Assembly (NCBI GenBank): GCA_014382245.1
Contig: JACNKC010000057.1
Coordinates: forward strand, 174 to 64,173
DNA from: Pseudomonadota bacterium
GTDB lineage: Bacteria; Desulfobacterota; Binatia; UBA1149
Length of the DNA: 64,000 bases
Direction: 5' to 3'
Part shown: in pieces, positions 1 through 64,000 of the stretch
Position numbering within the stretch: the stretch's first letter is position 1
How the letters are laid out: the number at the start of each line of letters is the position of its first letter
Position numbers and translations under genes: made by a program
The notes under the pieces: generated by a model
What the model was told of the DNA's origin: nothing
Databases searched by the model: none
The model's input: only the letters and a program-made list of their open reading frames with translations

Positions 1-14
1 GCGTTCGGGGGGGG

Positions 15-917
15 TCAAGCCCCGCGGATGAACGAAGAGATCGCTCGCAGCGGCTGCCGAGGGTAGACCTGCCCCTGCTTGGGCGGCATGGAATTGTAAA
101 CGTAATCGAGCTCCAGGTCGGATAGCAGTCGACCCCGGTGCCGCCAGGTACCCCGTACGAGTACGCTCTCCATGTCGAGATTGATGGCAAACACTGACAA
201 TTGCTGACCGGGTCGAGGGGGGCCTGAGCTTGCCCCTGCCGGTGTACCCGACATCAACAGCCGGCCGCTATTGGCGGCGGTGCATGGCAGGGGAAGTGAT
301 AGGCGGGGGTAGCCGTTGTCGGCTATCCAGGATGCGAACTTGAGTGTTCGTGGAGATCGTAGCAGTCGCTGTGCCCAGTTAGACAAGGCCGGGACGCTGC
401 CGGCGTCGCTCACCCGTAGTGTTCGAGCAGCGGCCAGCGCGCCGGCACCAAGCGCCAGGCGCAGCCTGGGCAGCGCGTGGTTCCCGGCGTAGTGAACGAG
501 GTCCAGGTAGTGGACAGTGTGCACGCCGAAGTAGGCGTTGTAGCGAAACATGGGTTTACTGTTGTAAGCGTCGAGGTCGGCGCCCCCGCTTGCCTTCTCC
601 GCCCAGTGCGCCGTACCGCTCCAGCAGCGGCCCCTGCTGTTTACTATCATGAAGGCCGCGCGCGGGTCCGATTGCAGGTGACTCTTGCCCAGCCCCTCGC
701 AGAACTGACCGAACATGAGCCGCGTGGGATCCTTGGCGTTGAGCGAGGTGATGAGCGTCACGTGGGGCAGCCCCTCGGGATCGCGGGTGGCCAGCAGCCC
801 GATTTTGGCGTCGACGCCAAACGCGGCCATGGCGGCTTGGTCCAGGGCGAGAGGGGGAGTAAGCCCGTCGCGGTCGCCGTTACGTGTGGGCACAGTCTTG
901 TTGCTCCTGTTCATCAT
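15..917 (-). CDS. PNPOx-like (pyridoxamine 5'-phosphate oxidase family) FMN-binding split-barrel protein, possibly two tandem halves
   Basis: 300-aa ORF. The N-terminal half reads like a PNPOx-family split barrel (..KIGLLATRDPEGLPHVTLITSL..RAAFMIVN..). Its ATG shares an ATGA junction (914-917) with the activase stop, making it the last gene of the GRE operon. Family call is by eye only. Confidence 0.5.
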   Translation of the reverse strand: MMNRSNKTVPTRNGDRDGLTPPLALDQAAMAAFGVDAKIGLLATRDPEGLPHVTLITSLNAKDPTRLMFGQFCEGLGKSHLQSDPRAAFMIVNSRGRCWSGTAHWAEKASGGADLDAYNSKPMFRYNAYFGVHTVHYLDLVHYAGNHALPRLRLALGAGALAAARTLRVSDAGSVPALSNWAQRLLRSPRTLKFASWIADNGYPRLSLPLPCTAANSGRLLMSGTPAGASSGPPRPGQQLSVFAINLDMESVLVRGTWRHRGRLLSDLELDYVYNSMPPKQGQVYPRQPLRAISSFIRGA

Positions 918-2020
918 CGTGCTGCTGGTGGCCTGGGGGTTCTCGCTCCAGTCTGTTTGCCGCCCGGATCACAGGGTACTTTCACCGGGCCGGTCACAAC
1001 GATCTTGTCGCCGTCCAGGCCGCACGAATGTGCCACCTGCTGCAGGTTTTCGAGCTCCCCGGCTGCCATGGTCTCGACACCTTCGAGCTCCCACCGGTTT
1101 CCCAACCGTCGGTACTTGTCGCCGGCCATGTTGTTGAAAGCGAGCAGCTCCCAGCGAGTGACGACGTCACCCAGCTTGCCGGCGATGAACTCTCCCAGCC
1201 CGCGCAGGTTTTCTTCGTTGGCGGTGAGCCCCGGCACCAGCGGCGTACGAATCCACAGAGAATCCCGCCTTTGCTGCTCCCTGAATCGCTGTGCGAGGGC
1301 CAGCACGTTGCGTAGGATTTCGTGGTTGGAGCGGCCAGTGAAATCCGCGTGGCGCGCAGAATCTATTTCCTTGAGGTCGTAGAGCACCAGGTCGGCGTGT
1401 CGCGTTGACCGCTCCAGTGCCTGCCACGTGCACTGCCCGCAGGTGTCGATCGCGGTGTGAATGCCTCGCTCGCGGCAGAGCCGCAACAGCTCGGAAGTGA
1501 ACGCGGGTCTAAGCGAGGGTTCACCGCCCGAGACGGTAACCCCGCCGCCCGAGCAGCCGTACCAGGCCAGGTCGCGGACGACCTCGTCGAAAACGTCGGC
1601 AGCCGATCTCCGTTGTCCCAGCAGTTCGAGCGCTGCCCAGGGGCAGGCGTCTGTGCACGCGGCGTTGCAGCCGTTGCCAGCGCTGCAAAGGGCGTGATCG
1701 ATGTGGATGGTGCCGCCCGTCGCTGTTAGTGCCCCTTTCAAACAGGCATCCTGGCACGGTGTAAGCGCTGGCCTGGCGTCGCCGTTGCTCCCGGTCGTGT
1801 TCTCCCGGGGTATGCACCCGCTGCACCTGGATTCGTGCCACGCCACGCACGTGGCCGACTCCACGCTCTCGGGGTTATGACACCACGTGCACTCCAGGCT
1901 GCAACCCTTGAGAAACACGGTCGTGCGTATGCCCGGACCGTCCTCGGTGGACATTCGCTGCAGGTTGAGCACCGTGGCCTCCGTGTTGTCACGGGCGGTC
2001 GACTGCCGGGAAACCATCAC
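914..2020 (-). CDS. Glycyl-radical enzyme activating enzyme (radical SAM) with ferredoxin-like Cys-rich insert
   Basis: 368 aa. The N-terminal STEDGPGIRTTVFLKGCSLECTWCHNPE contains the CX3CX2C radical-SAM motif typical of GRE activases. It is followed by extra Cys clusters (CSGC.., CSAGNGCNAACTDACP), as in PFL2-class activases. The gene starts 10 nt after the GRE stop. Confidence 0.9.
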   Translation of the reverse strand: MMVSRQSTARDNTEATVLNLQRMSTEDGPGIRTTVFLKGCSLECTWCHNPESVESATCVAWHESRCSGCIPRENTTGSNGDARPALTPCQDACLKGALTATGGTIHIDHALCSAGNGCNAACTDACPWAALELLGQRRSAADVFDEVVRDLAWYGCSGGGVTVSGGEPSLRPAFTSELLRLCRERGIHTAIDTCGQCTWQALERSTRHADLVLYDLKEIDSARHADFTGRSNHEILRNVLALAQRFREQQRRDSLWIRTPLVPGLTANEENLRGLGEFIAGKLGDVVTRWELLAFNNMAGDKYRRLGNRWELEGVETMAAGELENLQQVAHSCGLDGDKIVVTGPVKVPCDPGGKQTGARTPRPPAAR

Positions 2021-2030
2021 CGGGTCTACG

Positions 2031-4550
2031 CTAGGAATGCGCCTCCCTGGCTATGACTTCGTCCTGCAGTTCGCGGCCTATGCTGGTGAAGTAGGCGTTG
2101 TAGCCGGTGACGCGTACCAGCAGGTGGCGGTACTCGCCGGGGTTGAGCTGGGCGTCGCGCAGGGTGTCGGTGTCGATCACGTTGACCTGCAGGGCAGTGC
2201 CCCCGTTTTCGCAGTAGCCACGAAGAAACCCCTTGAACTTTTCGCGGTGCTCTGCGTCGCGCAGCAGCGATGGACTGAAGCTCATGGTATGGCTGGCGCC
2301 GTTGGGCAACGAGTTGCGGTAGTCCTGCCAATCTCCGTCGCTGCCCCGTCCACCCAGCGCCTGGCCAACCGAGTTGACGTTGGCCGTGGGGCCACTGGTA
2401 TCGGCGCCGTTGGACGGGCAAATGGCGTTGGACAGGAACCTGCCCCGCGGTCTTCCGTCGGCGCTCGCCGCCATGACGTAGCCGCCGTCCACCCAGTAGT
2501 TCCAGCTGAGCATGCCGGGACGAAAGCGCCGGCCGGTGCTGACCGTGCTGTGCTTCCAGGTTTCATCGGTCCACAGGTCCATCACGGCGCAGGCCATGGC
2601 GTCGGCCTCCTGTTGGTCGCGGCCGTACTTGGGCGCGCGCCAGCGGGCCCAGGCCTGCAGGGTCTCGTGCCCGTCCCAGTTGTCGCGCAGGGCCGCGGTC
2701 AGCTCCTCCATCGAGCACAGACCGCGGTCGTAGACCAGGTACTTTATCGCGCACAGCGAGTCCACGGTGGTGGCGAAGGTTACGCCCTCGAGCGTGGTAA
2801 GGTTGATCTCGGCGCCGCCGCGGGTGACGTCGGTGGCCGTTTCGGCGCAGCCGCCCACGAGGCAGGACAAGTAGGGCGTGGGGCTGAAGCGGGCGCGCAG
2901 GCTCTCGGTACGTTCGTAGAGGTCAACGCAACGTTGCACGATGAACTCGTTCTGCCTGCTGTAGGCCGCCCAGAAGTCTTCCCAGCGATCGAACTTCCCG
3001 GCGTCACCCGTGCGCGGGCCGTCTCGGCTGATTTCGCGGGACTCGCCGGTCACGGCGTCCATCGCGGGGGCGAGATCCTCGCCGCCTGTAAGCGCGAGTT
3101 CAACGGCCTTGAGCAGGTTGAGGTTACTGTCAACGGTTCCTGAACGGTCGTTGCCCACCATGGTGTTTTCCAGGCAGCCAACCGGCGCGTACTCGTGGAC
3201 GTTGTCCTCGTTTACGAGGTGCTGGTAGCCGGCCTCGGCGGCTTCGCGCATCATACCGGCCATGGATCTCTCGTCGAAGTTGAGCAGGAAGGGCGATCCG
3301 TGGCTGCGCGAGATCATGTCGACCACGGTGTCGAGCAGGCGGTTGGGAGAACCGCGGTGCAGCCGTACACTCGGCTTGGGCTCCAGTATGGGGCTCATCT
3401 CGTCGATGACCTCGAGGATGGCGTAGGTCAGGTCGTTGGTCGTGTCGACGCCCTCGGCTCCAATGCCCGAAAGCGTTATGAGCTGGCCGAAGCCGGAGGT
3501 GATTCCCTGGTTGCCGCCGATTTTTATCATGGCGTCGTAAGCCGTGTTGGCGTGTACCCAGAAGCAGCGCAGGATTTCTTTGCCGAACTCGCGATCCATT
3601 CCGTTCTCGATCGAGCGGCGCCAGCAGGGGTAGAGGTACTGGTCTACGCGGCCGAAGCTCAGGCCGGGGCCGGGGTAGTTTTCGTCGCTCATCACCAGCA
3701 TGTGGGTGAGCCACAGGGATTGTACTGCCTCCCAGAAGTTACGCGCGGGAAGCCAGGGCACGCGTTCCAGGTTGCGGGCCATGTTCTCGAGCTCCGCCCG
3801 GCGAGCCGGGTCGGCTTCGTCGCGGGCCTCGTCGCGGCAGCACCCGGCGTATTTTCCGGCCAATTCCCCGGGCATGAGAGCAGCAGTCATCATGGCGCGC
3901 AGTTGCGAGCCGGGTTGGCCGTTTTTAGCAGCGTGGTCGAGTGCGTCGTAGCGTTGTTCGAGGTCGCGGTGGATGGCTCCCCAGCCATGCTCGATCACCC
4001 GTGGGTAGTCGGGTAGCAAATGGCCGGAGGTAGCACCCGTGTTGCCGTAGCCGTGCTCGTGGAAATCCTTGATCGCGGCTCTCGTGCCGCGCGGGCCGTT
4101 GACCTCGGCATCGCGTCGACGGGCTTCCTCGCGGTTCCAGCAGCGCGAGGCGAGCAGGTTGAAGCGGGCCCCGGCTATGAGATCACCGGGCAGTATTTCC
4201 CGCGGCAACCTGTTGACCATTATTTCGCGGATCAGCCACGCGCGGCGCTCGGCGAGCCCCCGTTGCCAGAAGTCATCGGGCAGATCGACCCTGCGCGCAG
4301 CCTGCAGGGTGGAAGAGCGGAACGGTTGAAAGAACGCGTAGGTCTCCGGGACGATGTAGTAGGTGGTCTCGTCGTAGACCACGTCCCAGTCGGTACCGGT
4401 TGTCCAGCAACTGAACTCGTTGTTCCACTCGCGGTCTACGCCGCGAAAGTAGTAGTCGCGCAGCCACTGTGCGCGTGGGGACAACGCGCGGGGCGCGGGT
4501 ACAGCGGGTTGCTGTTCGCGGTGATTCGTTGCGTGTGCTGATCCTGCCAT
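2031..4550 (-). CDS. Glycyl-radical enzyme, PFL2 / eliminase-like class, substrate unassigned
   Basis: 839 aa. C-terminal glycyl-radical fingerprint LLVRVTGYNAYF (Gly816, nt 2103-2105). Thiyl loop APVGCLEN (Cys459 nt 3174-3176, Glu461). PFL2-type blocks NYPGPGLSFGRVDQYLYP and GGNQGITSGFGQLITLSG. SD AAGGAAA lies upstream of the ATG at 4550. Confidence 0.92.
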   Translation of the reverse strand: MAGSAHATNHREQQPAVPAPRALSPRAQWLRDYYFRGVDREWNNEFSCWTTGTDWDVVYDETTYYIVPETYAFFQPFRSSTLQAARRVDLPDDFWQRGLAERRAWLIREIMVNRLPREILPGDLIAGARFNLLASRCWNREEARRRDAEVNGPRGTRAAIKDFHEHGYGNTGATSGHLLPDYPRVIEHGWGAIHRDLEQRYDALDHAAKNGQPGSQLRAMMTAALMPGELAGKYAGCCRDEARDEADPARRAELENMARNLERVPWLPARNFWEAVQSLWLTHMLVMSDENYPGPGLSFGRVDQYLYPCWRRSIENGMDREFGKEILRCFWVHANTAYDAMIKIGGNQGITSGFGQLITLSGIGAEGVDTTNDLTYAILEVIDEMSPILEPKPSVRLHRGSPNRLLDTVVDMISRSHGSPFLLNFDERSMAGMMREAAEAGYQHLVNEDNVHEYAPVGCLENTMVGNDRSGTVDSNLNLLKAVELALTGGEDLAPAMDAVTGESREISRDGPRTGDAGKFDRWEDFWAAYSRQNEFIVQRCVDLYERTESLRARFSPTPYLSCLVGGCAETATDVTRGGAEINLTTLEGVTFATTVDSLCAIKYLVYDRGLCSMEELTAALRDNWDGHETLQAWARWRAPKYGRDQQEADAMACAVMDLWTDETWKHSTVSTGRRFRPGMLSWNYWVDGGYVMAASADGRPRGRFLSNAICPSNGADTSGPTANVNSVGQALGGRGSDGDWQDYRNSLPNGASHTMSFSPSLLRDAEHREKFKGFLRGYCENGGTALQVNVIDTDTLRDAQLNPGEYRHLLVRVTGYNAYFTSIGRELQDEVIAREAHS

Positions 4551-4566
4551 CGTCGTTGTTTCCTTG

Positions 4567-7479
4567 TCAGGCCGAGGCCATCTCGATCCGTGTCTCGCGG
4601 TCGCTCTGCCCGGGTTGCAGCGAGGCTGGTACCGGTCTCAAGTGATTGTAGCCGCCGGCCAGCTCCACCGGGTTGAGCGGGCTCGGTAGTACGTTGCGGT
4701 AGCCCTTGCCGCCGGGAAACTGGTAGTCCTCCCAGGCGTGGTAGAGGATCACCATGCCCGGGCGCACCGCGTTCGATAGCCGGGCCTTAACGCGGAACTC
4801 GCCCAGGTCGTTGAAGAGGCGCACCGTGTCGCCGTCCTTGATGCCGCGGCTGCGCGCGTCGGGTGCCGCTACGAAGGCGGCCGCTTCTCCGCGCTGCAGT
4901 TGCAGCAGCAGGTCGAGGTTGCGCCAGCCGGCGTGGATGCTCCAGCGGGTGTGGCCGCCGCTGAGCACCAGCGGGTAGTCTCCCCCCGGTCGGGGTACGG
5001 GCAGGTGGGCAGGCAGTTCCTGTCCGAGTTCGAGGTACAAGGGGTGGTCGATGTAAAACTGCACCCTGCGGGTGAGCGTGGGCCAGGGGCCGGGATTGCT
5101 GCGACGCCAACCGCGGTTGACCACCGGTTGGTCGGGCGTCACGTCCGTGGCATTGCCCAGGTTGAAAGGGTGCGTGCCTATTCCGGTTATTCTTTTGAAG
5201 CCATCGTGCCGGAGTTCTTCGAAACCGCCGTCCACGAAGCCGGTCTGTTTTACTATTTCGTGTGCGACCTGCGATTGGGCATGTTCGTCGAAGCGGCCGT
5301 TGAAGGTAAAGCGATGGCCGAAATCATCGAGTCTCTGCTCGTTGCCGTGGCGGTCGCGAAAAGAGGAGACGCCCCGTTCGCGCGCGCGTCGTTCCACCCA
5401 CCGGGCCAGCTCCGCGTGCATGTTCCACTCGGGCTTGCACTCGCCCAGGGGTTCGACGGCCGCCTGGGTGATGTGCAGGTAAGGTGAAAGCAGCGTGAAC
5501 CAGTTGGGTACGTCGTCTTTTTCGTAAGAAGACGCGCCTGGCAGCAGTATGTCGGACTGCAGGCAGGTGGTCGACATGCGCAGGTCGCAGGTGACTACCA
5601 GTTTTATTTTCGGCCAGGCCGTTTCGAGCAGGCGTTGCGCGCTACGCAGGCGCCTCAGTAAATTGCTGCCCGCGACCACGAGCACCCGCGGGGGATCTGC
5701 CGGCGGGCGCTTCTGCCAGTTGTTGTTGTAGGACTCCTCGACGTACTCGTCGATGGGGCGGGGCAGTCGCCTGCCGTGCTCGCCGTCGGTCACCCGGGAC
5801 AAACCGCCGTGGCGTCGCCAGTAAAGCACCGACGATACCACCGACGAATCGTTCATGTAGTCGCGAAAGGCGTCGTATACATAGCGCTCGGTACTGTCGC
5901 CCGCCAGTCGCCGGCCGAGCAGCGCGGGTAGGTGCTTGAGCTTGGCGGCCAGTCCCTCCCACTGGCTGGCGCCGACGGAATCCATGCCCTGCGTCCACAG
6001 GAACGGAGTTGTGTCGAAGCCGGCGCCCGGCTTTCCCACGTGCCCGCCCAGCATGAAAAGCAGCAGTTGCGCCCGCATGATGATGTCGCCGTTGTAGAGC
6101 TTGGGAATAGACGAACCGGCTACGCCGGCCATGGCGCGTGCCCCGGCCACCATATCGGCGAAACGGTGGATGGTTTCAGCCGAGCAGCCGCACAGCTCTG
6201 CCGCTTTTTTGGGCGTGTAGTCCGCGTCGAGTCGCTGGCGCAGGATTTCGAGTACCGGGCGCACGCGGACCGGTCCGTTGTTGGTGCTTACCGTGTAGTT
6301 GCCCTCGAGCGCGGGCGTAACCCCTGCCCAGTCCAGGTCGAAGGGAGCGGGGGAGGGCAGGCCGAGCGAGGGATCCCAGGCGTAGAACTGTTCCTGGCGG
6401 CCGCCTGTGACGAGATCGCTTTCGCGCAGGTAGTGGCCGTCGTCTTTTACCAGCAGTACGAGGTCGGTCTGCGAGCGTACGAAGTCAGCGTCTATGCTGC
6501 CTCGTTCCAATAGTACCTGGCAGGCGGCCAGGGCCAACGCGGCGTCGGTCCCGGGGCGCACGCCTATGAACAGGTCGCTGTGGATGCTCGAGGCCGAGTA
6601 GTCGGTGGCGATGGTGACCACGCGGGTGCCGTTGTAACGGGCCTCGTTGATGAAGTGGGCATTGGGAATCTGCGTGTAAACGGGGTTCGCACCCCAGACC
6701 AGTATGAGATCGGAGTGGAAGAAGTCGTCGGCCGAGCGTGACGATACCGGTGTGCCCATGGTCACCGCTGCGCCGGCCTGCCCGTCGTCGAGCTCGGTGT
6801 TGGTGTCGAGCTCTATGCCGTCGAGCATGTCGACCAGGCGCTGCACGCCCAGCCTCCACGTGGCCGACGCCAGGCTGCCACCGGGCTCAAGGGCCACCGA
6901 GTCGGGACCGGCGAGGGTCACCGCGTCGATGAGCTGGTCGGCGGTCTCGCGGTAGGCTTCGTCCCAGCTGATGCGCTTCCATTTGCCCGAGCCTCTGGGC
7001 CCGACACGTCGCAGCGGGTAGCGCAGGCGGTCGGGCGCGTACATGAGCGCGGAGTAGCAGGCGCCTTTCTGGCAGCCGCGGGGATTGAAGTCGGGTACCT
7101 CGTCGTTTACCGCGGGGTACTCGCCGGCCTGTTCCTCGCGCACGACCACCCCGTCGCGCACGTAGACGTCCCAGGAGCAGTTGCGCTGGTACCAGCAGTT
7201 GACGACGTGCGTACAGCGCACGCGCTTGTCCCAGGCAAGCCGTTGCAGGTAGACGTCCTTCCAGTCGCCGTAGCCCCTTGCTGGAGCGTGGGGCGCGACC
7301 GTACTCGCGGTTGACGTTTCGTATTGGCCGGCATCGCGGTGGCAAGCCGGGACCAGCCCGCCCAGCACGAGGATTGCTGCGCCGCTGCTGCCGCGCCTTA
7401 CGAATTCACGCCTGCTTATTGTTGTTGCCACGCTCGCATCCGTGCCACGTCGGCGCGGGGTGTCGCACACCCCACGCAT
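4567..7479 (-). CDS. Molybdopterin (bis-MGD) oxidoreductase catalytic subunit, NarG/EbdA-like (type II DMSO-reductase family), Tat signal
   Basis: 970 aa. Twin-arginine motif TISRREFVRRGSSGAAILVLGG. FS0-like site RCTHVVNCWYQRNCSWDVYVRDG..PRGCQKG. Block WGANPVYTQIPNAHFINEARYNGTRVV resembles NarG as I recall it. The stop lies 16 nt before the GRE start. The exact start is uncertain (ATG 7479, or GTG near 7431). Confidence 0.85.
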   Translation of the reverse strand: MRGVCDTPRRRGTDASVATTISRREFVRRGSSGAAILVLGGLVPACHRDAGQYETSTASTVAPHAPARGYGDWKDVYLQRLAWDKRVRCTHVVNCWYQRNCSWDVYVRDGVVVREEQAGEYPAVNDEVPDFNPRGCQKGACYSALMYAPDRLRYPLRRVGPRGSGKWKRISWDEAYRETADQLIDAVTLAGPDSVALEPGGSLASATWRLGVQRLVDMLDGIELDTNTELDDGQAGAAVTMGTPVSSRSADDFFHSDLILVWGANPVYTQIPNAHFINEARYNGTRVVTIATDYSASSIHSDLFIGVRPGTDAALALAACQVLLERGSIDADFVRSQTDLVLLVKDDGHYLRESDLVTGGRQEQFYAWDPSLGLPSPAPFDLDWAGVTPALEGNYTVSTNNGPVRVRPVLEILRQRLDADYTPKKAAELCGCSAETIHRFADMVAGARAMAGVAGSSIPKLYNGDIIMRAQLLLFMLGGHVGKPGAGFDTTPFLWTQGMDSVGASQWEGLAAKLKHLPALLGRRLAGDSTERYVYDAFRDYMNDSSVVSSVLYWRRHGGLSRVTDGEHGRRLPRPIDEYVEESYNNNWQKRPPADPPRVLVVAGSNLLRRLRSAQRLLETAWPKIKLVVTCDLRMSTTCLQSDILLPGASSYEKDDVPNWFTLLSPYLHITQAAVEPLGECKPEWNMHAELARWVERRARERGVSSFRDRHGNEQRLDDFGHRFTFNGRFDEHAQSQVAHEIVKQTGFVDGGFEELRHDGFKRITGIGTHPFNLGNATDVTPDQPVVNRGWRRSNPGPWPTLTRRVQFYIDHPLYLELGQELPAHLPVPRPGGDYPLVLSGGHTRWSIHAGWRNLDLLLQLQRGEAAAFVAAPDARSRGIKDGDTVRLFNDLGEFRVKARLSNAVRPGMVILYHAWEDYQFPGGKGYRNVLPSPLNPVELAGGYNHLRPVPASLQPGQSDRETRIEMASA

Positions 7480-7522
7480 CTACGTGGCGGGCAAGGGCAA
7501 CAAGGGCAGCGGAGCGGAAGCC

Positions 7523-7551
7523 AGTATATTCGACCTGGCCGGCTATGACAA
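7523..7551 (-). promoter_or_regulatory. Sigma70-like promoter candidate for the Mo-enzyme/GRE operon
   Basis: The minus strand reads TTGTCA (7551-7546), a 17-nt spacer, then TATACT (7528-7523). It lies in the 121-nt gap between the CoA-transferase stop (7601) and the Mo-enzyme start (7479). Confidence 0.4.
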
Positions 7552-7600
7552 CGCTGAATGGGTGACAGTCTTCCCCCGCGATATACGGCCCGGCCAGTTG

Positions 7601-8848
7601 TCAGCGCAGGTTGGCCAGGTCGATGCTCTTGGGGAAAATCCCGCGGTTGGCGCGGTCGCGCTCCTCCAATCGCTCAATTTCAGCTTCGGGCAGGCCGGCT
7701 TCGGCCATCAGTTCACGGGCGTGCTCTCCTAGCACTGGAGAGGCTGAGCCCAGCCCGGGCTCCTGCCCGTCGAAGGCCAGCGGCGGTCGCGGCAAGCGGC
7801 AGCTTCCGCCCTCGGGGTGCTCGGCTTCGACCAGGGTGTTGCCGTGTCGGACCTGGGGATCCTCGTGAACGCGGTTCACCGGGTTCACCCGGGCCGAGGG
7901 CACGTCAAGCTCGTCGAGCAAGCGGCACAGCGATTCGGTGTCGCGGTCGGCGAGTACGGCGTCCATCTCCTCGGCCAGCTGCTGCCTGTTGGCCACGCGC
8001 CCCCCGAAATTGGCAAACCTGGGATCGGCGTGCAGCTGGCAGCCAAGCGCCTCGCACAGGGCGGCAAAGTCGCTGTCGACTATCAGTATGGTCGACACGT
8101 GGCCGTCGCTGGTGGCAAACAACGGGAAGTAATCGGCAAGTGCCCCCTGTTCGTTTATCTCGTCGCCCAGCAGGGTGTGCTGCCACATGGCGTCGGGCCA
8201 CAGGAAGTACAGCCCCGCGTCCATCATCGACACGGGCAGGAACTGGCCCCGGCCGGTACGCTCGCGCTGAAGCAGCGCTGCGGTTACGGCCTGGGCGGCC
8301 GTCATGCCCGAAACCTTGTCGAACAGCACTGTGCGCACGTTGGCCGGCCTGTCGCCGCCGCCCTGCGCCCCGGCCATGCCGATGGTGGCCTGTACCAGGG
8401 GATCGTACACGCGGCGGTGGACGTAGGGCCCCGACTGCCCGTAGCCAGTGATAGACCCGTAGACGAGGCGGGGATTGACGGCTGCCAGCGACTCGTAGTC
8501 GACACCCAGCTTTGCCGTGACCCCGGGGCGGTAGTTTTCGATAAGCACGTCGGCGGTTTCTACCAGACGCCGCAGGATGGCCGCGTCGTCTGCCTGCTTG
8601 AGGTCCAGGGCTATCGAGCGCTTGTTGCGGTTGAGCACCGAGAACTGTGCGGCGACCCCGTTCCGGTTGTTGCCCATGAAACGCGCGAGGTCACCGGTAC
8701 CCGGCGGCTCAACCTTGACCACGTCGGCGCCCTGGTCGGCCAGTATCATGCCGGCAAGCGGACCAGACACAGTGGAGGTGAGTTCGATGACGCGGTAGCC
8801 GGCCAGCGGCCCAGCGACGGTACGTTGACCATATCCTTTATTCGCCAT
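7601..8848 (-). CDS. Family III CoA-transferase (CaiB/BaiF family)
   Basis: The recognisable protein begins MANKGYGQRTVAGPLAGYRVIELTSTVSGPLAGMILADQGADVVKVEPPGTGD. The track ORF (to 9412) carries a 188-aa low-complexity extension that overlaps the divergent neighbour, so I trimmed it to the ATG at 8848. Confidence 0.85.
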   Translation of the reverse strand: MANKGYGQRTVAGPLAGYRVIELTSTVSGPLAGMILADQGADVVKVEPPGTGDLARFMGNNRNGVAAQFSVLNRNKRSIALDLKQADDAAILRRLVETADVLIENYRPGVTAKLGVDYESLAAVNPRLVYGSITGYGQSGPYVHRRVYDPLVQATIGMAGAQGGGDRPANVRTVLFDKVSGMTAAQAVTAALLQRERTGRGQFLPVSMMDAGLYFLWPDAMWQHTLLGDEINEQGALADYFPLFATSDGHVSTILIVDSDFAALCEALGCQLHADPRFANFGGRVANRQQLAEEMDAVLADRDTESLCRLLDELDVPSARVNPVNRVHEDPQVRHGNTLVEAEHPEGGSCRLPRPPLAFDGQEPGLGSASPVLGEHARELMAEAGLPEAEIERLEERDRANRGIFPKSIDLANLR

Positions 8849-8933
8849 GGGGGTAATATTTTGACTCGCCCACGCTGTGTCCAATCCCGAAAGTGGGTTA
8901 TCGGACGCTTCCCCCTTTTGATAGGGTTCGCGC

Positions 8934-10700
8934 ATGCTCCACGCGATTCCGGGTTGGCGCCAGCATAAGCTGGCTGTTTCGGTGATCTGCGTGGCTCTTA
9001 CCGCCGCTGCTGCTTGCACGCGGACACCGGCTACCACGGTGTTCGTGGCCCGTAGTGTTGTGACCATGGACCCGGCGAATCCACGGGCCGAGGCCGTGGC
9101 GGTGGCCGAGGGAAAGATCCTCGCGGTGGGCAGTCGCGAGGAGCTCTCGCCGCTGGCCGGCTGCAAGGGCTGCGTGATCGACAAGCGCTTTGCCGACGAT
9201 GTGCTGTTGCCCGGCTTCGTGGAGAACCACCTGCACCCCGACATGGCAGCCATGCTGCTGGCGTTACCGATAACGGCACCGTTTGACTGGGAACTGCCGG
9301 GCGGAACGATCAAGGGCATACGCGGCAGGCAGGCTTTTCTCGACAGGTTGCGCGAACTCGATGCCGCTCTTGGCGACGGCTCTCTTGAAGACGGTGGCCA
9401 GCCGCTGATCACCTGGGGCTACCACGATTTCTTTCACGGTGCGGGACTCGACCGAGACGCGCTCGACGCGGTGTCGACCACGCGCGCAGTGGTGGCCTGG
9501 CACCGTTCGTTTCACGAGGTCATAGCCAATTCGGTCGCGCTCGAGTGGATGGGAGTCACCCGCGAGACGGCGGCGCGGCTGCCCGGTGTCGCTTTGCGCG
9601 CAGACGGCGAGCCCACCGGCCGCCTGTCGGAGCTGGGGCTGCTGGTCGCGCTCGGTACGCTGTCCCCGGTGGTGCTGGGCGAAGAGGCCATGGATCGCGG
9701 TCACTCCATCGTGCGGCAGATGATACACCGCGGCGGCATCACCACGGTTGTCGACATGGCCTACGGCATGTTCAGCGACGAGCGCGAGTGGCCGATTCTC
9801 AAGCGCAACCTCGACCGCGACGACGTGCCTTTTCGCACCCGCCTGGTGCCTCTGCCCTTCGCCCTGGGACGCGAGTGGGGCGAGGATCTGTTCGACAGGG
9901 TAGAGGCCCTGCCGCAACGCAACAGTGAGCGCCTGGCCTTCGTGCGGCAGGTCAAGATGATAGGAGACGGCGCGTTCTTTTCCCTGTTGATGCGAATGCA
10001 ACCGCCGGGATACCTGGAGGGGGGAGTGGGCGAGTGGAACACCGAGCCGGGGCGCATGGTCGAGGGTCTCGCGCCCTGGTGGAAAGCGGGCTACCAGCTG
10101 CACGTGCACAGCAACGGCGACGCGGCCCAGGTGGCGGTGCTCGACGCGCTCGATCAGCTGCAGGCCGAGCACCCGCGAGAGGATCACCGCTTTACCTTTC
10201 ATCACTTTGCGCAGGCGCGCCCGAACGAGCTGGATCGCATGGCCGCGGCCGGTGCGTTGGTGTCAGCCAACGTGTACTACAACTACTTCATGGCCGACAT
10301 TTACGCCGAGCGCGGGCTTGGCCTGCCGCGCGCCGAGAAGATCACGCCGCTGGGGTCGCTGGTCAAGCGCGGGGTGAAGGTGTCGCTGCATTCCGACCTG
10401 CCCATGGGGCCGGCGCGCCCGCTGCTCGCGGCCTGGGCCGCTGCCACTCGGCTGACCCATGAAGGCAAGACCCGTGGCGCCGACGAGGCGCTTACCCCGG
10501 GGCAGGCCCTGCTCGCGATCACCAGCGACGCGGCCTACGCGGTGGGTATGGAAGACGAGGTTGGCAGCATACGAGTGGGCCTCAGGGCCGACTTCGTGGC
10601 GTTGCCCGACGATCCGTTGTCGGTGGAGCTAGACGAGTGGCCCAACATTATCCCGGTGGCCACCGTGCTCTCGGGTAAAGTTTACCCGGTCAGGCAATAG
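8934..10700 (+). CDS. Amidohydrolase family (amidohydrolase-3 / YtcJ-like) lipoprotein
   Basis: 588 aa. Signal with lipobox-like LTAAAAC. VVTMDPANPRAEAVAVAEGKILAVGS and LLPGFVENHLHP are metal-binding motifs typical of this family. Confidence 0.8.
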   Translation: MLHAIPGWRQHKLAVSVICVALTAAAACTRTPATTVFVARSVVTMDPANPRAEAVAVAEGKILAVGSREELSPLAGCKGCVIDKRFADDVLLPGFVENHLHPDMAAMLLALPITAPFDWELPGGTIKGIRGRQAFLDRLRELDAALGDGSLEDGGQPLITWGYHDFFHGAGLDRDALDAVSTTRAVVAWHRSFHEVIANSVALEWMGVTRETAARLPGVALRADGEPTGRLSELGLLVALGTLSPVVLGEEAMDRGHSIVRQMIHRGGITTVVDMAYGMFSDEREWPILKRNLDRDDVPFRTRLVPLPFALGREWGEDLFDRVEALPQRNSERLAFVRQVKMIGDGAFFSLLMRMQPPGYLEGGVGEWNTEPGRMVEGLAPWWKAGYQLHVHSNGDAAQVAVLDALDQLQAEHPREDHRFTFHHFAQARPNELDRMAAAGALVSANVYYNYFMADIYAERGLGLPRAEKITPLGSLVKRGVKVSLHSDLPMGPARPLLAAWAAATRLTHEGKTRGADEALTPGQALLAITSDAAYAVGMEDEVGSIRVGLRADFVALPDDPLSVELDEWPNIIPVATVLSGKVYPVRQ

Positions 10701-11751
10701 CAGCGGCAAGCGCGGCGGCGGCATCGGCCATGGCCTGGCGCGCCCCGCGGCTCACCTGGGTGGTGTTGGCAAAGCCGTGCACTTGGCCTTCGACACGGCA
10801 CAGCGTTACCGGCACTCCGGCCAGTTCGAGTCGCTCGGCGTATGCTTCGCCCTCGTCTCTGAGGGGGTCGAAGCCGGCCGTGGTGACGTAAGCCGGTGGC
10901 AGGCCCGAAAGGTCTTCTGCCAGCAGCGGCGAAGCCGAGGGGTCTTCGACGGCCTGCTGGCGGTCACCCGTGTAGTGGCGGATGTACCACTCCATCTGCG
11001 AGGCGGTCAGAAAAAAACCGTCGGCGAACAAGCGGTACGATTCGCTGCGGGCCGACAGGTCGGTGACCGGGTAGATTGGCAGCTGGAAGGCCGGCGAGGG
11101 TCCGCCGTCGCGCGTGGCGCGCAGCGAAACCGAGGCCGCCAGGTTGCCACCGGCGCTGTCGCCGCCAACCGCCACCCGCGATGCGTTGATGGCCAGGCGC
11201 TCGGCGTTTTCGAGCGCCCAGCGAAACGCCGCCAGGGCGTCGTCGGTCGCCGCCGGAAAGGGATGTTCGGGGGCCAGCCGGTAGTCCACCGATAATACCT
11301 TGACGCCGGCCTTCTCTGCGAGGAATCGGCAGGGCTGGTCATGGCTGTCGATGCTGCCCACCACCCATCCTCCACCGTGGTAGTAGACCAGCAGGCCGCC
11401 GCCATCGGCGCAAGCGTGGGGCACGTAGAGTCGCGCGGCGAGTTCGCCGTCCGCGCCAGCGCAGGAGAGTTCCTCGACGCGTTGCATGGCTATGGGTTCA
11501 CCGCTTGCGACAGCCGCGCCGCTTTCGATGTGCTGCCGTACCTCGGCCACGGTCAGGTCGTCGTATGATGGGTGATCGTCGAACGACATCGCGAGCAGCA
11601 GCAGTTGCACGTCTGCGTCCAGCGTGAGGCCATCCACGCGGGTGGAACTGCCACCGGCGAGCAGGAGCTGCAGGCGTTCGGGCAGAGCCATCATCGATCG
11701 CAGCAACAGGCGTTGGGCTTTTTCAGCGAGGCCGAGCGGGCGTGGTTCCAT
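10690..11751 (-). CDS. Alpha/beta hydrolase fold-3 esterase/lipase (hormone-sensitive-lipase family)
   Basis: HGGG oxyanion motif (VYYHGGGWVVGS) and GDSAGG nucleophile elbow. Start chosen at ATG 11751, 9 nt after a GGAGG SD; the track ORF starts at GTG 11775. The 3' end overlaps the convergent amidohydrolase by 11 nt. Confidence 0.85.
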   Translation of the reverse strand: MEPRPLGLAEKAQRLLLRSMMALPERLQLLLAGGSSTRVDGLTLDADVQLLLLAMSFDDHPSYDDLTVAEVRQHIESGAAVASGEPIAMQRVEELSCAGADGELAARLYVPHACADGGGLLVYYHGGGWVVGSIDSHDQPCRFLAEKAGVKVLSVDYRLAPEHPFPAATDDALAAFRWALENAERLAINASRVAVGGDSAGGNLAASVSLRATRDGGPSPAFQLPIYPVTDLSARSESYRLFADGFFLTASQMEWYIRHYTGDRQQAVEDPSASPLLAEDLSGLPPAYVTTAGFDPLRDEGEAYAERLELAGVPVTLCRVEGQVHGFANTTQVSRGARQAMADAAAALAAAIA

Positions 11752-11852
11752 GGTGGTCATCCTCCGCGGCAACACGATTACGATATCGCGGAGGGCGAGA
11801 CCAGGGCCGGCGGGTAGTTACATATCGGGGACAAGATGATAAAAGGCTTGGG

Positions 11853-12674
11853 GTGGAAGTTCTTCTTACAGGCGCGGCCCTCGGGGCCGAAGTAAGGGGG
11901 CTTGATCTCACCCGCGAATTGACGGGTACAGAGTTAGCAGCGGTGACGGCGGCGCTGGTCGAACACAAGGTGCTGTTTTTTCGCGACCAGCCTCTTGGGC
12001 CGGCCGACCACCACCGCTTTGCGTCATACTTCGGGCCGCTGCAACGCCACCCCGCGTTTCCGCACGTGGACGACTACCCCGAGCTCACCATACTCGAAAG
12101 CGACCGCGCGCGTCCTTCAAAAATAGACAAGTGGCACTGCGACATGACTTACCTCGAGTGCCCACCGCTGGGCAGCGTGCTCAGGGCTACCGTCATTCCT
12201 GACAAGGGCGGCGACACGATGTGGATGAATCTCGAGGCGGCCTGGCAGGCGCTGCCCCTGGACTTGCAGCAAAGGTTGGCCCAAATGCAGGCCGAGCACA
12301 GCTTTGCGCATGGCTACCGAGAGAGCCTGGCCGAACCCGGCGGCAGGGACCGTCTCGCGCGGGCCGTGGCCGACAACCCGCCCGTGCTGCACCCGGTGAT
12401 GCGTCGTCACCCGGTCAGCAAGCGGCCCTGCTTGTTCGTCAACAGCCTGTTCACCACGCGCCTGCTTGGCATGGAAGAACGCGAGAGCGAGCAACTGCTG
12501 GCGCGGCTGTACGCGCACATCGAGAAGCCGGAGTTTCGGTACCGCTTCAGTTGGGAGGTCGACTCGATCGCTTTCTGGGACAACCGAGCCACGCAGCATA
12601 AGCCGGTACAGGATTGGTGGCCGGCGCGGCGTTGTCACCAGCGCATTACCATAGAGGGCGACAGACCGGTGTGA
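11853..12674 (+). CDS. TauD/TfdA-family Fe(II)/2-oxoglutarate dioxygenase
   Basis: HxD facial-triad motif (KWHCDMTY) and a TauD-like N-terminus (GAEVRGLDL..). I chose the start at in-frame GTG 11853 because the track ORF begins at 11742, inside the divergent esterase. The start is uncertain. Confidence 0.75.
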   Translation: MEVLLTGAALGAEVRGLDLTRELTGTELAAVTAALVEHKVLFFRDQPLGPADHHRFASYFGPLQRHPAFPHVDDYPELTILESDRARPSKIDKWHCDMTYLECPPLGSVLRATVIPDKGGDTMWMNLEAAWQALPLDLQQRLAQMQAEHSFAHGYRESLAEPGGRDRLARAVADNPPVLHPVMRRHPVSKRPCLFVNSLFTTRLLGMEERESEQLLARLYAHIEKPEFRYRFSWEVDSIAFWDNRATQHKPVQDWWPARRCHQRITIEGDRPV

Positions 12675-12676
12675 AG

Positions 12677-13414
12677 TCAGTCGCTGTCGGCGGCGCTGCG
12701 AAAAAACTCTAGCGCCCACCGGGCGATGACCCCGCCGTCGGTGTCCTCGGCCAGCGAAGCCAGTGACCGGTTCCACAGATCATCCGCGTACAACCCGCGC
12801 CTGCTTTCGTACAAGCCCAGCGCGTACTCGGGGCTGAACTCGGGATGGCCCTGGCAACTCATCACGTGCTTGCCGATGCGGTACATCGAAACAGGGCAGG
12901 AGTCACTGGAGCCCACGAGGCTGGCACCGTCAGGCAGGCGCGTCACCTGGTCCCGGTGGCTGTGTATGAGCTGCAGCTTGCCGTGCGTGCCGGCAACGGA
13001 ATCTCCGCCGGCAGCGGCCCAGGGAAACGGCGACTCGATGCGCGTGCTGTGCACACCGAGCGTCCACCCCTGCTCGGCCAGCTCAGCGCGGCCGCCCAGT
13101 GCGCGGGCTACCAACTGGTGGCCAAAGCATACGGCGAACAGCGGTCGGCTCGCTTCGGCCAGCCGTACGACGTAGCTCTCGAGCGGAGCAATCCACTCCA
13201 ATTCGTCGTAAACACTGTGCCGGCCGCCGGTCATCAGGTAGCCATCGCAATCATCGATCGAGTCGGGAAACTCGCCGAGCCGCACATCCCAGCAAGCGAA
13301 TTGCAGAGAGGGATCCACGCCACCGAGCAGGCGGGCGAACATGTCGCTATACTGGCCGTGCGTGGCGGCGAGCGCGGGCTGGACTGAGTCGGTGAGAAGT
13401 ATGCCTATCTTCAT
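12677..13414 (-). CDS. Class I glutamine amidotransferase-like protein
   Basis: 245 aa. MKIGILLTDS.. with nucleophile-elbow motif FAVCFGHQLVARALGG, typical of GATase1 domains. Confidence 0.8.
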   Translation of the reverse strand: MKIGILLTDSVQPALAATHGQYSDMFARLLGGVDPSLQFACWDVRLGEFPDSIDDCDGYLMTGGRHSVYDELEWIAPLESYVVRLAEASRPLFAVCFGHQLVARALGGRAELAEQGWTLGVHSTRIESPFPWAAAGGDSVAGTHGKLQLIHSHRDQVTRLPDGASLVGSSDSCPVSMYRIGKHVMSCQGHPEFSPEYALGLYESRRGLYADDLWNRSLASLAEDTDGGVIARWALEFFRSAADSD

Positions 13415-13426
13415 GGGGGGAACAGT

Positions 13427-14848
13427 TTGAACAGCATAGACGCTACGGTCAACGAAGTCCTTGGTCCCCTGGCCGACGCCATGGCCGCGGTAGTTTTCTA
13501 CGCTGTACCCATAGGCGACGCGCAGGTGCCGCTCATCGTGGCCTGGTTGATAGGCGCGGGCCTGTTTTTCACCTTCTACCTGCGCTTCATCAATTTTCGT
13601 GGCATGGCCGAGGGCCTGCGCATAGTTAGCGGCAAGCGCCGCTCTCCGGGTTCGAGCGGGGAGATCAGTCCCTGGGGAGCGCTTTCGACGGCAGTGTCGG
13701 GCACCGTGGGCATTGGCAACATAGGCGGCGTGGCCGTGGCGATTTCAATGGGTGGCCCCGGGGCCACCTTCTGGCTGCTGGTGGCCGGGCTGCTGGGCAT
13801 GGCCAGCAAGTGTGCCGAGTGCGTGCTGGGGGTACGCTACCGCCAGGTCGACGAGAACGGCCAGGTGTCGGGCGGCCCGATGTACTACCTGCGCGAGGGG
13901 TTCGGCGAGCGCGGCTGGCCGCTGGTGGGCCGAGCCCTGGGTGGGTTCTACGCGGTGGCCATCGTGCAGGGCTGCCTGGGCGCGGGCAACATGTTCCAGA
14001 GCAACCAGGTTTTCGAACAACTGCTGGTCGTGACCGGCGGTGCCGACGGCCCCATGGCCGGGCACTCACTGGAGGTGGGCCTGCTGCTGGCCGTGGCCGT
14101 GGGCCTGGTGCTGGTGGGCGGCATACAATCCATAGCCCGTGTCACCACTCGCCTGGTGCCGTTCATGGCCTTGTTCTACTGCCTGGGCGCGCTGTTGGTC
14201 ATCGGCCTTAACTTCGACAAGGTCCCGGGCGCGTTTGCTTCGATATGGCACGGGGCGTTCTCGCCCGAGGGCATAAGCGGCGGCGTGCTGGGCGTGATGA
14301 TGCTCGGGTTTCGCCGCGCGGCTTTCTCAAACGAGGCTGGACTCGGCTCGGCAGCCATCGCCCACTCGGCGGTAAACACCCACCACCCTGCTACCGAGGG
14401 CCTGGTCGGCTTGCTCGAACCGTTTATCGACACTGTCGTGATCTGCACCATGACGGCGCTGGTTATTCTCACCACGGTGTACGAACCATCGCTGGCGGGC
14501 AGCGGCGTGCAGGGCGTGGCGCTTACGTCGCGTGCTTTTGAGAGCACGCTGTCGTGGGCGCCGGCAGCCGTTGGCCTGGCCGCGCTGCTGTTCGCGTACT
14601 CCACGATGATCGCCTGGGGTTACTACGGGCTCAAGGGTTGGACCTACCTGGTGGGCGACTCGCGCGTGGCCGATCTTTCTTTCAAGCTGGTCTACTGCGC
14701 TTTCGTCGTGCTGGGCTGTGTGCTCGATCTTGACGCCGTGCTTACCATGTCCGACGCGCTGTTGTTCGTAGTGGCAGTGCCTAACGTCATAGGACTGTAC
14801 GTGTTGGCGCCGCGCATACGCGAGAGCCTCGACGACTACTTCTCCTGA
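13427..14848 (+). CDS. Alanine/glycine:cation symporter (AGCS) family transporter
   Basis: 473 aa, polytopic. GPGATFWLLVAGLLGMASKCAECVLGVRYR is the AGCS signature region. TTG start lies 6 nt after a GGGGGG SD. Confidence 0.88.
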   Translation: MNSIDATVNEVLGPLADAMAAVVFYAVPIGDAQVPLIVAWLIGAGLFFTFYLRFINFRGMAEGLRIVSGKRRSPGSSGEISPWGALSTAVSGTVGIGNIGGVAVAISMGGPGATFWLLVAGLLGMASKCAECVLGVRYRQVDENGQVSGGPMYYLREGFGERGWPLVGRALGGFYAVAIVQGCLGAGNMFQSNQVFEQLLVVTGGADGPMAGHSLEVGLLLAVAVGLVLVGGIQSIARVTTRLVPFMALFYCLGALLVIGLNFDKVPGAFASIWHGAFSPEGISGGVLGVMMLGFRRAAFSNEAGLGSAAIAHSAVNTHHPATEGLVGLLEPFIDTVVICTMTALVILTTVYEPSLAGSGVQGVALTSRAFESTLSWAPAAVGLAALLFAYSTMIAWGYYGLKGWTYLVGDSRVADLSFKLVYCAFVVLGCVLDLDAVLTMSDALLFVVAVPNVIGLYVLAPRIRESLDDYFS

Positions 14849-14876
14849 GTGTTGCTGGCGGGTTTGCCTGAGGGTC

Positions 14877-14899
14877 GCGGGCGGGCTGTGCCCGTCCGC
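14877..14899. terminator. Candidate bidirectional terminator hairpin
   Basis: GCGGGCGGG-ctgtg-CCCGTCCGC, a 9-bp stem with one G-T wobble, lies in the 56-nt gap between convergent genes. No U-tract. Confidence 0.3.
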
Positions 14900-14904
14900 C
14901 GTGG

Positions 14905-16653
14905 CTACTTTGCCTGCAGCGCGAGGTCCTCGATGTCGTTGGTAGAGGCAGCCGACAAGCGGGCGAGCGCAGCCGTGTCGCCAGCCAGTGCTGCGTCGAA
15001 AAAATTGAGCAGCAGGTAGTTGATGATGTCGTGGCCGTGGCGCCAGGGCAGGTGCAGGGGCGAGCATGCGTCGCCGTCACCGGTGAGCAGGTTACCCAGC
15101 GGCCCCGGTATGTCGCAGGCGTGGCTGAAAGCCAGGTGGCCGCCGTCCAGCAGGGTGCCCAGTGCCGTGAAGGGAGCGTTGGCCGGCAGGTTGTCGAAGG
15201 GGCGCTGCTGGTTGTCGGCCAGGGGCGTAGTCTGGTCGAGCGTACCTGCCATCAACATTGTGGGAACGGTGATTCCCGTGAAGAAGGCGTCGTCAAACAT
15301 GAAAGCCGCCGGCGCCAGTGGGGCTATGGCTTTCACCCGCGTGTCGGTGAAGGTTCCGCCGAAGGGGTCAATTTCAAAGCCAGCCACGATGAGCGGCTCG
15401 TCGTAGAAAAAGGCGCCGCCGGCGATCGCCAGGGTCGTGTATCCGCCGAACGAATGGCCGCTCATGCCTATGCGTGTCGCGTCGATGGCGCCTTCGAGAA
15501 AGTCCCCGGGCGTGGCGTTGGCCGCCAGCAGTTCATCGAGCAGGAAGCTGATGTCCACGGGGCGATTGACGGCCGAATCAAAATCAACGACCCCGTTGAG
15601 CAGGTCGGGCAGGGTGTTGCCGTGGTGGTCGGGGGAAGCCACCACGTAGCCGTGGCTGGCGAGGTGGGTGACGAGGTAGATAGACTGGTTGCGCGTACCC
15701 GCGAAGCCGTGCGAGAACACCAGCAAGGGAAAGCTGCCGGTCGCCATGGCCACGTCGCGGTAGGCGGGAGAGGGTGGCATCTGTCCGCCCATCAGCGTGG
15801 TAGCATCCAGTGGTATACCGGCGGTGGCCGCTGCAGTTGAGGGGTAGAACAGTTCCACGGCGACCGGCCTCGCGGACAGTCCATCGACGTCGAGCCGGGA
15901 GACGTCCGCCATCTGCAAGGTGGTGACTCCCACCGGCCACTGGCCGAGCGCAGCCGTGGCATCGAGATCGTTGGGCGGGTAAGTCGCTTGTGCGTAGTGG
16001 CGCCAGCGCGTCAGCAGCGAGTCGACGAAGGCGGCCGTGCGCTCGCCGATGTCGACTCCCGGCGCGCTCACAACAGCGTCGAGATCGTCGCCACAGGACC
16101 GGGAGGCGCGATCTACGGCCCACTGCCTCCGGTCGGCCACGGCCAGGTCCCGCGCAAGCCTGTCGCAGCCACTCCCCGTGTAGTTCACAAGCAGGCAGTC
16201 GCGACCCGTGGTTTGCACCAGGCGGTCGGCCAGTTTACCGGCCACGCGGGCCAGTCGGTTGCGGCAGCGCAGCTGCTTGCGCGAAAGCAGCGAGTCGTCG
16301 ACTGCGCGGATGGTGTCGTCGAGCTCAGTGGCGTAGGTGGTGCAGGTGCGGGGTACCTGCGAGGCCATGTTGACGAGTCCGGGGTATCCCAGTGCCCAGG
16401 CGTCGTCGTCGTCGCAGTTGTCGGTGACGGCACGGCGAGTGCGCAGCAGGATGTTACCCTCGCTGCTCCCCCGCCGCCGGGATCGATTCGCCCGTTTGAG
16501 GCAGCGCTCGGCTTCCCTGCCCGAGCTGCTGACGCAGGTGGCGGTATCGGCGCCAGCGGGCCCCGGGGGCAGCAACAAGGCCGCCGTCAGCAGGGCCACG
16601 GCAATTGCCGTGGCAGGAACGATCGCCGCCTGTTGGTAGTAAGAGCAGGTCAT
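14905..16653 (-). CDS. Secreted alpha/beta hydrolase (PAF-acetylhydrolase-like) with an N-terminal Cys-containing domain of unknown function
   Basis: C-terminal half has LLVFSHGFAGTRN and GMSGHSFGG (GxSxG). Start placed at ATG 16653, which gives signal peptide MTCSYYQQAAIVPATAIAVALLTAALLL. The track ORF starts at 16716. Confidence 0.7.
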   Translation of the reverse strand: MTCSYYQQAAIVPATAIAVALLTAALLLPPGPAGADTATCVSSSGREAERCLKRANRSRRRGSSEGNILLRTRRAVTDNCDDDDAWALGYPGLVNMASQVPRTCTTYATELDDTIRAVDDSLLSRKQLRCRNRLARVAGKLADRLVQTTGRDCLLVNYTGSGCDRLARDLAVADRRQWAVDRASRSCGDDLDAVVSAPGVDIGERTAAFVDSLLTRWRHYAQATYPPNDLDATAALGQWPVGVTTLQMADVSRLDVDGLSARPVAVELFYPSTAAATAGIPLDATTLMGGQMPPSPAYRDVAMATGSFPLLVFSHGFAGTRNQSIYLVTHLASHGYVVASPDHHGNTLPDLLNGVVDFDSAVNRPVDISFLLDELLAANATPGDFLEGAIDATRIGMSGHSFGGYTTLAIAGGAFFYDEPLIVAGFEIDPFGGTFTDTRVKAIAPLAPAAFMFDDAFFTGITVPTMLMAGTLDQTTPLADNQQRPFDNLPANAPFTALGTLLDGGHLAFSHACDIPGPLGNLLTGDGDACSPLHLPWRHGHDIINYLLLNFFDAALAGDTAALARLSAASTNDIEDLALQAK

Positions 16654-16869
16654 GCTGCAGCCGTTTCGTGCGTGCCAGGGTCGGGCGGTGCGACGCCGGG
16701 CCACGGGCAGGAGCATGACCCACCGGGCGGAGGCTTGTCAAGGTTGTATCGTTAGGTGGTGGGTGGCTTTGTTGCCTTTACCGCCAATGAAGGTGACATT
16801 CTCCTGGCCGGGTATATTCCGGGTACCCGGGTCGCGAGCTCACGTGGCCCGGCGCAACTGGGGGAGCAC

Positions 16870-17865
16870 GTGGAGTATGCAGTAGTAGTCGGGGGAGGGC
16901 AGGTCGAGCAGGAAGGGCACGGCCTGGAGGCCTTTGTTGGGCAGGCCCAGCTGGCCGAGTCGCTGGGTTATACGACCGTCTTCGTGCCCGACCATTATCT
17001 TTTTGAACAGATGGGCGAGCTCAAGACCGAGCAGCCAACCTACGAGTTGTTTGCGCTGCTTGGTGCCATCGCCCAGCGCACGCGCAGCATCAAGCTGGGC
17101 AGCCACGTGGCCTGCACGCTGTTTCGTCACCCGGCCATGCTCGCTCGCCAGTTTGCCCAGCTCGACGAGCTCAGTGGAGGTCGCGTGATTGCCGGCGTGG
17201 GTGCGGGCTGGACGAGGTCCGAGTTCGAGATGTTCGGACTGGACTTTCCGCCGGTGTCCGAGCGCCTGCGTATGATGGACGAGGCGGTGGAGATCATGCA
17301 GGCACTGTGGACCGGCGAGCCCTGCAGTTTTGACGGCGAGCACTATCGCCTGCGCGACGCCGTGGCCAGGCCGACCCCGACGCAACAGCCGCGACCACCG
17401 CTGATGCTGGGCGGCGGTGGCAAGGGCATACTCCGGCGCGCCGGGCGCTGGGCCGACATCCTCCACATGGTGCCCGAGATCGGCAAGGCCGGTACGACCA
17501 CGATGGAGAACGTGTCCGCCTTTCACGACGACGTGGTGGCAGAAAAGCTAGCACTGGTGCGAGAGGAGGCCAAGGATGCCGGCCGGCCGGACGGTGCCGT
17601 GCGCTACGCTACGACGATTTTCGTTTACCAGCCCGCCGACAGTGAGAAGCAGGCCGCCGAGACCGCCGAGGGCGCGGCTGCCATGTTCGGGCTCACGGCC
17701 GAGCAGTTCTGCCGTCACCCGGCCGTGCTCGCGGGAACTACCGATCAGATGGTCGAGGAACTGCAGCGTCGTGAGCGCGTGCACGGATTGTCCATCGTTG
17801 CGCTGGAGGCGACCGGGCTCGACAGTATCCGCAATTTCGCCGAGCGTATAATCGCCAACGGCTAA
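16870..17865 (+). CDS. Luciferase-like (LLM class) flavin/F420-dependent oxidoreductase
   Basis: AESLGYTTVFVPDHYLF.., GAGWTRSEFEMFG and the overall LLM layout. Start set at GTG 16870 after GGGGAG; the track ORF starts at 16756. The start is uncertain. Confidence 0.75.
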   Translation: MEYAVVVGGGQVEQEGHGLEAFVGQAQLAESLGYTTVFVPDHYLFEQMGELKTEQPTYELFALLGAIAQRTRSIKLGSHVACTLFRHPAMLARQFAQLDELSGGRVIAGVGAGWTRSEFEMFGLDFPPVSERLRMMDEAVEIMQALWTGEPCSFDGEHYRLRDAVARPTPTQQPRPPLMLGGGGKGILRRAGRWADILHMVPEIGKAGTTTMENVSAFHDDVVAEKLALVREEAKDAGRPDGAVRYATTIFVYQPADSEKQAAETAEGAAAMFGLTAEQFCRHPAVLAGTTDQMVEELQRRERVHGLSIVALEATGLDSIRNFAERIIANG

Positions 17866-17875
17866 CAGGGTGGAC

Positions 17876-18664
17876 TCAGGCCGCCGGCCAGGCCGTGCCA
17901 CCGTCCACCTTTATTACGGCGCCGGTGGTGTAACTCGAAGCGTCGCTGGCCAGGTACAACGCCGCTCCCACGATCTCGTCGGGTCGGCCGCCGCGCTGCA
18001 ACGGTATGTGGGCGGCGGCGCTCTGTTCGAAGGCATCCATGTCCCAGGCCTTGGCTATGTCGGTGAGAAACGGCCCGGGCATGATGCAGTTGACCCTGAC
18101 CGAGGGAGCGTAGGCTCTGGCTAAGCCCAGGCTGAGCGCGTTGAGCCCGGCCTTGGCCGTGGCGTAGGGTAGCTCGTTGGGCGTGGGCTGCACCGCGGCG
18201 ATGCTGCTCACGTTGATAATAGACCCACCGTCGCCCGCCGCCATGCGCTCGCCCACGAGCGCCGACAGCCTGAAGGGCCCCTTGAGGTTTACTCCTATGA
18301 CCTTGTCGAAGAGTTCTTCGCTGACCTCGGCGAGCGAAGGGTACAGCGGCGACATGCCGGCGTTGTTTACCAGCACGTCCACGCGGCCGAAGTGCTTGTA
18401 GGCCGTGTCGACCAGCTCCTGGCACTGCTGCCAGTGGCCGGCGTGAAAGCCTACCCCCAGCGCGTGTCGACCGGTGAGCTCGGTGAGCTGCGTGGCCAGC
18501 TCCTCGCATGCCTTCTCCTTGCGGCTGGCGACCACCACCTCGGCGCCCGCGCGGGCGAAAGCCATCGCCATCTCCCTGCCCATGCCGCGGCTGCCGCCGG
18601 TGACCAGAGCCACGCGGCCCTCGAGATTGAAGAGATCGTTTGCCTGCGAGTCGTTTCTTTTCAC
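17876..18664 (-). CDS. SDR-family oxidoreductase
   Basis: LEGRVALVTGGSRGMG (TGxxxGxG), NNAG, and Y..K in PYATAKAG. Start at GTG 18664, preceded by AGGA. The track ORF extends to 18766. Confidence 0.85.
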   Translation of the reverse strand: MKRNDSQANDLFNLEGRVALVTGGSRGMGREMAMAFARAGAEVVVASRKEKACEELATQLTELTGRHALGVGFHAGHWQQCQELVDTAYKHFGRVDVLVNNAGMSPLYPSLAEVSEELFDKVIGVNLKGPFRLSALVGERMAAGDGGSIINVSSIAAVQPTPNELPYATAKAGLNALSLGLARAYAPSVRVNCIMPGPFLTDIAKAWDMDAFEQSAAAHIPLQRGGRPDEIVGAALYLASDASSYTTGAVIKVDGGTAWPAA

Positions 18665-18792
18665 GATTTTTCCTGTTTTCACGGGTGGAGTGACTGTCTT
18701 TCTGCCTGATGTGCAAGGCTGATACGAGGCATTTGCCGTTGCCTTTCGGTCGGCAGCGAGCAGCACGGCCGCAGGCGCGCTACAATGGCCCG

Positions 18793-19005
18793 ATGAACAA
18801 TGTCATCAACGGTCGTCGTGCTGCCTGGATGTGGGTCGTCTTGCTGCTCGGCTGTTTCATGAGCTCCGGCTGCCTGCTGACCAAGATCGTTTCGGTGCCA
18901 CTGCGGGTCGTCGGTGCGGTGGTTTCCATAGTCCCGATCGCGGGCAACCAGGCCCACGACGCCATCGACGCCACGGCCGACACCCTCGACGAACTGCCGT
19001 TTTGA
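18793..19005 (+). CDS. Small putative lipoprotein (70 aa)
   Basis: MNNVINGRRAAWMWVVLLLGCFMSSGC.. is a signal with lipobox-like Cys. TACAAT at 18781-18786 ends 6 nt before the ATG, which suggests a leaderless transcript. The stop abuts the next gene's start. Confidence 0.5.
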   Translation: MNNVINGRRAAWMWVVLLLGCFMSSGCLLTKIVSVPLRVVGAVVSIVPIAGNQAHDAIDATADTLDELPF

Positions 19006-20148
19006 TTGCCGCGGGGTACCTGGGTGGCTGATGATTACGAAGCGGTGATGGCGGCCGCGGTGGGCCCGCTGCTTGCCAGTCTTGACGGCTTCGAGCAGCT
19101 GCAGCGCCGGCTGCATCCGCCCGAGCTGCCCGCCCTGCGCGCAGCCATGAAACCGGTGGGACAGCGCCTGGCCTCGGGGCTTGACGGCATTGCGGCTGCC
19201 AGCCCGCCCGAGGCCTTGCGCGGCTTTAATGACCAGCTGTTGGCCGGTGGCCGATCGCTTGCCGAGGCCTTCGATCTTTTCTGCTCAGAGGCGGCGGCCG
19301 AGCAGGCCATCATGCAGGTGCTCGCGTCGATGGGTGCCTTCACCCGTTCGCTCGAACAACTCTACCCACTGCGCACCTTCCCGCCGCTCGGGCGATTCTT
19401 TGTCGAACAGGAGTTTCACGATCGCCTCGACGAGCTTGATCCCGAGTCGCGCGAGGGCGTGGCCACGGGGGTGCACCTGGGCGGTGACGCCAACGATCGC
19501 AAGGCCCGCGGTGGCTTCGCGCTCTACGTTCCCGAGTGGTGGGACGGCAGCGCCGAGATGCCGCTCGTGGTAGCCCTGCACGGAGGCTCGGGCGACGGGC
19601 GCGGTTTCATGTGGAGCTGGCTGAGAGAGGCCCGCGGCCGTGGGTTTTTTCTGCTCGCCCCCACCGCCCAGGGCTCGACCTGGTCGATGATGGGCGAAGA
19701 CATCGACGGCCCGGCCCTGCGGGCCATGGTAGAGCTGGTCGCCGAGCGCTGGCCGGTAAAGCGCTCGAGTATCCTGCTCACCGGCCTGTCCGACGGTGCG
19801 ACTTACTCGCTGCTCACCGGCCTTGCCGAAGACTCACCCTTTACCGCGTTTGCTCCGATGTCGGGGGTACTGCACCCCGGAAATCTCGAGCGAGGCAACA
19901 TGCAGCGCGCCGCGGGCAGGCGTATTTATCTCGTGCATGGCGCCTTGGACTGGATGTTCCCGGTGGAAACAGCGCGCTGGGCGGCCGGGCAGCTGGGCGA
20001 TGCCGGCGCCGAGCTGGTGTACCGCGAAATAGAGGACCTGTCGCATACCTATGCCCGCGACGAAAACGACCGTATACTGGATTGGTTCGATGCTTCGCTG
20101 GCCCTGCCCGGCGACGGCGAGAAGAACAAGGGAGGAAACGAAACATGA
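19006..20148 (+). CDS. Phospholipase/carboxylesterase-type alpha/beta hydrolase with an N-terminal helical extension
   Basis: PLVVALHGGSGDGRGFMWSW, GFFLLAPTAQGSTWS and LTGLSDGATYS (GxSxG-like). Start is ambiguous (TTG 19006 to ATG 19048). Confidence 0.75.
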   Translation: MPRGTWVADDYEAVMAAAVGPLLASLDGFEQLQRRLHPPELPALRAAMKPVGQRLASGLDGIAAASPPEALRGFNDQLLAGGRSLAEAFDLFCSEAAAEQAIMQVLASMGAFTRSLEQLYPLRTFPPLGRFFVEQEFHDRLDELDPESREGVATGVHLGGDANDRKARGGFALYVPEWWDGSAEMPLVVALHGGSGDGRGFMWSWLREARGRGFFLLAPTAQGSTWSMMGEDIDGPALRAMVELVAERWPVKRSSILLTGLSDGATYSLLTGLAEDSPFTAFAPMSGVLHPGNLERGNMQRAAGRRIYLVHGALDWMFPVETARWAAGQLGDAGAELVYREIEDLSHTYARDENDRILDWFDASLALPGDGEKNKGGNET

Positions 20149-20534
20149 CTATCGATCTATGGATGCTGGTTTACTGTTGTACCCTGGCGCTGCTTAGCCC
20201 CGCGTTGTACCTGGTCGGACGTTTCGGAGCGGCCGGTGGCATGGAGTGGCTGCTGGGCAACCGCGACAGCTCGCTCGGTGTGCCAGCGTGGACCGACCGT
20301 GCCGTGCGTGCCCACTACAACCTCATCGAGAGCCTGGTACCGTTTGCCGCTCTCGTGCTGGTGGCCCACACGGCGGGCCTGGCCAACGAGACCACGGCCC
20401 TGGGCGCCACGGTGTTTTTCTGGGCCCGCGTTCTTTACGTGCCAGTGTATACGGCCGGCCTTCGGCCCTGGCGCACGCTGGTCTGGTTCGTGGGCCTGGG
20501 CGGGCAGATCATGATACTGGGCGAGTTGCTCTGA
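20145..20534 (+). CDS. MAPEG-family membrane protein
   Basis: 129 aa, 3-4 TM segments. NRDSSLGVPAWTDRAVRAHYNLIESLVPFAALVLVA is typical of bacterial MAPEG. ATGA overlap with the upstream esterase stop. Confidence 0.8.
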   Translation: MTIDLWMLVYCCTLALLSPALYLVGRFGAAGGMEWLLGNRDSSLGVPAWTDRAVRAHYNLIESLVPFAALVLVAHTAGLANETTALGATVFFWARVLYVPVYTAGLRPWRTLVWFVGLGGQIMILGELL

Positions 20535-20544
20535 AGCGTAGCGA

Positions 20545-20922
20545 TCAGTCGCGCCAGGCCAGCAGTTGCAGCATGGATCTGCCAGTGACGCGCAGGGTGC
20601 CGAAGACATAAACCAGGCCGATCATGCCGTCGAAGACCACCAGCCCGTAGAGCTCCTCGCCCGCCAATCCAGCGGGTACCGCGTAAAGGACCGCGGCGGC
20701 GGCCGACAGTCTGACCAGGCCTTGCCAGACGATGACCGGCGCGCGTCCAGCTATGTCTTTTGACGCCCACACCAGGCATGCCGCAGCCATCATCAAGAAC
20801 ATGCCCAGTGTCAACAGCGGTACGAAGTGCTGGGGCACCGGGTCGGAGACTGCCCCGTACCAGGTACCCAGCCCCACCAGGTAGTCCAGGGCACCGGTGA
20901 TAAGAACAAATTTCTGCAACAT
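20545..20922 (-). CDS. Hypothetical 4-TM membrane protein
   Basis: 125-aa hydrophobic ORF with a strong SD (AAGGAGA) 6-7 nt upstream of the ATG at 20922. No family recognised. Confidence 0.55.
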   Translation of the reverse strand: MLQKFVLITGALDYLVGLGTWYGAVSDPVPQHFVPLLTLGMFLMMAAACLVWASKDIAGRAPVIVWQGLVRLSAAAAVLYAVPAGLAGEELYGLVVFDGMIGLVYVFGTLRVTGRSMLQLLAWRD

Positions 20923-20981
20923 GCTTGTCTCTCCTTTATTTCGGTTCGTGGTCCTTTCCGCCCCTTGCCTCGCGCAGGGGA

Positions 20982-22244
20982 TCAGTCCTCACCCGCGGCC
21001 TCGGCGTCAAATTCAATGTACATCTCTTTTACGCCCGAGATGAAATTGGACACCAGCTGACGGTGCTCGCCCAGCAGGCGGGGGTTGCGCAGGCGCGGTA
21101 TCATTTCTTCGAACATAACGGTCAGCTCCTTGCGCGCCAGGTGTGAGCCCAGGCAGAAGTGCTGGCCTATGCCGAAGGTGCGGTGCTCGCTTTTGAGCTC
21201 GGGCATACGCTGCGCGCGGGTCACGTCGAAGGCTTCCGAATCGGGTCCGAACACCGACTGCTCGTGGTTGGCCGAAGGGTAATACATGCGCAGGATGTCG
21301 CCTTTTTTTACCTGCTTGTCGCCCACGGTGACGTCGCGGGTGGCGGTGCGCTGCATGTAGTTGAAGGACGGATGATAGCGCAGGATTTCTTCTACCGCGC
21401 CTGGTATCAGCGAGGGGTCGTCTACCAGCAGTTGCAGTTGCTCGGGGTGCTCGATGAGCAGGCGCATGCCCTGGCTGGTGGCCGTTCTCGTGGTCTCGAT
21501 TCCGCCGGCGATCAGTATCAGGAAGAAGGCGCAAAACTCGAATTCGTCGAGGGCCTCGCCTTCGACCACGCCGTTGAGCAGGGCGTCGAGCACGGTGCCC
21601 TCCCTGGGATTGGTCTTGTGCTCGGCGGCCAGGCCCATGGCGATTTCGAACAGGCGCGCTGCAGCCAACTGGCCGTCTTCCGAGCTCACGTTGAGCTCGG
21701 GGTCGTCCATGCCGATCATCACGTCCACCAGGTCCGAGAATTCCTTGCGTTTTTCTGAGGGCATTTCCATGAGTGCGCAGATGACGAACAAGGGCATCTC
21801 GGCAGCCACCTCCGAGGCGAACTCGCAGCGTCCCCTCGCCGCGATCTTGTCGATGATCTCGCGGGCGCGTTCTCGCATCATGGGCTCGAGCGCATCGACA
21901 GCGCGCAAGGTGAAGGCGTTGCGTACAACCTTGCGGTACTGGTTGTGGTCGGGGGGATCCATGTTGATGATCAGCCGCCGCATGATTTCCTGCTCTGCCG
22001 GGTCGTCGCCGGCGGGATGCGGGTGCGCCATGTTTATCGACGACGAGAACAGGCCGGGGTTCTTGGAGACAAAATCTATCTCCTCTCGCCTGGTGAGCGC
22101 CCAGAACTCGCCCGAGTGCTCGGTCGCATCCTGCCTTGAGACCGGGCACTGGCTCCTGAGCGTGGCCAGGTCTTCAAACGGTATGCCGTGGCTCATGCGC
22201 TCGGGGTCCATGAGGTTGAACTGGTAGGGGCATTCGTCGTTCAT
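20982..22244 (-). CDS. Cytochrome P450
   Basis: Heme-thiolate motif FGIGQHFCLGSHLA, I-helix AGGIETTRTA, and ExxR (EEILRY). 420 aa. Confidence 0.92.
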   Translation of the reverse strand: MNDECPYQFNLMDPERMSHGIPFEDLATLRSQCPVSRQDATEHSGEFWALTRREEIDFVSKNPGLFSSSINMAHPHPAGDDPAEQEIMRRLIINMDPPDHNQYRKVVRNAFTLRAVDALEPMMRERAREIIDKIAARGRCEFASEVAAEMPLFVICALMEMPSEKRKEFSDLVDVMIGMDDPELNVSSEDGQLAAARLFEIAMGLAAEHKTNPREGTVLDALLNGVVEGEALDEFEFCAFFLILIAGGIETTRTATSQGMRLLIEHPEQLQLLVDDPSLIPGAVEEILRYHPSFNYMQRTATRDVTVGDKQVKKGDILRMYYPSANHEQSVFGPDSEAFDVTRAQRMPELKSEHRTFGIGQHFCLGSHLARKELTVMFEEMIPRLRNPRLLGEHRQLVSNFISGVKEMYIEFDAEAAGED

Positions 22245-22330
22245 GTTATCTCCAGGGGGGTATCAGACGCCTCCCCCTTTTAGCGGGGCGGGGTTGGCTT
22301 GGCCAGCCCCGCGGTGCAGGGTGGTTGGCC

Positions 22331-23569
22331 ATGGCTGACCTGCTTTTCACCAACGCGACCGTGCTCGACCTGGTCGCGGGCGAGCCGCGGCCAGGAATGA
22401 CCGTGCGCTGCGAGGGCGAACGCATAGTCGAGCTGACTGAGAGGGGCGCCCGGGCTGCCGGCGGCGACCTGCGCAGTATCGACTGCCGCGGTCGCACGCT
22501 GATGCCCGGTCTCATCGACGCCCACGTGCACGCGTCCATCACCACGCTCGACCTTTCCTCCATGCAGAACAAGCCGGCCACCCTGGTGGCTCACGAGGCC
22601 GCTGCGGTGTTGGGCGGTATGCTTGACCGTGGTTTTACCACCGTGCGCGACGCCGGCGGCAGCGACTGGGGCCTGGCCCAGGCCGTGGACAAGGGGCTGG
22701 TAAGGGGCCCGAGGATTTTTTACTCGGGCAGGGTGCTCAGCCAGACCGGCGGCCATGGCGATTTCCGTCCACGCACCGATGACGTGCCCGTCTGCGCGTG
22801 CAGCATTTATTCCGGCGGTTTTTCGCACGTGGCAGATGGCGTAACGGCGGTGAGAAAAGCGGCGCGCGAGGAGCTGCGGCGTGGCGCTACGCAGGTCAAG
22901 ATCATGGCCTCTGGCGGTGTGGCTTCGCCTACCGACCCGGTGTGGAACGTCCAGTACTCGCCCGAGGAAATGCGCGCCATAGTCGAGGAGGCCCGGGGCT
23001 GGCGCACTTATGCCATGGCCCACGCCTACACGCCCGAGGCTGTGACCCGGGCCGTTCAAGCCGGCGTGCGCACCATTGAGCACGGCAACCTGATAGACGC
23101 TGACACGGCGAGGTTGATGGCCGAACACGGTGCCTTCCTGGTTCCCACGCTGGTCATCTACCACGCGGCTGCCGAGACGGGTAGGCAGTTCGGTTTTCCC
23201 GAGACGAGTATGCGTAAGCTCGACGACGTGCTGCAAGCCGGTACGCGTTCATTGGAGCTCGCCCGCGAAGCTGGTGTAGAGATGGGCTTTGGCACCGACC
23301 TGCTGGGCGAAGTACACGACCAGCAGCTGCGCGAGTTCAGCTTGCGCGCCGAGGTGCTGCCGCCGATCGAAGTGCTGAGGTCGGCCACCACGGTGAACGC
23401 CCGTATACTCGACCGCGAGGGCGAGCTGGGAGTAGTGGCCGAGGGGGCGCTGGCTGACTTGCTGCTGGTGGACGGCAACCCGCTCGATGACCTGTCGTTG
23501 TTCGCCGACCCGTCCCGCGTACCGCTGGTAGTAAAGGCAGGGCAGGTGGCCGTGGAGAGGGACGCCTGA
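22331..23569 (+). CDS. Amidohydrolase-family metallo-hydrolase
   Basis: MADLLFTNATVLD.., RTLMPGLIDAHVHA (HxH), and the KIMASGG region. ATG 22331 is preferred over the TTG at 22325. Confidence 0.85.
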   Translation: MADLLFTNATVLDLVAGEPRPGMTVRCEGERIVELTERGARAAGGDLRSIDCRGRTLMPGLIDAHVHASITTLDLSSMQNKPATLVAHEAAAVLGGMLDRGFTTVRDAGGSDWGLAQAVDKGLVRGPRIFYSGRVLSQTGGHGDFRPRTDDVPVCACSIYSGGFSHVADGVTAVRKAAREELRRGATQVKIMASGGVASPTDPVWNVQYSPEEMRAIVEEARGWRTYAMAHAYTPEAVTRAVQAGVRTIEHGNLIDADTARLMAEHGAFLVPTLVIYHAAAETGRQFGFPETSMRKLDDVLQAGTRSLELAREAGVEMGFGTDLLGEVHDQQLREFSLRAEVLPPIEVLRSATTVNARILDREGELGVVAEGALADLLLVDGNPLDDLSLFADPSRVPLVVKAGQVAVERDA

Positions 23570-24669
23570 TGGGCACCGCGCCGAGGGGCTGCCGGCTGAC
23601 GACGGAAGGCGGTCTACCACTGCTGGTCGAGCCCGAACTGCCGGGGGCTGGCGAATTGGGCAAAAGCGAAGCCGCCGGTGGCGGCGTAGCTACGGCCGTG
23701 GGTCTGGCCGCTTGGCTCAGCGAGAACAGCGACTGGGTGCAGGCGCGCCTGCTGGAGCACGGCGCGCTGTTATTCCGTGGCTTTCGGGTTACCGCCGCAC
23801 CCGACTTTGAGTCCGTGGCGCGCGCGTTAGAGCCCGAACTTGGCACCGAGTATCTCGGCACTTCGCCACGCGAGCCGCTTCAGGGTAGCCGCTACGTGTT
23901 TTCGGCAAGTGAGCTGCCCTCGCATTATCCCATCGCCCAGCACGCCGAGATGAGCTTCGTGGCCAGGCCACCGCGACGCTTGTTTTTTTGTTGCTTCCAG
24001 GAGCCCGCCGATGGCAGTGGTGAAACCCCGGTCACGGATTTGCGCAGGGTCTGGAGTGAGCTCGACGCTGATCTCAAGCGGCGGCTGCTGGCCGGCGGCC
24101 TGCGCATAGTGCGCAACTACTGCGGCCCGGCGGCGAAATCGCGCAGCCCGTTCCAACTCAAGGGCTGGCACGAGATGTTTGGCACCACCGATCGAGGGGC
24201 GGTGGAGACAAAGTGCCGCCTGGAGGGCTTCGAAGTGAGCTGGCTCGAGGGCGACGCGCTGCGCCTGGTCCACACCCAGTCGCTTGTGCGCGACCATTCC
24301 GACACCGGCGAAACCGCGTGGCACAATCACCTGCAGGTCTTTCATCTATCCTCGGCCGCCGGTGAATACCGACGTATTTTCGCCTTGCGACCCACGTTGC
24401 GTAACTTTGCGGTCTGGCAGTTGGCGCGTTTGCTTACCTTGCTGCAGCGCCTGACACGCAGCAGTGAAGAGCAGGCTATGCACTGCACACGTCTCGATGG
24501 TGGTGAGATTGCGACCGCCGACGTGGAGGCGGTGCGCGACGCCATCTGGCGCAACATGGTGGTGACGCCGTGGCGACTTGGCGACGTCCTGGTGATCGAC
24601 AACCAGTCTACGGCGCACGGTAGGTTGCCTTACCGAGGCCGTCGCGAAATCGCCGTGGCCTGGGCTTGA
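23569..24669 (+). CDS. Clavaminate-synthase-like / TauD-family Fe(II)/2OG dioxygenase
   Basis: HxE motif (AQHAEMSF) and distal His (STAHGRLPY). The start shares one nt with the upstream stop (TGATG), indicating translational coupling. Confidence 0.75.
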   Translation: MGTAPRGCRLTTEGGLPLLVEPELPGAGELGKSEAAGGGVATAVGLAAWLSENSDWVQARLLEHGALLFRGFRVTAAPDFESVARALEPELGTEYLGTSPREPLQGSRYVFSASELPSHYPIAQHAEMSFVARPPRRLFFCCFQEPADGSGETPVTDLRRVWSELDADLKRRLLAGGLRIVRNYCGPAAKSRSPFQLKGWHEMFGTTDRGAVETKCRLEGFEVSWLEGDALRLVHTQSLVRDHSDTGETAWHNHLQVFHLSSAAGEYRRIFALRPTLRNFAVWQLARLLTLLQRLTRSSEEQAMHCTRLDGGEIATADVEAVRDAIWRNMVVTPWRLGDVLVIDNQSTAHGRLPYRGRREIAVAWA

Positions 24670-24675
24670 CAGCAG

Positions 24676-25872
24676 TCAGGCGCCCTGGGCCGGCAGGGGC
24701 GTGTAACCGGCCTCGCGTATCGCTTCGCGGACCGTTTGCTCGTTGACATCACCCCATACGCTGGCACCGCCCGGCTCGAGCACGACGACCGCCGATTTGA
24801 CGCCCGGTGTCGCCAGCAGCGCTGTCTCCAGCCGCGTGCGGCAGTTGTTGCAGGTCATGCCTTCGACGGCCAGCTCGAGGTCGGCCGTCCTGCGCGAGGT
24901 CATGGCCCGGGTAAGCGCCGTGCGCAGTTCGCCCAGGGCAAAGCACGCGAGCGTGGCCGTGAGCAACAACGCTGAGCCCAGCTCCCACCAGGCCGGTCCG
25001 TTGCCGTGGTGGGGCAAGGCGCCGGTTCCCACGGGAAGCAGCGAGTCGAACAGCAGGCCGGCTGCAATGGATCCGACAACGATGGTACTCAGGTACACGC
25101 CCAGCGTGCGCCCACCCAGTGCGCGGTAGACGGCACCGATGGTGGCCACGTTGGTAGCCGGGCCAGCCATGAGAAACACCAGCGCGCTACCGGCCGGCAG
25201 GCCACCGGCAACCAGGGCCGCGGCTATGGGCACCGAGCCGGTCGCGCACACGTACAGCGGAACCGACACGGCCAGCACCGCCAGCATAGAGGCCATGCTG
25301 CCCAGCCCGGCCAGTGAGCCCGGCGGTACCCAGGTCGAGATTGCGGCCGACGCCAGCACGCCCACCGCGATCCAGCGCCATATGGTGCGAAGGATACTGA
25401 TCGAGTGTGACGCCATTCCCCGCAGGCTGCGCTCGACCTGTTCGTCGGGCGACTGTTGTTCGTCGCCTTGTACGGCTCCCGGCGAAACCGAGCCCGCCAG
25501 GTAACCGCCGGCTATGCCCGTGACCGCGGCCGCCGCTATTTTGAACAGGGCAAAGGGCCAGCCGAGGAACGACGCGCTCACCAGGGCCGAGTCAACACCG
25601 GTCTGCGGCGTGCTTATCAGGAATCCAACCGTGGCACCGCGATCGGCGCCGTCGCGACGTAAGCCCAGCGCGGCGGGGATGACCCCGCAGGAACAAAGCG
25701 GCAGCGGCACGCCCAGCGCGACGGCCTTGAGAACGCCCAGCCGCCCGCCCAGCTCGCGGTGTACGAAGCCGGCCGGGAGCGCGACGTGCAGCAGGCCGGC
25801 CACGACGGCGCCCAGCAGCAGCCAGGGTGCCAGCGAGAGCATCACGCCCCAGGCCTCGACCAGGAAAACCAT
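24676..25872 (-). CDS. Permease (ArsP-like / SO_0444-type predicted Cu/Zn efflux) fused to a C-terminal HMA metal-binding domain
   Basis: Polytopic, with LPLCSCGVIPAAL and VCATGSVPIAAAL motifs. The C-terminus carries LAVEGMTCNNCRTRLE (GMTCxxC). The start overlaps the csoR stop by 1 nt. Confidence 0.78.
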   Translation of the reverse strand: MVFLVEAWGVMLSLAPWLLLGAVVAGLLHVALPAGFVHRELGGRLGVLKAVALGVPLPLCSCGVIPAALGLRRDGADRGATVGFLISTPQTGVDSALVSASFLGWPFALFKIAAAAVTGIAGGYLAGSVSPGAVQGDEQQSPDEQVERSLRGMASHSISILRTIWRWIAVGVLASAAISTWVPPGSLAGLGSMASMLAVLAVSVPLYVCATGSVPIAAALVAGGLPAGSALVFLMAGPATNVATIGAVYRALGGRTLGVYLSTIVVGSIAAGLLFDSLLPVGTGALPHHGNGPAWWELGSALLLTATLACFALGELRTALTRAMTSRRTADLELAVEGMTCNNCRTRLETALLATPGVKSAVVVLEPGGASVWGDVNEQTVREAIREAGYTPLPAQGA

Positions 25873-26159
25873 CAGCGCGCCCCTATGCGGCTGTAGCGCG
25901 AAAACACTTCCATCAGCTCGTCGACCTTGGCCGCGCGGTCGTCGGAACTGCCGCTTTCAAACGCGTGGCTGACGCAGGTCTCGATGTGGTTCGACAGTAT
26001 CATCTCGCCTGCGCGCCCGAGCGCGCCCTGGGCGGCCGCGACCTGGGTGAGCACGTCCACGCAGTAGGTGTCCTGCTCCACCATGCGCCGCAGGGCCGCC
26101 ACCTGCCCCTCGGCCCGGTTGAGCCGGGTCAGAACCTTCTTACGGGTCTCATCGTCCAT
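25872..26159 (-). CDS. csoR: CsoR/RcnR-family metal-sensing repressor (C-H-C ligand pattern, copper-type)
   Basis: MDDETRKKVLTRLNRAEGQVAALRRMVEQDTYCVDVLTQV..LSNHIETC. Start at ATG 26159, supported by the promoter and operator geometry. The track ORF extends to 26222. Confidence 0.85.
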   Translation of the reverse strand: MDDETRKKVLTRLNRAEGQVAALRRMVEQDTYCVDVLTQVAAAQGALGRAGEMILSNHIETCVSHAFESGSSDDRAAKVDELMEVFSRYSRIGAR

Positions 26160-26165
26160 GCCGTG

Positions 26166-26194
26166 AATATACCCCCAGGGGGTATATAGGTCAA
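26166..26194 (-). promoter_or_regulatory. csoR promoter with overlapping CsoR-type operator; leaderless transcript predicted
   Basis: The minus strand reads TTGACC (26194-26189), 17 nt, then TATATT (26171-26166). The A of ATG 26159 is 7 nt after the -10. The perfect 10-1-10 palindrome ATATACCCCC-N-GGGGGTATAT (26167-26187) fills the spacer and -10, and resembles known CsoR TACCC..GGGTA operators. Confidence 0.65.
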
Positions 26195-26251
26195 GGGCTT
26201 GTTTCAGTGCTCGCATTGGCACGTGTCTCCCCTTTAGGTAACTAAGACCCC

Positions 26252-27829
26252 GTGGGCTGGGACAAGGAAACCGAGGGGATACGCGCGCGCCGCGAGGCCG
26301 CGCTGGCCATGGGTGGCGCCGAGGCCGTTGACCGTCAGCACGGCAAGGGCCGCCTGACGGTGCGCGAGCGTATTGACGTGCTGGTCGACGAGGGGAGCTT
26401 TGCCGAGCAGGGCCCGATGGCCGGTCACTCCGAGATCGACGACGAGGGACGCCTGGTCGAATTCACGCCGGGCAACTACGTGCTGGGCATGGCGCGCCTG
26501 GACGGTCGGCCCTGCGTGGTAGGGGGTGAGGATTTCACGCTCAAGGGCGGATCGCCCACGCCGGCCGGCCTGCGCAAGAGCGTCTACGCCGAGCAACTGG
26601 CCGTGCAGTACCGGGTGCCCCTGGTGCGCCTGCTCGAGGGTGGCGGCGGCAGCGTGGCCGGAACACGTGGCGGCAAGAACGCGGGCAAGGGTGGCGGCGG
26701 AGCCCACGCCGGCGATCCGGTTTACGTTACGCCCAGGTTCATGTCCTTTGCCGAGGCCATGGCGGCGGTGCCCGTGGTGTCGGTGGCACTGGGGCCGGTG
26801 GCGGGTTTCCCGGCTGCGCGCCTGGTGTCATCTCATTTCTCGATAATGGTGCGCGACACCTCGCAGGTGCTCATCGCCGGGCCGGCCGTCGTGGAGCGCG
26901 CGCTGGGCGAGAAGAAAACCAAGGAAGAACTCGGCGGCGCGGCCGTGCACATGCACAGCGGCGTGGTGGACAACCGGGCCGACGACGAAGCGGGTGCGCT
27001 GGCGCAGGTAAGGCGCTTTCTTTCCTACCTGCCCACCAACGTCTGGGAGCCGGCGCCCCGGGTGGCCCGCGACGACGATCCCGCCCGCGCCGAAAGCGAA
27101 CTCAACTCGATCATCCCGCGCGACCGTCGCAAGGCCTTCGACATCAGGCGGGTGTTGGAACTGGTATTTGACGCGGGCAGTTTCTTCGAGATGTCGGCCG
27201 GCTACGGGCCTTCGCAGGTCACCGGCCTGGCGCGGCTGGACGGACAGGCGGTGGGCGTGTGGGCCAACGACTGCCGCTTCTGGGCCGGCGCGATGGACGC
27301 CGACGGGGCGCAGAAGGCCAGGCGTTTCATTGACCTCTGTGACAGCTTTCACCTGCCTATTATCAGCCTGGTCGACGAACCCGGTTTCATGATTGGTACC
27401 GGGTCAGAGGCGGCCGGCACCATACGCTACGGCGCGCAGACCATATTTGCGGCCAACCAGTCATCGGTACCCTGGGCGGCGGTTCACCTGCGCAAGGCCT
27501 TCGGCGTGGCGGCCGCGGCCCATTTCGGCCCGGAGTCGTACGTGCTGACGTGGCCCTCGGCCGAAAGCGGTGCGCTGCCCGTCGAGGGTGGCGTGGCGGT
27601 GGCCTTCGGACGCGAGATAGCCGCCGCTGATGATCCCGACGCCCTTCGCAGCGAGCTGGAGGAACAGTTCGCCGCCTCGCGCACGCCGTTTCCCCGCGCC
27701 GAGTCTTTCGGAGTACACGATCTCATCGAGCCCGCCGAAACCCGCAGTCGCCTGTGCCGCTGGGTGGAGTGGATACAGCCACGCCTGGCCACGCTGGTGG
27801 GGCCCACCAGCCATTCGGTTCGACCCTAG
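26252..27829 (+). CDS. Acyl-CoA carboxylase carboxyltransferase (beta) subunit
   Basis: 525 aa. QHGKGRLTVRERIDVLVDEGSF.., PLVRLLEGGGGS and HLPIISLVDEPGFMIG are typical of PccB/AccD5-type carboxyltransferases. Confidence 0.88.
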   Translation: MGWDKETEGIRARREAALAMGGAEAVDRQHGKGRLTVRERIDVLVDEGSFAEQGPMAGHSEIDDEGRLVEFTPGNYVLGMARLDGRPCVVGGEDFTLKGGSPTPAGLRKSVYAEQLAVQYRVPLVRLLEGGGGSVAGTRGGKNAGKGGGGAHAGDPVYVTPRFMSFAEAMAAVPVVSVALGPVAGFPAARLVSSHFSIMVRDTSQVLIAGPAVVERALGEKKTKEELGGAAVHMHSGVVDNRADDEAGALAQVRRFLSYLPTNVWEPAPRVARDDDPARAESELNSIIPRDRRKAFDIRRVLELVFDAGSFFEMSAGYGPSQVTGLARLDGQAVGVWANDCRFWAGAMDADGAQKARRFIDLCDSFHLPIISLVDEPGFMIGTGSEAAGTIRYGAQTIFAANQSSVPWAAVHLRKAFGVAAAAHFGPESYVLTWPSAESGALPVEGGVAVAFGREIAAADDPDALRSELEEQFAASRTPFPRAESFGVHDLIEPAETRSRLCRWVEWIQPRLATLVGPTSHSVRP

Positions 27830-28854
27830 GGAATCAGCGCCAGGCGGATGGGCGAGTTTCGGCGAGAGTCGAGGTCGGCGAAGGCCGAGGCGGCGTCCTC
27901 GAGCGGGTAGCGTTCGGTTATCGATCGCGAAAGATCCAGCGTGCCCGCCGCCGCCATCTCTACCACGCGGTCAAGTTCGGTACGGGTGTAGCCCATCGAG
28001 CCGGTGATCGAGATCTCCTTGCCTATGAACGAGACCAGCGGTGGCAGGCGAGGGCGGTCGATGCCCACGCCGCCGAGCACCACGCGGCCGCTTCTTGCCA
28101 CGCAACGCAAGGCCAGCGAAACGGTGGCTTCGCCGCCTACGAATTCGATCACGCAGGCCGGTCCCTCGCCGCCCGCTGCCCTGCGAACCTGCCGATGGGC
28201 GTCGTCGGCGCGACCGTCCACGCAGACATTGGCACCGGCAGCGCGCGCTTTTTCCAGCGCGCCTTCGCTGGCGTCGATCGCTACCACGGTGCCTGCTCCC
28301 AGTATGCGAGCGAGCAACAAAACGTGGTAGCCAACGCCGCCGCAGCCTATTACGGCCAGGCTCTCGCCAGGCTGCAAGGCGCCGCGCGTAGCAACGGCGT
28401 GGTAGGCAGTGGCCACCGCGTCGGCCAGTATGGCCCCGTGTTCAAAGGGGAGGGTGTCGGGCAGCGGCAGCGTGCAGGAGGCCGAAGCGACTACGCGCTG
28501 AGCAAAAGTACCGTCGCGTGCCATGCCGAAAATCTGCGCGCTCGCGCACAGGCCCAGGTGCCCGTCAAGGCAGGGACCGCACTCGCCGCAGGTCTCGCTG
28601 GGCAACAACAACACGCGGTCGCCCACCGTGCGGTCGGTAACCCCGTCGCCGACCGCGGACACGACGCCGGCACCCTCGTGTCCCATGACTACCGGAAGGC
28701 CAGGCAGCGGTAAACGGCCGTGCACGGCGTGCAGGTCGGTGCCACACACGCCGGCGGCTTTTATATCTACGAGCACTTCGCCCGGGCCAGCGACGGGCTC
28801 GTCTACTTCTTCTACTTCGACCCTGTTTTCCGGGTGCAGTCTTACCGCTTTCAT
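27826..28854 (-). CDS. Zn-dependent alcohol dehydrogenase (MDR family)
   Basis: GVCGTDLH, GHEGAG, structural-Zn Cys cluster (CGECGPCLDGHLGLC) and GCGGVG Rossmann motif. Confidence 0.88.
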   Translation of the reverse strand: MKAVRLHPENRVEVEEVDEPVAGPGEVLVDIKAAGVCGTDLHAVHGRLPLPGLPVVMGHEGAGVVSAVGDGVTDRTVGDRVLLLPSETCGECGPCLDGHLGLCASAQIFGMARDGTFAQRVVASASCTLPLPDTLPFEHGAILADAVATAYHAVATRGALQPGESLAVIGCGGVGYHVLLLARILGAGTVVAIDASEGALEKARAAGANVCVDGRADDAHRQVRRAAGGEGPACVIEFVGGEATVSLALRCVARSGRVVLGGVGIDRPRLPPLVSFIGKEISITGSMGYTRTELDRVVEMAAAGTLDLSRSITERYPLEDAASAFADLDSRRNSPIRLALIP

Positions 28855-28877
28855 GTTCCTGTCTCCGCTGCCTGTTT

Positions 28878-30455
28878 TTACTCGGCGCCGTGTACGCCGC
28901 CTTCGGCGTTCTTCCAGTGGGGCTCGCGCAGGGCACGGCGCATGATCTTGCCGACCGGTGTCCTGGGAAGTTCGTCCATGATGTCGATTGCCTTGGGTAC
29001 CTTGAATCGCGCGAGACGCTCCTTGCAGAAGGCCAGAAGCTCTGCCTCGCTGGCGCTGGCCCCGGGCCTCAGCGAAACGGCAGCACGTATGGCCTCACCC
29101 CACTTGGGGTCCGGTATCGCGAAGACCGCGCAGTCGGCTACCGCGGGGTGCTCGGCGAGCTCACTCTCTACTTCGGCGGGGTATACGTTGAAGCCACCGG
29201 TTATGATCTTGTCTTCCTTGCGGTCGTCCAGGTAAAGGTAGCCACGTTGGTCGGTGTGTCCGAGGTCACCGGTGTAAAGCCAGCCGTTGCGGAGGCGGGC
29301 CTCGTCGAGTTCCGGGCGTTTCCAGAAACCCGGTGTCGTCCACGGCGCACTTACGCAGATCTCGCCGGTTTCGCCCACTTCCGCTTCCGCACCCGACTCG
29401 TCAACCACGCGCACCTGCGCGAAGGCCGGCCGCTCGCGTCCCACCGACCTGAGCCACTCGCCTTCCTGTTCGAGTGCCGCCGCGTGCTCGTCGGGGCCCA
29501 TGAAGGTGTTGAGTGCGTAGGCTTCGGTTTGTCCGAAGCCGGTGTAGAGCACGGGCCCCACGCGTTCGAAGGCGCGCTTGACCAGCGCCGGTGCCGCCGG
29601 CGCAGCGGCGTATACTATCGCCCGCAGGCTCGAAAGGTCGGCCTGCTCGGCGCCCGGGTGGTCGAGCAGCATGCGCAGCAGGGTGGGAATGATGAGCACC
29701 ATCGTTACCCGGTGTTTCTCGATGGCGGCTATCATCTCTTCGAGGTCGGGGGTGGGCAGGATGACCAGGGTAGCGCCACCCATCCAGCAGGTGTCCATGG
29801 CGCGGCCGCCGAAGTGGCTCAGGGCCAGCTGTCCGAGCAAGCGGTCGTCGGGGTTGACGTCGAAGCTGGTCTGCCAGGAACTCATGGCCGCGGCCACGCT
29901 TCCGTAACTGTGGGTCACTCCCTTGGGGTGGCCGGTGGTGCCCGAGGTATACAGTATCTGCGCGAGCGACGTTGCCGGGCGGTCCAGCGAGGGACGTTCG
30001 AAGGTTTCCTTGTTGGCCAGGGCCGACAGGTCGTGATCGGCCGCAGTGCTGGCGCCCGCGGTCGCATCGCCGGCCACCGATAGAACCGACGCTCCCCCGG
30101 CGGCCGCCCGTGCCCGCTCCACCCCCCTGGCCGACAGGCCGACCACGAAACTGGCCTCGGAGTCGTTGACCATGAAAGAGTGCTCGCTTTCGGTGAGCGC
30201 GCCCAGCAGCGGGACGATAGCTCCACCTGCGCGCGCGATGGCGATCACCGTCCGCACGTACTCTATCGTGTTCTCCTGCACCAGTGCCACGCGCTGGCCG
30301 GGTTCGAGCCCCAGGCCGATCAGTGCGCGCGAAAGTTGGGTGGCGCGTTCGTCGAGCTCGCGGTAGTCCACGCGGCGGTCGCCGTCGATGACGGCGGTTT
30401 GCTCGGGCCAGCTTCGCGCGGCGCGGGCTGGGTAATGGGAGTAGGGCGCTATCAC
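28878..30455 (-). CDS. AMP-dependent acyl-CoA synthetase/ligase
   Basis: AMP-binding motif LYTSGTTGHPKGV, TGD, and the C-terminal PRTPVGKI region. GTGA overlap with the upstream gene's stop. Confidence 0.9.
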   Translation of the reverse strand: MIAPYSHYPARAARSWPEQTAVIDGDRRVDYRELDERATQLSRALIGLGLEPGQRVALVQENTIEYVRTVIAIARAGGAIVPLLGALTESEHSFMVNDSEASFVVGLSARGVERARAAAGGASVLSVAGDATAGASTAADHDLSALANKETFERPSLDRPATSLAQILYTSGTTGHPKGVTHSYGSVAAAMSSWQTSFDVNPDDRLLGQLALSHFGGRAMDTCWMGGATLVILPTPDLEEMIAAIEKHRVTMVLIIPTLLRMLLDHPGAEQADLSSLRAIVYAAAPAAPALVKRAFERVGPVLYTGFGQTEAYALNTFMGPDEHAAALEQEGEWLRSVGRERPAFAQVRVVDESGAEAEVGETGEICVSAPWTTPGFWKRPELDEARLRNGWLYTGDLGHTDQRGYLYLDDRKEDKIITGGFNVYPAEVESELAEHPAVADCAVFAIPDPKWGEAIRAAVSLRPGASASEAELLAFCKERLARFKVPKAIDIMDELPRTPVGKIMRRALREPHWKNAEGGVHGAE

Positions 30456-31336
30456 TTGTTCCTGCCGCCTCCCTTGCCGCGGCCCGTAGGAGCAGCGCCA
30501 CCGGGCAGCTCCCTGTCGGCCGGGCCCGTGTAACTCGCGCCCAGTTCGGGCGTGATGATGCGCAGTGGCACGCCGTCGCGTATTTCTTCGACCACGTGGG
30601 CGAGCAGCGCCATGCCGTAACTGAGTGCGCCCAGGCCACCGGTCATCAGCGGATCAAAGCCGAGGTCTGACAGTACGGCGCCCAGCGCACCGGCAAGGTT
30701 TATGGGGATGAGCCTGCCCTTGCGCCGTGCCATTTCTTCTTCCACCGCGTCGAGCAGTTGCCCGTGCTCGTTCCAACCACCCAGCTCGCCCGCCAGCCGC
30801 CTGAGGGCCAGGACCCTGGGCTCGCCTTGCTTGTGCACGGGATGGCCCAGTCCGGGTACAGCGCCTCGGCGTTCGATCCAGGTGTCGATCAACTGCGCCG
30901 CGGCAGCCGCCGGTTCGAGCTCCAGGGCTACGCCTTCGATGAGCATCTCGGCGGGTTCCTGGGGTGAGCCGGTGACTGATCCACTGGCCAGCATGCCGCT
31001 CGCCAGCGCCGGTACGGGCGAATCGGGGGTGGCCGAGGCCGTGTAGCGAGCCGCGCAGGCCGCCGAGTTTATGAACTGCTGGTCCATGCCGCTGCGCAGC
31101 ACGAGGTCGAACAGGGCGGTTTCGCGTTCGTCGGCCAGCTCACCCCTGAGCAGCAGCCACGCGCTCTCGGTGTAAGACAGCCGCTCGATGAGTTCTTCTA
31201 TGCGGTAACCCCTCACTCGTATGTTGCCCTGCTCGGCACGGCTGATCGAAGTGCTCCAGTAGTCGCTCCAGTCGCCCGATGCCACGTACTGGCCGACGTG
31301 TCGTTTTGGTTTTTTGCCGCTTTTACCGTTGCCCAT
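30452..31336 (-). CDS. Citrate-synthase-fold protein (citryl-CoA-lyase-like, short form)
   Basis: 294 aa. IRVRGYRIEELIERLSYTESAWLLLRGEL.. and VPGLGHPVHKQGEPR resemble the citrate synthase / citryl-CoA lyase family. Call is by eye. Confidence 0.6.
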   Translation of the reverse strand: MGNGKSGKKPKRHVGQYVASGDWSDYWSTSISRAEQGNIRVRGYRIEELIERLSYTESAWLLLRGELADERETALFDLVLRSGMDQQFINSAACAARYTASATPDSPVPALASGMLASGSVTGSPQEPAEMLIEGVALELEPAAAAAQLIDTWIERRGAVPGLGHPVHKQGEPRVLALRRLAGELGGWNEHGQLLDAVEEEMARRKGRLIPINLAGALGAVLSDLGFDPLMTGGLGALSYGMALLAHVVEEIRDGVPLRIITPELGASYTGPADRELPGGAAPTGRGKGGGRNK

Positions 31337-31357
31337 GTTGGTCTCTCCCGCTGCCGG

Positions 31358-32149
31358 TTATCTGCCCTTGAAAACGGGTTTACGTTTATCGAGAAAAGCC
31401 CGCGGTCCTTCCTGCGCGTCTTCGCTCTGCCGCACGGGTTCGGCCAGCAGTTGCTCCAGGCGCAGGCCTTCTTCCAGGGGAAGGTCGAGCCCACGCAACA
31501 CCGCCGCCCGCGCGGCCTGTACGGCCAACGGCGCGTTGGCGGCTACGAGTCCGGCCAGCTCGGTGGCCTGTTCGAGCAGGTCGGCGGCATCCACCACGCG
31601 GCTCACCAGTCCTACCCGCAGCGCTTCTTCGGCGTCCAGGCGTCGCCCGCTCATGATCATGTCCAGGGCGACCGACGGTCCTACCAGCCGCGGCAGGCGC
31701 TGGGTGCCGCCGGCGCCTGGTATGAGCCCGTGCGTGACCTCGGGCAGGCCGAAGCTGGCCGTGTCGGCGGCCAGGCGAATGTCGCAGGACAACGCGAGCT
31801 CGAGCCCACCGGCCAGGCAGGCCCCGTTTATCGCGGCGATGATGGGTTTCTCGATTCGCATGTTACGCGTCAGTCCGCCCAAGCCGGGCTGTTGCTCTGA
31901 GCGGCGCAGTCGTTCGGTCGGGCCCAGGTTCCGGTAGAACTCGCCCACGCCCCTCATGTCGGCGCCCGAGCAGAAGGCCTTGTCGCCGGCCCCCGTGAGC
32001 ACGGCTACGCGCAGGTCCGGGTCGTCGTTGAAGCGTCGCCAGGTAGCCACCAGCTCGTCGCTGGCATCGAAGTCGAGCGCGTTGCGCACTTCGGGGCGGT
32101 CGATCGTGACAAGCGCCACGCCGCCTGTTGTTTCAAAGAGTATGCTCAT
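31358..32149 (-). CDS. Enoyl-CoA hydratase/isomerase (crotonase) family
   Basis: VALVTIDRPEVRNAL, FCSGADM, and AAINGACLAGGLELALSCD. Confidence 0.9.
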   Translation of the reverse strand: MSILFETTGGVALVTIDRPEVRNALDFDASDELVATWRRFNDDPDLRVAVLTGAGDKAFCSGADMRGVGEFYRNLGPTERLRRSEQQPGLGGLTRNMRIEKPIIAAINGACLAGGLELALSCDIRLAADTASFGLPEVTHGLIPGAGGTQRLPRLVGPSVALDMIMSGRRLDAEEALRVGLVSRVVDAADLLEQATELAGLVAANAPLAVQAARAAVLRGLDLPLEEGLRLEQLLAEPVRQSEDAQEGPRAFLDKRKPVFKGR

Positions 32150-32607
32150 GTCTTTTTCCCCGTGCTGGCCTCGCTTGTGCCGGTGGTTCCTCCGCTGGTC
32201 GGTTCGAAGCGGGGAATTTTCCGGTCGCCCGCCTGTTCAAACACCAGCTGCACTCTCATGCCGGTGCGCACTGCGTCGGAATCGAGCCCCGTTACGTTCG
32301 ATACCATGCGCGGGCCCTCGTCCAACTCTATGACCGCCACGACGTAGGGCGGTGGTATCGCGGGGTGGTAGCCGTGGCGGTAGACGGTGTACGTCACGAC
32401 CTGTCCGCGGCCGCTCGCCGCGTGCTGGTCGATATAGCTTGACCAGCAGCGCGGACAGCAGGGGCCGGGGGGCAGGAAGTAGTGCCCGCAGTCGCGGCAG
32501 TGCGTCATCATCAGCGATCCGTGTTGGCAGGCTTCCCAGAACGACGCCGTCAGTTGGTCATCTGCGGGCGCGGGGTGCGCGGTTTTCGTGGCTGCCTTTT
32601 CCTCCAT
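32146..32607 (-). CDS. DUF35 Zn-ribbon/OB-fold protein (BbsA / ChsH2-C-terminal type thiolase partner)
   Basis: 153 aa. Four-Cys ribbon CRDCGHYFLPPGPCCPRC followed by an OB-fold region. ATGA and TGATG overlaps with both neighbours. Confidence 0.85.
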   Translation of the reverse strand: MEEKAATKTAHPAPADDQLTASFWEACQHGSLMMTHCRDCGHYFLPPGPCCPRCWSSYIDQHAASGRGQVVTYTVYRHGYHPAIPPPYVVAVIELDEGPRMVSNVTGLDSDAVRTGMRVQLVFEQAGDRKIPRFEPTSGGTTGTSEASTGKKT

Positions 32608-33746
32608 CAGCGATCTGCTCCCAGCAGAAGTCCGGTGTGTGTGTTCATGCCGAGTCCGTGGCCCGAAACCAGGGCCACGCTCGCGTCAGCTACCTGTCGC
32701 TCACCGGCCTCGCCTCGCAACTGCCGCACGGCCTCGATTACGTGCATCATGCCGCCGCCGTAGCACTCGGCCAGCAGGCCGCCGCTGGTATTCACCGGCA
32801 GGCGGCCGCCGGGAGCGATGCCGCCGTTTTCTACGAACGAACCTGCCTCGCCGCGTGCGCAGAACCCGTAGTCTTCCAACTGCATGAGCAGAACTATGCT
32901 GAAGCAGTCGTACAACAGCGCGAGGTCGACGTCCGACGGCTCGAGGCCCGCCCGCTCGAACAAGCGTGGCGCAGAGCGCGCGGCGGGCAGTTGGTCAAAG
33001 TGCGTGCCATTGCCCATGGTCTGAAGGCTGTGGGCCTGGGCCTGCGAAAGCACGCGCACGGTACTTCGTTCGAGTCGCGCGGCGCGTTCGGCCGACAGCA
33101 CGAGCACGGCGGCCGCACCGTCAGACACCATGCAACAGTCCAACGCCCGCAGCGGTTCGGCCACCGGCTTGCTAGCCAGGTAATCGTCCATGCTGAGCAA
33201 CTCCCTCTTCAGGGCATGGGGCGTGAGCGCTGCGTGGGCGCGTGCGGCCAGCACCACTTCGCCCAGCTGTTCGGGCCGGGTACCGTAGTTATGCGCGTGG
33301 CGGCGCGCGGCCAACGCGTGCATTCCCACTGCACCGAAAAACCCGAAAACCGCGTCGTCGCCGCGGCCGTAGCCGAAGGCGGCGGGCTGCGACAGTGGGC
33401 TGTCTCCATACACGCACAGGCAGGCCGAGCACAGGCCGGCCTCAACGGCCAGCACCGCGCGGCCCACTATGCCCACGCTACCGGCTCCGCCCAGGATCTC
33501 GGAGCCGGCGTAGTCCGGGTCCAGCCCGAGCTGGGCCCCGAGGCGCAAAAAATGCGGAGTTATCCCGTCCAGTATTCCCTGCGCGGGCCCCGGATCGGTA
33601 AGCAGGCCGTCAACGTCGCCGGGCTCCAGCCCGGCATCGGCCACCGCCGCCCTCGCCGCGGTGGTTTCGAGCTGCCACGGTGTGAGGCCGGGCAGGCGGC
33701 CGAATTCGCTGTGCCCCACGCCTGCTATGACCGCGCCTCTGCTCAA
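32607..33746 (-). CDS. SCPx-type thiolase-like protein (lipid-transfer-protein / BbsB type)
   Basis: AVIAGVGHSEFGR.., LDCCMVSDGAAAVLVLS, and C-terminal NTSGGLL..GHGLG. Start assigned to TTG 33746, which forms a TTGA overlap with the ACAD stop. The track ORF extension to 33896 lies inside the ACAD gene. Confidence 0.82.
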   Translation of the reverse strand: MSRGAVIAGVGHSEFGRLPGLTPWQLETTAARAAVADAGLEPGDVDGLLTDPGPAQGILDGITPHFLRLGAQLGLDPDYAGSEILGGAGSVGIVGRAVLAVEAGLCSACLCVYGDSPLSQPAAFGYGRGDDAVFGFFGAVGMHALAARRHAHNYGTRPEQLGEVVLAARAHAALTPHALKRELLSMDDYLASKPVAEPLRALDCCMVSDGAAAVLVLSAERAARLERSTVRVLSQAQAHSLQTMGNGTHFDQLPAARSAPRLFERAGLEPSDVDLALLYDCFSIVLLMQLEDYGFCARGEAGSFVENGGIAPGGRLPVNTSGGLLAECYGGGMMHVIEAVRQLRGEAGERQVADASVALVSGHGLGMNTHTGLLLGADR

Positions 33747-34900
33747 GCGACCCCCGCCGGCATGCGTCGCTTGGCAATTATTTCGCGCATGATCTCGCTC
33801 GTGCCCGCTCCCACTCCCCAGTTCTGAACGCCGCGGGCGCAGCGGGCCACGTAGTTTTCTTTCATGAAGCCGTAGCCACCGTGGGCCTGGGCGCATTCGA
33901 GCACGAGGTCGCGCGTGAGTTCAGCGCCGTAAAGCTTGGCCATGCTCACGGTGGTTTCTCCCTGCGGATCTCCCTCGCAGAGTTCTTCGGCGGCGCGGTA
34001 ACTGAGCAGCTCGGAGGCTTCGAGTCGGGTCATGAGATCGGCCATGCGGTGGCGCCACACCTGCATCGAGGCCAGCGGACGACCGAAGGCCTTGCGCTGG
34101 GCCATGTAGTCAAGCGTTTCTTCGAGTACGTCACGGCACAGCGAGTTCATCATTGCCGACAGCACCAGGCGTTCCCCCTGGAAGGCCTGCATGATGTAGC
34201 CGAAGCCCGCGCCTTCTTCGCCCACGAGGTAGCGCCGCGGAACGCGCACGTTGTCGAAGAACAGCTCGGCGGTGTCGCCCGAGTGCAGGTCCACTTTTTC
34301 CAGCGGGCTGCCGACCTGGTAGCCCGGCGAGTCGGTGGGGCACACCAGTATGCTCACTCCGCGCGGGCCCGGGCCGCCGGTGCGCACGGCGAGGGTAACG
34401 AAGTCGGCGCGTACGCCGTTGGATATGAAGATCTTCGATCCGTTTATGATGTAGTCGTCGCCGTCGGCGACCGCAGAGGTAGTGAGGGCCGCCACGTCAG
34501 AGCCGCCGCCGGGCTCGGAAACGCCCAGCGCAGCTATTTTTTCGCCCTTGATGGCGGGCAGGAGCCACTGGTCGCGCAGCTGGTCGCTGCCGTGCGCGTG
34601 GATTATCCCCGTGGCCATTTCGCACTGCACGAGCAGGCCCACCACGCTACCCATGTCGCGGCCACGGGCCAGTTCTTCGACCAGGATCACCGTGTACCAG
34701 TAGTCCAGTTCGCTGCCGCCCCAGCGCGCGGAGTAGCGCACTCCGAGCAATCCCAGGTCGCCGGCCTTGCGAATCAGCTCGTCTGGAAAACGGCCTTGCT
34801 GTTGCCACTGCTCGGCGTTGGGCAGGATCTCGTCGCGCGTGAATCGTCGCACCGTTTGCCTGAATGCCTCGTGTTCTTCGGTCCACCGGGGAAAACTCAT
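33743..34900 (-). CDS. Acyl-CoA dehydrogenase
   Basis: 385 aa. ALGVSEPGGGSDVAAL, catalytic-base region YEGTSEI-like (GAGTSEIMREII). SD AAGAGGAA lies upstream. Confidence 0.92.
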   Translation of the reverse strand: MSFPRWTEEHEAFRQTVRRFTRDEILPNAEQWQQQGRFPDELIRKAGDLGLLGVRYSARWGGSELDYWYTVILVEELARGRDMGSVVGLLVQCEMATGIIHAHGSDQLRDQWLLPAIKGEKIAALGVSEPGGGSDVAALTTSAVADGDDYIINGSKIFISNGVRADFVTLAVRTGGPGPRGVSILVCPTDSPGYQVGSPLEKVDLHSGDTAELFFDNVRVPRRYLVGEEGAGFGYIMQAFQGERLVLSAMMNSLCRDVLEETLDYMAQRKAFGRPLASMQVWRHRMADLMTRLEASELLSYRAAEELCEGDPQGETTVSMAKLYGAELTRDLVLECAQAHGGYGFMKENYVARCARGVQNWGVGAGTSEIMREIIAKRRMPAGVA

Positions 34901-34930
34901 CGTTTGTTCCTCTTGTCCGGGTTGGCTCGC

Positions 34931-35569
34931 CTAGCGCGCTGCCTTGCCGGGTAGCAATATGCCGCGGGCGAAAACGTCGTCCATGAGTGGCAGCATTTCA
35001 TCGAGATCGTAGTCGTGGGTGTCGAGCATCTCGCGTTCAACCAGCACACGGCCGAGGTGGAACATCAGGTAGGCCACCCGCTCGGGGTCAACGCGACGCA
35101 GAACCTTCTGCCTGATGCCTTCTTCGATCACTCGCTGCAACAGGCCGATGATGCGCGATTCCTGGTCACGGGTAAACGCGTGTGCCGCGGTTTCGAGGGT
35201 CATCTCGGGGTCGCCGGCCAGTGCGTGACCGAGTACGTTGTCGCGGCGGTAGTTCTGCCTGGTGAGTTCTACTACGGTGCGCATTTTTTTGCGTGCGCTG
35301 TTTCCGCCGGCGTTGCCGCTCACAATTTTCTCGGCCTTCGCGATGAAGAACTCGGCGTCGCGCTCAAGCAGGCTGATGTAAAGGTCTTCCTTGTTGCGGA
35401 AGTGTGCGTAGAGGGTAGTGCGCGAGCAGCCGGCCTCGCGGGCGATCTCGTCCATGGTGGTCTTGCGCGGCCCGAAGCGCAGAAACCGCCGGTTAGCCGC
35501 TTCGAGTATCGCTTGGCGTGCGCCGGCGGTGTCCGCGCCGGTCCTGCTGCCCGTTCCTGTCGTCGCCAT
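34931..35569 (-). CDS. TetR-family transcriptional regulator
   Basis: N-terminal HTH FGPRKTTMDEIAREAGCSRTTLYAHFRNKEDLY. It is the first gene of the minus-strand CoA operon and lies 30 nt upstream of the ACAD gene. Confidence 0.88.
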   Translation of the reverse strand: MATTGTGSRTGADTAGARQAILEAANRRFLRFGPRKTTMDEIAREAGCSRTTLYAHFRNKEDLYISLLERDAEFFIAKAEKIVSGNAGGNSARKKMRTVVELTRQNYRRDNVLGHALAGDPEMTLETAAHAFTRDQESRIIGLLQRVIEEGIRQKVLRRVDPERVAYLMFHLGRVLVEREMLDTHDYDLDEMLPLMDDVFARGILLPGKAAR

Positions 35570-35574
35570 GCCAG

Positions 35575-35607
35575 CAACTTAACATTTGACGTTTGTTTGT
35601 CAAGTTG
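35575..35607. promoter_or_regulatory. Candidate TetR operator in the divergent intergenic region
   Basis: Inverted repeat TTGAC-N8-GTCAA (35586-35603), flanked by CAACTT / AAGTTG. It starts 6 nt beyond the tetR start codon. The left arm is imperfect, interrupted by 5 nt. Confidence 0.35.
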
Positions 35608-35678
35608 TTAGGGTAGCGTCCGGCTGGAGGCGGTTGGCCACAAGCACCGCCGCAGTGAACGGGGAGAAGAACAACGAC

Positions 35679-36533
35679 ATGGCAGAAAAAGCAGGAGCAA
35701 TTGACGCGTGGGCAACACTGATGCTGCCGGGCAGGTTTGACCGCTGGCCCGAGGAGTTCAAGCACATCTTCCGCCGTTACAGCAGCATAGACCTGTTCGA
35801 AAAGGGTATGACCCCCGAGCAGATGATAGAGCACATGGACGCTGCCGGTGTCGATAAGGTTATGTTCTCGGCCTTTGGCTACGGCGACCTCGAGTTGTTG
35901 AGCAACCAGGAGGTGGCCGAGATATGCGCGAAGTATCCGGATCGCTTCGTAGGCGTGGGCACGGTGGACCCGCGCGGTAAGCCGATGGACGTGGCCCGCG
36001 AAGTTGAAAAACTTGGACGCGAGTACGGCATGAAGGGTGTTCGCCTGGAACCCTACGCCTACGGTGACGGTATGACCGGCGCGCCGCCGAACGGCAAGAT
36101 GTACTGGCCCGTGTACATGAAGTGCGTGGAGCTGGACATGGCCGTGTGCATGCAGGTAGGCCACACCGGCCCGCTGCTGCCATCGGAGGCCGGGCGTCCG
36201 ATCTACATCGACGAGATCGCGCTGTCGTTTCCCGAATTGACCATCGTTGGCTGTCACCTGGGCCAACCGTGGCACGAGGAGATGATGATACTGGCGTGGA
36301 AGCACCCCAACGTTTATGTCGAGACCAGCGCGCGCACGCCCAAGCACTGGCCGCCGTCTTTCGTTGACTTCGTCAAGGGCTGGGGCCGCGACAAGGTGTT
36401 GTGGGCCACCGATTACCCGCTGCTGACCTTTGAGCGCACGCTCAAGGAACTACGCGATCTTGGAATCGACGACGAGATCTACAACAAGGTGGTGCGCGAA
36501 AACTGCGTGCGCGCTTTCAAGCTGGACAAGTGA
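35679..36533 (+). CDS. Amidohydrolase-2 family protein (ACMSD/LigW-like TIM-barrel hydrolase/decarboxylase)
   Basis: MAEKAGAIDAWATLM.., DAAGVDKVMFSAFGY, RFVGVGTVDP and KVLWATDYPL match the Amidohydro_2 layout. ATG 35679. Confidence 0.8.
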   Translation: MAEKAGAIDAWATLMLPGRFDRWPEEFKHIFRRYSSIDLFEKGMTPEQMIEHMDAAGVDKVMFSAFGYGDLELLSNQEVAEICAKYPDRFVGVGTVDPRGKPMDVAREVEKLGREYGMKGVRLEPYAYGDGMTGAPPNGKMYWPVYMKCVELDMAVCMQVGHTGPLLPSEAGRPIYIDEIALSFPELTIVGCHLGQPWHEEMMILAWKHPNVYVETSARTPKHWPPSFVDFVKGWGRDKVLWATDYPLLTFERTLKELRDLGIDDEIYNKVVRENCVRAFKLDK

Positions 36534-36564
36534 GCAGGGCCCCGCGGAAGAAGAGAGCTTGAGC

Positions 36565-37014
36565 GTGGACGCGGCGGCGATGGGAGCCAACCTGGAGCGT
36601 ATTCCCTTTACGCTGGAGATGGGCCTGGTCATAGAGCGACTGCAGGACGGCGAAACGCACATGCTGCTGCCGGCTGGACGGGGCAATCACAACCTGGTGG
36701 GCACGGTACACGCCGGGGCGGTGTTCACCTTTGCAGAAACCGTGGCCGGCGTAGCTGCCGGTGCCGACACGCTCGAGCACGGGTTTCCCTTCGTGCGCAG
36801 CGCCCGGGTGCGCTACCTGAGACCGGGTGACGGCGAGTTGCACGGGCACGCGAGCGTGGAGGCCGAAGACGTAGCGCGGGTGCTGGCCGAGTTGAGCGAG
36901 TACGGTCGTTCGAGACTCAGCGTGTCAGTCAAGATCGAAGACACCGAAGGGCGGCTGGTGGCCGAGCTCGACGTCGACTACGCCTTCAGACCGATAGCGG
37001 GGGAGAAAAAATGA
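36565..37014 (+). CDS. PaaI/hotdog-fold thioesterase-like protein
   Basis: NLVGTVHAGAVFTFAETVAG is a hotdog motif. Start is GTG 36565 (after GGAAGAAGAGAG) or ATG 36580. ATGA overlap with the next gene. Confidence 0.7.
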   Translation: MDAAAMGANLERIPFTLEMGLVIERLQDGETHMLLPAGRGNHNLVGTVHAGAVFTFAETVAGVAAGADTLEHGFPFVRSARVRYLRPGDGELHGHASVEAEDVARVLAELSEYGRSRLSVSVKIEDTEGRLVAELDVDYAFRPIAGEKK

Positions 37015-37793
37015 ACGAACTACTGAGAAGCGAAATCAACGACGGCGTGGTGACCATAACGCTGACGCAACCCGGCAACATGAACGCGCTCAGCCTGGGC
37101 ATGCTCGACGTCCTGATGGAGGCCCTCGACCGGGCCGCCGCCGATGACAGCGTGAGAGTGGTCGTGCTTGCCGCCGAGGGCAAGGTGTTTTGTGCGGGTG
37201 CCGATCGGGCCGAGATGATAGAGCGCGAACCCGCCGAGTGGGAACCCATCGTGGATCGTTATCTCGATCCCGTGCGCGCGATAGCGGGCATGGACAAGCC
37301 GGTGGTGGCGCGCCTGCACGGCGACACGGTCGGGGGCGGATTCGGACTGGCGATGGCCTGCGACTTCAGGGTGGCCGTGGAGGGCATACGGCTGGGCGCG
37401 CCGTTTGTTCGCATTGGACTGGCCGGTTGTGACATGTCGGCCGGGTATTTTCTTCCACGCTTGATCGGCCTGGGCGCGGCCACCGAGATGATGATGACCG
37501 GCCGCCTGGTCAAGGCCGAAGAGGCCCTGGCCATGGGCCTGGTTCACCGCGCGGTCGCGGTTGACCAGCTGGACGATGAACTGGCCGAGCTCGTGGGGCG
37601 GCTGAGGAACGGGCCGCCGATAGCGTTGGCGTTTACCAAGCGCGCGATCAGGCGTTCGCTGGATCGCGACATGAATTCGGAGTTCGACTACGAGGTATTT
37701 GCCCAGGTGCAGTGCATACAGACCGAGGATCATCGCGAGGGGGTGAAGGCGTTTTTCGACGAGAAGCGCGCGCCGATTTTTCGTGGAAAGTAG
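37011..37793 (+). CDS. Enoyl-CoA hydratase/isomerase family
   Basis: VVTITLTQPGNMNAL, FCAGADR, and ARLHGDTVGGGFGLAMACD. Confidence 0.9.
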   Translation: MNELLRSEINDGVVTITLTQPGNMNALSLGMLDVLMEALDRAAADDSVRVVVLAAEGKVFCAGADRAEMIEREPAEWEPIVDRYLDPVRAIAGMDKPVVARLHGDTVGGGFGLAMACDFRVAVEGIRLGAPFVRIGLAGCDMSAGYFLPRLIGLGAATEMMMTGRLVKAEEALAMGLVHRAVAVDQLDDELAELVGRLRNGPPIALAFTKRAIRRSLDRDMNSEFDYEVFAQVQCIQTEDHREGVKAFFDEKRAPIFRGK

Positions 37794-37816
37794 CAGGCAG
37801 GACGGGAGCAGGGTTC

Positions 37817-38965
37817 ATGGCTGAAGCAGATTTTTACTTGAGCGAGGAGCAACGGTCGTTGCAGTCGACCTTGCGCGACTTTGTCGCTGCCGAGGTGGAG
37901 CCGCTCGCCCAGGGGGCCGACGATGACGAGCGCTTTCCGGTGCAGGTGTTGCGCAAACTGGGTGGGCTTGGCTATCTCGGACTGCGTTTCCCCGTTGAGG
38001 TGGGCGGGGCGGGGGGTAGCAACCTCGACTACGCGGTCATGTGCGAGGAGATGGCGCGCGGCTCGGCCGGTATAGCGCTGGGAGTGTACGTCCACACGGC
38101 GCTGGCCTGTTCGGCCTTGACGGAGTTCGCGTCCGATGATTTGCGCGAACGCTGGCTCGCCCCGGCACTGCGCGGCGAGGCCATCGGCGGCTGGGCTTTT
38201 GCCGAGGCCGGGGCCGGGTCTGACGCCGCGTCGATTACTACCAGCGCCGCCGTCGATGGCGATGACTACGTTCTCAACGGCGCCAAGATGTACATCACCA
38301 ATGGCACCATAGCCGACTTCCTGGTGGTGGTCGCCTCCACGACGCCGGGGCAGGGGCTCAAGGGTCTGTCGTTGTTTCTCGTGGAGGCCGACCGTCCCGG
38401 TTTCAAGGTCGCTCGCCCCTTGTCCAAGCTTGGGGTTCGGGCTTCGGAGATGGCCGAGCTTGTTTTCGAAGACTGCCGGGTGCCGCGTGAAAACCTGCTG
38501 GGAAGAGAGGACAAGGGTTTCCTCGACGCGCTCAGGGTGCTGGTGTTCGGTCGCATAGCGTCGGCGGCTTTCGCCGTAGGGATCTCTCGTGCGGCGTTGG
38601 AGGCCACGGTCGAGCATGTGCGCGAGCGGCGGCAGTTCGGTGTGTCGGTCGGTAGCTTCCAGGCGGTGCGCTTCGGGGTCGCCGACATGGCCATGCAGAT
38701 AGAGGCGGCCCGCCTGCTTTGTCACCGGGCAGCCATCGCTGCCGACCGGGGTTTGCCTCACGGCCGTGAAGCGTCGATGGCCAAGCTTTTTGCCACCGAG
38801 ACATGCACGCGCGTGGTCGAGCGAGCGTTGCATTACCACGGGGCAACGGGATTCATGTCGGACTCCCCGGTGCAGCGTTACTACCGCGACTGCAAAGTGT
38901 TCGAATTCGGCGAAGGCTCAAGCGAACTGCAGCGCGAGATGATCGCGCGCGAGCTGGGTCTCTGA
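37817..38965 (+). CDS. Acyl-CoA dehydrogenase
   Basis: MAEADFYLSEEQRSLQ.., GWAFAEAGAGSDAASI and FEFGEGSSELQREMIAREL. ATG 37817; the track ORF starts at 37712. Confidence 0.92.
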   Translation: MAEADFYLSEEQRSLQSTLRDFVAAEVEPLAQGADDDERFPVQVLRKLGGLGYLGLRFPVEVGGAGGSNLDYAVMCEEMARGSAGIALGVYVHTALACSALTEFASDDLRERWLAPALRGEAIGGWAFAEAGAGSDAASITTSAAVDGDDYVLNGAKMYITNGTIADFLVVVASTTPGQGLKGLSLFLVEADRPGFKVARPLSKLGVRASEMAELVFEDCRVPRENLLGREDKGFLDALRVLVFGRIASAAFAVGISRAALEATVEHVRERRQFGVSVGSFQAVRFGVADMAMQIEAARLLCHRAAIAADRGLPHGREASMAKLFATETCTRVVERALHYHGATGFMSDSPVQRYYRDCKVFEFGEGSSELQREMIARELGL

Positions 38966-39014
38966 GCCGAGGGGGAGTATCCCCCTCGGGCTTTCTTTCT
39001 GATAGAGGGGAAGC

Positions 39015-39992
39015 ATGAACGTGGAATACGGAACCTTCGTACCGCAGGGCTGGCGCATGGAGATGCAGCATCTCCAGGGCGGCCAATCCCAGTGGAATGT
39101 CTTGACCGCGAGCGCGCGCGCGCTTGAAGACGCTGGCTACGACTCGTTGTGGTTGTACGACCACTTTCACACCGTGCCGCGTCCGGCCATGGAGCCGACC
39201 TTCGAGTGCTGGAGTACGATGGCCGCTCTGTCGCAGGTGACAAGCCGAGTGCGCCTGGGCCAGCTGGTGACCTGCAGCGCCTATCGCAACCCGGCTTACC
39301 TCGCCAAGCTGGCCAGCTGCGTTGACGTGATGAGCGGCGGCAGGGTCGACCTTGGAATAGGCGCCGGCTGGAAGACCGAGGAGTTCGAAGCCTACCAGTA
39401 CCCGTTTGCCGGCATACGCGAGCGCCTCGACCGCATGGCCGACACGGCGCGTATCTGCCGCGCGATGTTCACGGACGAGAAAGCCACCGTAGAGGGAGTG
39501 TACCACCGGGTGACCGACGCCATCAACGAGCCAAAGCCCGTGCAGGCCGGGGGGCCCCCGATCTGGATAGGCACGCAGGGCGAAAAAGTCGGCCTGCGCA
39601 TGGTGGCCGAAGTGGCCGACGGCTGGAACCATAACCGTGGGCCCGACGAGTACGAGCGCAAGCGCGAGATCCTTGCAGGGCATTGTCGCGACCGCGGCCG
39701 CGACCCCGACAGCGTGCGCATATCAGTGGAGAACACCTGCGTGATCTACGAGAGCGAAGCCGAGCTACGTGATTTTGCCGCTCGCTGGTGGCCGCACTAC
39801 AACGAGAAACAACTCACCAGGTTCCTGGCCAACTGCTGGACCGGGAGGGCCGAGGATATCGCGGCCGAGATAAGGTTTTTTACCGAGCGGGGAGCGTCGC
39901 TGGTGATCTGCTGGTTCCAGGACCTCTGTGACGCCGGCAATGAGGATTCGCAGGCGCAGCGATTTATGCGCGAGGTCGTGCCGCTGGTCTGA
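39015..39992 (+). CDS. Luciferase-like (LLM class) flavin/F420-dependent oxidoreductase
   Basis: AGYDSLWLYDHF, LGIGAGWKTEEFEAYQYPF, and SD GAGGGGAAG upstream. Confidence 0.85.
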   Translation: MNVEYGTFVPQGWRMEMQHLQGGQSQWNVLTASARALEDAGYDSLWLYDHFHTVPRPAMEPTFECWSTMAALSQVTSRVRLGQLVTCSAYRNPAYLAKLASCVDVMSGGRVDLGIGAGWKTEEFEAYQYPFAGIRERLDRMADTARICRAMFTDEKATVEGVYHRVTDAINEPKPVQAGGPPIWIGTQGEKVGLRMVAEVADGWNHNRGPDEYERKREILAGHCRDRGRDPDSVRISVENTCVIYESEAELRDFAARWWPHYNEKQLTRFLANCWTGRAEDIAAEIRFFTERGASLVICWFQDLCDAGNEDSQAQRFMREVVPLV

Positions 39993-40040
39993 GCGACAGG
40001 GCTGGCCATACGAGTTTGCCGTGCCTGCACCTGGGGTACA

Positions 40041-40078
40041 GCCCGCCACCCGTCACGGTCAAATGAAGGGTGGCGGGC
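40041..40078. terminator. Bidirectional terminator hairpin
   Basis: Perfect 11-bp stem GCCCGCCACCC / GGGTGGCGGGC with a 16-nt loop. It is centred in the 102-nt gap between convergent genes (ends at 39992 and 40095). No clear U-tract. Confidence 0.55.
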
Positions 40079-40094
40079 CTGCGGTTTGCATGCT

Positions 40095-43000
40095 TCAGCT
40101 CCCGGCCGGCTCGCACACGAACTTCAGTGAATCGGAATCCCGTGTGCCTCGTCCGTTCGTGCCTGGGGTTGAGATCGCCTGCACTTTCAGCTTACCCTTG
40201 CCGGCCCGCGTACCGTCGTTCCTCAGCGGAACCTGAAATTCTACCAGGTCACTGCAGTCACCCTCGACAGTGACCGGCGAGGAGTAGGTTATTTCAGATC
40301 CTGCTCTTCCGCCCAGCGTTGCCTGTCCAGCTGGATCCAGGGACGCTATGGCGTCACGGAGCGCGGTGCCGTTGGCTGCGTCGTGGGGCTTGCGACTGTC
40401 AGGCCTGGGCTTTTTAACCCGTAGCGAATCCACGCCGCTCACCGAGCATGCTAGATCGCCGGTCTTGGGGTCTACGAGGCGAGAGTCATCAAGATTCAGG
40501 CAGGCCGCAAGGCGGAAGACACATACTCCGTTGGCCTGGCCATCTCCGTCGCACACCGGATCACCGTCGCGGCAGGTCTGTTCCGGGTTTATGTAACCTC
40601 TTCTATCGAAGAAGGGGCGGTTGAGGGGGTTGCGTATAGACCACTCCAGCACGCAGTTCTTTTTTGCTGATCCCTTGCCGGGCACGAGGTCACCCGCGGT
40701 TTCGCCCATGTACATGTCGCTGAACTTGCATGTCTCGAACGGCCACACTCCTGTCCCCGATACGGAGGCTGGATCAACGGGGTCAGCATTGTTGTCGTCG
40801 CAGCAGAGCGGCACCGGCGTATCCGGGTCGGCTACACAATCGGCCGTTCTCAGTGAGCAACCGCTTCCAGTGTAGTTGTGTTTACACTTCTTGGTCGCAG
40901 CGGGGAGCATGGGAGTGCTGTTCCGCTTGAGCACCAGGTTCTGCTCCTGCAGGCTCGAGCTGCTCGAGCAGGTACCACCGGCGGGGCAGTTGTCTGGGTT
41001 TTTCTTGCTGCACGGTAGGCCGTCCATGGTGCCGCCCGAGCAGGTGCCCTTGTCTACGAAGCCGTCGTTGATACGATCATCCCAGCACATGCTAACGGTT
41101 ATCGCCGACGCGAACTGGGTGACGCCGGGGGCGGTCGTGTCTTCGGGGGTCAGAATTGCCCGCATGCCAACACCCGCTCCCGCCTCTACCTTGAACTTGT
41201 CACTGCCCGAGCTGTGATCGAAGCCGGTAATGGAAAAACTGGTGTCGGTGGCAATGGCACCAGCTGGTACATCAATGGTAACGCAGCCGTCAGTCGTGGT
41301 GAGCGTGCCTCCGGCAACACCGATGTTCACGCCACCGGACCTAGCCACGGTGCAGTTCTGGTCAGAAAAAGCAGGGCAGTCGTCGCATACATCGCCACCG
41401 TCGCAGCAGCCCTCCTTGCCGACGGGGACCACGCCCGAGCAGCCACCCGAAACCCAGAAAGCGGGGTCGGTACAGTCGTAGTCAGCCTGGTCCGGGTTGT
41501 ACTCGGCGGCGCAGTTGTCATCGGGGTCGCACACGCCGTCGGCGTCTGGATCGGTGCTGTCGCAGGTGTCGGTGGCTTCTTCGCAGTTGTAACAGGTACC
41601 CAGGGCCAGGCAGGGGTCGCCGCCGCTGGTGCAGGCCGCGGCCTGGCAGGTCTCAATGCCCGTGCAGTAAAGCCCGTCGTCCGAGCAGGCCGTTCCGTTG
41701 GCCAGGGCCGGATGCGCGCAGGCGCCCGCGCCATCGCACTGGTCGTCGGTGCATTCGTTGCCGTCGTTCGTGCAGGCTGTTCCCGCACTCACGTCGCAGC
41801 TGTTGGCCGCCTCGTCGCAACTGTCGGCGCACTCGGCGCCACCGACGCAGGGGTCGCCGCCGCTGGTGCAGGCCGCGGCCTGGCAGGTCTCAGCGCCCGT
41901 GCAGTAAAGCCCGTCGTCGGTGCAGGCAGTGTCGTTGGCCACGGCCGGATGCGCGCAGGCGCCCGTGCCGTCGCACACGTCGTCGGTGCATTCGTTGCCG
42001 TCGCTCGTGCAGGCTGTATTCGCCGCCACCGCGCAGCTGTTAGCCGCTTCGTTGCAACTGTCGTCGCATTCGGCGCCACCCACGCAGGGGTCGCCGCCGC
42101 TGGTGCAGGCTCCAGCCTGGCAGGATTCTGAACCAGTACAGTAAAGTCCGTCGTCGGTGCAGACAGTGTCGTTGGCCACCGGCGTGAACACGCAGGCGCC
42201 CAGCGCGCAGGAGTCCGAGGTGCACTCGTTGCCGTCATTGCACACCAGGGTCAGGCAGGGGTCGGGGGCAGGTTCTTTTATTACGTGAGTGGTGCCGTTG
42301 GGGTCGCCTATTCCCGAGCCGCCAACCGATAGATCCAGGGTGCCGTCGCCATCGAGGTCGCCGAGGTCTACGCCCCAGCCGAGATTGCCGTCGTTGACCT
42401 TGCCGTACCAGACCGCCGGTGCGGTGTTTATCGAGGTGTTCAGTCCACTGTAAGTGCCGCCCGAGAGTACAAATACGCCGCCGTTCTGGGCCATTCCGCC
42501 TCCGGAATACAAGGGCGCCCCGATGTAGAGTTCGAGCTTGCCGTCGGCGTCGTAGTCGGCGGCAGCCAGGTCGGTGCCCAGGCGGTCAAACACCGCGTCG
42601 CCGTCTCCTATGCAGCTGTCGGCGCTGGTGTAGGGCGAGGGGTAGTCCACCGGGTAGACCGCGGGCGAAGCCCCTATGGGTCCGTACTTGATGTACACGC
42701 GCGATTCCACCGCCACCCCGTCGCTGGGAGACCCGACCACGAGGTCGTCGATGCCATCGGTGTTGACGTCGGCCACGTCAAGGCCCTGGCCGAACCAGGC
42801 GTCGTCTTTCTTCATGTCGATGCAGGCCGAAGCGACGCAGGAACAGGAGCCGCCACAGGCCGGCGCGCCGTCCATGATGCTCAAGGGCTGGGAGACTGGA
42901 TTGTTGATGGGGCCGTTGGCGCAGAAATTGAACTCGACCACGGCCGCGGTTCCAAGCAGGTATACGCGTCCCGCCCGGGCGAACCCGTGGCGGTGTATGG

Positions 43001-43733
43001 GTGCGCCGACCACGAGATCGACCAGTCCGTCGTTGTCTATGTCGCCGGCTGCCGGGTAGCCGAACATTTCGAGTTGCGCGCCACCGCTCATTATCGAGTA
43101 GCCGTTGCCCCCGGTGTACAGGCGCCAGTTGTCGGCAAATATTTCCTGTCCCCACACGAGTCCCGCCGACTTGTGCAGCACGTGGATGGCACCGCCATCA
43201 ACCTTTACTCCACCCGCTAGGCCGGCCACCGGATCGGCCAGTGGGTCACCGATGATGAGGTCGTTCTGCCCGTCGCAGTCGATGTCGGCAATCTCAAGGC
43301 CCAGGCCGAAACCGCCGCTGCCCGTCAAGGCCGTGGGTGCGTTGATGCGGAAGGCGTTGGGGGCGACGGCGCCGGCTTTGCAAAGCACGCTCACGTCTTC
43401 GGGCGCTGCTCCCATGGCGATGGCCCCGCGTACAAGGCACACGTGGTCGCTGCCGGGCACGCCTATGGCGATGTCGTCAATGCCGTCAGCGTCAAGATCG
43501 CCCACGGCCACGCCGCGGCCCGAATCGGTGGCCAGCGCAGCACCGCCGAGGTAATCGTGGCCGCTCACGGCCTGGGCCGAGACCTCGGCCGGTACCGCCC
43601 AGGCCTGCTGGGCTGTAAGCGTGATGGTGAGCACTGCCAGCGCGAGCAAGGAAAAACCTCGCACTGCGACGCAAGCGCTGCCTGTGCACCCGGGAGCGCT
43701 GCGGTGAATCGACGAATGGTATTCAGTGGTCAT
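40095..43733 (-). CDS. Large secreted FG-GAP (integrin-alpha-like beta-propeller) protein with Cys-rich repeats and a TSP3-like Ca-binding motif
   Basis: 1212 aa with a signal peptide. At least six DxDxDG..D..xG(A/S)P repeats (e.g. DLDADGIDDIAIGVPG, GDIDNDGLVDLVVGAP). Three roughly 79-aa Cys-rich repeats (CTDDGLYCTG..CTSGGDPC..). DPDADGVCDPDDNCAAEYNPDQAD. Cys-rich C-terminal region of unknown fold. Confidence 0.8.
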   Translation of the reverse strand: MTTEYHSSIHRSAPGCTGSACVAVRGFSLLALAVLTITLTAQQAWAVPAEVSAQAVSGHDYLGGAALATDSGRGVAVGDLDADGIDDIAIGVPGSDHVCLVRGAIAMGAAPEDVSVLCKAGAVAPNAFRINAPTALTGSGGFGLGLEIADIDCDGQNDLIIGDPLADPVAGLAGGVKVDGGAIHVLHKSAGLVWGQEIFADNWRLYTGGNGYSIMSGGAQLEMFGYPAAGDIDNDGLVDLVVGAPIHRHGFARAGRVYLLGTAAVVEFNFCANGPINNPVSQPLSIMDGAPACGGSCSCVASACIDMKKDDAWFGQGLDVADVNTDGIDDLVVGSPSDGVAVESRVYIKYGPIGASPAVYPVDYPSPYTSADSCIGDGDAVFDRLGTDLAAADYDADGKLELYIGAPLYSGGGMAQNGGVFVLSGGTYSGLNTSINTAPAVWYGKVNDGNLGWGVDLGDLDGDGTLDLSVGGSGIGDPNGTTHVIKEPAPDPCLTLVCNDGNECTSDSCALGACVFTPVANDTVCTDDGLYCTGSESCQAGACTSGGDPCVGGAECDDSCNEAANSCAVAANTACTSDGNECTDDVCDGTGACAHPAVANDTACTDDGLYCTGAETCQAAACTSGGDPCVGGAECADSCDEAANSCDVSAGTACTNDGNECTDDQCDGAGACAHPALANGTACSDDGLYCTGIETCQAAACTSGGDPCLALGTCYNCEEATDTCDSTDPDADGVCDPDDNCAAEYNPDQADYDCTDPAFWVSGGCSGVVPVGKEGCCDGGDVCDDCPAFSDQNCTVARSGGVNIGVAGGTLTTTDGCVTIDVPAGAIATDTSFSITGFDHSSGSDKFKVEAGAGVGMRAILTPEDTTAPGVTQFASAITVSMCWDDRINDGFVDKGTCSGGTMDGLPCSKKNPDNCPAGGTCSSSSSLQEQNLVLKRNSTPMLPAATKKCKHNYTGSGCSLRTADCVADPDTPVPLCCDDNNADPVDPASVSGTGVWPFETCKFSDMYMGETAGDLVPGKGSAKKNCVLEWSIRNPLNRPFFDRRGYINPEQTCRDGDPVCDGDGQANGVCVFRLAACLNLDDSRLVDPKTGDLACSVSGVDSLRVKKPRPDSRKPHDAANGTALRDAIASLDPAGQATLGGRAGSEITYSSPVTVEGDCSDLVEFQVPLRNDGTRAGKGKLKVQAISTPGTNGRGTRDSDSLKFVCEPAGS
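41600..42245 (-). repeat. 237-bp (79-codon) in-frame tandem repeat, about 2.7 copies, inside the FG-GAP gene
   Basis: The string CAGGGGTCGCCGCCGCTGGTGCAGGC recurs at 41611, 41848 and 42085, an exact 237-nt period. By manual alignment, copies 1 and 2 are roughly 85-90 percent identical. Confidence 0.85.
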
Positions 43734-43920
43734 GTTATCTGTCCCCCCGGCAGGATCCCCTGTAAGGCTCCGGCCGCCGTAATCCTTATTCCTTCAACGA
43801 TGCAATCCCTGTGCCGCATCCGACACAAGCGCTGCGAGGCGCTATTACCCGCTGCGCGTCCTTGCTCCGGCGCTGCAGCCGCTAAGCTGGGTTTTCACCT
43901 GCCGTAGCATCCGGCTGCTT

Positions 43921-44073
43921 GCTGCCAAGCCTGGTTTGCAGTGGGCGTGGGAGGGCCGGCTGGAGATTCTCCCGCTTCGGCCCTCGTAGACCCCGCTCAT
44001 TGTCCAACTGAGCGGCAGCAACCGGCACTTGTCAACGGGCGCCGGTTCGTGGAGGGCGAATGAGATGGGCAGC
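43921..44073. other. Hairpin-rich element in a 519-bp intergenic region (candidate structured RNA or regulatory region)
   Basis: Three adjacent hairpins: GAGGGCCG..CGGCCCTC (43951-43985, with an inner GGAG/CTCC stem), CCGCTCA-N9-TGAGCGG (43993-44015) and AACCGGC-N14-GCCGGTT (44020-44047). They are bracketed by GCTGCC (43921-26) / GGCAGC (44068-73). Strand and function unknown. Confidence 0.25.
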
Positions 44074-44171
44074 GGGTGGCAAAGGGGAGTCTTTTTCGAT
44101 GACCACAAGGCGTTGGCTGTGTATCAGCCGCATAGTCTCGACCCCTGCACAAGGGGGTGAAAGTGGCGCGG

Positions 44172-44198
44172 TTGACGGGCAACGGCTGAGCGTATAAC
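44172..44198 (+). promoter_or_regulatory. Promoter candidate for the SDR/O-methyltransferase operon
   Basis: TTGACG (44172-77), a short 15-nt spacer, then TATAAC (44193-98). It lies about 55 nt upstream of ATG 44253. Confidence 0.3.
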
Positions 44199-44252
44199 CA
44201 CTTGGCGGACGGTTGCGGCTCAACGGCTGCGGCGGGCAGAGAGCCTGAGAAG

Positions 44253-45104
44253 ATGAACTACAGGGGAAAGGTGGCGGTGGTTACGGGCGCTTCGTCGGGA
44301 ATAGGCTACCAGGCGGCCCTGGCACTGGCCGAGCGTGGTTGCACCGTGGTGGGTGTCGCGCGCCGGCAGGCCGAACTCGAGGAACTCACCAGCCGCTGCC
44401 GGCGGCACGCGTCGGATTCCACCTTCATGGTCGGCGATCTCGGTGAGCGCGCCTTCGCCGAGCACGTGGTAAACGACAGCGCTCGGCGCTTCGGTCGCCT
44501 CGACATCCTGGTCAACAACGCGGGCATTCCCATTCACAAGCATATCTACGACGTGACTCCCGACGACGTGGAGAGAGTGATGCGTGTTAACTTCATGTCG
44601 AGCGTGTGGACCACGCTGGCGGCGATTCCCCACATGCTGCTGCTGGGCGAGGCGTGGATAGTAAACGTGTCTTCGTTTGCCGCCCAGGTCGCGCCGCCGC
44701 GCGAGACTGCCTACACGGCTTCGAAGGCGGCAATGGATGGTTTTACCGAGGGGCTATGGACCGACCTCGCGGGGTCGGGCATACACGCGGGCCTGGTCAT
44801 CCCGGGGCCCATCGACACCGAGATCTGGGACAAGGACGACAGTCCCAGTGCCTACAGCGGCAACCTGCACCCGCCGTCGATAGTGGTGGACGCCATCCTC
44901 GAGTGCATAGAGAACAAGCTGCGCGAGGTGGTCGCTCCGCGCTACAGTCCGCAGTTGCTCGCCGCCCGCTGGATGAGGTTTCTCACCCCGTCGCTCATGC
45001 TCAAGGGCATGAGCTGGATGGAGCCGGTACCCGAAGAGGTCGTGTCGCGCGCCCGCGCCGCGGCCCGGCGAAAGCGCGACGGTGAAGGGGGGGGCATGGG
45101 ATGA
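44253..45104 (+). CDS. SDR-family oxidoreductase
   Basis: MNYRGKVAVVTGASSGIGY, NNAG, and YTASKAA (YxxxK). The track ORF starts at 44202. Confidence 0.88.
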   Translation: MNYRGKVAVVTGASSGIGYQAALALAERGCTVVGVARRQAELEELTSRCRRHASDSTFMVGDLGERAFAEHVVNDSARRFGRLDILVNNAGIPIHKHIYDVTPDDVERVMRVNFMSSVWTTLAAIPHMLLLGEAWIVNVSSFAAQVAPPRETAYTASKAAMDGFTEGLWTDLAGSGIHAGLVIPGPIDTEIWDKDDSPSAYSGNLHPPSIVVDAILECIENKLREVVAPRYSPQLLAARWMRFLTPSLMLKGMSWMEPVPEEVVSRARAAARRKRDGEGGGMG

Positions 45105-45769
45105 GCCTTCTGCCGACGCCGCTCAGCGAGGGACTGTACGAATACCTGTGCGCACATCGCAGCGGGCACGACACCGGGCACCGCTCGCTGCTCGAAGAGC
45201 TCGCCGAGGAGACCCTGGGCATGGGCGACATCTCGATGATGCAGATAGCGCCCGACCAGGGAGCCCTGTTGACCATGCTCGTGAGCTTGATGGGTGCCCG
45301 CAAGGCGGTCGAGGTGGGTACCTTTACCGGCTACAGCGCGATTTGTATTGCCAGCGGGCTCGCGCCGGGGGGCAGCCTGCTGTGCTGCGACGTCAGCGAG
45401 GAGTGGACCTCGATGGCGCGACGCTATTTCACGCGCGCCGGGTTGGACGACACCATAGAGCTGTGCATCGCCCCTGCCGCCGAAACCCTGCGCGCGCTGT
45501 CCGAGCATGACGACATCGACTTTGCCTTCATCGATGCCGACAAGACCGGCTACCGCGACTACTACGAGCAGTTGCTCCCGCGCATGCGCGCGGGAGGGTT
45601 GATCGTGTTCGACAACGTGTTGTGGCTGGGGCAGGTGGTGCGCGAAGATGATCAATCCGAGAGCACGGTGGCCATGCGTCGTCTCAACGACGCCGTGGTC
45701 GCCGACCCGCGCGTTGAAGCAGTGATGATAAGCGTGGGCGACGGCCTGCTGCTGGCGCGCAAGCTCTGA
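45101..45769 (+). CDS. Class I SAM-dependent O-methyltransferase (caffeoyl-CoA OMT-like, family 3)
   Basis: KAVEVGTFTGYSAICIA, FIDADKTGYRDYYE and GGLIVFDNVLWLGQV. ATGA overlap with the SDR stop. Confidence 0.88.
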   Translation: MSLLPTPLSEGLYEYLCAHRSGHDTGHRSLLEELAEETLGMGDISMMQIAPDQGALLTMLVSLMGARKAVEVGTFTGYSAICIASGLAPGGSLLCCDVSEEWTSMARRYFTRAGLDDTIELCIAPAAETLRALSEHDDIDFAFIDADKTGYRDYYEQLLPRMRAGGLIVFDNVLWLGQVVREDDQSESTVAMRRLNDAVVADPRVEAVMISVGDGLLLARKL

Positions 45770-45774
45770 CCGGC

Positions 45775-48000
45775 TCAGCCGCCCGCCGGCGTAAGGAATA
45801 TCGGCGATGACCAGGCGCGGTGGGCGGCCGGCTCCAGGCAGTCGTCGTCGTAGTCGCTGCGGTAGTCGCCGTAGCAGGGGTCGGGCTTGCAGTCGCCCTG
45901 CTCGTCGAATTCGCAACGCGATCCGCCGGCGTTCACCGTGGGCGTGGGCTCTTCGATGGCGCGCGCGTAGTAGAGCGCCTCTCGTTCGCTGCCCAGGAAC
46001 TCGGGGTCGTCGAACTCCACCGTGCAGCCGTCGGCGTCGGCCGGGCAGTCAAAACTGCGCCAGGGGTCGTCGATGAGGTCAGCCACGTCTTCGTCCGGCG
46101 ATTCCTGCGGCCTGATGCGCACCACGTCTATGCGGGTTATCTGCCGGCGTTTTTCGCCCGGGTTGTAGCACTCGCCGCGGCAGAGGTAGGCCAGTCGCTC
46201 GGGTGACAGGCCCGACAGCGATTCTTCGGGGCAGCCCTCGGTCTGCTCAAAGCTGCCGGCCGCGCGTACGCGCAGGCGCGGGTTGTTGGCCAGCTCAAGC
46301 TCACTGCCCATGGGCAGCACCTCGCCGTCGGGGCCGTTGAGGAGGTCAAACCAGAGCAGTATGCGCGGGCCGCTGGTGCCGTAGATTTCGCGGCGTGCCA
46401 TCGAGTCCCAGATCGCTCCGCGATCACGCGCCGGGGAGTGCACCGCCACCAGTCCACCGGTCATGAAGAACGACGCCTGTCGCTCGAAGTCGACTATCTG
46501 TGTGCGCATGGCGGCGGGGTCGCCCGGTGTGACCTGTCGGGACCGGTTTCCCTGCGGCTCGAGGTAGCTGGGCATCAAGCGCTCGGCCCAGGTCTCGTCG
46601 CGGGCACCGGCGGCCTCGGTGTTGGCCTGCCGGTCAAATTCCTTGAAGCCGGTACCGGGGCGGGCGGTGTGGTTGTCGCTCGACGCCATGAAGCCGAAGC
46701 GAAATCGTCGTGGGTCCTTGTCTTCTTCCTCGAAGTTCGAGATCGCCAAGATGTACTGCACCGAGTTGCCCGGCCGGTACGCCATCGAGGGCAGGAAACA
46801 GTCGCTGCATTCGTCGCAGTTGCCCCACTCGACCAGCGGCGCCCACGGGATTGTCAGTCGCCCCGACGGGCTCGCGGCCAGGTAGTTGGCGCGGGCCTCG
46901 ACTATCTTCTCGCGGCACTCATCTGAATCCCGGTCATCGCAGAGATTGCCGATGATCTCACCCGCGCGCCAGCAGCAGGCCTCGAAGCCGGGTTCGGGCG
47001 CTGGGCAGGCATCGGCTCCCTGCTGTTCGAGATCCACGGCCCGCCAGCTGCGGTACTCTTCGCTGTTGCCGTGGCCCGAGAACACCTCGACCAGGGTCTG
47101 TCGTTCGGGATCGTGCATGGCGCCGGCCAGCTGCTTGTCCCAGGTTCCGCCCGGTGGCGAGTAGAGGCCCCAGGTGGTTCCGTGCGGTATGACGATCGAC
47201 TCGTGGCCCCACTGGGCGAGCTTTTCGTAGAGCACGTCGGGTGAGGCCGCTTCTTCCGAGCAGTCCAGGGGTAACTCGCGGGTGTCAACGCCGTCAGCGC
47301 AGATGGGAGTCTCGCCGATTTCTTCCTGGAAGGTGTTGGCGTTGAGGTAGCGCTGGGCGTTCTGCCAGTCGGCCACCACGGGGAACCAGCGCTGGAGGAA
47401 GGTCTGGCGGGTGCGCATGCCCTGTCCGGCCATGCCGCCGGCGTGTATGGGCCGCGCGGGGATCTTGTCGTCGTCGAGGTCGCGCAGGATGACGTTCTTG
47501 TGCCCGTAGTGGCTGTCGGGGGTCATTCCGATCTGCGTCCACTCCCAGCCGAGGTAGGCTACCACGTCGGGGTTGTCGGGGTCACCGGCCAGCTCGTTGC
47601 ACTGGCGAATGGTGTCGGTGGTTTCCTTCCAACGCAGGGGAGTTATGGCCTCTGCGTGGTCGTTGATGCTCCAGAAGTCGAGGTTGGAGCAGTAGCGCGC
47701 AAAGTCGCAGGCGTCGGCCACCGGGTGTGCGCCTTCGCCCTGGAGGATGGGCAGGCTCATCATGAAAGCGTCGGCCGAAAAGGTGGAGTGTACGTGCAGG
47801 TCGCCGAACAGGATCTGCTTGTCTGTTGCACCGGCTTTCGCACGGTTGGCCAGGACATCGGCGGTCGCCGCCTGGCGGGCCGTCTTGTCGGCTGCCATGG
47901 AGTCGGGCTGGCCCGCGCCTTCTATGTTGCCCGGGCCCTCGTGTTGCCCGCAGGCGGCAAGCAACAGGGCGCAGGCAATGGCTGTGTAGAATTTGTTCAT
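45775..48000 (-). CDS. DUF3604-family (PHP-like metal-dependent) lipoprotein, function unknown
   Basis: MNKFYTAIACALLLAACG lipoprotein signal and FGDLHVHSTFSADAF, the DUF3604/PHP HxH motif. About 741 aa. The track ORF extension to 48339 overlaps the ferredoxin gene and was trimmed. Confidence 0.75.
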   Translation of the reverse strand: MNKFYTAIACALLLAACGQHEGPGNIEGAGQPDSMAADKTARQAATADVLANRAKAGATDKQILFGDLHVHSTFSADAFMMSLPILQGEGAHPVADACDFARYCSNLDFWSINDHAEAITPLRWKETTDTIRQCNELAGDPDNPDVVAYLGWEWTQIGMTPDSHYGHKNVILRDLDDDKIPARPIHAGGMAGQGMRTRQTFLQRWFPVVADWQNAQRYLNANTFQEEIGETPICADGVDTRELPLDCSEEAASPDVLYEKLAQWGHESIVIPHGTTWGLYSPPGGTWDKQLAGAMHDPERQTLVEVFSGHGNSEEYRSWRAVDLEQQGADACPAPEPGFEACCWRAGEIIGNLCDDRDSDECREKIVEARANYLAASPSGRLTIPWAPLVEWGNCDECSDCFLPSMAYRPGNSVQYILAISNFEEEDKDPRRFRFGFMASSDNHTARPGTGFKEFDRQANTEAAGARDETWAERLMPSYLEPQGNRSRQVTPGDPAAMRTQIVDFERQASFFMTGGLVAVHSPARDRGAIWDSMARREIYGTSGPRILLWFDLLNGPDGEVLPMGSELELANNPRLRVRAAGSFEQTEGCPEESLSGLSPERLAYLCRGECYNPGEKRRQITRIDVVRIRPQESPDEDVADLIDDPWRSFDCPADADGCTVEFDDPEFLGSEREALYYARAIEEPTPTVNAGGSRCEFDEQGDCKPDPCYGDYRSDYDDDCLEPAAHRAWSSPIFLTPAGG

Positions 48001-48095
48001 CGGCAAGGTAACCCCCTGTGGTTTCGCGGAGCGTGATTTCGCGCAGCGTGAGCCTGCGGAATCTAGCCGTGGCGCCGCGCTGAAAAAAGCGCGCG

Positions 48096-48386
48096 TTACA
48101 GCGCCTGGGGACGGGCTTGCGCCCAGGACTGGAGTTTCTTGATCTGCTCGAGGTCGCCATCCTTGCTGGCTATGCCCTCGTTGCGGGCGTCGTGTATGCA
48201 GTCGACCGGGCACAGCGGCACGCAGAGGTCGCAGTCTATGCACTCCTCCGCGACGATGGCGAAACGGCCCAGGAAATCGCCTGCTACTTCGTAGACCGCG
48301 TCCACCTTGCCGGGGCAGGCGTGATCGCAAGCCCCGCAACCAATGCAGGTGTCGTCTACGTAATAGTGTCCGTGTCGGCGGGCCAT
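48096..48386 (-). CDS. 2x[4Fe-4S] ferredoxin
   Basis: Two canonical CxxCxxCxxxCP motifs (CIGCGACDHACP, CIDCDLCVPLCP). 96 aa from ATG 48386. Confidence 0.9.
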   Translation of the reverse strand: MARRHGHYYVDDTCIGCGACDHACPGKVDAVYEVAGDFLGRFAIVAEECIDCDLCVPLCPVDCIHDARNEGIASKDGDLEQIKKLQSWAQARPQAL

Positions 48387-48396
48387 GCCAGGCGGC

Positions 48397-48900
48397 TCAG
48401 GAGGTGGGAAAGCTGGTCGTGAAGGCCGCCGAGGCGTTGAAGAATTCCTGCAGGCTCTGGTTGAAACGAAAGTACATGTCGCGACGCAGCGGATCATCCG
48501 AGAGCAGGTGCAGGGGAGTGCCCATGTGGCTCAGCCGGTTGAGCGTCTGGTCCAGTGCCGGGCGACCGTTGCCCGCCGCGATGCTTTCTATCATTGCCTG
48601 CCAGGTCTCGAGCTCAGCCTCCAGCGTGAAGTCGGCGCGGTTGGAGTCTGTTTCGCCGGTAACGCGTACGTCGGTGGCCTCGAACTCGTCGAAGGTCACC
48701 TGCACGGCCAGCGCTCGGGTGCCGGTCACCGAGAAGCCGGCCACGCAATCCACGTAGCCGAGTTTTTCCTGCCGCGCGCGGTTGTCGTTCATCAGCGCAG
48801 CCAGGCGCTCGAACCACGCGAGCGAGGGGAACTCCAGGGGCTCGGCGTTCTTTCCTTGTACCGCGCTTTCTTCCTGCGCGTCGGCCACTACTGTAACCAC
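48397..48900 (-). CDS. SCP2-like (sterol-carrier-protein-2 fold) small protein
   Basis: 167 aa. The pattern ..FSVTG..VQVTFDEFE..ADFTLEAELETWQAMI..G..LNRL..G.PL.L..DDP.. resembles SCP2 domains by eye. It overlaps the diiron gene's stop (start GTG 48900 or 48888). Confidence 0.5.
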   Translation of the reverse strand: MVTVVADAQEESAVQGKNAEPLEFPSLAWFERLAALMNDNRARQEKLGYVDCVAGFSVTGTRALAVQVTFDEFEATDVRVTGETDSNRADFTLEAELETWQAMIESIAAGNGRPALDQTLNRLSHMGTPLHLLSDDPLRRDMYFRFNQSLQEFFNASAAFTTSFPTS

Positions 48901-50078
48901 GGGGCCTGCGTGGGGATACCGCAGCGTTCACTGCGATCAAAGCCGGCACGCCGGCAGCGGCCCAGGTACTCCTCTATGAAATTGCCCCACAGGGCTCCCG
49001 CCTGCTCCAGCCCCTGCTCTATGCGGTTGACTCCCCCTCCCAGTAGTATGGCCAGGGGCTCTATCAGTGCAGCCTCGGTAAACGCCGTCAGTATCACCAT
49101 CTCGCCAACGTCGGCAAAACGGTGCATGTCTTCGAGCGCCGCGTCGCGATCGGGCACGTTGTCGAGGTGGTTCTTGAGCTCCATGACGCCATAGCTCACG
49201 TGGCGGGCTTCGTCCTGCAGGCAGAGGCGAAAGATTTCCTTGTCCACGTGTGTCTTGGCTATCATTTCGCCCGAGCGGAAGATTGACAGTACCAGGCCTT
49301 CGCCGAGCAGGTTCAGCAGGAAGGTGCCCATGGTGTGCGACGGCGCTTCCATGATGGCCTTCAAGGCCCACTCGAAGCCCGGCGACGCGTGCAGCAGGCC
49401 GCCGCCGGCGATGGCGCGCTTGCGAAACACCTCCTGGTGACGGGCCTCGTCCATCAACTGGGTGGCGAGAAAACTCTTCACCTCGAGAAAGTCCTGGGGG
49501 ATGCGGTACAACCACTTGGCCGGAAAGTCACCGGCCACGAACTCGACCTCGGTAAGAAAGGTACACAACTGGCAGGTGGCCTTCTCGAGGTCCTCGGGCA
49601 GGGATTTGAGTTCATCCCAGGGTATGTCGCGGGTAGCGTTCCACTGCCTGGCCTTGGCTTCTTCGTAAAGCGTGATGACGTTCTCGGCCCATAGTTCGTT
49701 GCGATCAACGACGTCGTAGGCTGACAGTACCGGCATACGTTGGGCGTAGGGGTCGCGCACCGAACCACGCGGGGCGAAGTTGAGCCACTCGGCTTTCTCG
49801 GGCATCTGCCCGTAGGGCTCCACCCGGTTTGTGTCGGCGTAGGTCATGCCGCGCGACGACGGCTTGGCGCGTCGTCCCCAGTTGGCCTTGTCGGTCTCCA
49901 TCCAGTGCAGCGAGAACCTGCCGGCCTGCAGGCGCTCACCGTTGTCATTCAGTATCTCGGCCCAGGTGGTCATCTGCTGCCCGAAGGCCAGCTCGTAAGA
50001 TTCCAGGCTTTCTTCGGGCACGGCGTGTTCGGGGGGCAGGGGGCTGAGGTCAGTGGGACTGGCGGCTGGCTTGCTCAT
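48888..50078 (-). CDS. Ferritin/R2-like diiron-carboxylate protein (putative oxygenase/desaturase)
   Basis: Ligand pattern E177 .. E211-A-R-H214 .. E260 (LLGEGLV) .. E290-A-R-H293, with 30-34 residue spacings as in R2/desaturase four-helix bundles. Start at ATG 50078; the track TTG at 50117 lies inside the operator. Confidence 0.65.
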   Translation of the reverse strand: MSKPAASPTDLSPLPPEHAVPEESLESYELAFGQQMTTWAEILNDNGERLQAGRFSLHWMETDKANWGRRAKPSSRGMTYADTNRVEPYGQMPEKAEWLNFAPRGSVRDPYAQRMPVLSAYDVVDRNELWAENVITLYEEAKARQWNATRDIPWDELKSLPEDLEKATCQLCTFLTEVEFVAGDFPAKWLYRIPQDFLEVKSFLATQLMDEARHQEVFRKRAIAGGGLLHASPGFEWALKAIMEAPSHTMGTFLLNLLGEGLVLSIFRSGEMIAKTHVDKEIFRLCLQDEARHVSYGVMELKNHLDNVPDRDAALEDMHRFADVGEMVILTAFTEAALIEPLAILLGGGVNRIEQGLEQAGALWGNFIEEYLGRCRRAGFDRSERCGIPTQAPWLQ

Positions 50079-50098
50079 GGCGGCTTCGCTTACAACAA

Positions 50099-50120
50099 CT
50101 ATTGACAAATCACTCAATAG
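50099..50120. promoter_or_regulatory. Candidate TetR operator overlapping divergent promoters
   Basis: Perfect 7-8-7 inverted repeat CTATTGA-caaatcac-TCAATAG. It contains TTGACA (50102-07; N16-17 to TAAGAG/AAGAGT) for the plus-strand tetR gene. On the minus strand it contains TTGAGT-N17-TGTAAG for the diiron operon. Confidence 0.5.
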
Positions 50121-50150
50121 CGCTAAGAGTGTAGCTCACTGGAAGCTGTC

Positions 50151-50768
50151 GTGTCAAGGAACACAACTAGCAATAAAAAAAAACGCCGCCGGCTTTCGCC
50201 CGAACAGCGCAGTGAAGAGCTCATAGAGGCGGCCGTGGCGGTGTTCGCCCGCCTGGGATTGGGGCGGGCGGGCCACGCCCAGGTGGCCGAAGAGGCGGGT
50301 TGCGCGGTGTCGACGGTGTTCGTGTACTTTCCGAGCCGCGAAAGCCTGGTCGACGCGGTGATCGCCGAGGTGGCCGGCTTTCTCCTGGAGATGGCCGAGA
50401 GCGTCCACGGCTCCGGTGGCCCGGCGCCGGAGGTCGTGCGCCGTCATGCTCGCGCGTTCGTAGAAGGCGTCAATCGCCGTCCCGACGTGGCGCGGGTGTG
50501 GCTCGACTACAGCACGGCCGTGGGCGAGGACACCTGGCCGCGCTACCTCGAGCTGCAGGAAAAGATCGTGGCCATCATGCGTGACACCATTGAGCGCGGG
50601 CAGGGCGAGGGCAGCGTCGCAGCCGACGTTGACGCTGACGACGACGCCAGGCTGGTGGTAGGCTCGGCCCACATGCTCGCGCAGATGAAGTTCGCCGGCC
50701 GGCCGGACGACCAGGTTGAACATTTTCTCAACACGCTGGTGGGCCTGACCATGCGACCGCCGGCGTAG
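50151..50768 (+). CDS. TetR-family transcriptional regulator
   Basis: HTH region RSEELIEAAVAVFARLGLGRAGHAQVAEEAGCAVSTVFVYFPSRESL. GTG start. Confidence 0.88.
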   Translation: MSRNTTSNKKKRRRLSPEQRSEELIEAAVAVFARLGLGRAGHAQVAEEAGCAVSTVFVYFPSRESLVDAVIAEVAGFLLEMAESVHGSGGPAPEVVRRHARAFVEGVNRRPDVARVWLDYSTAVGEDTWPRYLELQEKIVAIMRDTIERGQGEGSVAADVDADDDARLVVGSAHMLAQMKFAGRPDDQVEHFLNTLVGLTMRPPA

Positions 50769-50834
50769 CTTGACCGATGGCCCCCACGGGAGTGCAGGTG
50801 TCATCGGCGCTTGCACTGGGCGCGGGGGGACAGG

Positions 50835-51614
50835 ATGCTGGCCGCCATGCTGGCTCAGGGTAGTGCTGCCGCTGAACTTGCCGGCCGCGTGGCGGTCGTC
50901 ACCGGGGCCTCGCGCGGAATTGGCGAAGCCGTTGCCCGTTGTCTTGTTGATGCCGGCGCCAGGGTAGCCTTGCTGGCCCGAGGACGTGAGCGACTCGAGC
51001 GCGTCGCCGCCGGGCTGGGCGCGCAGGCGCTGGCCGTACCGACCGATGTTGCCGATGCGGACAGCGTGCGCGCTGCTTTTGTTACCGTAGCGCGTGAGTT
51101 CGGCCGGCTGGACCTGCTGGTCAACAACGCTGCCATCGGCCGCCTGCACTCTATCGAAGAGGCCTCCGACGCGGATCTGCGTGAGACCGTCTACACCAAC
51201 CTCGGCGGCCCGCTGTTGTGCAGCCGCGAGGCCGTGCCTCTCATGAAGAAATCGGGTGGAGGGCAGATCGTCAACATAGGCTCGGAGGCGGTGCTCAATC
51301 CTTTTCCGTTGTTGTCGACCTACACCGCCACCAAGGCCGGCCTGGAGTTGTTTAACCGTGGGCTGCGGGCCGAGTTACGCGGCGACAACATCCGGGTGAC
51401 CCTGCTAAGGTCGGGGGCGACCAGCGGCGGCTTCATGGAAGACTGGGATCCCGACGAAGCCGCGCGCGCGATCGGGCTGTGGGACGAGCAAGGCTACCTC
51501 GCCTTCGCGGGCGCGCCCATGCAGCCCTCGACCGTGGCCGAGTCGCTGTTGCACGCCGTCACCCGCCCGGCAGGCGCGAGCGTGGATACCCTCGAACTCA
51601 GGTCGGCTGGCTGA
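50835..51614 (+). CDS. SDR-family oxidoreductase
   Basis: LAGRVAVVTGASRGIG, NNAA, and YTATKAG. ATG 50835 follows a G-rich SD; the track ORF starts at TTG 50811. Confidence 0.85.
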   Translation: MLAAMLAQGSAAAELAGRVAVVTGASRGIGEAVARCLVDAGARVALLARGRERLERVAAGLGAQALAVPTDVADADSVRAAFVTVAREFGRLDLLVNNAAIGRLHSIEEASDADLRETVYTNLGGPLLCSREAVPLMKKSGGGQIVNIGSEAVLNPFPLLSTYTATKAGLELFNRGLRAELRGDNIRVTLLRSGATSGGFMEDWDPDEAARAIGLWDEQGYLAFAGAPMQPSTVAESLLHAVTRPAGASVDTLELRSAG

Positions 51615-51617
51615 CGG

Positions 51618-52250
51618 TCAGTGGGTGGCCTTGAGGCCGCCGAGCAGCAGGTCAAGCCAGCGGTCGAGCAGGGGGCCGTCCAGGGGCTCCTTGAACACGC
51701 CCTTGTTGGTGGCCATCTGTATGACACCGTTCAGGCCCGCCCAGAACAGCGCCGTAGTTTCCCTGATGTCGAGGTCGCGAAGCAGTCCCTGGTCGACGCC
51801 GTCGGCGATCACCCTGGCAACAGTGCCCATGGCGTGCCTCGTTCCGGTGTAGGCTCGCTCAACCAGTGCCTGCTCTTCTTCGTTCGCAGGCGCGAGCGTC
51901 TGGCTCTGAAGGCAGTGGATGATGGCCTGGGCCTCCGGGTGCGCCTCGATGAAACGGCAGTAGGTGAGCGAGATGCGCTGCAGTCTCTGCAGCGGGTCTC
52001 CGTTGCCTGACGATACGCTCTCGAGTTCGGGCAGGATCAACTCTATCGCGCGCACCAGTACCGCCAGGTAGAGGATCTCCTTGCTGGAGAAGTAGTAGTA
52101 GAGCGTGGCTATGTTGAGCTCGCTGCGATCGGCGATGTCCTGCATGGAGGTGGTGTTGTAGTCCCTGTCGGTGAACAGCTCGGTGGCGGCGCTGACGATG
52201 GCGTATTTTCGCGCTTCGCGCTCGCGACTCCTTCTTTCCTGTATTCCCAT
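51618..52250 (-). CDS. TetR-family transcriptional regulator
   Basis: HTH YAIVSAATELFTDRDYNTTSMQDIADRSELNIATLYYYFSSKEILY. Confidence 0.88.
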   Translation of the reverse strand: MGIQERRSREREARKYAIVSAATELFTDRDYNTTSMQDIADRSELNIATLYYYFSSKEILYLAVLVRAIELILPELESVSSGNGDPLQRLQRISLTYCRFIEAHPEAQAIIHCLQSQTLAPANEEEQALVERAYTGTRHAMGTVARVIADGVDQGLLRDLDIRETTALFWAGLNGVIQMATNKGVFKEPLDGPLLDRWLDLLLGGLKATH

Positions 52251-52310
52251 TGCTGCTGTTCCCCCGGGTGGGGGTGGCCGTCACCGTGGCGATAGACCTC
52301 CCACCGGGGC

Positions 52311-52395
52311 CAAGTCTATCAAGTGTCAATTGAAGTGCAAGTCTGACTTGACAAAGGGGGTAGGGAGGGGTTATTTATGATTCAAGTGAGACTTG
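52311..52395 (+). promoter_or_regulatory. Operator cluster and promoter between tetR and the acylase gene
   Basis: Palindromes CAAGTC-T-GACTTG (52338-52350) and CAAGT-GAG-ACTTG (52383-52395), plus further CAAGT/GAAGT half-sites at 52311, 52320 and 52332. TTGACA (52348-53), 18 nt, then TATTTA (52372-77). Confidence 0.45.
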
Positions 52396-52494
52396 AGAAG
52401 CCGTGGCGGTGCCCGTGGGGCCGTCACCGACCGGCACCGCGACGCGCCGGCCGAAATTGGCTATGCTACTGAAAACACTGGAGGAAAGGGCATC

Positions 52495-54705
52495 ATGGCG
52501 AGAACAGGTAAACAAGGAGTGGTGGCTCTGCTGTCGGAATTGCTGCTTGCCGGAAGCGCGCAGGCCTGGCAGGCCGAAATCGCCAGGGATCGCTACGGGG
52601 TGCCCTACATTATCGCCGATACCATGGCCGATGCCGCCTTCGGCGACGGCTACGCCCAGGCGGCCGACCGGGGCAAGGAGGCCTTCGAGCTCATACTGGC
52701 GGCTACCGGCACCAGCGCGGCCAGCCTGGGCGCTGGAAACACCTCCAGTGCGTGCCCCGAGGGCAAGAACGTCTGCAACGACATGCAGGCACGGCTGACC
52801 GGGGTCTATCGCACGGCCTACGCCCAGTGGACCGCCATACCCGCCGAGGTTCAGGAGATCGCGTCGGCCTTTGCGGCAGGTGCCAATCTCTGGGGTCTCG
52901 AGAACGCCGGTGAGCTTCCACCCGGCGCCCGTCCGCTGACCGGCCAGGACATAATAGCCTACGCCCAGTACACCGGCGTGGCCCGCCAGTTGCTGCAGGC
53001 CACAAAAGAGAAAGCCCAGGAAGGCCAGGACACCGAGTGCGGTGAGGGCTCAAACGGCGTCGTGCTGGCCAACTCGCTCACGGGCAACAAGGGCGTGATC
53101 CTGCAGGTGGATCCGCACACGCCCTGGTCGGGCTTCAACCGCTGGTACGAGAAGGCCTACGTTACACCGGACACCGTTATTCACGGGGGAGGCCCCACTG
53201 GCCTGCCCTTGTTCCTGTTTGCCACCTCGGATCGCGTGGGATGGGCGCTGACCCGTAACTCGGGTGACCGGGGCGACTGTTTCTATGTAACCCCGGACCC
53301 CGCCGACCCCTTGCGTTACATGTACGATGGCGCGTCGCTGCCGCTTTCGAGCGTAACTGAAACCATCGAGGTAAAGGATTCGTCGTCGGTTCAGTTCGAG
53401 GTGCTGTCAACGCAGCACGGACCGATATTCGCCAAGGAGGGGGGGCTCTACTACGCGGCCGCCATGAGCATGGAAAACCGCACGGGAGTGTTGGGGCAGA
53501 TGCTGGCCATGGCCGGGGCCGACAGCGCAACGGAACTGGATGCCGCGTTTTCGATGATGGAGATCGATGGCGCCCAGGCAATGTACGGTGACGTCGATGG
53601 CAACATCGGCTACGCCTGGCTCAATCGCTTGCGCGATCGCGACGACTCTTACTACTGGGAGTACTGCGTGGATGGCAGCATATCGGCCACTGCCCTGGGT
53701 GCCGTGCTCGACTTCGCCAGCCTTCCCGGTTCCACCAACGACCCGGGCGGTTACTACCAGGCGTGCAACCAGCCCGACTGGCTGGTCAACGGCGGAGCCT
53801 GGGGGATAGACCCATGGAGCTATCCCGGTTGGCTGCGCGGCAGGGATTTTGTCCGCGACTATCTCGGCGCGAGAGCGCAGCGCGTGGTGGACCTCATACA
53901 GTCCAGGCAGCGGCACTCGCATGGCCGCGCGCGCAAGAGTTCGCTGGACACCGCGCTGCTGGGCGCGGTGTGGATGATTCCGGTGCTGGAACGGGCAATG
54001 GCACAGTACGGTGACGGCGGAGATCCGCTGGTGCAGAACGCATTTTCGGAGCTATTGCGCTTCAAGCGCAAACCGCGGGCCACGGCCAGGTCACGTGGCT
54101 ATGCCCTGTGGCACGAATGGAACGGCTACTGGGTGCAGGACGCGGTGCTCGGCAGCGCACCACCCGCCTCGCCCGAGGTTTCGCGCATACGCGAATTCTA
54201 CGACCTGCCCGATCATCCCGAAACCGTGAGCGATCTCGACCTGCAGCGAGCCCACCAGGCCTTTCTCGACGCTGTCGCCCACCTGAACAGTTACTACCTG
54301 GCCGGGCACTACGATTCGCCGCTGCCGCGCTGGGGAGACATTAACTTCATACAGTTGGCCGACGGGTCGAAGTACGGCTTCGGCGGCTCCGACGGCGAGT
54401 TGCAGGGTATATGGCAGGGTAGCCACGGCGGTGGTTCCTGCGGGGCCTTTCCTAATCCCTCTGCCGATGGCACCTGGACCATTAACGCCGGGTCGGACTT
54501 CATGATGTCGTCGCAACTGCGCACCCTGCCCAGGCTGCCGAAGGTCTACACGCTTGTCCCCTACGGAGTGAGCAACGACCCGGCCTCGCCTCATTTTGCC
54601 GACCAGACGCGGCGCTACGTGAAGGGCAAGTACAAGAAGGTGCCTTTCGGCGAGAAAGATGTCCGTCGCAAGGCCAAGTCGATAGTGACCGTGAGCGGCA
54701 GCTGA
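52495..54705 (+). CDS. Penicillin-acylase-family Ntn hydrolase (possible acyl-homoserine-lactone / beta-lactam acylase)
   Basis: Signal peptide, then IARDRYGVPYI. Candidate autoproteolytic site GEG-SNGVVLA (Ser nucleophile). About 736 aa. Strong SD GGAGGAAAGGG precedes ATG 52495. Confidence 0.88.
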   Translation: MARTGKQGVVALLSELLLAGSAQAWQAEIARDRYGVPYIIADTMADAAFGDGYAQAADRGKEAFELILAATGTSAASLGAGNTSSACPEGKNVCNDMQARLTGVYRTAYAQWTAIPAEVQEIASAFAAGANLWGLENAGELPPGARPLTGQDIIAYAQYTGVARQLLQATKEKAQEGQDTECGEGSNGVVLANSLTGNKGVILQVDPHTPWSGFNRWYEKAYVTPDTVIHGGGPTGLPLFLFATSDRVGWALTRNSGDRGDCFYVTPDPADPLRYMYDGASLPLSSVTETIEVKDSSSVQFEVLSTQHGPIFAKEGGLYYAAAMSMENRTGVLGQMLAMAGADSATELDAAFSMMEIDGAQAMYGDVDGNIGYAWLNRLRDRDDSYYWEYCVDGSISATALGAVLDFASLPGSTNDPGGYYQACNQPDWLVNGGAWGIDPWSYPGWLRGRDFVRDYLGARAQRVVDLIQSRQRHSHGRARKSSLDTALLGAVWMIPVLERAMAQYGDGGDPLVQNAFSELLRFKRKPRATARSRGYALWHEWNGYWVQDAVLGSAPPASPEVSRIREFYDLPDHPETVSDLDLQRAHQAFLDAVAHLNSYYLAGHYDSPLPRWGDINFIQLADGSKYGFGGSDGELQGIWQGSHGGGSCGAFPNPSADGTWTINAGSDFMMSSQLRTLPRLPKVYTLVPYGVSNDPASPHFADQTRRYVKGKYKKVPFGEKDVRRKAKSIVTVSGS

Positions 54706-54775
54706 ACCCGGCGTTGTTGCTGCATCGTTTCTGCCGTACGACTGTCGGCATGAATGGTGGCATGGAGCAGCGGCG

Positions 54776-55270
54776 ATGAAGCGTAGCCAGCAGGAAGTAG
54801 ACGCCCTACTCGCCGAGCTGGAGCAGGCCCACGGGTTGGGCGGCATTAATCCTGACCGGGGCCAGCTGCTCGAACTGTTGTCAGACGACAGCGACAGGGC
54901 AGACGGGACGAGACCGCTGCTGTACGTCAACCTGCTTCGCTTCTACGACCACGCTCGCTATCCCGCCGGCCATGAACTGGCCGAGGCGGGCATGAGCGGT
55001 GAGCAGGCCTACACCCTGTATGGCATCGCCGCCCTGGCCGAGGTCGAGAAACGCGGAGGCTGTCTTCCCCTATGGGGCACTGCCGAGCAGCTCGTCATCG
55101 GCGAGACCGACCACTGGGACCAGGTGGCTGTCATGCAGTACCCCGACCGCGAGGCTTTCATCGACATGATACGCGACCCCGACTACCAGGCATCGCTGGT
55201 ACATCGCAGGGCCGGACTGGAAAAGACCGTGGTCATCATCACCCGTTCCCTGTTACACGGCGCCGCCTGA
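54776..55270 (+). CDS. DUF1330-domain protein
   Basis: VAVMQYPDREAFIDMIRDPDYQASLVHRRAGLEKTVVI matches the DUF1330 C-terminal pattern. GGAG lies 8 nt upstream of the ATG. Confidence 0.62.
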   Translation: MKRSQQEVDALLAELEQAHGLGGINPDRGQLLELLSDDSDRADGTRPLLYVNLLRFYDHARYPAGHELAEAGMSGEQAYTLYGIAALAEVEKRGGCLPLWGTAEQLVIGETDHWDQVAVMQYPDREAFIDMIRDPDYQASLVHRRAGLEKTVVIITRSLLHGAA

Positions 55271-55418
55271 CCGCGGAGGGCGCCCGCTTGCTGCGTTCCG
55301 GATACGGGAACGTCACCCCTGCTTGTCGATGTTGCGAACCGCTGTGCTGCTTTCCCGGTTCTGCTCACAAACCTTGTTATTCTGGAGGCCTGGGTAACGG
55401 CAAGCGCACAGAAAGCTA

Positions 55419-55448
55419 TTGACAGCAGTACTCCTGCGGGCTTAGCTT
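55419..55448 (+). promoter_or_regulatory. Promoter candidate upstream of the alpha/beta hydrolase gene
   Basis: Perfect TTGACA (55419-24), 18 nt, then TAGCTT (55443-48), in a 184-nt intergenic region. Confidence 0.35.
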
Positions 55449-55454
55449 AAGCCG

Positions 55455-56636
55455 TTGGGAAACTACCTGGACAACCTTGCCCTGTCGGCCCGGTCTGCCG
55501 CCAACACCCTCAGCGACACCTGGAAGGGTTACCGCGAAAGCGACCTGCGCCTGCGGGTCCCGCGGCCCGGCCCGTCGTTGGGCGCGATGGCGGAAGCCGC
55601 CCTCGACAGGGGATTTGCGCTGGCCGCCAACCTGGCGGCGGGGCGTAACCTTGAAGAACGAATCTCCAAGGGCTTCGCCCAGCTGGCAGACGCCGAGCAG
55701 TTGTTTGAGCAACGAGGTTGGCTGGCCGACCCGTCCGGCTACCATCGCGACCCGCCGCCGGTCGAAGAAGTATCACTGGGACGCGCCGTGTCTCAGCAGG
55801 GGCTCCGGCGGTTGCAGTACCAGCAGCTGAGTTACCCCAGCCTCTACGAGCCCTGGCCGAGCGAGCCGGGCCGCGAGCGCTGGCAGGCGCTGGAGCCCAA
55901 CCGTCGCTTTCACGCTTACGTGCTTCGCTACCCGGGCCCGCCGCGCCCGTGGCTGGTGTGTGTTCACGGCTTCGGCATGGGAGGACCGGCCACCGCGTTC
56001 ACCGGTTTCAACGCGCGCAAACTTCACAGCGAGCTCGGCTTGAATCTCGCGTTTCCCGTTTTGCCGCTGCACGGTCCACGCGCACCCGGCAGGGCCAGCG
56101 GTCGTGAACTGCTGGCCGCCGATTTCATGTCGATGGTCTACTGCTTCGCGCAGGCTGCCTGGGATCTGCGGCGACTGGTCGGTTGGCTCAAGAGCGAAGA
56201 CGGCCAGCCGGTGGGCTTGTACGGACTGTCGCTCGGCTCGCTCACTGCTTCACTCAGCAGCGGGCTGGAGTCGGCCGACTGCGTGATTGCCGGCATACCC
56301 GCCGTCGATTTTGCCGGCCTCGTGCGTGACAACGAGATCCCTATACCTGGCCGCAAGCCGCTCGCCAGCGAGCAGGGCTACCAGCGACTCGCGCGGGTGA
56401 CGAGCGTGGTCAACCCGCTGAGTTTCGCTCCGCAGGTGGCCAGGGACAAGCGTTTTATTTTTGCCGGCCTGGCCGACCGCCTGGCCCGGCCTTACCAGGC
56501 CGACGCGCTGTGGCGGCACTGGGGACGACCGCCGGTGCACTGGTTCGACGGTGCCCACGTTACCTACCTCATGAAGTCCAGCGTTCAACGCTTCGTGGAG
56601 TCGTCGCTGGCCACTGCCGGCCTGACCTGGCACTGA
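55455..56636 (+). CDS. Alpha/beta hydrolase (family unassigned)
   Basis: WLVCVHGFGMGG and GLSLGS (GxSxG). Start uncertain: TTG 55455 from the track, or ATG 55587. Confidence 0.7.
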   Translation: MGNYLDNLALSARSAANTLSDTWKGYRESDLRLRVPRPGPSLGAMAEAALDRGFALAANLAAGRNLEERISKGFAQLADAEQLFEQRGWLADPSGYHRDPPPVEEVSLGRAVSQQGLRRLQYQQLSYPSLYEPWPSEPGRERWQALEPNRRFHAYVLRYPGPPRPWLVCVHGFGMGGPATAFTGFNARKLHSELGLNLAFPVLPLHGPRAPGRASGRELLAADFMSMVYCFAQAAWDLRRLVGWLKSEDGQPVGLYGLSLGSLTASLSSGLESADCVIAGIPAVDFAGLVRDNEIPIPGRKPLASEQGYQRLARVTSVVNPLSFAPQVARDKRFIFAGLADRLARPYQADALWRHWGRPPVHWFDGAHVTYLMKSSVQRFVESSLATAGLTWH

Positions 56637-56735
56637 CACTCCCGCTTTCTCCCCAGCTTTTGTTTCTTCTCGCCGACGCGTGTAGCGACGGTCACTGGCG
56701 CGTTGATTTTTCGTGGCGTGCCGCGGGGACCTGCT

Positions 56736-57602
56736 ATGAATTATAAAACCGAAACCCTGGTGTCGGGCCTGGCCTTTGCCGAAGGCCCACGGTGGAAGGA
56801 CGGCCGCCTCTACTATTCTGACATGCACCGTTGCGTGGTGGAGTCGGTGGACGAAAGCGGTTCTGTCGAACTGGTGTGCCGGGTGGAGCAGTCGCCCTCG
56901 GGCTTAGGCTGGTTGCCCGACGACGGTGCGGCCGACGCGGGTCGCATGCTGGTGGTTTCCATGCGCGACCGGCGCTTGCTGCGCCTGGACCCCGACGGCC
57001 TGGTCGAGGTGGCCGACCTGTCGGGCCTGGCCACCTGGCACTGCAACGACATGGTGGTCGATGAGCAGGGGCGCGCCTACGTGGGCAACTTCGGCTCGGA
57101 CATCTACGGTGACGATCCCACGCCCAGCGATGCGCTCCTGCTCATGGTAGAACGAGACGGCGCCGTCAGTGTAGCCGCCGACAAGATGAAATTTCCCAAC
57201 GGTGCCGTGATCACGCCCGACGGTAGTACCTTGATCATCTGCGAAACCTTTGCCGGCTGCTTGACGGCCTTCGACATAGCCGCCGATGGGTCGCTGTCGG
57301 GCCGCCGCAGCTGGGCCGAACTGGAGGGCGTGGCCCCCGACGGGTGTTGCCTGGACGCCGAGGGCGCCATCTGGGTGGCCACGGTATTCGGAAACCAGCT
57401 GTTGCGCGTGCACGAAGGGGGCCGCATCAGCGACCGCGTGGAGCTGGCCAGCGAATCGTTTGCCTGCATGCTGGGCGGTGAAGACGGGCGCACGTTGTTT
57501 ATCTGCGCGGCCCCGACCTCGGAACCCGAAGAAGCGCTTGAGCAGCTGGGTGGCAGCATTGAGCTGGTGCGCGTTGAGGTGCCCCGCGCGGGACGGCCGT
57601 AA
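56736..57602 (+). CDS. SMP-30/gluconolactonase/LRE-family beta-propeller hydrolase
   Basis: MNYKTETLVSGLAFAEGPRW.., CNDMVVDEQGRAYVGNFG, FPNGAVITPDGSTLI and PDGCCLDAEGAIWVA. Confidence 0.85.
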   Translation: MNYKTETLVSGLAFAEGPRWKDGRLYYSDMHRCVVESVDESGSVELVCRVEQSPSGLGWLPDDGAADAGRMLVVSMRDRRLLRLDPDGLVEVADLSGLATWHCNDMVVDEQGRAYVGNFGSDIYGDDPTPSDALLLMVERDGAVSVAADKMKFPNGAVITPDGSTLIICETFAGCLTAFDIAADGSLSGRRSWAELEGVAPDGCCLDAEGAIWVATVFGNQLLRVHEGGRISDRVELASESFACMLGGEDGRTLFICAAPTSEPEEALEQLGGSIELVRVEVPRAGRP

Positions 57603-57609
57603 AACCACG

Positions 57610-58569
57610 GTGGCATTGTTGTTGAAAGAGACGGTCGCGGTTGCCCTTTGCCTGCTGTTGGCGGGTTGCAGCCTGGGCACGGGCTGGCGCAGTGCCCACC
57701 ACCGCGATCATCCACTGGTGGGCAGTTGCTGGTCGGTGGACGCTGCCAAGGTGGTTGACTGCGGAGAGGTGAAGGAGGCTGCGCGAGGCGCACGGCTCGT
57801 GTTGCTCGGCGAGCAACACGATAACCCCGATCACCATCGCCTGCAGGCCGCGGTGCTTCGCGGGTTGGTGGACGCCGGTCGCCACCCGGCGCTGCTGCTC
57901 GAGATGCTCGGCCCCGCAGTGGCCGAGCAGGCCTGGGCCGCCTGTCGAGACCGAGGGCGGCGAGGCTGCACGGCGGCGGGGCTGAGGCGGGCGTTGGACT
58001 GGGACTCGAGTGGCTGGCCGGACTGGCAACTGTATCGCCCGATTTTTAACGTGGCGCTGGAGCGAGACCTGCAACTGGTCGGCGTAGGGATAAGCCGGGG
58101 CGAGGCCCGCGGGCTTTCGGCGCCGGTGGATACTCCGCTCGATGACAAGGCCGTTGCCGAACTCAGGCGCGAGATTATCGAATCGCACTGCGGCTACGCC
58201 AGTGGCCACATGGTCGACGCCATGCTCAATGTTCAGCAGTCGCGTGACTCGCGCATGGCCGGCGCGCTGGCCGACGCGCTGGCCGACGAAAACGGAGCTG
58301 GAGAAGACGGCGCGGTGTTGATCGCGGGCCTGGGGCACACCCGGCTCGACCGCGGCGTGGCCTGGCATCTTCCCGCGGGTACCCGCGAAGGGCTGTTCTC
58401 GGTCGCTTTCGTAGAGGTGACCATAGGCGAGCAGCACCCGGCCGACTACGCTGAGCACTTTGACGGCCGCCTGCCCTTTGACTACCTGTGGTTTACCCCC
58501 CGAGCCGATGATCTCGATCCCTGCGAGCGCTTCGAGCAGCAGTTGAAGGCCATGGGTAAACAGCCTTGA
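57610..58569 (+). CDS. ChaN-family (haem-binding/Tiki-like) lipoprotein
   Basis: Lipobox LLLAGC. VLLGEQHDNPDHHRLQA is the ChaN motif. GTG 57610 lies 7 nt after the upstream stop. The track ORF 5' extension lies inside the SMP-30 gene. Confidence 0.68.
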   Translation: MALLLKETVAVALCLLLAGCSLGTGWRSAHHRDHPLVGSCWSVDAAKVVDCGEVKEAARGARLVLLGEQHDNPDHHRLQAAVLRGLVDAGRHPALLLEMLGPAVAEQAWAACRDRGRRGCTAAGLRRALDWDSSGWPDWQLYRPIFNVALERDLQLVGVGISRGEARGLSAPVDTPLDDKAVAELRREIIESHCGYASGHMVDAMLNVQQSRDSRMAGALADALADENGAGEDGAVLIAGLGHTRLDRGVAWHLPAGTREGLFSVAFVEVTIGEQHPADYAEHFDGRLPFDYLWFTPRADDLDPCERFEQQLKAMGKQP

Positions 58570-59459
58570 GCGATTCTCCCGGCGCGGTGCTGGTGGCCGG
58601 CTGTGGGCGCGTGGGGTCGCGCGTAGCAGGGCTGCTGGCCGACGGCGGGCGACAGGTGTACGCGCTCAGCCGCAAGCCCGCTGTCATGCCCGATAACGTA
58701 AGGCCGCTTATCGCTGATCTCACGGATGCGGCCTCGCTGTCGGGCTTGTTGGAGAGCGCGATACCGGTCGGCGTCGACCTCGTTGTTTTTACGGCCTCGC
58801 CTGATCGCGGCGACGAGCAGGCCTACCGCGCGGTGTATCTCGACGGGCTGGCCACGCTGCTGGCGACCCCGGCCTGCTCGGACTTGCGCCGCCTGGTTTT
58901 GGCTTCGAGTACCGCTGTATACGCGCAGGATGATGGCGGCTGGGTAGACGAACACGACGATACCAGGCCGCTGCGTTTCAACGGCGCGGTCATACTCGAA
59001 GCCGAGCAACTGGCCCGCACCCGAACGCGGGCCGAAGTGGTGGTGGCCAGGCTGGGGGGCATCTACGGCCCCGGCCCGGGCGCGTTCCTGCGCTCGGTCG
59101 CCGCGGGCGAGCTGCGTCTGCCTGACCGCCCGGCGTTTACCAACCGCGTGCAGGTAGGTGATGCCGCTCGCGCGCTGGTACACCTGGTTGGCCTCGCCCA
59201 ACCCGCGCCCGTGTACAACGTGGTCGACGACACACCGGCTACTCGCCACGAGGTCGCCGCGTGGGCGGCGGTGGAGCTGGGCCACGAGCTGGACGCGGCA
59301 GCTGTTTTATCGGCGGTGAGCGCGGGCACCGGCGGCAAGCGTTGCAGCAACGCGCTGCTGCGCGCCAGCGGATTCGACTTCCTATACCCCGGTTACCGTG
59401 AGGGCTACGTAAGGCGGTTGGCCGAACTGGCGGTGGGTGGAAAGGGCAACGGCGGTTGA
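58566..59459 (+). CDS. NAD(P)-binding Rossmann protein (epimerase/dehydratase-like atypical SDR)
   Basis: VLVAGCGRVGSRVAGLL dinucleotide motif and 297 aa length. 4-nt overlap with the upstream gene. Confidence 0.72.
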   Translation: MSDSPGAVLVAGCGRVGSRVAGLLADGGRQVYALSRKPAVMPDNVRPLIADLTDAASLSGLLESAIPVGVDLVVFTASPDRGDEQAYRAVYLDGLATLLATPACSDLRRLVLASSTAVYAQDDGGWVDEHDDTRPLRFNGAVILEAEQLARTRTRAEVVVARLGGIYGPGPGAFLRSVAAGELRLPDRPAFTNRVQVGDAARALVHLVGLAQPAPVYNVVDDTPATRHEVAAWAAVELGHELDAAAVLSAVSAGTGGKRCSNALLRASGFDFLYPGYREGYVRRLAELAVGGKGNGG

Positions 59460-59473
59460 CGATTCGGCAAGGG

Positions 59474-59493
59474 CCGGGGGCCTGCCCCCCCGG
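59474..59493 (+). terminator. Candidate terminator hairpin after the Rossmann-protein gene
   Basis: CCGGGGG-cctgcc-CCCCCGG, an all-GC 7-bp stem, begins 15 nt after the stop. No U-tract. Confidence 0.35.
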
Positions 59494-59509
59494 TCAGGGC
59501 CCCCCCCCC
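59485..59509 (+). repeat. Homopolymeric C7 and C10 tracts (G-runs on the minus strand)
   Basis: C7 at 59485-59491 and C10 at 59500-59509, separated by GGTCAGGG, in the intergenic region. Confidence 0.9.
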
Positions 59510-59634
59510 GAACGGGTATAAATCATTCATGTTACCCGGTAGATGCAGTGCTATCCCTTGACGGGGACGGGAGCGCAGTGGTTTACTTGAGCCTGCTGCC
59601 CGCCGCTGAGCGTGGCCGCAAGGGGGACTTTATC

Positions 59635-59700
59635 ATGAATCATTTCTGCGGGCCGGCCTGGCCCTTCCTGTGCTGTACTTGTTTTCCGTGTGCGCGCTGA
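59635..59700 (+). CDS. Doubtful 21-codon Cys-rich small ORF (MNHFCGPAWPFLCCTCFPCAR), or a displaced true start of the next gene
   Basis: ATG 59635 lies 7 nt after the strong SD AAGGGGGA (59620-59627). It is out of frame with the beta-helix ORF and overlaps it by 31 nt. Confidence 0.25.
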   Translation: MNHFCGPAWPFLCCTCFPCAR

Positions 59701-60704
59701 TCCTGCCGTCGTCGGCCGGTGCCAACCCCGCTTGTGGCGATACGCTGACAAGCGGGGTCACGACGATGGATGCCGCCCTTGTCTGCACCGACACCGGCGA
59801 TGGAACCGCGGCGCTTACACTTACCGGCTCGGCAACGCTTGATATGAACGGCTTCTATATCGTCTGCGGTGACCATGCAGACGACCTTACCGCGGTCCTG
59901 ATGGACGGCGTGTTTTTGAACGGAACCAAGAACACGCTGGCCAACGGCGCGATACGCAACTGCCAGGACGGCGTTGAGCTGGGCGGCGGGGGCGGCCACA
60001 CGGTCAGCATGGTGCACGCCACCGAGGGCTGGGACGACGGTTTTGACGTCAAGTCCGACGGCAACAAGCTCAGCCAGGTCACGTCCTGGGGCAACGACGA
60101 TGCCGGGGTTGTGCTGGTCGGGAACAAGAACCAGGTCACTAATTCTGTCGCTCGTTCAAACGATATCGATGGATTCGATATCGAGGGCGACGGAAACAAG
60201 CTGAAGTTCGTGACCTCCTACGGCAACCTCGACGATGGCTTCTGGATAGATGGTAACAAGAACTCGCTTTCTAATATTTCGGCTGCCGACAACGGCGACG
60301 AAGGTATTGATATCTCCAACACCGCTGACGGTAACAAGATCAAGTCAGCCCACACGGTCTCCAGCGGCGACAACGGCATCGAGCTCGAGGGCAACAAGAA
60401 CAAGTTGTCGGGCGTGGTGATCCTCGGACCCCCCGATGACGGTGTCGATCTGTGGGGCACTGCAACCGGCAATAAGCTATCGAAGGTGTTTGTCGCGGAG
60501 CCCTCCGGTGAAGGGATTGAGCTGGACACGGCGGGCAACTCTGTGCAGAAGTCGACCTCGGTCATGAGTCCCTCCACCGATGCCTACGACGAGGCGTCCG
60601 ATATCGCAGGTTCCTGTGTGAACAGCTGGAAGGGAAACCACTTCGCGAATGGGTGGCCCGCGGAGTGCGTGGGCAGCGTGTTGAACACGCCGCCGCTACC
60701 CTGA
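59670..60704 (+). CDS. Secreted right-handed parallel beta-helix repeat protein
   Basis: About eight 20-26 aa repeats beginning GNK(L/N) with ..DG(F/I/V)D/E.. (aa 131-296). N-terminal hydrophobic signal. Start unclear: GTG 59670, CTG 59646, or a frame-shifted ATG 59635. Confidence 0.7.
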   Translation: MLYLFSVCALILPSSAGANPACGDTLTSGVTTMDAALVCTDTGDGTAALTLTGSATLDMNGFYIVCGDHADDLTAVLMDGVFLNGTKNTLANGAIRNCQDGVELGGGGGHTVSMVHATEGWDDGFDVKSDGNKLSQVTSWGNDDAGVVLVGNKNQVTNSVARSNDIDGFDIEGDGNKLKFVTSYGNLDDGFWIDGNKNSLSNISAADNGDEGIDISNTADGNKIKSAHTVSSGDNGIELEGNKNKLSGVVILGPPDDGVDLWGTATGNKLSKVFVAEPSGEGIELDTAGNSVQKSTSVMSPSTDAYDEASDIAGSCVNSWKGNHFANGWPAECVGSVLNTPPLP

Positions 60705-60730
60705 GGGCCGAGCGTTTCGCCACTGAAGCG

Positions 60731-60762
60731 GGTCCGGTCGCGCAAGCAAGCGCGTCCGGACC
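60731..60762 (+). terminator. Candidate terminator hairpin after the beta-helix gene
   Basis: GGTCCGGTCGCGC-aagcaa-GCGCGTCCGGACC, a 13-bp stem with one T-T mismatch, lies 27 nt after the stop. Confidence 0.45.
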
Positions 60763-60865
60763 TGTCTACAGGAAGGGAAAGCGGTTACTGATCCGGATGG
60801 ACGAATTGGTATCGTCGTTCGGCTGAGTTTTTGCTGGGCGGTTGCTTTCGGCTACCCTGTGGCGC

Positions 60866-61837
60866 ATGAAAATCGGCAGGGGGTCGAGATGTCTGTGCCT
60901 GGTGGCAGCGTTTTTGTTTTCGCTGTTGGTACTGCTGCCTGCGCAGGCTGTTGCCGGTGAAACCGTTCCGCTCGACGCGGCCGAGCGCGAGCGCCTGGGC
61001 GGCAGCTTTCTTGAGCTGCCTGACGGCTGGGTGCACTACCAGGTCAGCGGAGAAGAGAACGCTGACACGGTAATCCTCGTGCACGGGTTTTCTGTACCGT
61101 CTTTCGTCTGGCGCGGCGTCCTGCCTTACCTGCTCGATGCCGGCCTCCGGGTGGTCGTCTATGACAACTACGGCCGAGGCTTTTCTGATCGCCCCGGGCC
61201 GCCGTATAACATTGAGCTTTTCGATCGGCAGCTCGATGGCGTCATCAATGGACTCACGGCCGAGAGTGCGCGCGTGGCCCTGGTGGGCTATTCGATGGGT
61301 GGCGCCATCGTCACCGAGTATGCCGCGCGCAGGCCCGAGCGCGTGGCGGCCCTGGCGCTTATCGCTCCGGCTGGCTACCCGGTGGGCTTGCCGCTGGCGG
61401 CCAGGTTGACGCGCCTGCCGCTGGTGGGGGAGTGGTTGTTTTCGGTTTTCGCTCCGAGGGTGCTCAGTTCAAGGGTAGAGCAGATGGCGGCCCTGCCGGG
61501 TGCGCCCCGCGATTTCGTAGAGCGTTACAACGAGCAGCTCCGCTACCCGGGATACGTTGAGGCGCTGGCTTCCACGCTGGTCGAGTACCCGTTGAGCGAC
61601 CTGCGCGACAGCTACCGAGCGCTGGGCGCGAGCGGGCTGCCGGTTATGGCGCTGTGGGGCGACTCCGACAAGGTGGTGCCCTATTCGAGCTCAAAACTCC
61701 TGGCCGAAGACCTGCCGGGTCTCGAACTCAACACCATCGAGGGTGGTGCCCACGCCATAACCTTTACCCGCCCGCACGTGGTCGGCCCCCACCTTGTCTC
61801 GTTCTTTCGCAAGGGCGAGTGGCCCCTTTTGCGTTAA
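60866..61837 (+). CDS. Secreted alpha/beta hydrolase
   Basis: Signal MKIGRGSRCLCLVAAFLFSLLVLLPAQAVA. VILVHGFSVPSFVW and GYSMGG (GxSxG). Confidence 0.85.
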   Translation: MKIGRGSRCLCLVAAFLFSLLVLLPAQAVAGETVPLDAAERERLGGSFLELPDGWVHYQVSGEENADTVILVHGFSVPSFVWRGVLPYLLDAGLRVVVYDNYGRGFSDRPGPPYNIELFDRQLDGVINGLTAESARVALVGYSMGGAIVTEYAARRPERVAALALIAPAGYPVGLPLAARLTRLPLVGEWLFSVFAPRVLSSRVEQMAALPGAPRDFVERYNEQLRYPGYVEALASTLVEYPLSDLRDSYRALGASGLPVMALWGDSDKVVPYSSSKLLAEDLPGLELNTIEGGAHAITFTRPHVVGPHLVSFFRKGEWPLLR

Positions 61838-61870
61838 AGGTAGCAGGGCTGCCTCTTGCTGCTTAGAGTA

Positions 61871-61917
61871 GGCAACAATGTTGCCTATTGACAACGATAT
61901 GGCTCATCGGCTATAAG
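61871..61917 (+). promoter_or_regulatory. Promoter with adjacent palindromic operator for the XRE-cupin regulator gene
   Basis: Perfect palindrome GGCAACA-A-TGTTGCC (61871-61885), 2 nt before a perfect TTGACA (61888-93). Then 18 nt and TATAAG (61912-17). ATG is at 61952. Confidence 0.5.
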
Positions 61918-61951
61918 CAACTCCGGTAGCCGGCGGGGTCGGGGGCGAGCG

Positions 61952-62566
61952 ATGGCCGTAGCAGAAAAGTCCAATGAAAAAACCGGTAGCGGGCACGAGA
62001 TTTCGGTGCGCCGGGCTGCCGACAAGTTCAGGCGCACCCGCGAGCAGGCGGGCCTGTCGGTGCGGCAACTGGCCGACAAGGCCGGCCTGTCACCGAGTAC
62101 GGTGCTCAAGCTGGAGCGCCACGAGCTCACCCCGTCCATAGCCGTGTGCATGCGCCTGGCCGGCGCTCTCAATCGTAAAATTTCGTACTTCGTAGAGGAC
62201 GAAGATCCCCGCGACGAAGTGCGTTATATCCCCGCCGGTTCGGGGCGTTGCAGCGGAGTGGGGATGCCGGTGGTCACCACGGTGCTGGCCGAGCCCCTGG
62301 TCAACCCGCGCATGGAATCGTTCCTGCTTGTCATAGAGGTGGGTGGCGATAGCGGGTCCGAGGGGCACATCACCTACCGTGGCGAAGAAATTGTCTACTG
62401 CTTGAAAGGGCGCGTGAGTTTCAGCATACGCGGTGAAGACTACGTGGTTGCCCCGGGCGACACGCTGCACTTCAAAGGCGACATACCTCACCGCTGGGCC
62501 AACGTGGGTCGTGGGCGCGCCGAGCTGCTGATGACCTGTGCCTTTGGCGACCAGGGCGGGGAGTAG
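61952..62566 (+). CDS. XRE-family HTH regulator with a C-terminal cupin domain
   Basis: HTH LSVRQLADKAGLSPSTVLKLERHE. Cupin motifs GEEIVYCLKG.. and GDTLHFKGDIPHRWAN. Confidence 0.88.
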   Translation: MAVAEKSNEKTGSGHEISVRRAADKFRRTREQAGLSVRQLADKAGLSPSTVLKLERHELTPSIAVCMRLAGALNRKISYFVEDEDPRDEVRYIPAGSGRCSGVGMPVVTTVLAEPLVNPRMESFLLVIEVGGDSGSEGHITYRGEEIVYCLKGRVSFSIRGEDYVVAPGDTLHFKGDIPHRWANVGRGRAELLMTCAFGDQGGE

Positions 62567-62577
62567 CGGGTAGGGTG

Positions 62578-64000
62578 ATGGTCGGAGATTCGAAAACAGA
62601 TTACCAGGCCGCGCTCGCCGCCACCGCGCGACCGGATCGCGATTGGCGCATGCTGCTTGGCGGGCAGCTGCGGGCAGCGTCCGGCGGTGCGACGATAGCC
62701 ACGATCAACCCTGCCACCGAGATGCAGCTGGCGGAGATACCCAGCGCCACTGCCGGCGACGTCGACGCGGCGGTCAAGGCGGCGCGCACCGCGTTCGACG
62801 AGACCGATTGGTCGTGCAATGCGGTGGCACGAAAGCTTGTCCTGCTCGAGCTGTCACGACTTGCCGGGCGTGACCGGGAGATTTTTGCTGCGCTCGACAC
62901 GCTCGACACCGGGCTCGCCACCCTGGTCTCGACTGGCGTGACATCCAAGGCCCTGCTGCGCAACCTCGAGTATTACTCGGGCTGGGCAGACAAGGTCTAC
63001 GGCGAGGTCGTTCCCGTGCCTTCGCAGCACACGCTGGACTACGCCCTGCGCGAACCGCTGGGAGTGGTGGCGGGTATCTACGCGTGGAACACGGCGTCGC
63101 TTTTTCTCGGCAGCAAGATCGGTCCGGCACTCGCGGCCGGCAACACGGTCGTGATCAAGCCGTCTGAGCTGGGCTCGCTGTCGGCCCTGCACCTGGCCAC
63201 CCTCTGCGAGGAGGCCGGCGTGCCACCCGGAGTGATCAATATCGTGAGCGGTGGCCCGGAGGCGGGGCGCGCGCTGGTGTCCCACCCCGGAGTGGACAAG
63301 ATCAGTTTTACCGGCGGCAGTGCCACCGGCGCCGCCGTGCAGGCCGCGGCCGCCGCCAACATAACCCCGTTGCATCTCGAGCTCGGTGGCAAGTCACCCC
63401 ACGTTGTTTTTGCAGACGCCGACCTCGGTCGTGCCATCGGTGGGCTGGTGAGCGGAGCGTTCATGCTTTCGGGGCAGGCCTGTGCGGCGGGCACACGCGT
63501 GCTGGCGGAGGCTTCGGTCTACGAGCAGGTGGTCGACGGCCTGGCGGCGGCGGTGGAAGGCATGCATACCGGTGACCCCGCCGACCCGGCTACCTTTCTC
63601 GGTCCGCTCATCAGTGCCGAACAGCGGCAGCGTGCCAATTCGTTTGTTGCCGACGCGGCCTCGCAGGGAGCGCGCCTGGTGGCCAGCGGTCACTCGGAAC
63701 ACGAACGCGGTTACTACGTGGCCCCCGTCGTGTTCGCCGACGTTGAGCCAGGTTCCAGCCTGTGGCGTGAAGAAGTGTTCGGGCCGGTGCTCGCGGTGAC
63801 CCGCTTTGAAGGCGAGCGCGAGGCGCTGTGCCTGGCCAACGACAGCGACTACGGCCTGGCCGCCGGCGCCTGGACGGCCGACCTTGGCCGCGCGCACCGC
63901 TTTGCCGCTGGCGTGAGAGCGGGCACGGTGTGGATCAACAGCTACGGCAGCATTCCGCACACCGCTCCCTTCGGCGGCCGGGGTCGTTCCGGTTACGGGC
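62578..64000 (+). CDS. NAD(P)-dependent aldehyde dehydrogenase (3' end beyond the window)
   Basis: Translated by hand from ATG 62578. ..INPATE.., ELGGKSP (63379-), catalytic Cys in GQACAAGTR, and EEVFGPV. The frame is open to nt 64000, so it is absent from the ORF track. Confidence 0.9.
   Translation, partial: MVGDSKTDYQAALAATARPDRDWRMLLGGQLRAASGGATIATINPATEMQLAEIPSATAGDVDAAVKAARTAFDETDWSCNAVARKLVLLELSRLAGRDREIFAALDTLDTGLATLVSTGVTSKALLRNLEYYSGWADKVYGEVVPVPSQHTLDYALREPLGVVAGIYAWNTASLFLGSKIGPALAAGNTVVIKPSELGSLSALHLATLCEEAGVPPGVINIVSGGPEAGRALVSHPGVDKISFTGGSATGAAVQAAAAANITPLHLELGGKSPHVVFADADLGRAIGGLVSGAFMLSGQACAAGTRVLAEASVYEQVVDGLAAAVEGMHTGDPADPATFLGPLISAEQRQRANSFVADAASQGARLVASGHSEHERGYYVAPVVFADVEPGSSLWREEVFGPVLAVTRFEGEREALCLANDSDYGLAAGAWTADLGRAHRFAAGVRAGTVWINSYGSIPHTAPFGGRGRSGYG

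Follow-up and report, generated by a model that had tools for sequence, protein, structure and literature searches.

The Mo gene (for a molybdoenzyme), the glycyl radical enzyme (GRE) gene, the activase gene and the PNPOx-like gene that follow one another on one strand of the 64,000-nt stretch of DNA analyzed here (the window) are probably, at about 0.6, two evolutionarily independent units lying head to tail in one lineage: the Mo gene and a three-gene GRE cassette. The cassette is best read as an ancient three-component system of the CXE eliminase/isomerase type, unrelated to the Mo gene. The initial annotation had joined all four genes into one pathway, with both the molybdoenzyme and the flavoprotein acting on the substrate or product of the GRE. 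Of that proposal, the pairing of the flavoprotein with the GRE is supported: wherever the downstream sequence was long enough to tell (65 of 65 loci), the PNPOx-like gene was kept. The molybdoenzyme half is mostly not supported, no Mo gene being found in any of the 55 GRE loci with sufficient upstream sequence.

For comparison, we used 80 other genomes carrying this GRE family, with GRE identities of 64–72%. The activase was kept in 61 of the 65 loci with sufficient downstream sequence, and the order GRE, activase, PNPOx-like gene and the common strand were constant across phyla, including Binatia, Myxococcota, Desulfobacterota, Chloroflexota, Spirochaetota, Bacteroidota and others. The trio was still together where identity had dropped to 25% for the PNPOx-like protein and 55% for the GRE, and in two loci, L021 and L052, the activase was absent and the PNPOx-like gene still adjoined the GRE gene. 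The pairing of the GRE with the PNPOx-like protein is genuine and conserved. The slot filled by the Mo gene here usually holds a FadR-type GntR regulator in other loci: a GntR+FCD regulator gene was directly upstream of the GRE gene in 45 of 85 loci, as it was in L168 and L170, which are the closest relatives, and was not found in the window or in L001. The loci of the three closest GRE relatives had no Mo gene.

The same picture was obtained from the side of the molybdoenzyme. Five of the six other members of its subfamily had no GRE gene within 8–10 kb, and in the MAG GCA_029261835.1 orthologues of both Mo and GRE genes are present on different contigs. The initial annotation had named lack of conservation in related genomes as grounds for refuting its proposal, and for the Mo gene this is what the counts show. 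The sixth member, in the MAG locus L175, is a 70%-identical Mo gene located right after a GRE gene of a different clade on the same strand, with fewer than 50 nt between the end of the GRE gene and the stretch coding for the twin-arginine motif. The gene order is opposite in the two cases (Mo then GRE in the window, GRE then Mo in L175) and the two GREs are 30% identical. Because of L175, it may be more than pure accident that members of this Mo subfamily are encoded next to GREs.

Table 1. Features of the locus (positions in the window)
Feature	Coordinates	Strand	Remarks
PNPOx-like gene	15..917	minus	ORF, 300 aa, ATG start
Activase gene	914..2020	minus	ORF, 368 aa, GTG start
GRE gene	2031..4550	minus	ORF, 839 aa
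Mo-GRE spacer	4551..4566	minus	16 nt, AAGGAAA Shine-Dalgarno inside
Mo gene	4567..7479	minus	ORF, 970 aa from ATG 7479
Sigma-70-like promoter match	7523..7551	minus	TTGTCA-17-TATACT, 10/12 consensus positions
Family III CoA-transferase gene	7601..8848	minus	Context gene upstream of Mo gene

The coordinates and spacing given in the initial annotation for the four same-strand genes all check out (Table 1), with gaps of 16, 10 and -4 nt. The TGA of the Mo gene is followed by the spacer and the ATG of the GRE gene, the GRE TAG by 10 nt and the activase GTG, and the TGA of the activase overlaps the ATG of the PNPOx-like gene in the sequence ATGA. The Mo-GRE spacer is too short for a terminator or a promoter, and from its length the Mo gene and the GRE cassette are probably co-transcribed in the window lineage. 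The promoter match, read 7551..7523 within the 121-nt gap between the CoA-transferase and Mo genes, is likely the start of this transcript. The match itself is as the initial annotation described it, but as evidence for a promoter it is weak, because 3 consensus matches were found per 9.5 kb against 1.0 +/- 1.0 in shuffled sequences. The CoA-transferase gene has its own promoter-like site at 8883..8855 and is conserved with neither the Mo gene nor the GRE cassette. The order CoA-transferase, Mo, GRE, activase, PNPOx-like was found at 100% identity in four independent assemblies (L001-L004), which rules out misassembly as the source of the arrangement. In agreement with the initial annotation, there is no adjacent gene for a NarH/NarI-type partner, a shell protein or a transporter, and this also holds beyond the window edge. 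The window also encodes a P450 and two TauD-family dioxygenases, which are O2-dependent, and the organism is therefore not a strict anaerobe.

The alternative that survives best, although we regard it as somewhat doubtful, is that the Mo gene and the cassette hitch-hike on co-regulation, a shared anoxic promoter having been selected in a facultative organism with no common pathway, both in the window and in L175. The O2-dependent enzymes of the window are in line with this, as are the loss of the cassette's own regulator here and the different clades of the two Mo-adjacent GREs. However, this explanation largely overlaps with that of two independent units, which it refines rather than contradicts.

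The GRE matches the PFL-like profile at 367 bits (366.6) and the Gly_radical Pfam profile at 76 bits (75.9), and it has both the glycine motif and the catalytic Cys within the PFL-like barrel that define the superfamily. The motif RVTGY at residues 813-817 designates Gly816 as the radical site, and a glycine motif of the RVxG[FWY] type was present in every one of the 16 homologues aligned. The Cys loop VGCLEN contains the CXE motif as C459-L-E461, with C459 aligned to HypD Cys434 (chain residue 454). The motifs SDENYPGPG (288-296) and MLSWNYW are specific to the clade, and no solved GRE could be aligned to residues 1 to ~175. Every NCBIfam equivalog model failed, with the cut-off missed by a factor of roughly three or more: the top score was for HypD (346 bits vs 1100), and the others were HpsG (340 vs 1000), HpfG (316 vs 1000), CutC (279 vs 1050), PFL (236 vs 1109) and IAD (209 vs 1100). 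The nearest solved structures were HypD (264 bits), IslA (255) and CutC (251). We rejected the identification as HypD, for which the equivalog score is too low and in which Asp278, the residue that binds the substrate amine, aligns to Pro295 inside SDENYPGPG. With family-specific peptide patterns, at least 581 species-level genomes were found to encode relatives, and more than 120 protein clusters show an identity of 67% or higher. By its profile scores and alignments, the GRE is a member of a widespread clade outside the characterized GREs, and the initial annotation was right to leave it unassigned.

The activase has the radical-SAM motif CX3CX2C (C40/C44/C47), a ferredoxin-like insert with nine Cys, a TIGR02494 score of 277 bits, above the cut-off of 174, and a GRE gene next to it, which together place it among the activating enzymes. 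The hallmarks listed for the two proteins in the initial annotation (RVTGY, Cys loop, CX3CX2C and extra Cys) are thus all present.

The CXE motif is common to GRE eliminases and isomerases, and a 2026 review emphasizes that whole GRE clades are still unassigned (PMC13450708). The same review never mentions "molybd", in keeping with the earlier statement that no characterized GRE system includes a molybdoenzyme. With the 1,2-eliminases (HypD, IslA/IseG, CutC, glycerol and propanediol dehydratases, HpsG/HpfG) the window GRE shares the PFL-like ten-stranded barrel, the RVxG[FY] C-terminal loop, the CXE Cys loop and an activase with auxiliary-cluster Cys, at an identity of at most about 30%. Unlike those systems, the window family adds the conserved tandem split-barrel partner and the FadR-type regulator, has no microcompartment shell genes and does not conserve aldehyde-processing genes. 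With the GRE isomerases (YbiW, PflD, HplG) it has in common the CXE motif and the logic of carbinol H-abstraction, but it scores 188-236 bits and has no aldolase partner. A sugar-type ABC importer or FGGY kinase beside some GREs of the family recalls the sugar-phosphate substrates of the isomerases. Hints to the substrate from gene neighborhoods are weak and come from few related lineages: AOR and Fe-ADH genes follow the cassette in 3-5 loci, an FGGY kinase gene abuts the GRE gene in 4, an MFS transporter occurs in 3, and L172 has a CUT2 sugar-type ABC transporter with LrgAB.

In its 300 aa the partner has two split beta-barrels of the PNPOx/FMN-binding fold in tandem, and this fold together with a PNPOx_N match (30.6 bits, barely over the cut-off of 28.1) places it in the split-barrel superfamily. 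Its halves align in register weakly (hhalign E 0.005). It matched no PdxH or other functional model, its sole NCBIfam hit, TIGR03618, having scored 17 bits where the cut-off is 79. It is 12-19% identical to proteins that bind FMN, F420 or haem, small split-barrel proteins such as Swol_0183 (3in6), the D. vulgaris FMN-binding protein, HupZ and the F420 reductases, and in contrast to these the partner fuses two barrels into one 280-300-aa chain, a pseudo-dimer. From the fold, the partner would bind a flavin-type cofactor. About 40 of its residues are invariant and many of these are polar, including H52, Q71, E74, K78, R125, Y126, N127, H133, K193, R255, Y274 and N275. By family description it can be likened to LssP, a PNPOx-family protein of unexplained function expressed in the limonenylsuccinate synthase GRE operon (PMC12583861); that system, unlike the window cassette, is a fumarate-adding X-succinate synthase with beta and gamma subunits.

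We tentatively suggest that the GRE may represent a new class that requires the tandem split-barrel protein as a third component, a reading we rank as more probable than a functional tie between the Mo enzyme and the GRE. A narrower role, which we consider unlikely, would be that of a dedicated low-potential donor that reduces the [4Fe-4S] cluster of the activase as a flavodoxin substitute and is no pathway enzyme. There is a precedent in E. coli, where the physiological reductant of PFL-AE is flavodoxin, encoded elsewhere (PMC13450708), and the partner gene is always 3' of the activase gene, with the ATGA overlap in the window. However, the partner adjoins the GRE in the two loci without activase, general reductants suffice for other GRE systems, and the many invariant polar residues are more in keeping with an active site or specific interface than with a simple carrier.

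The Mo enzyme matches the Pfam domains Molybdopterin and Molydop_binding and, over its full length, TIGR03479 (DMSO_red_II_alpha) at 797 bits (E = 2e-239) against a cut-off of 984.75. On this basis it is a divergent alpha-like member of the type II DMSO reductase family. Gene callers favor a GTG start at 7431, giving 954 aa, over the ATG at 7479, and the GTG is more likely the start, with a standard short n-region before SRREFVRR. The twin-arginine motif SRREF lies at residues 22-26 (S22-R-R-E-F-V-R), and RRxFL is conserved throughout the subfamily. The FS0 ligands (H91-x3-C95-x5-C101...C136) and D232, the ligand to Mo, have aligned counterparts in EbdA, D223 in the case of D232, and the best-matching solved structure is 2ivf_A (539 bits). 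The alpha fold, FS0 motif, Asp ligand and twin-arginine signal are those of EbdABCD and the other type II DMSO reductase enzymes (PcrAB, NarGHI, DdhABC, SerABC, steroid C25 dehydrogenase). However, EbdA-type C-H activation, as raised in the initial annotation, is an over-reading: the enzyme fails the EbdA equivalog (552 bits vs 2000), and the active-site residue His192 of EbdA, which is important for catalysis, aligns to an invariant Gly-Gly (G200/G201). Unlike EbdABCD or NarGHJI-like complexes, it also has no adjacent genes for a beta subunit (four-cluster FeS), a gamma subunit (haem b) or a delta chaperone. None were found at the seven subfamily members (window/L001, L085-L088, L174, L175), whereas distant relatives do carry beta (Fer4_11), gamma (EB_dh) and delta (Nitrate_red_del) genes. 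Judged by sequence and gene context, the Mo enzyme belongs to an orphan, stand-alone EbdA-like alpha subfamily with varying neighbors.

The least probable alternative is that this subfamily is functionally tied to PFL2-type GREs in a two-compartment anaerobic route, the two enzymes acting sequentially on one compound class: periplasmic oxidation, hydroxylation or reduction, import and a cytoplasmic GRE reaction, or the reverse order, with lineages pairing the Mo enzyme with different GREs. In its favor are the 16-nt gap in the window, the same-strand pair of L175 and the presence of a GRE or activase gene near distant Mo relatives in L122 and L166. One of six contexts is immediately adjacent, with a rough chance probability of about 0.01, an estimate that excludes the window (selected for adjacency) and assumes ~4 GRE genes per 5000-gene genome. 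Against it, in addition to the counts above and the orthologues unlinked in one MAG, two such cases in 79 within 8 kb (L122 and L166) are close to the chance level, a shared substrate is unlikely for GREs 30% identical, and the predicted compartments differ, the Mo enzyme being periplasmic by its Tat signal and the GRE and activase cytoplasmic, with no transporter.

Under the preferred reading of two independent units, the first would be an Asp-ligated bis-MGD enzyme encoded by a stand-alone gene, exported by Tat, carrying an FS0 [4Fe-4S] cluster and lacking beta, gamma or delta subunits. The second would be the cytoplasmic GRE-activase-partner cassette of several hundred species, its usual FadR-type GntR head missing here. 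From family membership, the radical-SAM activase would install the radical on Gly816; the Cys459 thiyl radical would then take H from a carbinol carbon while Glu461 deprotonates the hydroxyl, and the substrate, a small hydroxylated molecule that is probably a polyol, a compound resembling a sugar or a hydroxy-acid, would undergo 1,2-elimination or ring-opening isomerization to a carbonyl product. The split-barrel partner, with its flavin-type cofactor, could reduce or oxidize this product or could serve the GRE specifically, as an accessory or in electron transfer. A rearrangement in the lineage may have placed the cassette behind the Mo gene, replacing the regulator and allowing read-through from the Mo promoter.

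For the scanning of genomes, this locus is a caution, in that a conserved functional link did not follow from genes being packed as in an operon in a single genome. It also brings to notice a partner-less EbdA-like molybdoenzyme subfamily. Discoveries of GREs have repeatedly revealed major anaerobic reactions, among them the formation of TMA from choline, the dehydration of hydroxyproline and the cleavage of sulfonates. The GRE clade described here is large, its cross-phylum conservation is unusual, and its invariant partner is absent from characterized GRE systems. If the partner is mechanistically integral, as an activation reductant, redox partner or subunit, it would extend the known architecture of GRE systems.

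The four minus-strand ORFs that together span 15..7479 encode the gene families named in the initial annotation, with Pfam and NCBIfam in agreement. The tight spacing described there is also borne out. Between the stop codon of the EbdA-like molybdoenzyme (Mo) gene and the start of the glycyl radical enzyme (GRE) gene lie 16 nt that include AAGGAAA, the GRE stop and the activase start are 10 nt apart, and the activase stop and the start of the gene for the PNPOx-like partner, a tandem split-barrel protein, overlap in an ATGA. The hallmark motifs are in place, with RVTGY at 813-817 and GC459LE461 in the GRE, and C40/C44/C47 plus nine further insert cysteines in the activase. A TTGTCA-17-TATACT site occupies 7551..7523, where the sigma70-like promoter was proposed, and outranks the two other promoter-like sites of a 9.5-kb stretch; with 1.0 match expected over that length, it is weak evidence. 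The twin-arginine motif SRREF occupies residues 22-26 of the Mo protein, whose translation more plausibly begins at GTG 7431 than at ATG 7479. An assembly chimera can be ruled out because four independent assemblies share the gene order at 100% identity, with identical junctions, and GC content is uniform over the operon region. No riboswitch or other structured RNA, such as a Moco riboswitch, was matched in 1..9600 at E <= 1. Kinship with defence systems was also rejected, the sole similarity being a trivial radical-SAM likeness to viperins.

Coordinates of the operon genes and of other features discussed in the text
Feature	Location	Strand	Description
Molybdopterin protein, 970 aa	window 4567..7479	minus	ORF
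GRE, 839 aa	window 2031..4550	minus	ORF
Radical-SAM activase, 368 aa	window 914..2020	minus	ORF
PNPOx-like protein, 300 aa	window 15..917	minus	ORF
Family III CoA-transferase	window 7601-8848		adjoins the Mo gene
Two TauD-family dioxygenases and a cytochrome P450	window 11742-12674, 20982-22244, 23569-24669		O2-dependent enzymes
DUF3604 protein	window 45775-48339		
DUF3604 protein	L086:5962-7914		2 kb upstream of Mo homologue
Respiratory-type cluster	L001:16527-22520	opposite to operon	154-aa protein, 489-aa multihaem cytochrome, NrfD, 314-aa four-cluster FeS protein, two cytochrome c7-like proteins, 787-aa Mo oxidoreductase
GRE and Mo genes	L175:5424-10757	same strand	
GRE, activase, two CoA-transferases and Mo gene	L122:1126-10733		
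Activase and Mo genes	L166:601-4407		

To assess linkage from the GRE side, the window proteins were searched by tblastn against 80 genome loci, counting those with at least 2.3 kb of DNA downstream of the GRE (n=65) or at least 3.2 kb upstream (n=55). The PNPOx-like gene lies downstream of the GRE in all 65 loci and the activase in 61 of 65, order and strand being kept, which supports the reading that this unassigned GRE has a flavoprotein as its conserved partner. Lack of conservation in related genomes had been named beforehand as one of the outcomes that would refute the association, and for the Mo gene this is what was observed: tblastn found the Mo gene upstream of the GRE in none of the 55 loci. 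When all neighbouring ORFs were clustered de novo, only one further conserved neighbour emerged, a GntR+FCD (FadR-type) regulator of ~250 aa, directly upstream of the GRE on the same strand in 45 of 85 loci; in the window, its slot is held by the Mo gene. Of the three GREs from other species that come nearest (73-74% identity), two are accompanied by the regulator and none by the Mo gene.

The partner belongs to a compact family: at 50% clustering, 1.84 billion proteins contain 276 representatives, and almost every one is 270-300 aa long. Pfam PNPOx_N matches the N-terminal half in 32 of 32 members, and ~40 positions, many with polar residues, are invariant in their alignment. The trio of GRE, activase and partner is ancient, since the association is kept in two loci (L172 and L173) where the partner is only 25% identical and the GRE, with every family motif retained, 55% identical to those of the window. 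Two other loci, L021 (12629-13459) and L052 (4674-5495), keep the partner beside the GRE while an activase is undetectable within the locus; the tie of the partner to the GRE is thus no weaker than its tie to the activase. An amine-oxidase-like flavoprotein lies between GRE and partner in L052.

Placement of the GRE in any characterised clade can be ruled out, as all NCBIfam equivalogs (function-specific models) score far below cut-off: HypD 346 bits vs 1100, HpsG 340 vs 1000 and CutC 279 vs 1050. The best solved relatives are HypD (264 bits), IslA (255) and CutC (251). The enzyme is therefore unassigned, as first annotated. Its family is large and tight: over 120 protein clusters share 67-74% identity with the window GRE, and species-representative genomes searched with family-specific peptide patterns yield at least 581 relatives, in Binatia, Myxococcota, Syntrophaceae, Desulfobacterales, Anaerolineae, Spirochaetota, Bacteroidales, Gemmatimonadota and other taxa, all from MAGs. 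Residues 1 to ~175 align neither to the PFL-like Pfam model nor to any solved GRE; this N-terminal region is strongly conserved within the family, e.g., WNNEF.CWTTGT.WDVVYDE..YYIVPE. HypD Asp278 is replaced by Pro295, within an invariant SDENYPGPG motif. No published omics or cultured host was found for the cassette, the cluster members being all MAGs, and literature searches on GREs with molybdopterin, pyridoxamine, GntR, Hxd3 or Binatia returned nothing on this GRE family. In a 2026 review, none of the characterised GREs listed has a Mo enzyme or a flavoprotein as partner, and entire clades are said to lack validation (PMC13450708).

The Mo protein looks intact, judging from an EbdA-type FS0 motif (H91-x3-C95-x5-C101...C136) and an equivalent of the Mo-ligand Asp, D232, which aligns to EbdA Asp223. 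Identity with EbdA itself is ruled out by an equivalog score of 552 bits, where the cut-off is 2000, and by a Gly-Gly in place of EbdA His192. With that score, and because the type II family includes reductases as well, calling it an "EbdA-type" C-H-activating enzyme was unwarranted. Its subfamily is tight (64-71% identity, ~20 clusters) and was sampled at seven loci: the window, L085, L086, L087, L088, L174 and L175. In all of these but the window and L175, the Mo gene stands alone among unrelated neighbours, with no GRE, beta, gamma or delta gene beside it. In MAG GCA_029261835.1, the Mo orthologue (L088, 70% identity) and the GRE cassette (L168, 73%, with GntR) are on separate contigs. Among 79 metagenome loci of more distant Mo relatives (40-52% identity), beta (Fer4_11), delta (Nitrate_red_del) and gamma (EB_dh) genes were found in 22, 14 and 10, respectively, and a window-type GRE in none. 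The Tat signal predicts a periplasmic location for the Mo enzyme, whereas the GRE and activase, which lack signal peptides, depend on SAM and reductant in the cytoplasm. This compartment mismatch would speak against direct coupling.

The proposed new radical pathway, with Mo enzyme and GRE coupled, thus finds no support from conservation, and L175, from MAG GCA_975970615.1, leaves it a minority possibility. In that locus a GRE lies directly upstream of a 68-70%-identical Mo gene, an independent adjacency of the Mo subfamily with another GRE clade: this GRE is 30% identical to that of the window, scores 614 bits on the PFL2-3 model and has A. fulgidus PFL2 and glycerol dehydratase as its nearest solved relatives. 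No activase or split-barrel gene is within its reach. GRE and Mo gene are in the same frame, and no ATG, GTG or TTG occurs from the GRE stop (TGA 7890-7892) to the Mo twin-arginine motif; the Mo gene may have a rare start codon, a missing signal or read-through. An enolase-superfamily protein is also nearby, and the opposite strand encodes an MtmB-family methyltransferase and a corrinoid protein. One immediate GRE adjacency in six Mo contexts (window excluded) would be unusual, with a chance of ~0.01 if ~4 GRE genes per 5000-gene genome are assumed. We therefore regard a general functional link between the Mo subfamily and GREs as unlikely rather than give it no weight at all; against it stand the other five contexts, which have no GRE, and the GRE loci, which have no Mo gene. 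Radical-enzyme neighbours within 8 kb in two of the 79 distant loci are at about chance level. Both involve distant EbdA-like Mo genes (40-45% identity): L122 has an unassigned 848-aa GRE, an activase and two family III CoA-transferases divergent from the Mo gene, and L166 has an activase followed without a gap by the Mo gene, with no GRE visible.

The window begins 14 nt past the last operon gene. Beyond that edge, in the identical locus L001, there is a trypsin-like protease and then, ~2 kb past the operon, a separate respiratory-type cluster, whose 787-aa protein carries a Molybdop_Fe4S4 domain and is the cluster's own Mo subunit. As annotated, the operon has no EbdB/C/D-type partner, shell protein or transporter after it, and this extends past the edge. 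Likewise, tblastn found no beta, gamma, delta or GntR gene across the 64-kb window and past its edge, the only match being an unrelated ~30%-identical 4Fe-4S protein in the separate NrfD/multihaem cluster. Family III CoA-transferase genes adjoin the EbdA-like Mo genes of the window and of four of the 79 distant loci (L097, L102, L104 and L122; up to three copies in L104). Membership in either module was rejected, as such a gene is adjacent to the GRE in 0 of 80 loci and is not conserved with the Mo subfamily. A DUF3604 protein is shared by the window and L086, possibly by coincidence. O2-dependent enzymes lie 7-20 kb from the oxygen-sensitive GRE, which implies a facultative or micro-oxic lifestyle.

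Family membership, catalytic motifs, conservation of the trio and presence of the FadR-type regulator are the observed foundations of a possible mechanism. The activase would generate the Gly816 radical on the GRE. By analogy with the eliminase and isomerase classes, to which the CXE motif is assigned (PMC13450708), a Cys459 thiyl radical would then take the carbinol hydrogen while Glu461 deprotonates the hydroxyl, and elimination or ring-opening would yield a carbonyl product. The split-barrel protein may bind a flavin-type cofactor and process this product, or act as an accessory or electron-transfer component. Weak hints to the substrate come from a few lineages: aldehyde:ferredoxin oxidoreductase and Fe-ADH genes lie downstream in 3-5 loci, an FGGY carbohydrate kinase directly adjoins the GRE in 4, an MFS transporter is present in 3, and L172 has a CUT2 sugar-type ABC importer with LrgAB carriers. 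Regulators of the FadR type usually sense carboxylates. Taken together, neighbours and regulator class suggest that the substrate is a small polyol, a sugar-like compound or a hydroxy-acid. The operon consists of a widespread, uncharacterised three-component GRE cassette, fused in one lineage behind a partner-less EbdA-like molybdoenzyme gene.

Follow-up and report, generated by a model that had tools for sequence, protein, structure and literature searches.

Glycyl radical enzymes (GREs) carry out chemically difficult anaerobic reactions, among them those of CutC, a C-N lyase, and IslA, a C-S lyase. Newly assigned GRE clades have each given a new pathway (i.e., choline to TMA, hydroxyproline, isethionate to H2S, and anhydroglycolysis). 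According to a 2026 review of GREs (PMC13450708), all GRE eliminases and isomerases keep a Cys-x-Glu (CXE) motif whose Glu is hydrogen bonded to a substrate hydroxyl, and CXE is common to C-O, C-N, and C-S eliminases. The same review gives His164 of glycerol dehydratase (GDH), located after beta-strand 1, as the general acid and lists Cys-x-Glu for HPAD as well (Cys503/Glu505). The known GRE accessory subunits are all HiPIP-like [4Fe-4S] or rubredoxin-like proteins (PMC13450708), and entire GRE clades are still without validation (2026 review).

We analyzed a GRE locus in a 64,000-nt stretch of DNA (the window) and compared it with these systems (Table 1).

TABLE 1 Positions of the GRE, its neighbors, and its sequence motifs in the window
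Feature	Positions	Strand	Size or residues	Basis or remark
Clade-specific partner, tandem split barrel (PNPOx-like)	15..917	(-)	300 aa	ATG overlaps activase stop (ATGA)
GRE-activating radical SAM enzyme (activase)	914..2020	(-)	368 aa	TIGR02494, 277 bits (cutoff, 174)
Activase CX3CX2C motif, CSLECTWC	1880..1903		residues 40-47	
GRE	2031..4550	(-)	839 aa	ORF and Pfam; identical to MBC8292490.1
Glycine loop, RVTGYNAYF	2088..2114	(-)	residues 813-821	Gly816, radical site
Family-signature barrel strand, FRPGMLSWNYW	2493..2525	(-)	residues 676-686	Alignment
Extended Cys-loop signature, VGCLENTMVGNDRSGTVD	3129..3182	(-)	residues 457-474	
Thiyl-radical Cys and CXE glutamate, Cys459-Leu460-Glu461	3168..3176	(-)	residues 459-461	Letters TGCCTGGAA; translation
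Family-signature hairpin, NQGITSGFGQL	3480..3512	(-)	residues 347-357	Used as scan pattern
Family-specific loop, DENYPGPG	3663..3686	(-)	residues 289-296	Alignment
His177, predicted general acid for leaving group	4020..4022	(-)	residue 177	Sequence alignment; invariant in family
Type II DMSO-reductase-family alpha subunit (EbdA-like, Tat signal)	4567..7479	(-)		TIGR03479, 797 bits

Catalytic residues and class of the GRE

The GRE open reading frame (ORF) has an RBS-like AAGGAAA 9 nt 5' of its ATG and carries a PFL-like domain (PF02901; residues 173 to 684; E value, 3.7e-109) and a Gly_radical domain (PF01228; residues 708 to 822; E value, 4.1e-21). Because both domains are present, the Cys-Leu-Glu and RVTGY motifs are not chance matches. 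A preliminary description of this locus had put Cys459-Leu-Glu461 at nt 3168-3176 and Gly816, within RVTGY, at nt 2100-2114; minus-strand translation of 2031-4550 found both at exactly these positions, with APVGCLEN as residues 455-462 and RVTGY as residues 813-817. The Cys-loop and Gly-loop motifs were invariant in 120 homologues. Four polar or charged residues of the post-Cys loop (D468, R469, S470, and D474) are invariant in the family as well. In the glycine loop, this family has TGYN, in contrast to AGYS in characterized enzymes. With its PFL-like barrel, glycyl radical domain, aligned catalytic Cys, and nearby activase bearing a CX3CX2C motif, the protein falls within the GRE superfamily.

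In HMMER alignments, Cys459 and Glu461 fell on the catalytic Cys and Glu of GDH (C433/E435), HypD (C434/E436), CutC (C489/E491), IslA (C468/E470), and IseG. Glu461 thus occupies the position characteristic of 1,2-eliminases and isomerases in the sequence alignment. The Cys-Cys pair of formate-lyases (PFL and TdcE) is absent (the sequence reads G-C-L-E), and the PFL equivalog model (TIGR01255) scored only 71 bits (cutoff, 994), in agreement with the preliminary view of an eliminase or decarboxylase-type enzyme rather than a formate-lyase. His177 aligned with His164 of GDH, His160 of HypD, and the corresponding His of Escherichia coli YbiW and PflD. By sequence alignment, it would supply the general-acid His of the C-O-cleaving subclass (GDH, propanediol dehydratase [PD], HypD, YbiW, and PflD). 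CutC has Asp216 at this position, and IslA has Gln193, the latter placed by extrapolation 1 residue past the aligned block. The roles of His177 and Glu461 were assigned by alignment at approximately 22 to 30% identity; a conserved His at position 177 is also compatible with leaving groups other than oxygen.

We compared pocket residues individually with those of GDH, HypD, CutC, IslA, YbiW, and PflD, whereas PD, HpsG, HPAD, PhdB, IAD, and BssA were compared by HMM scores alone. The DENYPGPG loop is 2 residues longer than the "ESN--GHS" loop of GDH/YbiW, which bears GDH H281/S282 and HypD D278, and the NQGITSGFGQL hairpin has 2 residues fewer than its counterpart in each of the six references aligned. 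Within the hairpin, T351 aligns with HypD S334 and L357 with HypD F340. On the barrel strand, L681 aligns with HypD L643, GDH Y640, and IslA V680, W683 aligns with HypD T645 and GDH S642, and G679 aligns with IslA R678. In the extended Cys loop, T472 is at the position of CutC T502, and V473 is at that of GDH D447. The glycerol-binding residues of GDH, Asp278, Tyr450, and Thr645 of HypD, and Asp216 and Tyr506 of CutC are not retained, and the IslA sulfonate-binding triad (R189, Q193, and R678) is replaced by A173, H177 (both extrapolated), and G679. The pocket therefore differed at the residue level from all six references, as the preliminary description, which had recognized the pocket of no characterized member, anticipated. 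An AF2 model built with 28 close relatives aligned had pLDDT values below 50 at residues 347-352, 470-472, 686-723, and 814-839; since that alignment was too shallow, the active-site and Gly loops of the model are unreliable.

Regarding model scores, all NCBIfam equivalog models failed for the GRE, 3- to 7-fold short in bits. HypD gave the best equivalog score (NF043068, 346 bits; cutoff, 1100), and HpsG (NF048011, 340; cutoff, 1000), CutC (TIGR04394, 279; cutoff, 1050), IAD (NF033718, 209; cutoff, 1100), and HPAD (NF033715, 162; cutoff, 1150) were scored as well. For HpsG, HpfG, HPAD, and IAD (162 to 340 bits versus cutoffs of 1000 to 1150), the distinctness of the pocket extends to the model level. 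The PFL2-3 subfamily model also failed (378 < 678). In a PDB profile search, CutC (371 bits), IseG (337), and IslA (329) were matched, and HPAD (159) and BSS and MasD (206-208) were among the weakest matches. The GRE module contained no gene for a HiPIP-like or other small Fe-S subunit, such as the gamma subunit of HPAD, and no X-succinate synthase beta or gamma small-subunit gene; its activase scored 170 bits with the BssD model (TIGR04003; cutoff, 496).

We conclude that the ORF, as read from its sequence, encodes an intact, oxygen-sensitive GRE of the "eliminase" type. Given the match of His177 to the general acid of the dehydratases and the higher similarity to the eliminases, an eliminase or isomerase has much stronger support than a decarboxylase. 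The two loops are generic to that half of the superfamily; the main interest lies in the clade and its conserved partner.

Distribution of the clade and its conserved gene module

At least 585 species genomes from many phyla (Desulfobacterota, Myxococcota, Binatia, Spirochaetota, Chloroflexota, Bacteroidota, and others) carry a GRE of this clade, at 64-74% identity; identity to non-clade representatives was at most 36%. One carrier of the module is a metagenome-assembled genome assigned to Desulfosudis oleivorans. A neighbor-joining (NJ) tree set the clade apart from the six references: the core family was recovered in 50/50 bootstraps, and a superclade with GDH, HypD, IslA, CutC, YbiW, and PflD outside was recovered in 49/50. 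The Foldseek neighbors (PD, HypD, CutC, and GDH) were all 21-23% identical, with propanediol dehydratases at the top. Relatives are publicly annotated as "trans-4-hydroxy-L-proline dehydratase," "formate C-acetyltransferase," and, in one case, "benzylsuccinate synthase alpha subunit." Literature searches for the clade, for a link between GREs and PNPOx-like proteins, for Hxd3, and for glycerol kinase/hydroxyacetone returned nothing relevant; a limonene GRE, a benzene cluster, and Pelobacter Pcar_0937 were considered and set aside as different systems or as not linkable to the clade. This GRE clade is very widespread, highly conserved, and previously uncharacterized.

The activase (Pfam matches, Radical_SAM and Fer4_12), in which the CX3CX2C motif is followed by a Cys-rich ferredoxin-like insert, lay immediately 3' of the GRE in 63 of the 65 complete loci, and activase and partner followed in order in 63/65. 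The partner, of approximately 290 aa, was found in all 65. Across the clade, the GRE is far more conserved than the activase (64-74% versus approximately 43% identity). A FadR-type regulator was encoded 5' of the GRE in 39 loci; its NCBIfam scores for NanR, LldR, FadR, PdhR, and GlcC were all similar and far under the cutoffs. Since its best PDB matches were FadR proteins, an acyl-CoA or carboxylate effector is tentatively suggested. The GRE, activase, and split-barrel partner form a fixed module, accompanied by a FadR-type regulator in approximately half of the loci.

In the window, the EbdA-like gene lies 16 nt 5' of the GRE and is probably cotranscribed with it in this organism, the DNA of which contains many hydrocarbon and lipid genes. 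Of 83 related loci, only 1 has a homologue of it close to the GRE, and we therefore rejected this molybdoenzyme as a general functional partner. A census of the 264 ORFs lying up to 3 kb from the module in these 83 loci yielded FGGY (4), AFOR (3), ECH (3), MFS (3), and PlsC-type acyltransferase (3) proteins; no other family was enriched, and gene context therefore defines no pathway. An L-lactate MFS transporter, Fe-ADH, and AFOR were neighbors in a few lineages. GlpK, passing its equivalog cutoff, was encoded directly upstream of the GRE in six main-family loci and also within a glycerol/G3P cluster of the sister clade; there was no GlpK in the window. A metagenome scan with the sister-clade protein P0248 detected only two close relatives, and because no glycerol genes lie beside either of them, the sister-clade glycerol link amounts to a single locus. 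The link thus concerns two lineages only, and most loci have unrelated neighbors. These observations give a weak but recurrent hint that the substrate could be glycerol-derived or another C3 hydroxy compound.

The partner has the split-barrel fold of the PNPOx-like FMN-binding superfamily and no Cys cluster motif. Members of this fold bind differing cofactors; judging from the fold, the partner may bind a flavin. To our knowledge, no such partner has been described for any GRE. A paralogous GRE with a Cys-to-Phe replacement (P0242) has the partner immediately 3' (7-nt overlap), and no activase was detected in the 259 nt upstream (to the contig end) or in the 7 kb downstream. The sister-clade GRE is adjoined by a single-domain homologue of the partner. 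Both arrangements tie the partner to the GRE itself. A role as the electron donor of the activase has some appeal in the ATGA overlap and in the likeness of the fold to the Desulfovibrio FMN-binding protein. We down-weighted this role because P0242, which lacks the Cys, keeps the partner directly downstream in a contig stretch without an activase. Most likely, the partner would be a clade-specific subunit or a tightly coupled flavoprotein of the GRE, not an activase reductase.

Candidate chemistry and competing explanations

We favor, with moderate confidence, the reading that the GRE is a new C-O-cleaving eliminase/isomerase-type system from an uncharacterized clade, with the partner as a likely subunit. 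The activase would abstract the pro-S hydrogen of Gly816 to give the glycyl radical, and during turnover the radical would move from Gly816 to Cys459. His177 would protonate an O-linked leaving group on the neighboring carbon, and the C-O bond would break, either in a dehydration or with an O-linked group being opened or removed. Cys459 would then return the hydrogen to the alpha-carbonyl radical so formed. The assignment to C-O cleavage comes from the aligned residues and is a prediction at the level of primary structure.

The same radical logic could serve a 1,2-eliminase with a non-oxygen leaving group, i.e., a lyase of C-N, C-S, or C-P bonds whose substrate is an amino alcohol, a sulfonate, or a phosphonate/phosphate ester. 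CXE is shared by the C-O, C-N, and C-S eliminases, T472 is conserved with CutC T502, the invariant D468, R469, S470, and D474 could bind a charged group, and a phosphate ester, for example glycerol-3-phosphate, would be in keeping with the adjacent GlpK as well. We nevertheless regard such a lyase as unlikely, given that the position that discriminates the subclasses is His, as in GDH, HypD, YbiW, and PflD, where CutC has Asp and IslA has Gln, that the Arg678 and Arg189 of IslA correspond to G679 and A173 (the latter extrapolated past the aligned block), and that the CutC, HpsG, and HpfG equivalog models fail. An arylacetate-type decarboxylase (HPAD, IAD, PAD, or AAD-like) was left open by the preliminary description, and HPAD also has Cys-x-Glu (Cys503/Glu505; PMC13450708). 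This assignment is very improbable: similarity to the decarboxylases is the lowest among PFL2-type enzymes (IAD, 209, and HPAD, 162, versus HypD, 346, HpsG, 340, and CutC, 279 bits), as in the PDB profiles (159 versus 329-371 bits), no HiPIP-like small-subunit gene accompanies the GRE, His177 aligns with the dehydratase His, and the neighborhoods hold no aromatic amino-acid fermentation genes.

A divergent orthologue of glycerol/propanediol dehydratase, HypD, CutC, IslA/HpsG, or YbiW/PflD would account for the annotations of relatives as "trans-4-hydroxy-L-proline dehydratase" or "formate C-acetyltransferase," for the GlpK and Fe-ADH neighbors in a few loci, which fit glycerol dehydratase, and for the propanediol dehydratases heading the Foldseek list. 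We give orthology very little credence, since every equivalog score is 3- to 7-fold short and even PFL2-3 fails (378 < 678), GDH H281, S282, D447, and Y640 are replaced by P295, G296, V473, and L681, HypD D278, Y450, and T645 are not conserved, and the clade is set apart from each of the six references with 49/50 bootstrap support. Finally, it is extremely unlikely that the GRE is an X-succinate synthase, which adds fumarate, or a formate-lyase. One relative carries the annotation "benzylsuccinate synthase alpha subunit," and the organism has an EbdA-like neighbor and many hydrocarbon/lipid genes, but that neighbor is not conserved, BSS/MasD reach only 206-208 versus 329-371 bits in PDB profiles, beta/gamma small-subunit genes are absent from the module, and the activase is far from the BssD cutoff (170 versus 496 bits). 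For the formate-lyase, the missing Cys-Cys pair and the PFL score (71 bits versus a cutoff of 994) count against it as well.

Returning to the C-O-cleaving system, the clade is an attractive target: it is widespread and conserved, has a compact self-contained module, and comes with a partner fold new to GREs. Its assignment corrects misleading annotations (formate C-acetyltransferase, HypD, and benzylsuccinate synthase). Knowing its substrate would close a widespread gap in the anaerobic carbon cycle of sediments and soils, perhaps where glycerol or lipid head groups are turned over, and an understanding of the partner could reveal new control or coupling of glycyl radical chemistry. A bolder proposal, which we consider doubtful, is that the partner is an obligate GRE subunit of a new class and that the complex is the first flavin- or heme-linked GRE, with new chemistry on a glycerol-derived lipid head-group compound. 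If this were true, the chemistry of the complex might be redox coupled or a phosphate/ether C-O cleavage, with glycerol-3-phosphate and a glyceryl ether as examples of substrates, and hundreds of environmental lineages would use it, among them facultative aerobes like Binatia and Myxococcota.

Comparison with known systems

GDH (Clostridium butyricum DhaB1; PDB 1R8W) and 1,2-propanediol dehydratase (PDB 5I2A/5I2G and 9RCO) are the top structural neighbors of the GRE and resemble it in fold, length class, and an adjacent activase with a ferredoxin-like insert; for GDH, the catalytic Cys, the CXE Glu, and the general-acid His (His164, equivalent to His177) align. Glycerol/diol pathways also share GlpK, Fe-ADH, or AFOR neighbors with a few clade loci. 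However, identity is approximately 22%, the clades are separate, and one pocket loop of the family is 2 residues longer, and another 2 residues shorter, than in GDH. Unlike GDH/PD, the GRE module has no dhaT-type operon or microcompartment, and GDH/PD lack the PNPOx-like partner.

HypD (PDB 6VXC) was the best single-sequence PDB match (E value, 2e-77). Its Cys434, Glu436, and His160 align with their counterparts in the GRE, T351 is a conservative equivalent of S334, and L681 is identical to L643. In contrast, the amine-binding Asp278 of HypD corresponds to G294/P295, Tyr450 to N476, Thr645 to W683, and Phe340 to L357, and proline-pathway neighbors are absent from the GRE loci. YbiW and PflD, isomerases that open the ring of anhydrohexitol-6-phosphate, have CXE and His at the same positions, and the GRE could, like them, break a C-O bond with no net release of water. 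They differ in their low identity, their pocket strand and loops, their separate clade, and their PTS, aldolase, and phosphatase neighbors, none of which occur at the GRE loci. CutC, IslA, IseG, and HpsG share the CXE eliminase scaffold and high profile scores with the GRE, and T502 of CutC matches T472, but Asp216 of CutC and Gln193 of IslA stand against His177, and Tyr506 of CutC stands against N476.

The partner, a tandem FMN-binding-type split barrel of approximately 290 aa without a Cys cluster motif, is unlike the accessory subunits of known GREs (i.e., HPAD gamma; BSS beta and gamma; and MASS beta, gamma, and delta). Like them, however, it is small and conserved with its GRE and activase, and it may likewise be a GRE-modulating subunit.

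The GRE gene and its surroundings

Translation gave an 839-aa minus-strand ORF with hits to the Pfam families PFL-like (E 3.7e-109) and Gly_radical (E 4.1e-21); the CLE and RVTGY motifs are therefore not chance matches, and the positions first assigned to them were reproduced exactly. An RBS-like AAGGAAA lies 9 nt before the ATG of this glycyl radical enzyme (GRE). The radical-SAM protein scored above the cutoff of the GRE-activase subfamily (TIGR02494, 277 versus 174 bits) and carries CX3CX2C at residues 40 to 47, followed by a Cys-rich ferredoxin-like insert. The sole family match of the partner ORF was PNPOx_N.

Features of the window (+, forward strand; -, reverse strand)
Feature	Position (nt)	Strand	Remarks
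Partner, 300 aa	15-917	-	ATG overlaps activase stop codon
Radical-SAM activase, 368 aa	914-2020	-	Starts 10 nt past GRE stop
GRE, 839 aa	2031-4550	-	
Gly loop RVTGYNAYF	2088-2114	-	Residues 813-821
RVTGY	2100-2114	-	Residues 813-817; translation
Cys459-Leu460-Glu461	3168-3176	-	Translation; in APVGCLEN, residues 455-462
EbdA-like type II DMSO-reductase-family alpha subunit, 970 aa	4567-7479	-	Tat signal; TIGR03479, 797 bits
CoA-transferase III, 603 aa	7601-9412	-	Family match only from residue 203
Amidohydrolase	8934-10700	+	
HSL-type esterase/lipase (Abhydrolase_3)	10690-11775	-	
TauD-type dioxygenase	11742-12674	+	
PAF-acetylhydrolase/chlorophyllase-like hydrolase	14905-16716	-	
Luciferase-like monooxygenase	16756-17865	+	
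Cytochrome P450	20982-22244	-	
TauD-type dioxygenase	23569-24669	+	

The EbdA-like ORF, which ends 16 nt upstream of the GRE start, also scored 552 bits on the EbdA model and adjoins no beta or gamma subunit gene, the next genes being CoA-transferase III and the amidohydrolase. The N-terminal extension of the CoA-transferase ORF overlaps the amidohydrolase ORF by ~480 nt, and translation probably begins close to nt 8830 (MANKGYG...). The two hydrolases lie 6 to 12 kb from the GRE; an acyl-CoA dehydrogenase, a thiolase-like protein, an AMP-binding ligase, and a carboxyltransferase follow further along. The region is rich in lipid and acyl-CoA genes, whose link to the GRE is a candidate one. The two TauD-type dioxygenases, the P450, and the luciferase-like monooxygenase are O2-dependent enzyme types within the same 64 kb as an oxygen-sensitive GRE, which suggests a facultative organism (65% GC, probably Binatia-like) in which the GRE has to be protected or switched.

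Catalytic residues, substrate pocket, and enzyme class

The GRE protein itself and a 28-sequence family profile were aligned with solved GREs by HMMER; a MAFFT alignment additionally took in Escherichia coli YbiW and PflD. Cys459/Glu461 aligned with GDH C433/E435, HypD C434/E436, CutC C489/E491, and IslA C468/E470, so that Glu461 does occupy the eliminase position. All eliminases and isomerases retain CXE, with the Glu hydrogen-bonding the substrate hydroxyl, and HPAD likewise carries Cys503/Glu505 (2026 GRE review, PMC13450708). The preliminary description's view of an eliminase or decarboxylase type rather than a formate-lyase is thereby supported, the two motifs in themselves being ordinary for the eliminase-type half of the superfamily. 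His177 aligns with GDH His164, HypD His160, and a His in YbiW and PflD, whereas CutC has Asp and IslA has Gln193 there (the latter by extrapolation one residue past the aligned block). GDH uses Glu435 to deprotonate the C1 hydroxyl and His164 to protonate the departing C2 hydroxyl (PMC13450708). As far as alignment can tell, His177 points to the C-O-cleaving group. An eliminase with a leaving group other than oxygen would share the Cys/Glu pair; given a His at this position, we consider it unlikely. A GRE decarboxylase, compatible with the pair found in HPAD, is still less probable, with an HPAD model score of 162 bits (cutoff, 1150).

The pocket proved as unlike those of characterized members as had been described. 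Substrate-binding positions of solved enzymes mostly differ in the GRE (GDH H281/S282 to P295/G296, D447 to V473, and Y640 to L681; HypD D278 to G294/P295, S334 to T351, F340 to L357, and T645 to W683; HypD Y450 and CutC Y506 to N476; IslA R678 to G679), and CutC T502, corresponding to T472, was the only match. The family has features of its own: a DENYPGPG loop with a 2-residue insertion, an NQGITSGFGQL hairpin with a 2-residue deletion, an invariant FRPGMLSWNYW strand, and a Gly loop with TGYN in place of AGYS. Clade-wide, this loop has Thr before and Asn after Gly-Tyr, whereas the six aligned characterized enzymes (GDH, HypD, IslA, CutC, YbiW, and PflD) have R[VI]AGYS. A neighbor-joining tree (134 GREs, 604 columns, 50 bootstraps) recovered the core family in 50/50 and a superclade in 49/50 bootstraps, placing the GRE apart from all six. 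No NCBIfam equivalog model was passed, all scores, including that for HPAD, being far below cutoff (HypD, 346 of 1100 bits; HpsG, 340 of 1000; CutC, 279 of 1050; IAD, 209 of 1100; PFL, 71 of 994); the PFL2-3 subfamily model gave 378 bits (cutoff, 678). A divergent orthologue of an already known enzyme might be sought among the Foldseek neighbors of a moderate-quality AF2 model (PD, HypD, CutC, and GDH, each 21 to 23% identity); with these scores and this placement, it is as improbable as a decarboxylase. Clade members are annotated as formate C-acetyltransferase, pyruvate formate-lyase, trans-4-hydroxy-L-proline dehydratase, or benzylsuccinate synthase alpha subunit (P0006, P0059, P0078, P0406, and others), names that neither model cutoffs nor pocket residues support; an X-succinate synthase or PFL is very improbable.

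We therefore regard the GRE, with reasonable though far from full confidence, as a C-O-cleaving eliminase or isomerase-type enzyme of a new clade. It would be activated by the adjoining activase, would use Gly816, Cys459, Glu461, and His177, and would work together with the clade-specific split-barrel partner.

Spread of the clade, conserved module, and substrate hints

The best 120 homologues (~839 aa) were 67 to 74% identical and had absent or generic names. Relatives are encoded in at least 585 genomes (one genome scanned per GTDB species); the best 80, with relatives 64 to 72% identical, include Binatia, Myxococcota, Syntrophales, Desulfobacterales (among them a Desulfosudis oleivorans MAG), Spirochaetota/Leptospirales, Anaerolineae, Bacteroidales, Gemmatimonadota, and others. 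Among 1.84 billion representatives, a single full-length sequence (63% identity) stood for the whole family; sister clades, few in number and 34 to 49% identical, align from the N terminus, and all remaining representatives (≤36%) align only from ~residue 171. Literature searches on the clade found no paper, and the 2026 review, in which entire clades remain unvalidated, does not list such an enzyme (PMC13450708).

ORF clustering across 83 related loci identified only four conserved genes, all on the same strand: regulator, GRE, activase, and PNPOx-like partner. The median GRE-activase gap was 11 nt. The partner was present in all 65 complete loci (≥2.3 kb of downstream sequence), 63 of which had activase and partner in order; median identities to the window proteins were 67% (GRE), 43% (activase), and 40% (partner). 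In 39 loci, the gene immediately before the GRE encodes a GntR/FadR-type regulator. Its closest solved relatives are the FadR proteins Rv0494 (E 4e-20) and E. coli FadR (E 1e-14), and it scored similarly, below threshold, on the NCBIfam NanR, LldR, FadR, PdhR, and GlcC models. Among 264 neighboring ORFs within 3 kb, enrichment in a Pfam census reached at most FGGY (4), AFOR (3), ECH (3), MFS (3), and PlsC-type acyltransferase (3). The module is self-contained. The EbdA-like gene was rejected as a member: a homologue occurred at 1 of 83 loci, the arrangement beside the GRE being particular to the window's organism.

Six main-family loci of Syntrophaceae and related Deltaproteobacteria (L014, L018, L022, L026, L030, and L031) have a bona fide glycerol kinase (GlpK) directly upstream of the GRE, the kinase exceeding the GlpK equivalog cutoff (688 versus 590 bits); in three, the partner is followed by an L-lactate MFS transporter (448 versus 320 bits). 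An independent case is the sister-clade GRE P0248, 41% identical and with intact motifs, which lies within a classical anaerobic glycerol/G3P cluster with GlpK (728 versus 590 bits), a GlpA-like DAO/Fer2_BFD protein, Pyr_redox, DUF1667, and a stand-alone NAD_Gly3P_dh_C domain (G3P-dehydrogenase C-terminal domain). A few Desulfobacterales loci have AFOR and Fe-ADH neighbors. This recurrent but thin pattern links the clade to glycerol or C3 hydroxy compounds; a glycerol-derived or C3 substrate is at best a tentative possibility. GlpK, the regulator, and the lactate transporter are all absent from the window, and plain GDH function appears unlikely because the glycerol-binding residues of GDH are not conserved in the GRE. 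Syntrophaceae-type GlpK loci also encode an SCP2 protein and an M24/creatinase-like protein, L026 a glyoxylate/hydroxypyruvate-reductase-like dehydrogenase, and the sister-clade glycerol/G3P locus L086 DUF4125.

The partner protein and sister-clade variants

The more than 714 partner homologues are all annotated as hypothetical or "PNPOx family." In the sister paralogue P0242 (L169:260-2794), the catalytic Cys is replaced by Phe and the Gly loop is altered, with GFHE and FGQK at the sites of the two motifs. The next gene downstream, overlapping by 7 nt, encodes a homologue of the partner (33% identity, E 6e-46), and no activase lies nearby within the contig's coverage (259 nt upstream, 7 kb downstream). 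The otherwise invariant MFRYNAYFGIH motif of the partner is likewise degenerate in this lineage. A single-domain partner homologue adjoins the active P0248. On the basis of these two loci, the partner is probably tied to the GRE rather than to the activase.

P0242, P0244, P0247, P0252, and P0260 represent sister clades in which the catalytic Cys, the glycine loop, or both have been lost; they may be pseudo-enzymes or noncanonical radical enzymes. P0244 (L171:6753-9182) stops short of the Gly domain, yet adjoins an activase and an Fe-ADH. The active-looking sister GRE P0246 (44% identity; GH, VGCLENT, and RVTGYNAYF intact), on an apparently archaeal contig (L084, with TFIIB), has no activase in its vicinity; its neighbors are an acetolactate-synthase/Xsc-like ThDP enzyme and an alpha/beta hydrolase.

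The motifs thus mark a very widespread, highly conserved, uncharacterized GRE clade with a previously unknown partner type. The GRE accessory subunits described so far are all HiPIP-like or rubredoxin-like (PMC13450708); the PNPOx-like protein is a new type of GRE partner.

Follow-up and report, generated by a model that had tools for sequence, protein, structure and literature searches.

In subfamily II of the DMSO-reductase family a conserved aspartate ligand is the defining mark, and ethylbenzene dehydrogenase (EbDH; alpha subunit EbdA) shares with the rest of the subfamily an FS0 cluster held by three cysteines and one histidine (PMC8840923). EbDH is a soluble periplasmic enzyme (PMC8840923), and a periplasmic location has been proposed for steroid-C25-dehydrogenase (S25DH; PMC6016249). 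Sterolibacterium denitrificans carries eight alpha genes (S25dA1-8) and fewer beta-gamma pairs, some of the alphas having no beta-gamma of their own; several share one beta-gamma and chaperone, and active enzyme was obtained from alpha1, alpha2 and alpha3 alike when each was produced with beta3gamma3 and the chaperone SdhD (PMC6016249).

The window (the whole 64-kb stretch of DNA analysed) encodes a protein that, judged by its sequence and a structure model, belongs to the type II alpha subunits of the DMSO-reductase family, with a predicted Asp-ligated molybdenum, a His/Cys3 FS0 motif and a Tat signal. A preliminary description had presented it as a stand-alone, type-II-like molybdoenzyme with a variant FS0 motif. 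The type II assignment is borne out, the Mo-bisPGD domains, the predicted Asp ligand and the His/Cys3 motif all being present. The gene is intact and encodes a putatively exported catalytic subunit of the EbDH/S25DH group with an unassigned substrate, and it is called an ordinary member of that group because its FS0 motif is group-typical and partner-less loci are common in the group.

Gene structure, family and fold

The alpha gene and its neighbours lie as follows:
4567..7431, minus strand: coding sequence of the alpha subunit, 954 aa from GTG at 7431
2031..4550, minus strand: uncharacterised glycyl radical enzyme (GRE) with GCLE and RVTGY motifs, 839 aa, downstream of alpha
914..2020, minus strand: GRE-activating radical SAM enzyme (TIGR02494, 277 bits, above cutoff)
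15..917, minus strand: PNPOx-like (FMN-binding split-barrel) protein (Pfam PNPOx_N)
7601..8848, minus strand: family III CoA-transferase, 415 aa, called on Logan contig L075 (CoA_transf_3, 363 bits), upstream neighbour of alpha
7523..7551, minus strand: promoter-like TTGTCA-17-TATACT, a consensus match only (10/12 matches in a consensus scan)

The open reading frame of the preliminary description (4567-7479) is real; by the ORF list and translation it lies on the minus strand and, read from the ATG at 7479, has 970 aa. The GTG in the same frame at 7431 is the likely true start, and is preferred because it agrees with the database gene call P0001 (954 aa, a 100% match to the window alpha) and with the N-termini of orthologs, which begin 4-5 residues ahead of the twin-arginine motif. 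Residue numbers from this start are therefore 16 lower than in the 970-residue numbering, which is used below except where 954-residue equivalents are given. The frame comprises 954 intact codons with coding-type composition (GC3 0.81), and full-length orthologs with 62-71% identity occur in many MAGs.

The protein contains the Pfam domains Molybdopterin (PF00384, 134.9 bits) and Molydop_binding (PF01568, 60.9 bits). By far the best model is TIGR03479 (DMSO_red_II_alp), which matches end to end (protein residues 23-966, profile positions 1-911 of 913) at 797 bits, far beyond chance (E 2e-239) and under the NCBI curated cutoff of 984.75 bits; by this score the alpha is a divergent rather than seed-like member. 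In a PDB sequence search EbdA was the best match (2ivf_A, E 3e-160, residues 22-966), followed by PcrA and then NarG. The AF2 model (pLDDT 85) superposes on EbdA 2ivf_A with TM 0.88/0.92 and rmsd 2.7 A and shows the same four-domain fold as EbdA, PcrA and NarG (TM 0.78-0.92), and the proteins closest to it in fold all serve as alpha subunits in multi-subunit enzymes. The preliminary description had allowed for a place in a known monomeric clade of defined function. Monomeric DorA/TorA, FdhH and Desulfovibrio NapA, in whose way a partner-less alpha would have to work, share the general Mo-bisPGD fold but score much lower (TM 0.54-0.60, 16-18% identity). The Mo ligand of these monomeric enzymes is Ser, Sec or Cys, and DorA lacks FS0.

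Comparison by profile and phylogeny with the DMSO-reductase clades places the protein with type II, in the EbdA/S25DH-like branch. In the tree it falls within a clade (clade A, 62-71% identity) of sequences from MAGs of Binatia, Myxococcales and 'Deltaproteobacteria', none of them characterised, with a Chloroflexota clade (clade B) as sister; both lie beside S25DH-annotated relatives of gamma-beta-alpha organisation. The clade B alphas are signal-less. Metagenomic relatives annotated as S25DH, such as P0092, are about 44-45% identical to the window alpha, which differs from them in belonging to a separate clade.

FS0 motif, predicted molybdenum ligand and Tat signal

Four features of the alpha gene bear on its cofactors, active site and location:
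7072..7209, minus strand: FS0 [4Fe-4S] motif His91-x3-Cys95-x5-Cys101-x34-Cys136, from the EbdA alignment
6784..6786, minus strand: predicted Mo-ligand codon Asp232 (Asp216 in 954-residue numbering), aligned with EbdA Asp223
6100..6102, minus strand: codon of Lys460 (Lys444 in 954-residue numbering), equivalent by alignment to EbdA Lys450
7342..7431, minus strand: twin-arginine signal peptide MATTISRREFVRRGSSGAAILVLGGLVPA, followed by C, read from the translation

Positions counted by hand along the translation agree with the arrangement described earlier, Cys89-x-His91-x3-Cys95-x5-Cys101...Cys136 followed by SWDVYVRDG at nt 7072-7215. The interpretation of this arrangement as a variant FS0 with a longer second spacer, and the accompanying view that EbdA has H-x3-C-x3-C, have to be given up, as the PDB sequence of crystallised EbdA reads H82-LNI-C86-WPQGS-C92...C127, with x5 in the second spacer and an identical x3/x5/x34 pattern overall. 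His91, Cys95, Cys101 and Cys136 (H75/C79/C85/C120 in 954-residue numbering) line up column by column with H82/C86/C92/C127 of EbdA and do not vary in 57/57 aligned sequences, nor in alignment A1. Among 120 homologs, H-x3-C-x5-C is present in every one with a complete N-terminus (116/116), and the motif is, by these comparisons, the standard one of the EbdA/S25DH-like branch. An x3 second spacer was seen only in PcrA in the alignment of PDB relatives; NarG and other reductases have the x3 spacer in the published motif. Cys89 is not a conserved ligand position, being replaced by Gly or Ser outside the close clade.

Asp232 matches EbdA Asp223, is invariant in 57/57 sequences and in alignment A1, and is predicted from the alignment to coordinate Mo. 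The column of Lys460 and EbdA K450 is likewise invariant across 57 aligned relatives including EbdA, and both signatures of the EbDH/p-cymene dehydrogenase/S25DH subcluster, the x5 FS0 spacer and the Lys450 equivalent, are found in the window alpha. From the literature on the EbDH mechanism we take EbdA K450 and H192 to be active-site residues. The second of these is Gly in the window alpha, and among the aligned relatives H192 is found only in EbdA, with Gly, Pro or Thr elsewhere; because EbdA His192 is not conserved, the substrate and even the reaction direction may differ from those of EbdA.

The translation also contains the SRREFVRRG motif and the hydrophobic segment ending LVPAC (Cys46) that were noted previously. 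The motif spans residues 22-30 (nt 7390-7416), and S-R-R-E-F-V-R followed by hydrophobic GSSGAAILVLGGLVPA fits an S/T-R-R-x-F-L-K type motif with its hydrophobic segment. Of the database homologs nearest to the window alpha (P0001-P0022, 22 proteins), 16 carry it at the same position, and four of the six that lack it are N-terminally truncated entries. These observations suggest that the alpha is a Tat-exported periplasmic protein. For the VPAC end of the signal, with Cys46 (Cys30 in 954-residue numbering), a lipobox and a signal peptidase I site are both conceivable. Compared with the lipobox [LVI][ASTVI][GAS]-C this end has Pro at -2, which is off the usual rule, and the Cys is absent in orthologs, while comparable P-[AGS]-C ends are found again in several of the more remote proteins of the family. 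Residues 24-57 have low confidence in the AF2 model, which would suit a stretch that is cleaved off or serves as a linker.

The best match in both sequence and fold, EbdA of Aromatoleum aromaticum (PDB 2IVF), thus shares its FS0 spacing, Asp ligand, Lys450 equivalent and Tat signal with the window alpha, but the two proteins are only 33% identical, His192 is replaced by Gly and no ebdBCD-type genes are adjacent. Assignment as EbdA proper was rejected on this identity and substitution and on the EbdA equivalog model NF042978, which the protein matches at 551.6 bits, below the cutoff of 2000. PcrA and NarG resemble it in the His/Cys3 FS0, the Asp ligand and four-domain Mo-bisPGD binding (PMC8840923), but both are reductases, PcrA with the shorter H-x3-C-x3-C spacer and 29-30% identity, and NarG with 20% identity and about 300 additional residues. 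S25dA1-8 are likened to the window alpha by description, as members of the same DMSOR subfamily II hydroxylase subcluster (PMC6016249).

Partner genes and proposed function

A tblastn search (E <= 1) with real subunits from related loci found no beta, gamma, NarJ-like delta or cytochrome b homolog in the 64 kb, upholding the earlier statement that no beta, gamma or chaperone gene lies in the window. The window also holds no four-cluster ferredoxin ORF and no c-type cytochrome, and a further 2.7 kb of Logan contig contains no beta, gamma, delta or cytochrome gene. Three look-ups of Logan beta homologs gave no match to the sample of the window (SRR6056610).

The term stand-alone is apt for the gene order but is not supported as a functional property of the protein, since orthologs adjoin partner genes. 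Three orthologous loci (L006, L008 and L029, 62-66% identity) adjoin gamma-beta-cytochrome b clusters and extra alpha paralogs, their divergently adjacent genes comprising MarR, alpha, cytochrome b561-like, EB_dh gamma, beta and further alphas. In a fourth (L005) the ortholog lies beside three alpha paralogs and a NarJ-like (Nitrate_red_del) chaperone, with no beta or gamma in 22 kb. Orphan alphas account for about half or more of the loci in every clade, and no beta was found in 7/11 clade A and 5/6 clade B loci, within flanks of up to about 10 kb per side and less at contig ends. As most loci of these two clades have no beta nearby, a lineage-wide change in partner usage is conceivable.

Related loci resemble S25DH-type systems in their gamma-beta-alpha order and in a lipid or steroid-like catabolism context, and some homologs with the x5 spacer carry the JGI annotation steroid C-25 hydroxylase alpha. 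Canonical delta/gamma-beta-alpha clusters have neighbours of the same kinds as the window, including acyl-CoA dehydrogenase, thiolase, AMP-ligase, TetR, P450 and luciferase-like genes.

The best overall explanation, which is considered probable, is a periplasmic EbDH-type alpha that would be a hydroxylase by analogy and would receive its partners in trans. It would form the catalytic subunit of a Tat-exported, periplasmic enzyme dependent on Mo-bis-pyranopterin-guanine-dinucleotide, within the EbDH/p-cymene dehydrogenase/steroid-C25-dehydrogenase branch of DMSO-reductase subfamily II, most likely catalysing water-dependent C-H hydroxylation of a hydrophobic substrate at an Asp-ligated Mo centre. 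The candidate target is a side chain of alkyl, isoprenoid or steroid type. The proposed electron path runs from Mo through the His/Cys3 FS0 to the four clusters of a beta subunit, on to haem b in gamma and then to a high-potential acceptor. By analogy with the relatives, the genes for beta, gamma and a NarJ-like chaperone most probably lie in another part of the genome and serve several alpha paralogs.

The glycyl radical enzyme module and rival explanations

Downstream of alpha, the GRE (Pfam PFL-like and Gly_radical; NCBIfam PFL2-3 at 378 bits, below cutoff) has HypD as its best PDB match (2e-77). It starts 16 nt past the alpha stop with an AAGGA ribosome-binding site, and no terminator-like site was found in the gap. 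The activase follows 10 nt downstream and is overlapped by 4 nt by the PNPOx-like gene, the third member of a conserved module that accompanies GRE and activase in at least 15 metagenomic loci. Upstream, the promoter-like element lies inside the gap between the CoA-transferase gene and alpha (121-169 nt, depending on the alpha start). The 16-nt gap suggests that alpha and GRE are co-transcribed, which could reflect a real functional link. The preliminary description saw a topological paradox in a periplasmic oxidoreductase beside a cytoplasmic GRE, but periplasmic hydroxylases feeding cytoplasmic pathways are normal in the group, the products of EbDH/S25DH-type hydroxylases being then processed in the cytoplasm.

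Such a link would make alpha, the GRE-activase-PNPOx-like genes and perhaps the CoA-transferase one catabolic operon, in which the molybdoenzyme hydroxylates or oxidises its substrate outside the cytoplasm and the product is imported and processed by the GRE. This is compatible with the favoured account of the enzyme, to which it adds a functional link, and agrees with the shared strand, the short gap with its ribosome-binding site and no terminator-like site, and the promoter-like site upstream of alpha. A second, independent alpha-GRE co-localisation occurs in a Dehalococcoidia locus (L037), where a clade B alpha is flanked by two PFL2-type GREs, an activase, CoA-transferase subunits and an acyl-CoA dehydrogenase, and GREs in 2 of about 18 clade A and B loci exceed our own rough expectation, made with no formal test. 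The L037 GREs share only about 30% identity with that of the window, however, and conservation speaks against the coupling: about 20 orthologous GRE-activase-PNPOx-like loci (GRE 62-72% identity) have no EbdA-like alpha, their upstream genes varying among GntR, MFS, RecO and phosphoesterase, and every clade A alpha locus other than the window lacks the GRE and this CoA-transferase, which is not conserved beside alpha orthologs. The adjacency is thus not conserved, since the module occurs in so many loci without alpha, and the single operon is considered unlikely. The position of alpha ahead of the module is best read as a lineage-specific gene order, possibly with co-transcription, that forms no obligatory functional unit.

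A little less likely still is a truly partner-less alpha, in which the clade and its Chloroflexota sister have dispensed with a dedicated beta-gamma. FS0 of the exported protein, which Cys46 might anchor to lipid, would then be the direct electron donor of another acceptor, for instance a ferredoxin-like protein or a soluble cytochrome. The missing partner genes of the window and its extension, the betas missing from the flanks of most loci in both clades, the four alphas and chaperone of L005 and the LVPAC ending with its counterparts in the family all fit this arrangement. FS0 and all other alpha features are, however, unchanged relative to the beta-bound EbdA, PcrA and NarG, and the close fold matches are all multi-subunit alphas; three orthologous loci adjoin gamma-beta clusters and one a chaperone, about half of the gamma-beta-alpha-type clade are orphans as well, and the signal ending has its Pro at -2 and a Cys that orthologs lack. 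For S. denitrificans, moreover, the sharing of beta-gamma by orphan alphas is on record (PMC6016249). Improbable to a greater degree is a terminal or detoxifying reductase of oxyanions or other compounds, like PcrA, SerA, ClrA or NarG: the cofactor ligands match PcrA and NarG, PcrA is structurally similar (TM 0.83), and the EbdA-specific His192 is missing from a protein of unassigned substrate, but EbdA is closest in sequence and fold, the x5 spacer is that of EbdA and all close homologs including the S25DH-annotated relatives and not that of PcrA, and the gene neighbourhood, in the window as in relatives, is one of lipid or CoA-ester catabolism, not respiration. A decaying, functionless remnant of a former gamma-beta-alpha operon would explain the isolation of alpha from partner genes, but is very improbable given the intact frame and its GC3, the conservation of every cofactor ligand, the full-length orthologs and the confident structure model.

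Taken jointly, a clade and sister of beta-gamma-free alphas, one of which was here recruited with the GRE module into an operon for a new anaerobic pathway, is as doubtful as the reductase. If true, a single hydrophobic substrate would undergo both Mo-dependent hydroxylation with oxygen from water and glycyl-radical chemistry, and the Dehalococcoidia MAG would provide a second instance. A true alpha-GRE link would in itself point towards a new anaerobic degradation route, although the conservation data argue against it.

Under the favoured explanation, the window alpha, whose host is an uncultured organism of Binatia, Myxococcota or 'Deltaproteobacteria' type, is an uncharacterised member of the branch of molybdoenzymes that would act as anaerobic C-H hydroxylases, and adds to the evidence that alpha paralogs greatly outnumber beta-gamma modules in the EbDH/S25DH branch. 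An orphan alpha should therefore not be annotated as a monomeric or variant-cluster enzyme. Such alphas may be relevant to the mining of regio- and stereoselective hydroxylases, as with S25DH in 25-hydroxyvitamin D3 synthesis.

Family assignment and cofactor ligands

The molybdoenzyme catalytic subunit (alpha) lies on the minus strand together with four neighbouring genes:

4567-7479, minus strand: alpha, the window protein, 970 codons in translation
2031-4550, minus strand: glycyl radical enzyme (GRE), 839 aa with GCLE and RVTGY motifs, 16 nt past the alpha stop, with an AAGGA ribosome-binding site
914-2020, minus strand: activase, 10 nt after the GRE
15-917, minus strand: PNPOx-like protein, overlapping the activase by 4 nt
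7601-8848, minus strand: CoA-transferase, 121-169 nt away from alpha according to the alpha start chosen

Translation of the alpha ORF gave every motif as written in the preliminary description: SRREFVRRG at residues 22-30, a hydrophobic stretch closing with LVPAC (Cys46), followed by Cys89-Thr-His91-VVN-Cys95-WYQRN-Cys101 and SWDVYVRDG, with Cys136 inside PRGCQKGA. The start is most likely the in-frame GTG at 7431, which yields 954 aa; the gene call in the protein collection (P0001) is this GTG-start form and is 100% identical, and this start places the N-terminus 5 residues ahead of the RR motif, matching the orthologs. Residue numbers here refer to the 970-aa form, and those of the 954-aa form are lower by 16.

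The window protein contains the Pfam domains Molybdopterin and Molydop_binding. Its best NCBIfam model was TIGR03479 (DMSO reductase type II alpha), matched end-to-end but short of its curated cutoff (797 bits, cutoff 984.75), followed by the ethylbenzene dehydrogenase (EbdA) equivalog (552 bits, cutoff 2000) and then NarG. A sequence search of solved structures placed EbdA (2ivf_A; E 3e-160, residues 22-966 against 20-972) ahead of PcrA (7e-135) and NarG (about 3e-67). An AlphaFold2 model, built with 52 sequences as input (pLDDT 85, pTM 0.87), matched EbdA in the fold search with TM 0.88/0.92 and rmsd 2.7 Å, followed by PcrA (TM 0.83), NarG (0.78) and NxrA (about 0.72), while monomeric DorA, FdhH and Desulfovibrio NapA reached TM 0.54-0.60 at most. 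The sequence and fold rankings thus make the window protein an EbdA-type alpha subunit of subfamily II. This bears out the type II assignment of the preliminary description, and the protein does not belong to a known monomeric clade. A monomeric enzyme of DorA, NapA or FdhH type was dropped on the fold search, and EbdA proper on model score, identity and His192, identity being 33% to EbdA and about 45% to relatives annotated as steroid C25 dehydrogenase (S25DH).

The FS0 motif had been described as a variant, on the premise that EbdA has two x3 spacers. That premise was wrong: the EbdA chain rebuilt from the HMMER alignment (residues 20-972, 953 residues as expected) reads H82-LNI-C86-WPQGS-C92 ... 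C127, giving an x3/x5 arrangement and an overall spacing, H-x3-C-x5-C-x34-C, identical to that of the window protein (H91, C95, C101, C136), whereas PcrA (H-LVN-C-TGA-C in the same alignment) is two residues shorter. H-x3-C-x5-C was also present in 116 of the 120 nearest database homologs, with no x3 second spacer in any and N-terminal truncation in the other four, and the motif is accordingly no variant. The four FS0 ligand columns were invariant in a 57-sequence MAFFT alignment including EbdA, as were those of D232 (EbdA D223) and K460 (EbdA K450). Cys89 is confined to the close clade in the homolog listing, with Gly or Ser elsewhere, and the conserved fourth FS0 ligand is His91, which fits the FS0 of three Cys and one His and the Asp molybdenum ligand of subfamily II (PMC8840923).

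Partner subunits in the window and in related loci

The earlier statement that no beta, gamma or chaperone gene lies in the 64 kb stands. tblastn with a 354-aa four-cluster beta (Fer4_11), an EB_dh gamma and a cytochrome b561-like protein, all from the Myxococcales locus L006, and with a Nitrate_red_del chaperone from the Binatia locus L005 detected no homologs in the window at E <= 1. Regular expressions for four-cluster ferredoxins turned up nothing in the window but a small 2x[4Fe-4S] ORF, and a looser pattern caught real betas in related loci that served as tblastn probes. There was no credible CxxCH cytochrome in the window, no partner gene in the extra 2.7 kb past the window start on the Logan contig, and nothing in Rfam (including Moco riboswitch) and tRNA scans of the window. 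Three Logan-only matches among the beta homologs, looked up for a beta from the sample of the window (Logan SRR6056610), were all from other samples.

The only Fe-S ORF in the window encodes the 2x[4Fe-4S] ferredoxin (48099-48389, minus strand; MARRHGHYYVDDTCIGCGACDHACP ... CIDCDLCVPLCP), which is masked by a long ORF call at 45775-48339. The DUF3604 protein of that ORF probably starts later, at MNKFYTAIACALLLAACG, which is lipoprotein-signal-like.

Relatives were drawn from 45 loci of a species-representative genome scan (best match 70% identical) and two further orthologous loci, and were placed with database homologs in a neighbour-joining tree in which EbdA is the sole characterised member. 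The window protein falls in clade A, a group of 62-71% identity with Tat signals, found in metagenome-assembled genomes labelled Binatia/Binatota, Myxococcales or 'Deltaproteobacteria'. Its sister, clade B, comprises Chloroflexota/Dehalococcoidia proteins of about 50% identity without signal peptide (P0023-P0075; L012-L014, L037, L038, L045), which keep every FS0 and molybdenum ligand, usually have no beta within 10 kb, and would be EbdA-like alphas in the cytoplasm. Clade C adjoins A and B at 39-47% identity. The gamma-beta-alpha order is frequent there, and some members carry the annotation steroid C-25 hydroxylase subunit.

Within clade A, a divergently oriented partner cluster lies directly upstream of the ortholog in L006, L008 and L029, all from Myxococcales. 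In L006 and L008 it runs MarR, alpha paralog, cytochrome b561-like protein, EB_dh gamma, beta and a further two alpha paralogs, and the stretch covered of L029 shows only a single alpha paralog with cytochrome b, gamma and beta. The EB_dh haem b gamma lies beside the cytochrome b561-like (Ni_hydr_CYTB) membrane protein in L006 (999-9357, minus strand) and also in L008 and L029, which suggests a membrane- or quinone-linked form of an otherwise soluble enzyme type; these clusters further include MarR, one beta and two or three alpha paralogs that share 38-46% identity with the window protein. The Binatia locus L005 (9962-22080) has the ortholog, three tandem alpha paralogs on the other strand and one NarJ-like chaperone, with no beta or gamma across its 22 kb. 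Solitary clade A loci are L001/L009 (same contig), L002, L003, L004, L011, L032 and L035.

Counted over up to about 10 kb on each side of alpha, and less at contig ends, a beta was present in 3 of 11 clade A, 1 of 6 clade B and about 10 of 21 clade C loci; orphan alphas are therefore the rule and no oddity. This agrees with the surplus of alphas over beta-gamma in Sterolibacterium denitrificans S25DH: the eight alpha paralogs of this organism outnumber its beta-gamma genes, its native S25DH1 is alpha1-beta3-gamma3, beta3gamma3 gave an active alpha-beta-gamma enzyme with each of alpha1, alpha2 and alpha3, and one chaperone, SdhD, is essential for these enzymes (PMC6016249). The most economical reading is that the window alpha uses beta, gamma and delta (the NarJ-like chaperone) encoded elsewhere. 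An alpha that is truly partner-less, as its isolation in the window might indicate, is unlikely beside these shared beta-gamma subunits. No paper on ahyA in Binatota was found.

The adjacent glycyl radical enzyme and wider gene context

Upstream of alpha there is a promoter-like TTGTCA-17-TATACT, and nothing resembling a terminator was seen between alpha and the GRE; co-transcription is plausible. The nearest characterised GREs are HypD, IslA and CutC-type eliminases, at only about 2e-77, and all NCBIfam equivalog cutoffs were missed. The limonene-activating GRE was set aside as an unrelated, fumarate-adding enzyme (PMC12583861). A metagenome scan with the GRE as query returned 27 orthologous loci (62-74% identity), in which GRE, activase and PNPOx-like protein (about 300 aa, FMN split-barrel, found in 15 loci) form a three-gene module wherever sequence suffices; this module spans 15-4550 (minus strand) of the window and has counterparts on at least 15 metagenomic contigs among loci L048-L067, with GREs of 62-72% identity.

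An EbdA-like alpha was found at none of the 27 GRE loci, where the genes upstream of the GRE differ (GntR regulator, MFS transporter, RecO, phosphoesterase), and neither a CoA-transferase of the window type nor any GRE was found at other clade A alpha loci; the adjacency is therefore not conserved. A 23% match in L053 was rejected as a different molybdopterin protein. The only other alpha-GRE co-localisation found was a same-strand cluster in the Dehalococcoidia locus L037 (2653-20677, plus strand), encoding a PFL2-type GRE, two CoA-transferase subunits, an MmgE/PrpD-like protein, an acyl-CoA dehydrogenase, a clade B alpha, a CrtI-like oxidoreductase, an unknown protein, a second GRE, also PFL2-type, and an activase. 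The L037 GREs are only about 30% identical to the window GRE. A real alpha-GRE pathway, which this cluster favours and which is compatible with the main explanation, is a minority possibility given the unconserved adjacency from both sides. Recruitment of a beta-gamma-independent clade into a pathway of molybdenum hydroxylase and glycyl radical enzyme is improbable.

Elsewhere the window has genes for acyl-CoA dehydrogenases and enoyl-CoA hydratases, for a thiolase-like protein and an AMP-dependent ligase, for TetR regulators and SDRs, and for a P450 as well as luciferase-like and TauD-type oxygenases. Similar gene kinds flank canonical delta/gamma-beta-alpha clusters elsewhere, and the context fits breakdown of hydrophobic, CoA-activated substrates. 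A beta-oxidation-like block with a TetR regulator occupies 26252-38965. It encodes two enoyl-CoA hydratases and two acyl-CoA dehydrogenases along with a thiolase-like protein, a citrate-synthase-like protein, an AMP-dependent ligase and a carboxyltransferase, and in L076 and L077 these gene families flank canonical gamma-beta-alpha clusters. A P450, a TauD-type dioxygenase and two luciferase-like monooxygenases (16756-24669 and 39015-39992) lie 12-35 kb from the strictly oxygen-sensitive GRE system (914-4550) and the anaerobic-type molybdenum hydroxylase, which suggests a facultative lifestyle.

Signal peptide and proposed mechanism

The N-terminus of the window protein, S-R-R-E-F-V-R and then GSSGAAILVLGGLVPA, is consistent with a Tat leader, and its RR motif is kept in the orthologs. 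The leader ends in V-P-A-C, whose Cys is absent from orthologs; this could be a lipobox, and Pro at -2 is atypical for one. Atypical leader ends of the form P-[AGS]-C (LVPAC, LAPAC, LVPGC, LPGC, LPSC) occur in the window (7342-7356, minus strand) and in several distant relatives, among them P0078, P0094, P0096 and P0107, and in these lineages may serve as a variant lipobox for Tat-exported lipoproteins.

The hydrophobic substrates and products of ethylbenzene dehydrogenase (EbDH) and S25DH are metabolised further in the cytoplasm. The topological conflict that the preliminary description saw between an exported alpha and a cytoplasmic GRE does not arise, as EbDH is a soluble periplasmic enzyme (PMC8840923) and S25DH has been proposed to be periplasmic (PMC6016249).

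In the mechanism that we consider probable, alpha would mature in the cytoplasm with Mo-bisPGD and FS0, aided by a NarJ-type chaperone, and would be exported by Tat together with a beta subunit. Periplasmic alpha would then hydroxylate a C-H bond using water at the Asp-ligated molybdenum, with electrons passing from FS0 to the clusters of beta, on to haem b and finally to a high-potential acceptor. What is observed is the fold with its ligands, the signal motif, the position in the clade and the pattern of gene neighbourhoods; the chemistry, the class of substrate and partners acting in trans are what we infer. There is little likelihood that the protein, whose closest solved structure is EbdA, is instead a reductase, and a remnant gene is very improbable where the ligand columns are invariant. 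Within a clade that lacks a characterised member, the window protein has cofactor sites and a genetic isolation that are as already documented for the subfamily.
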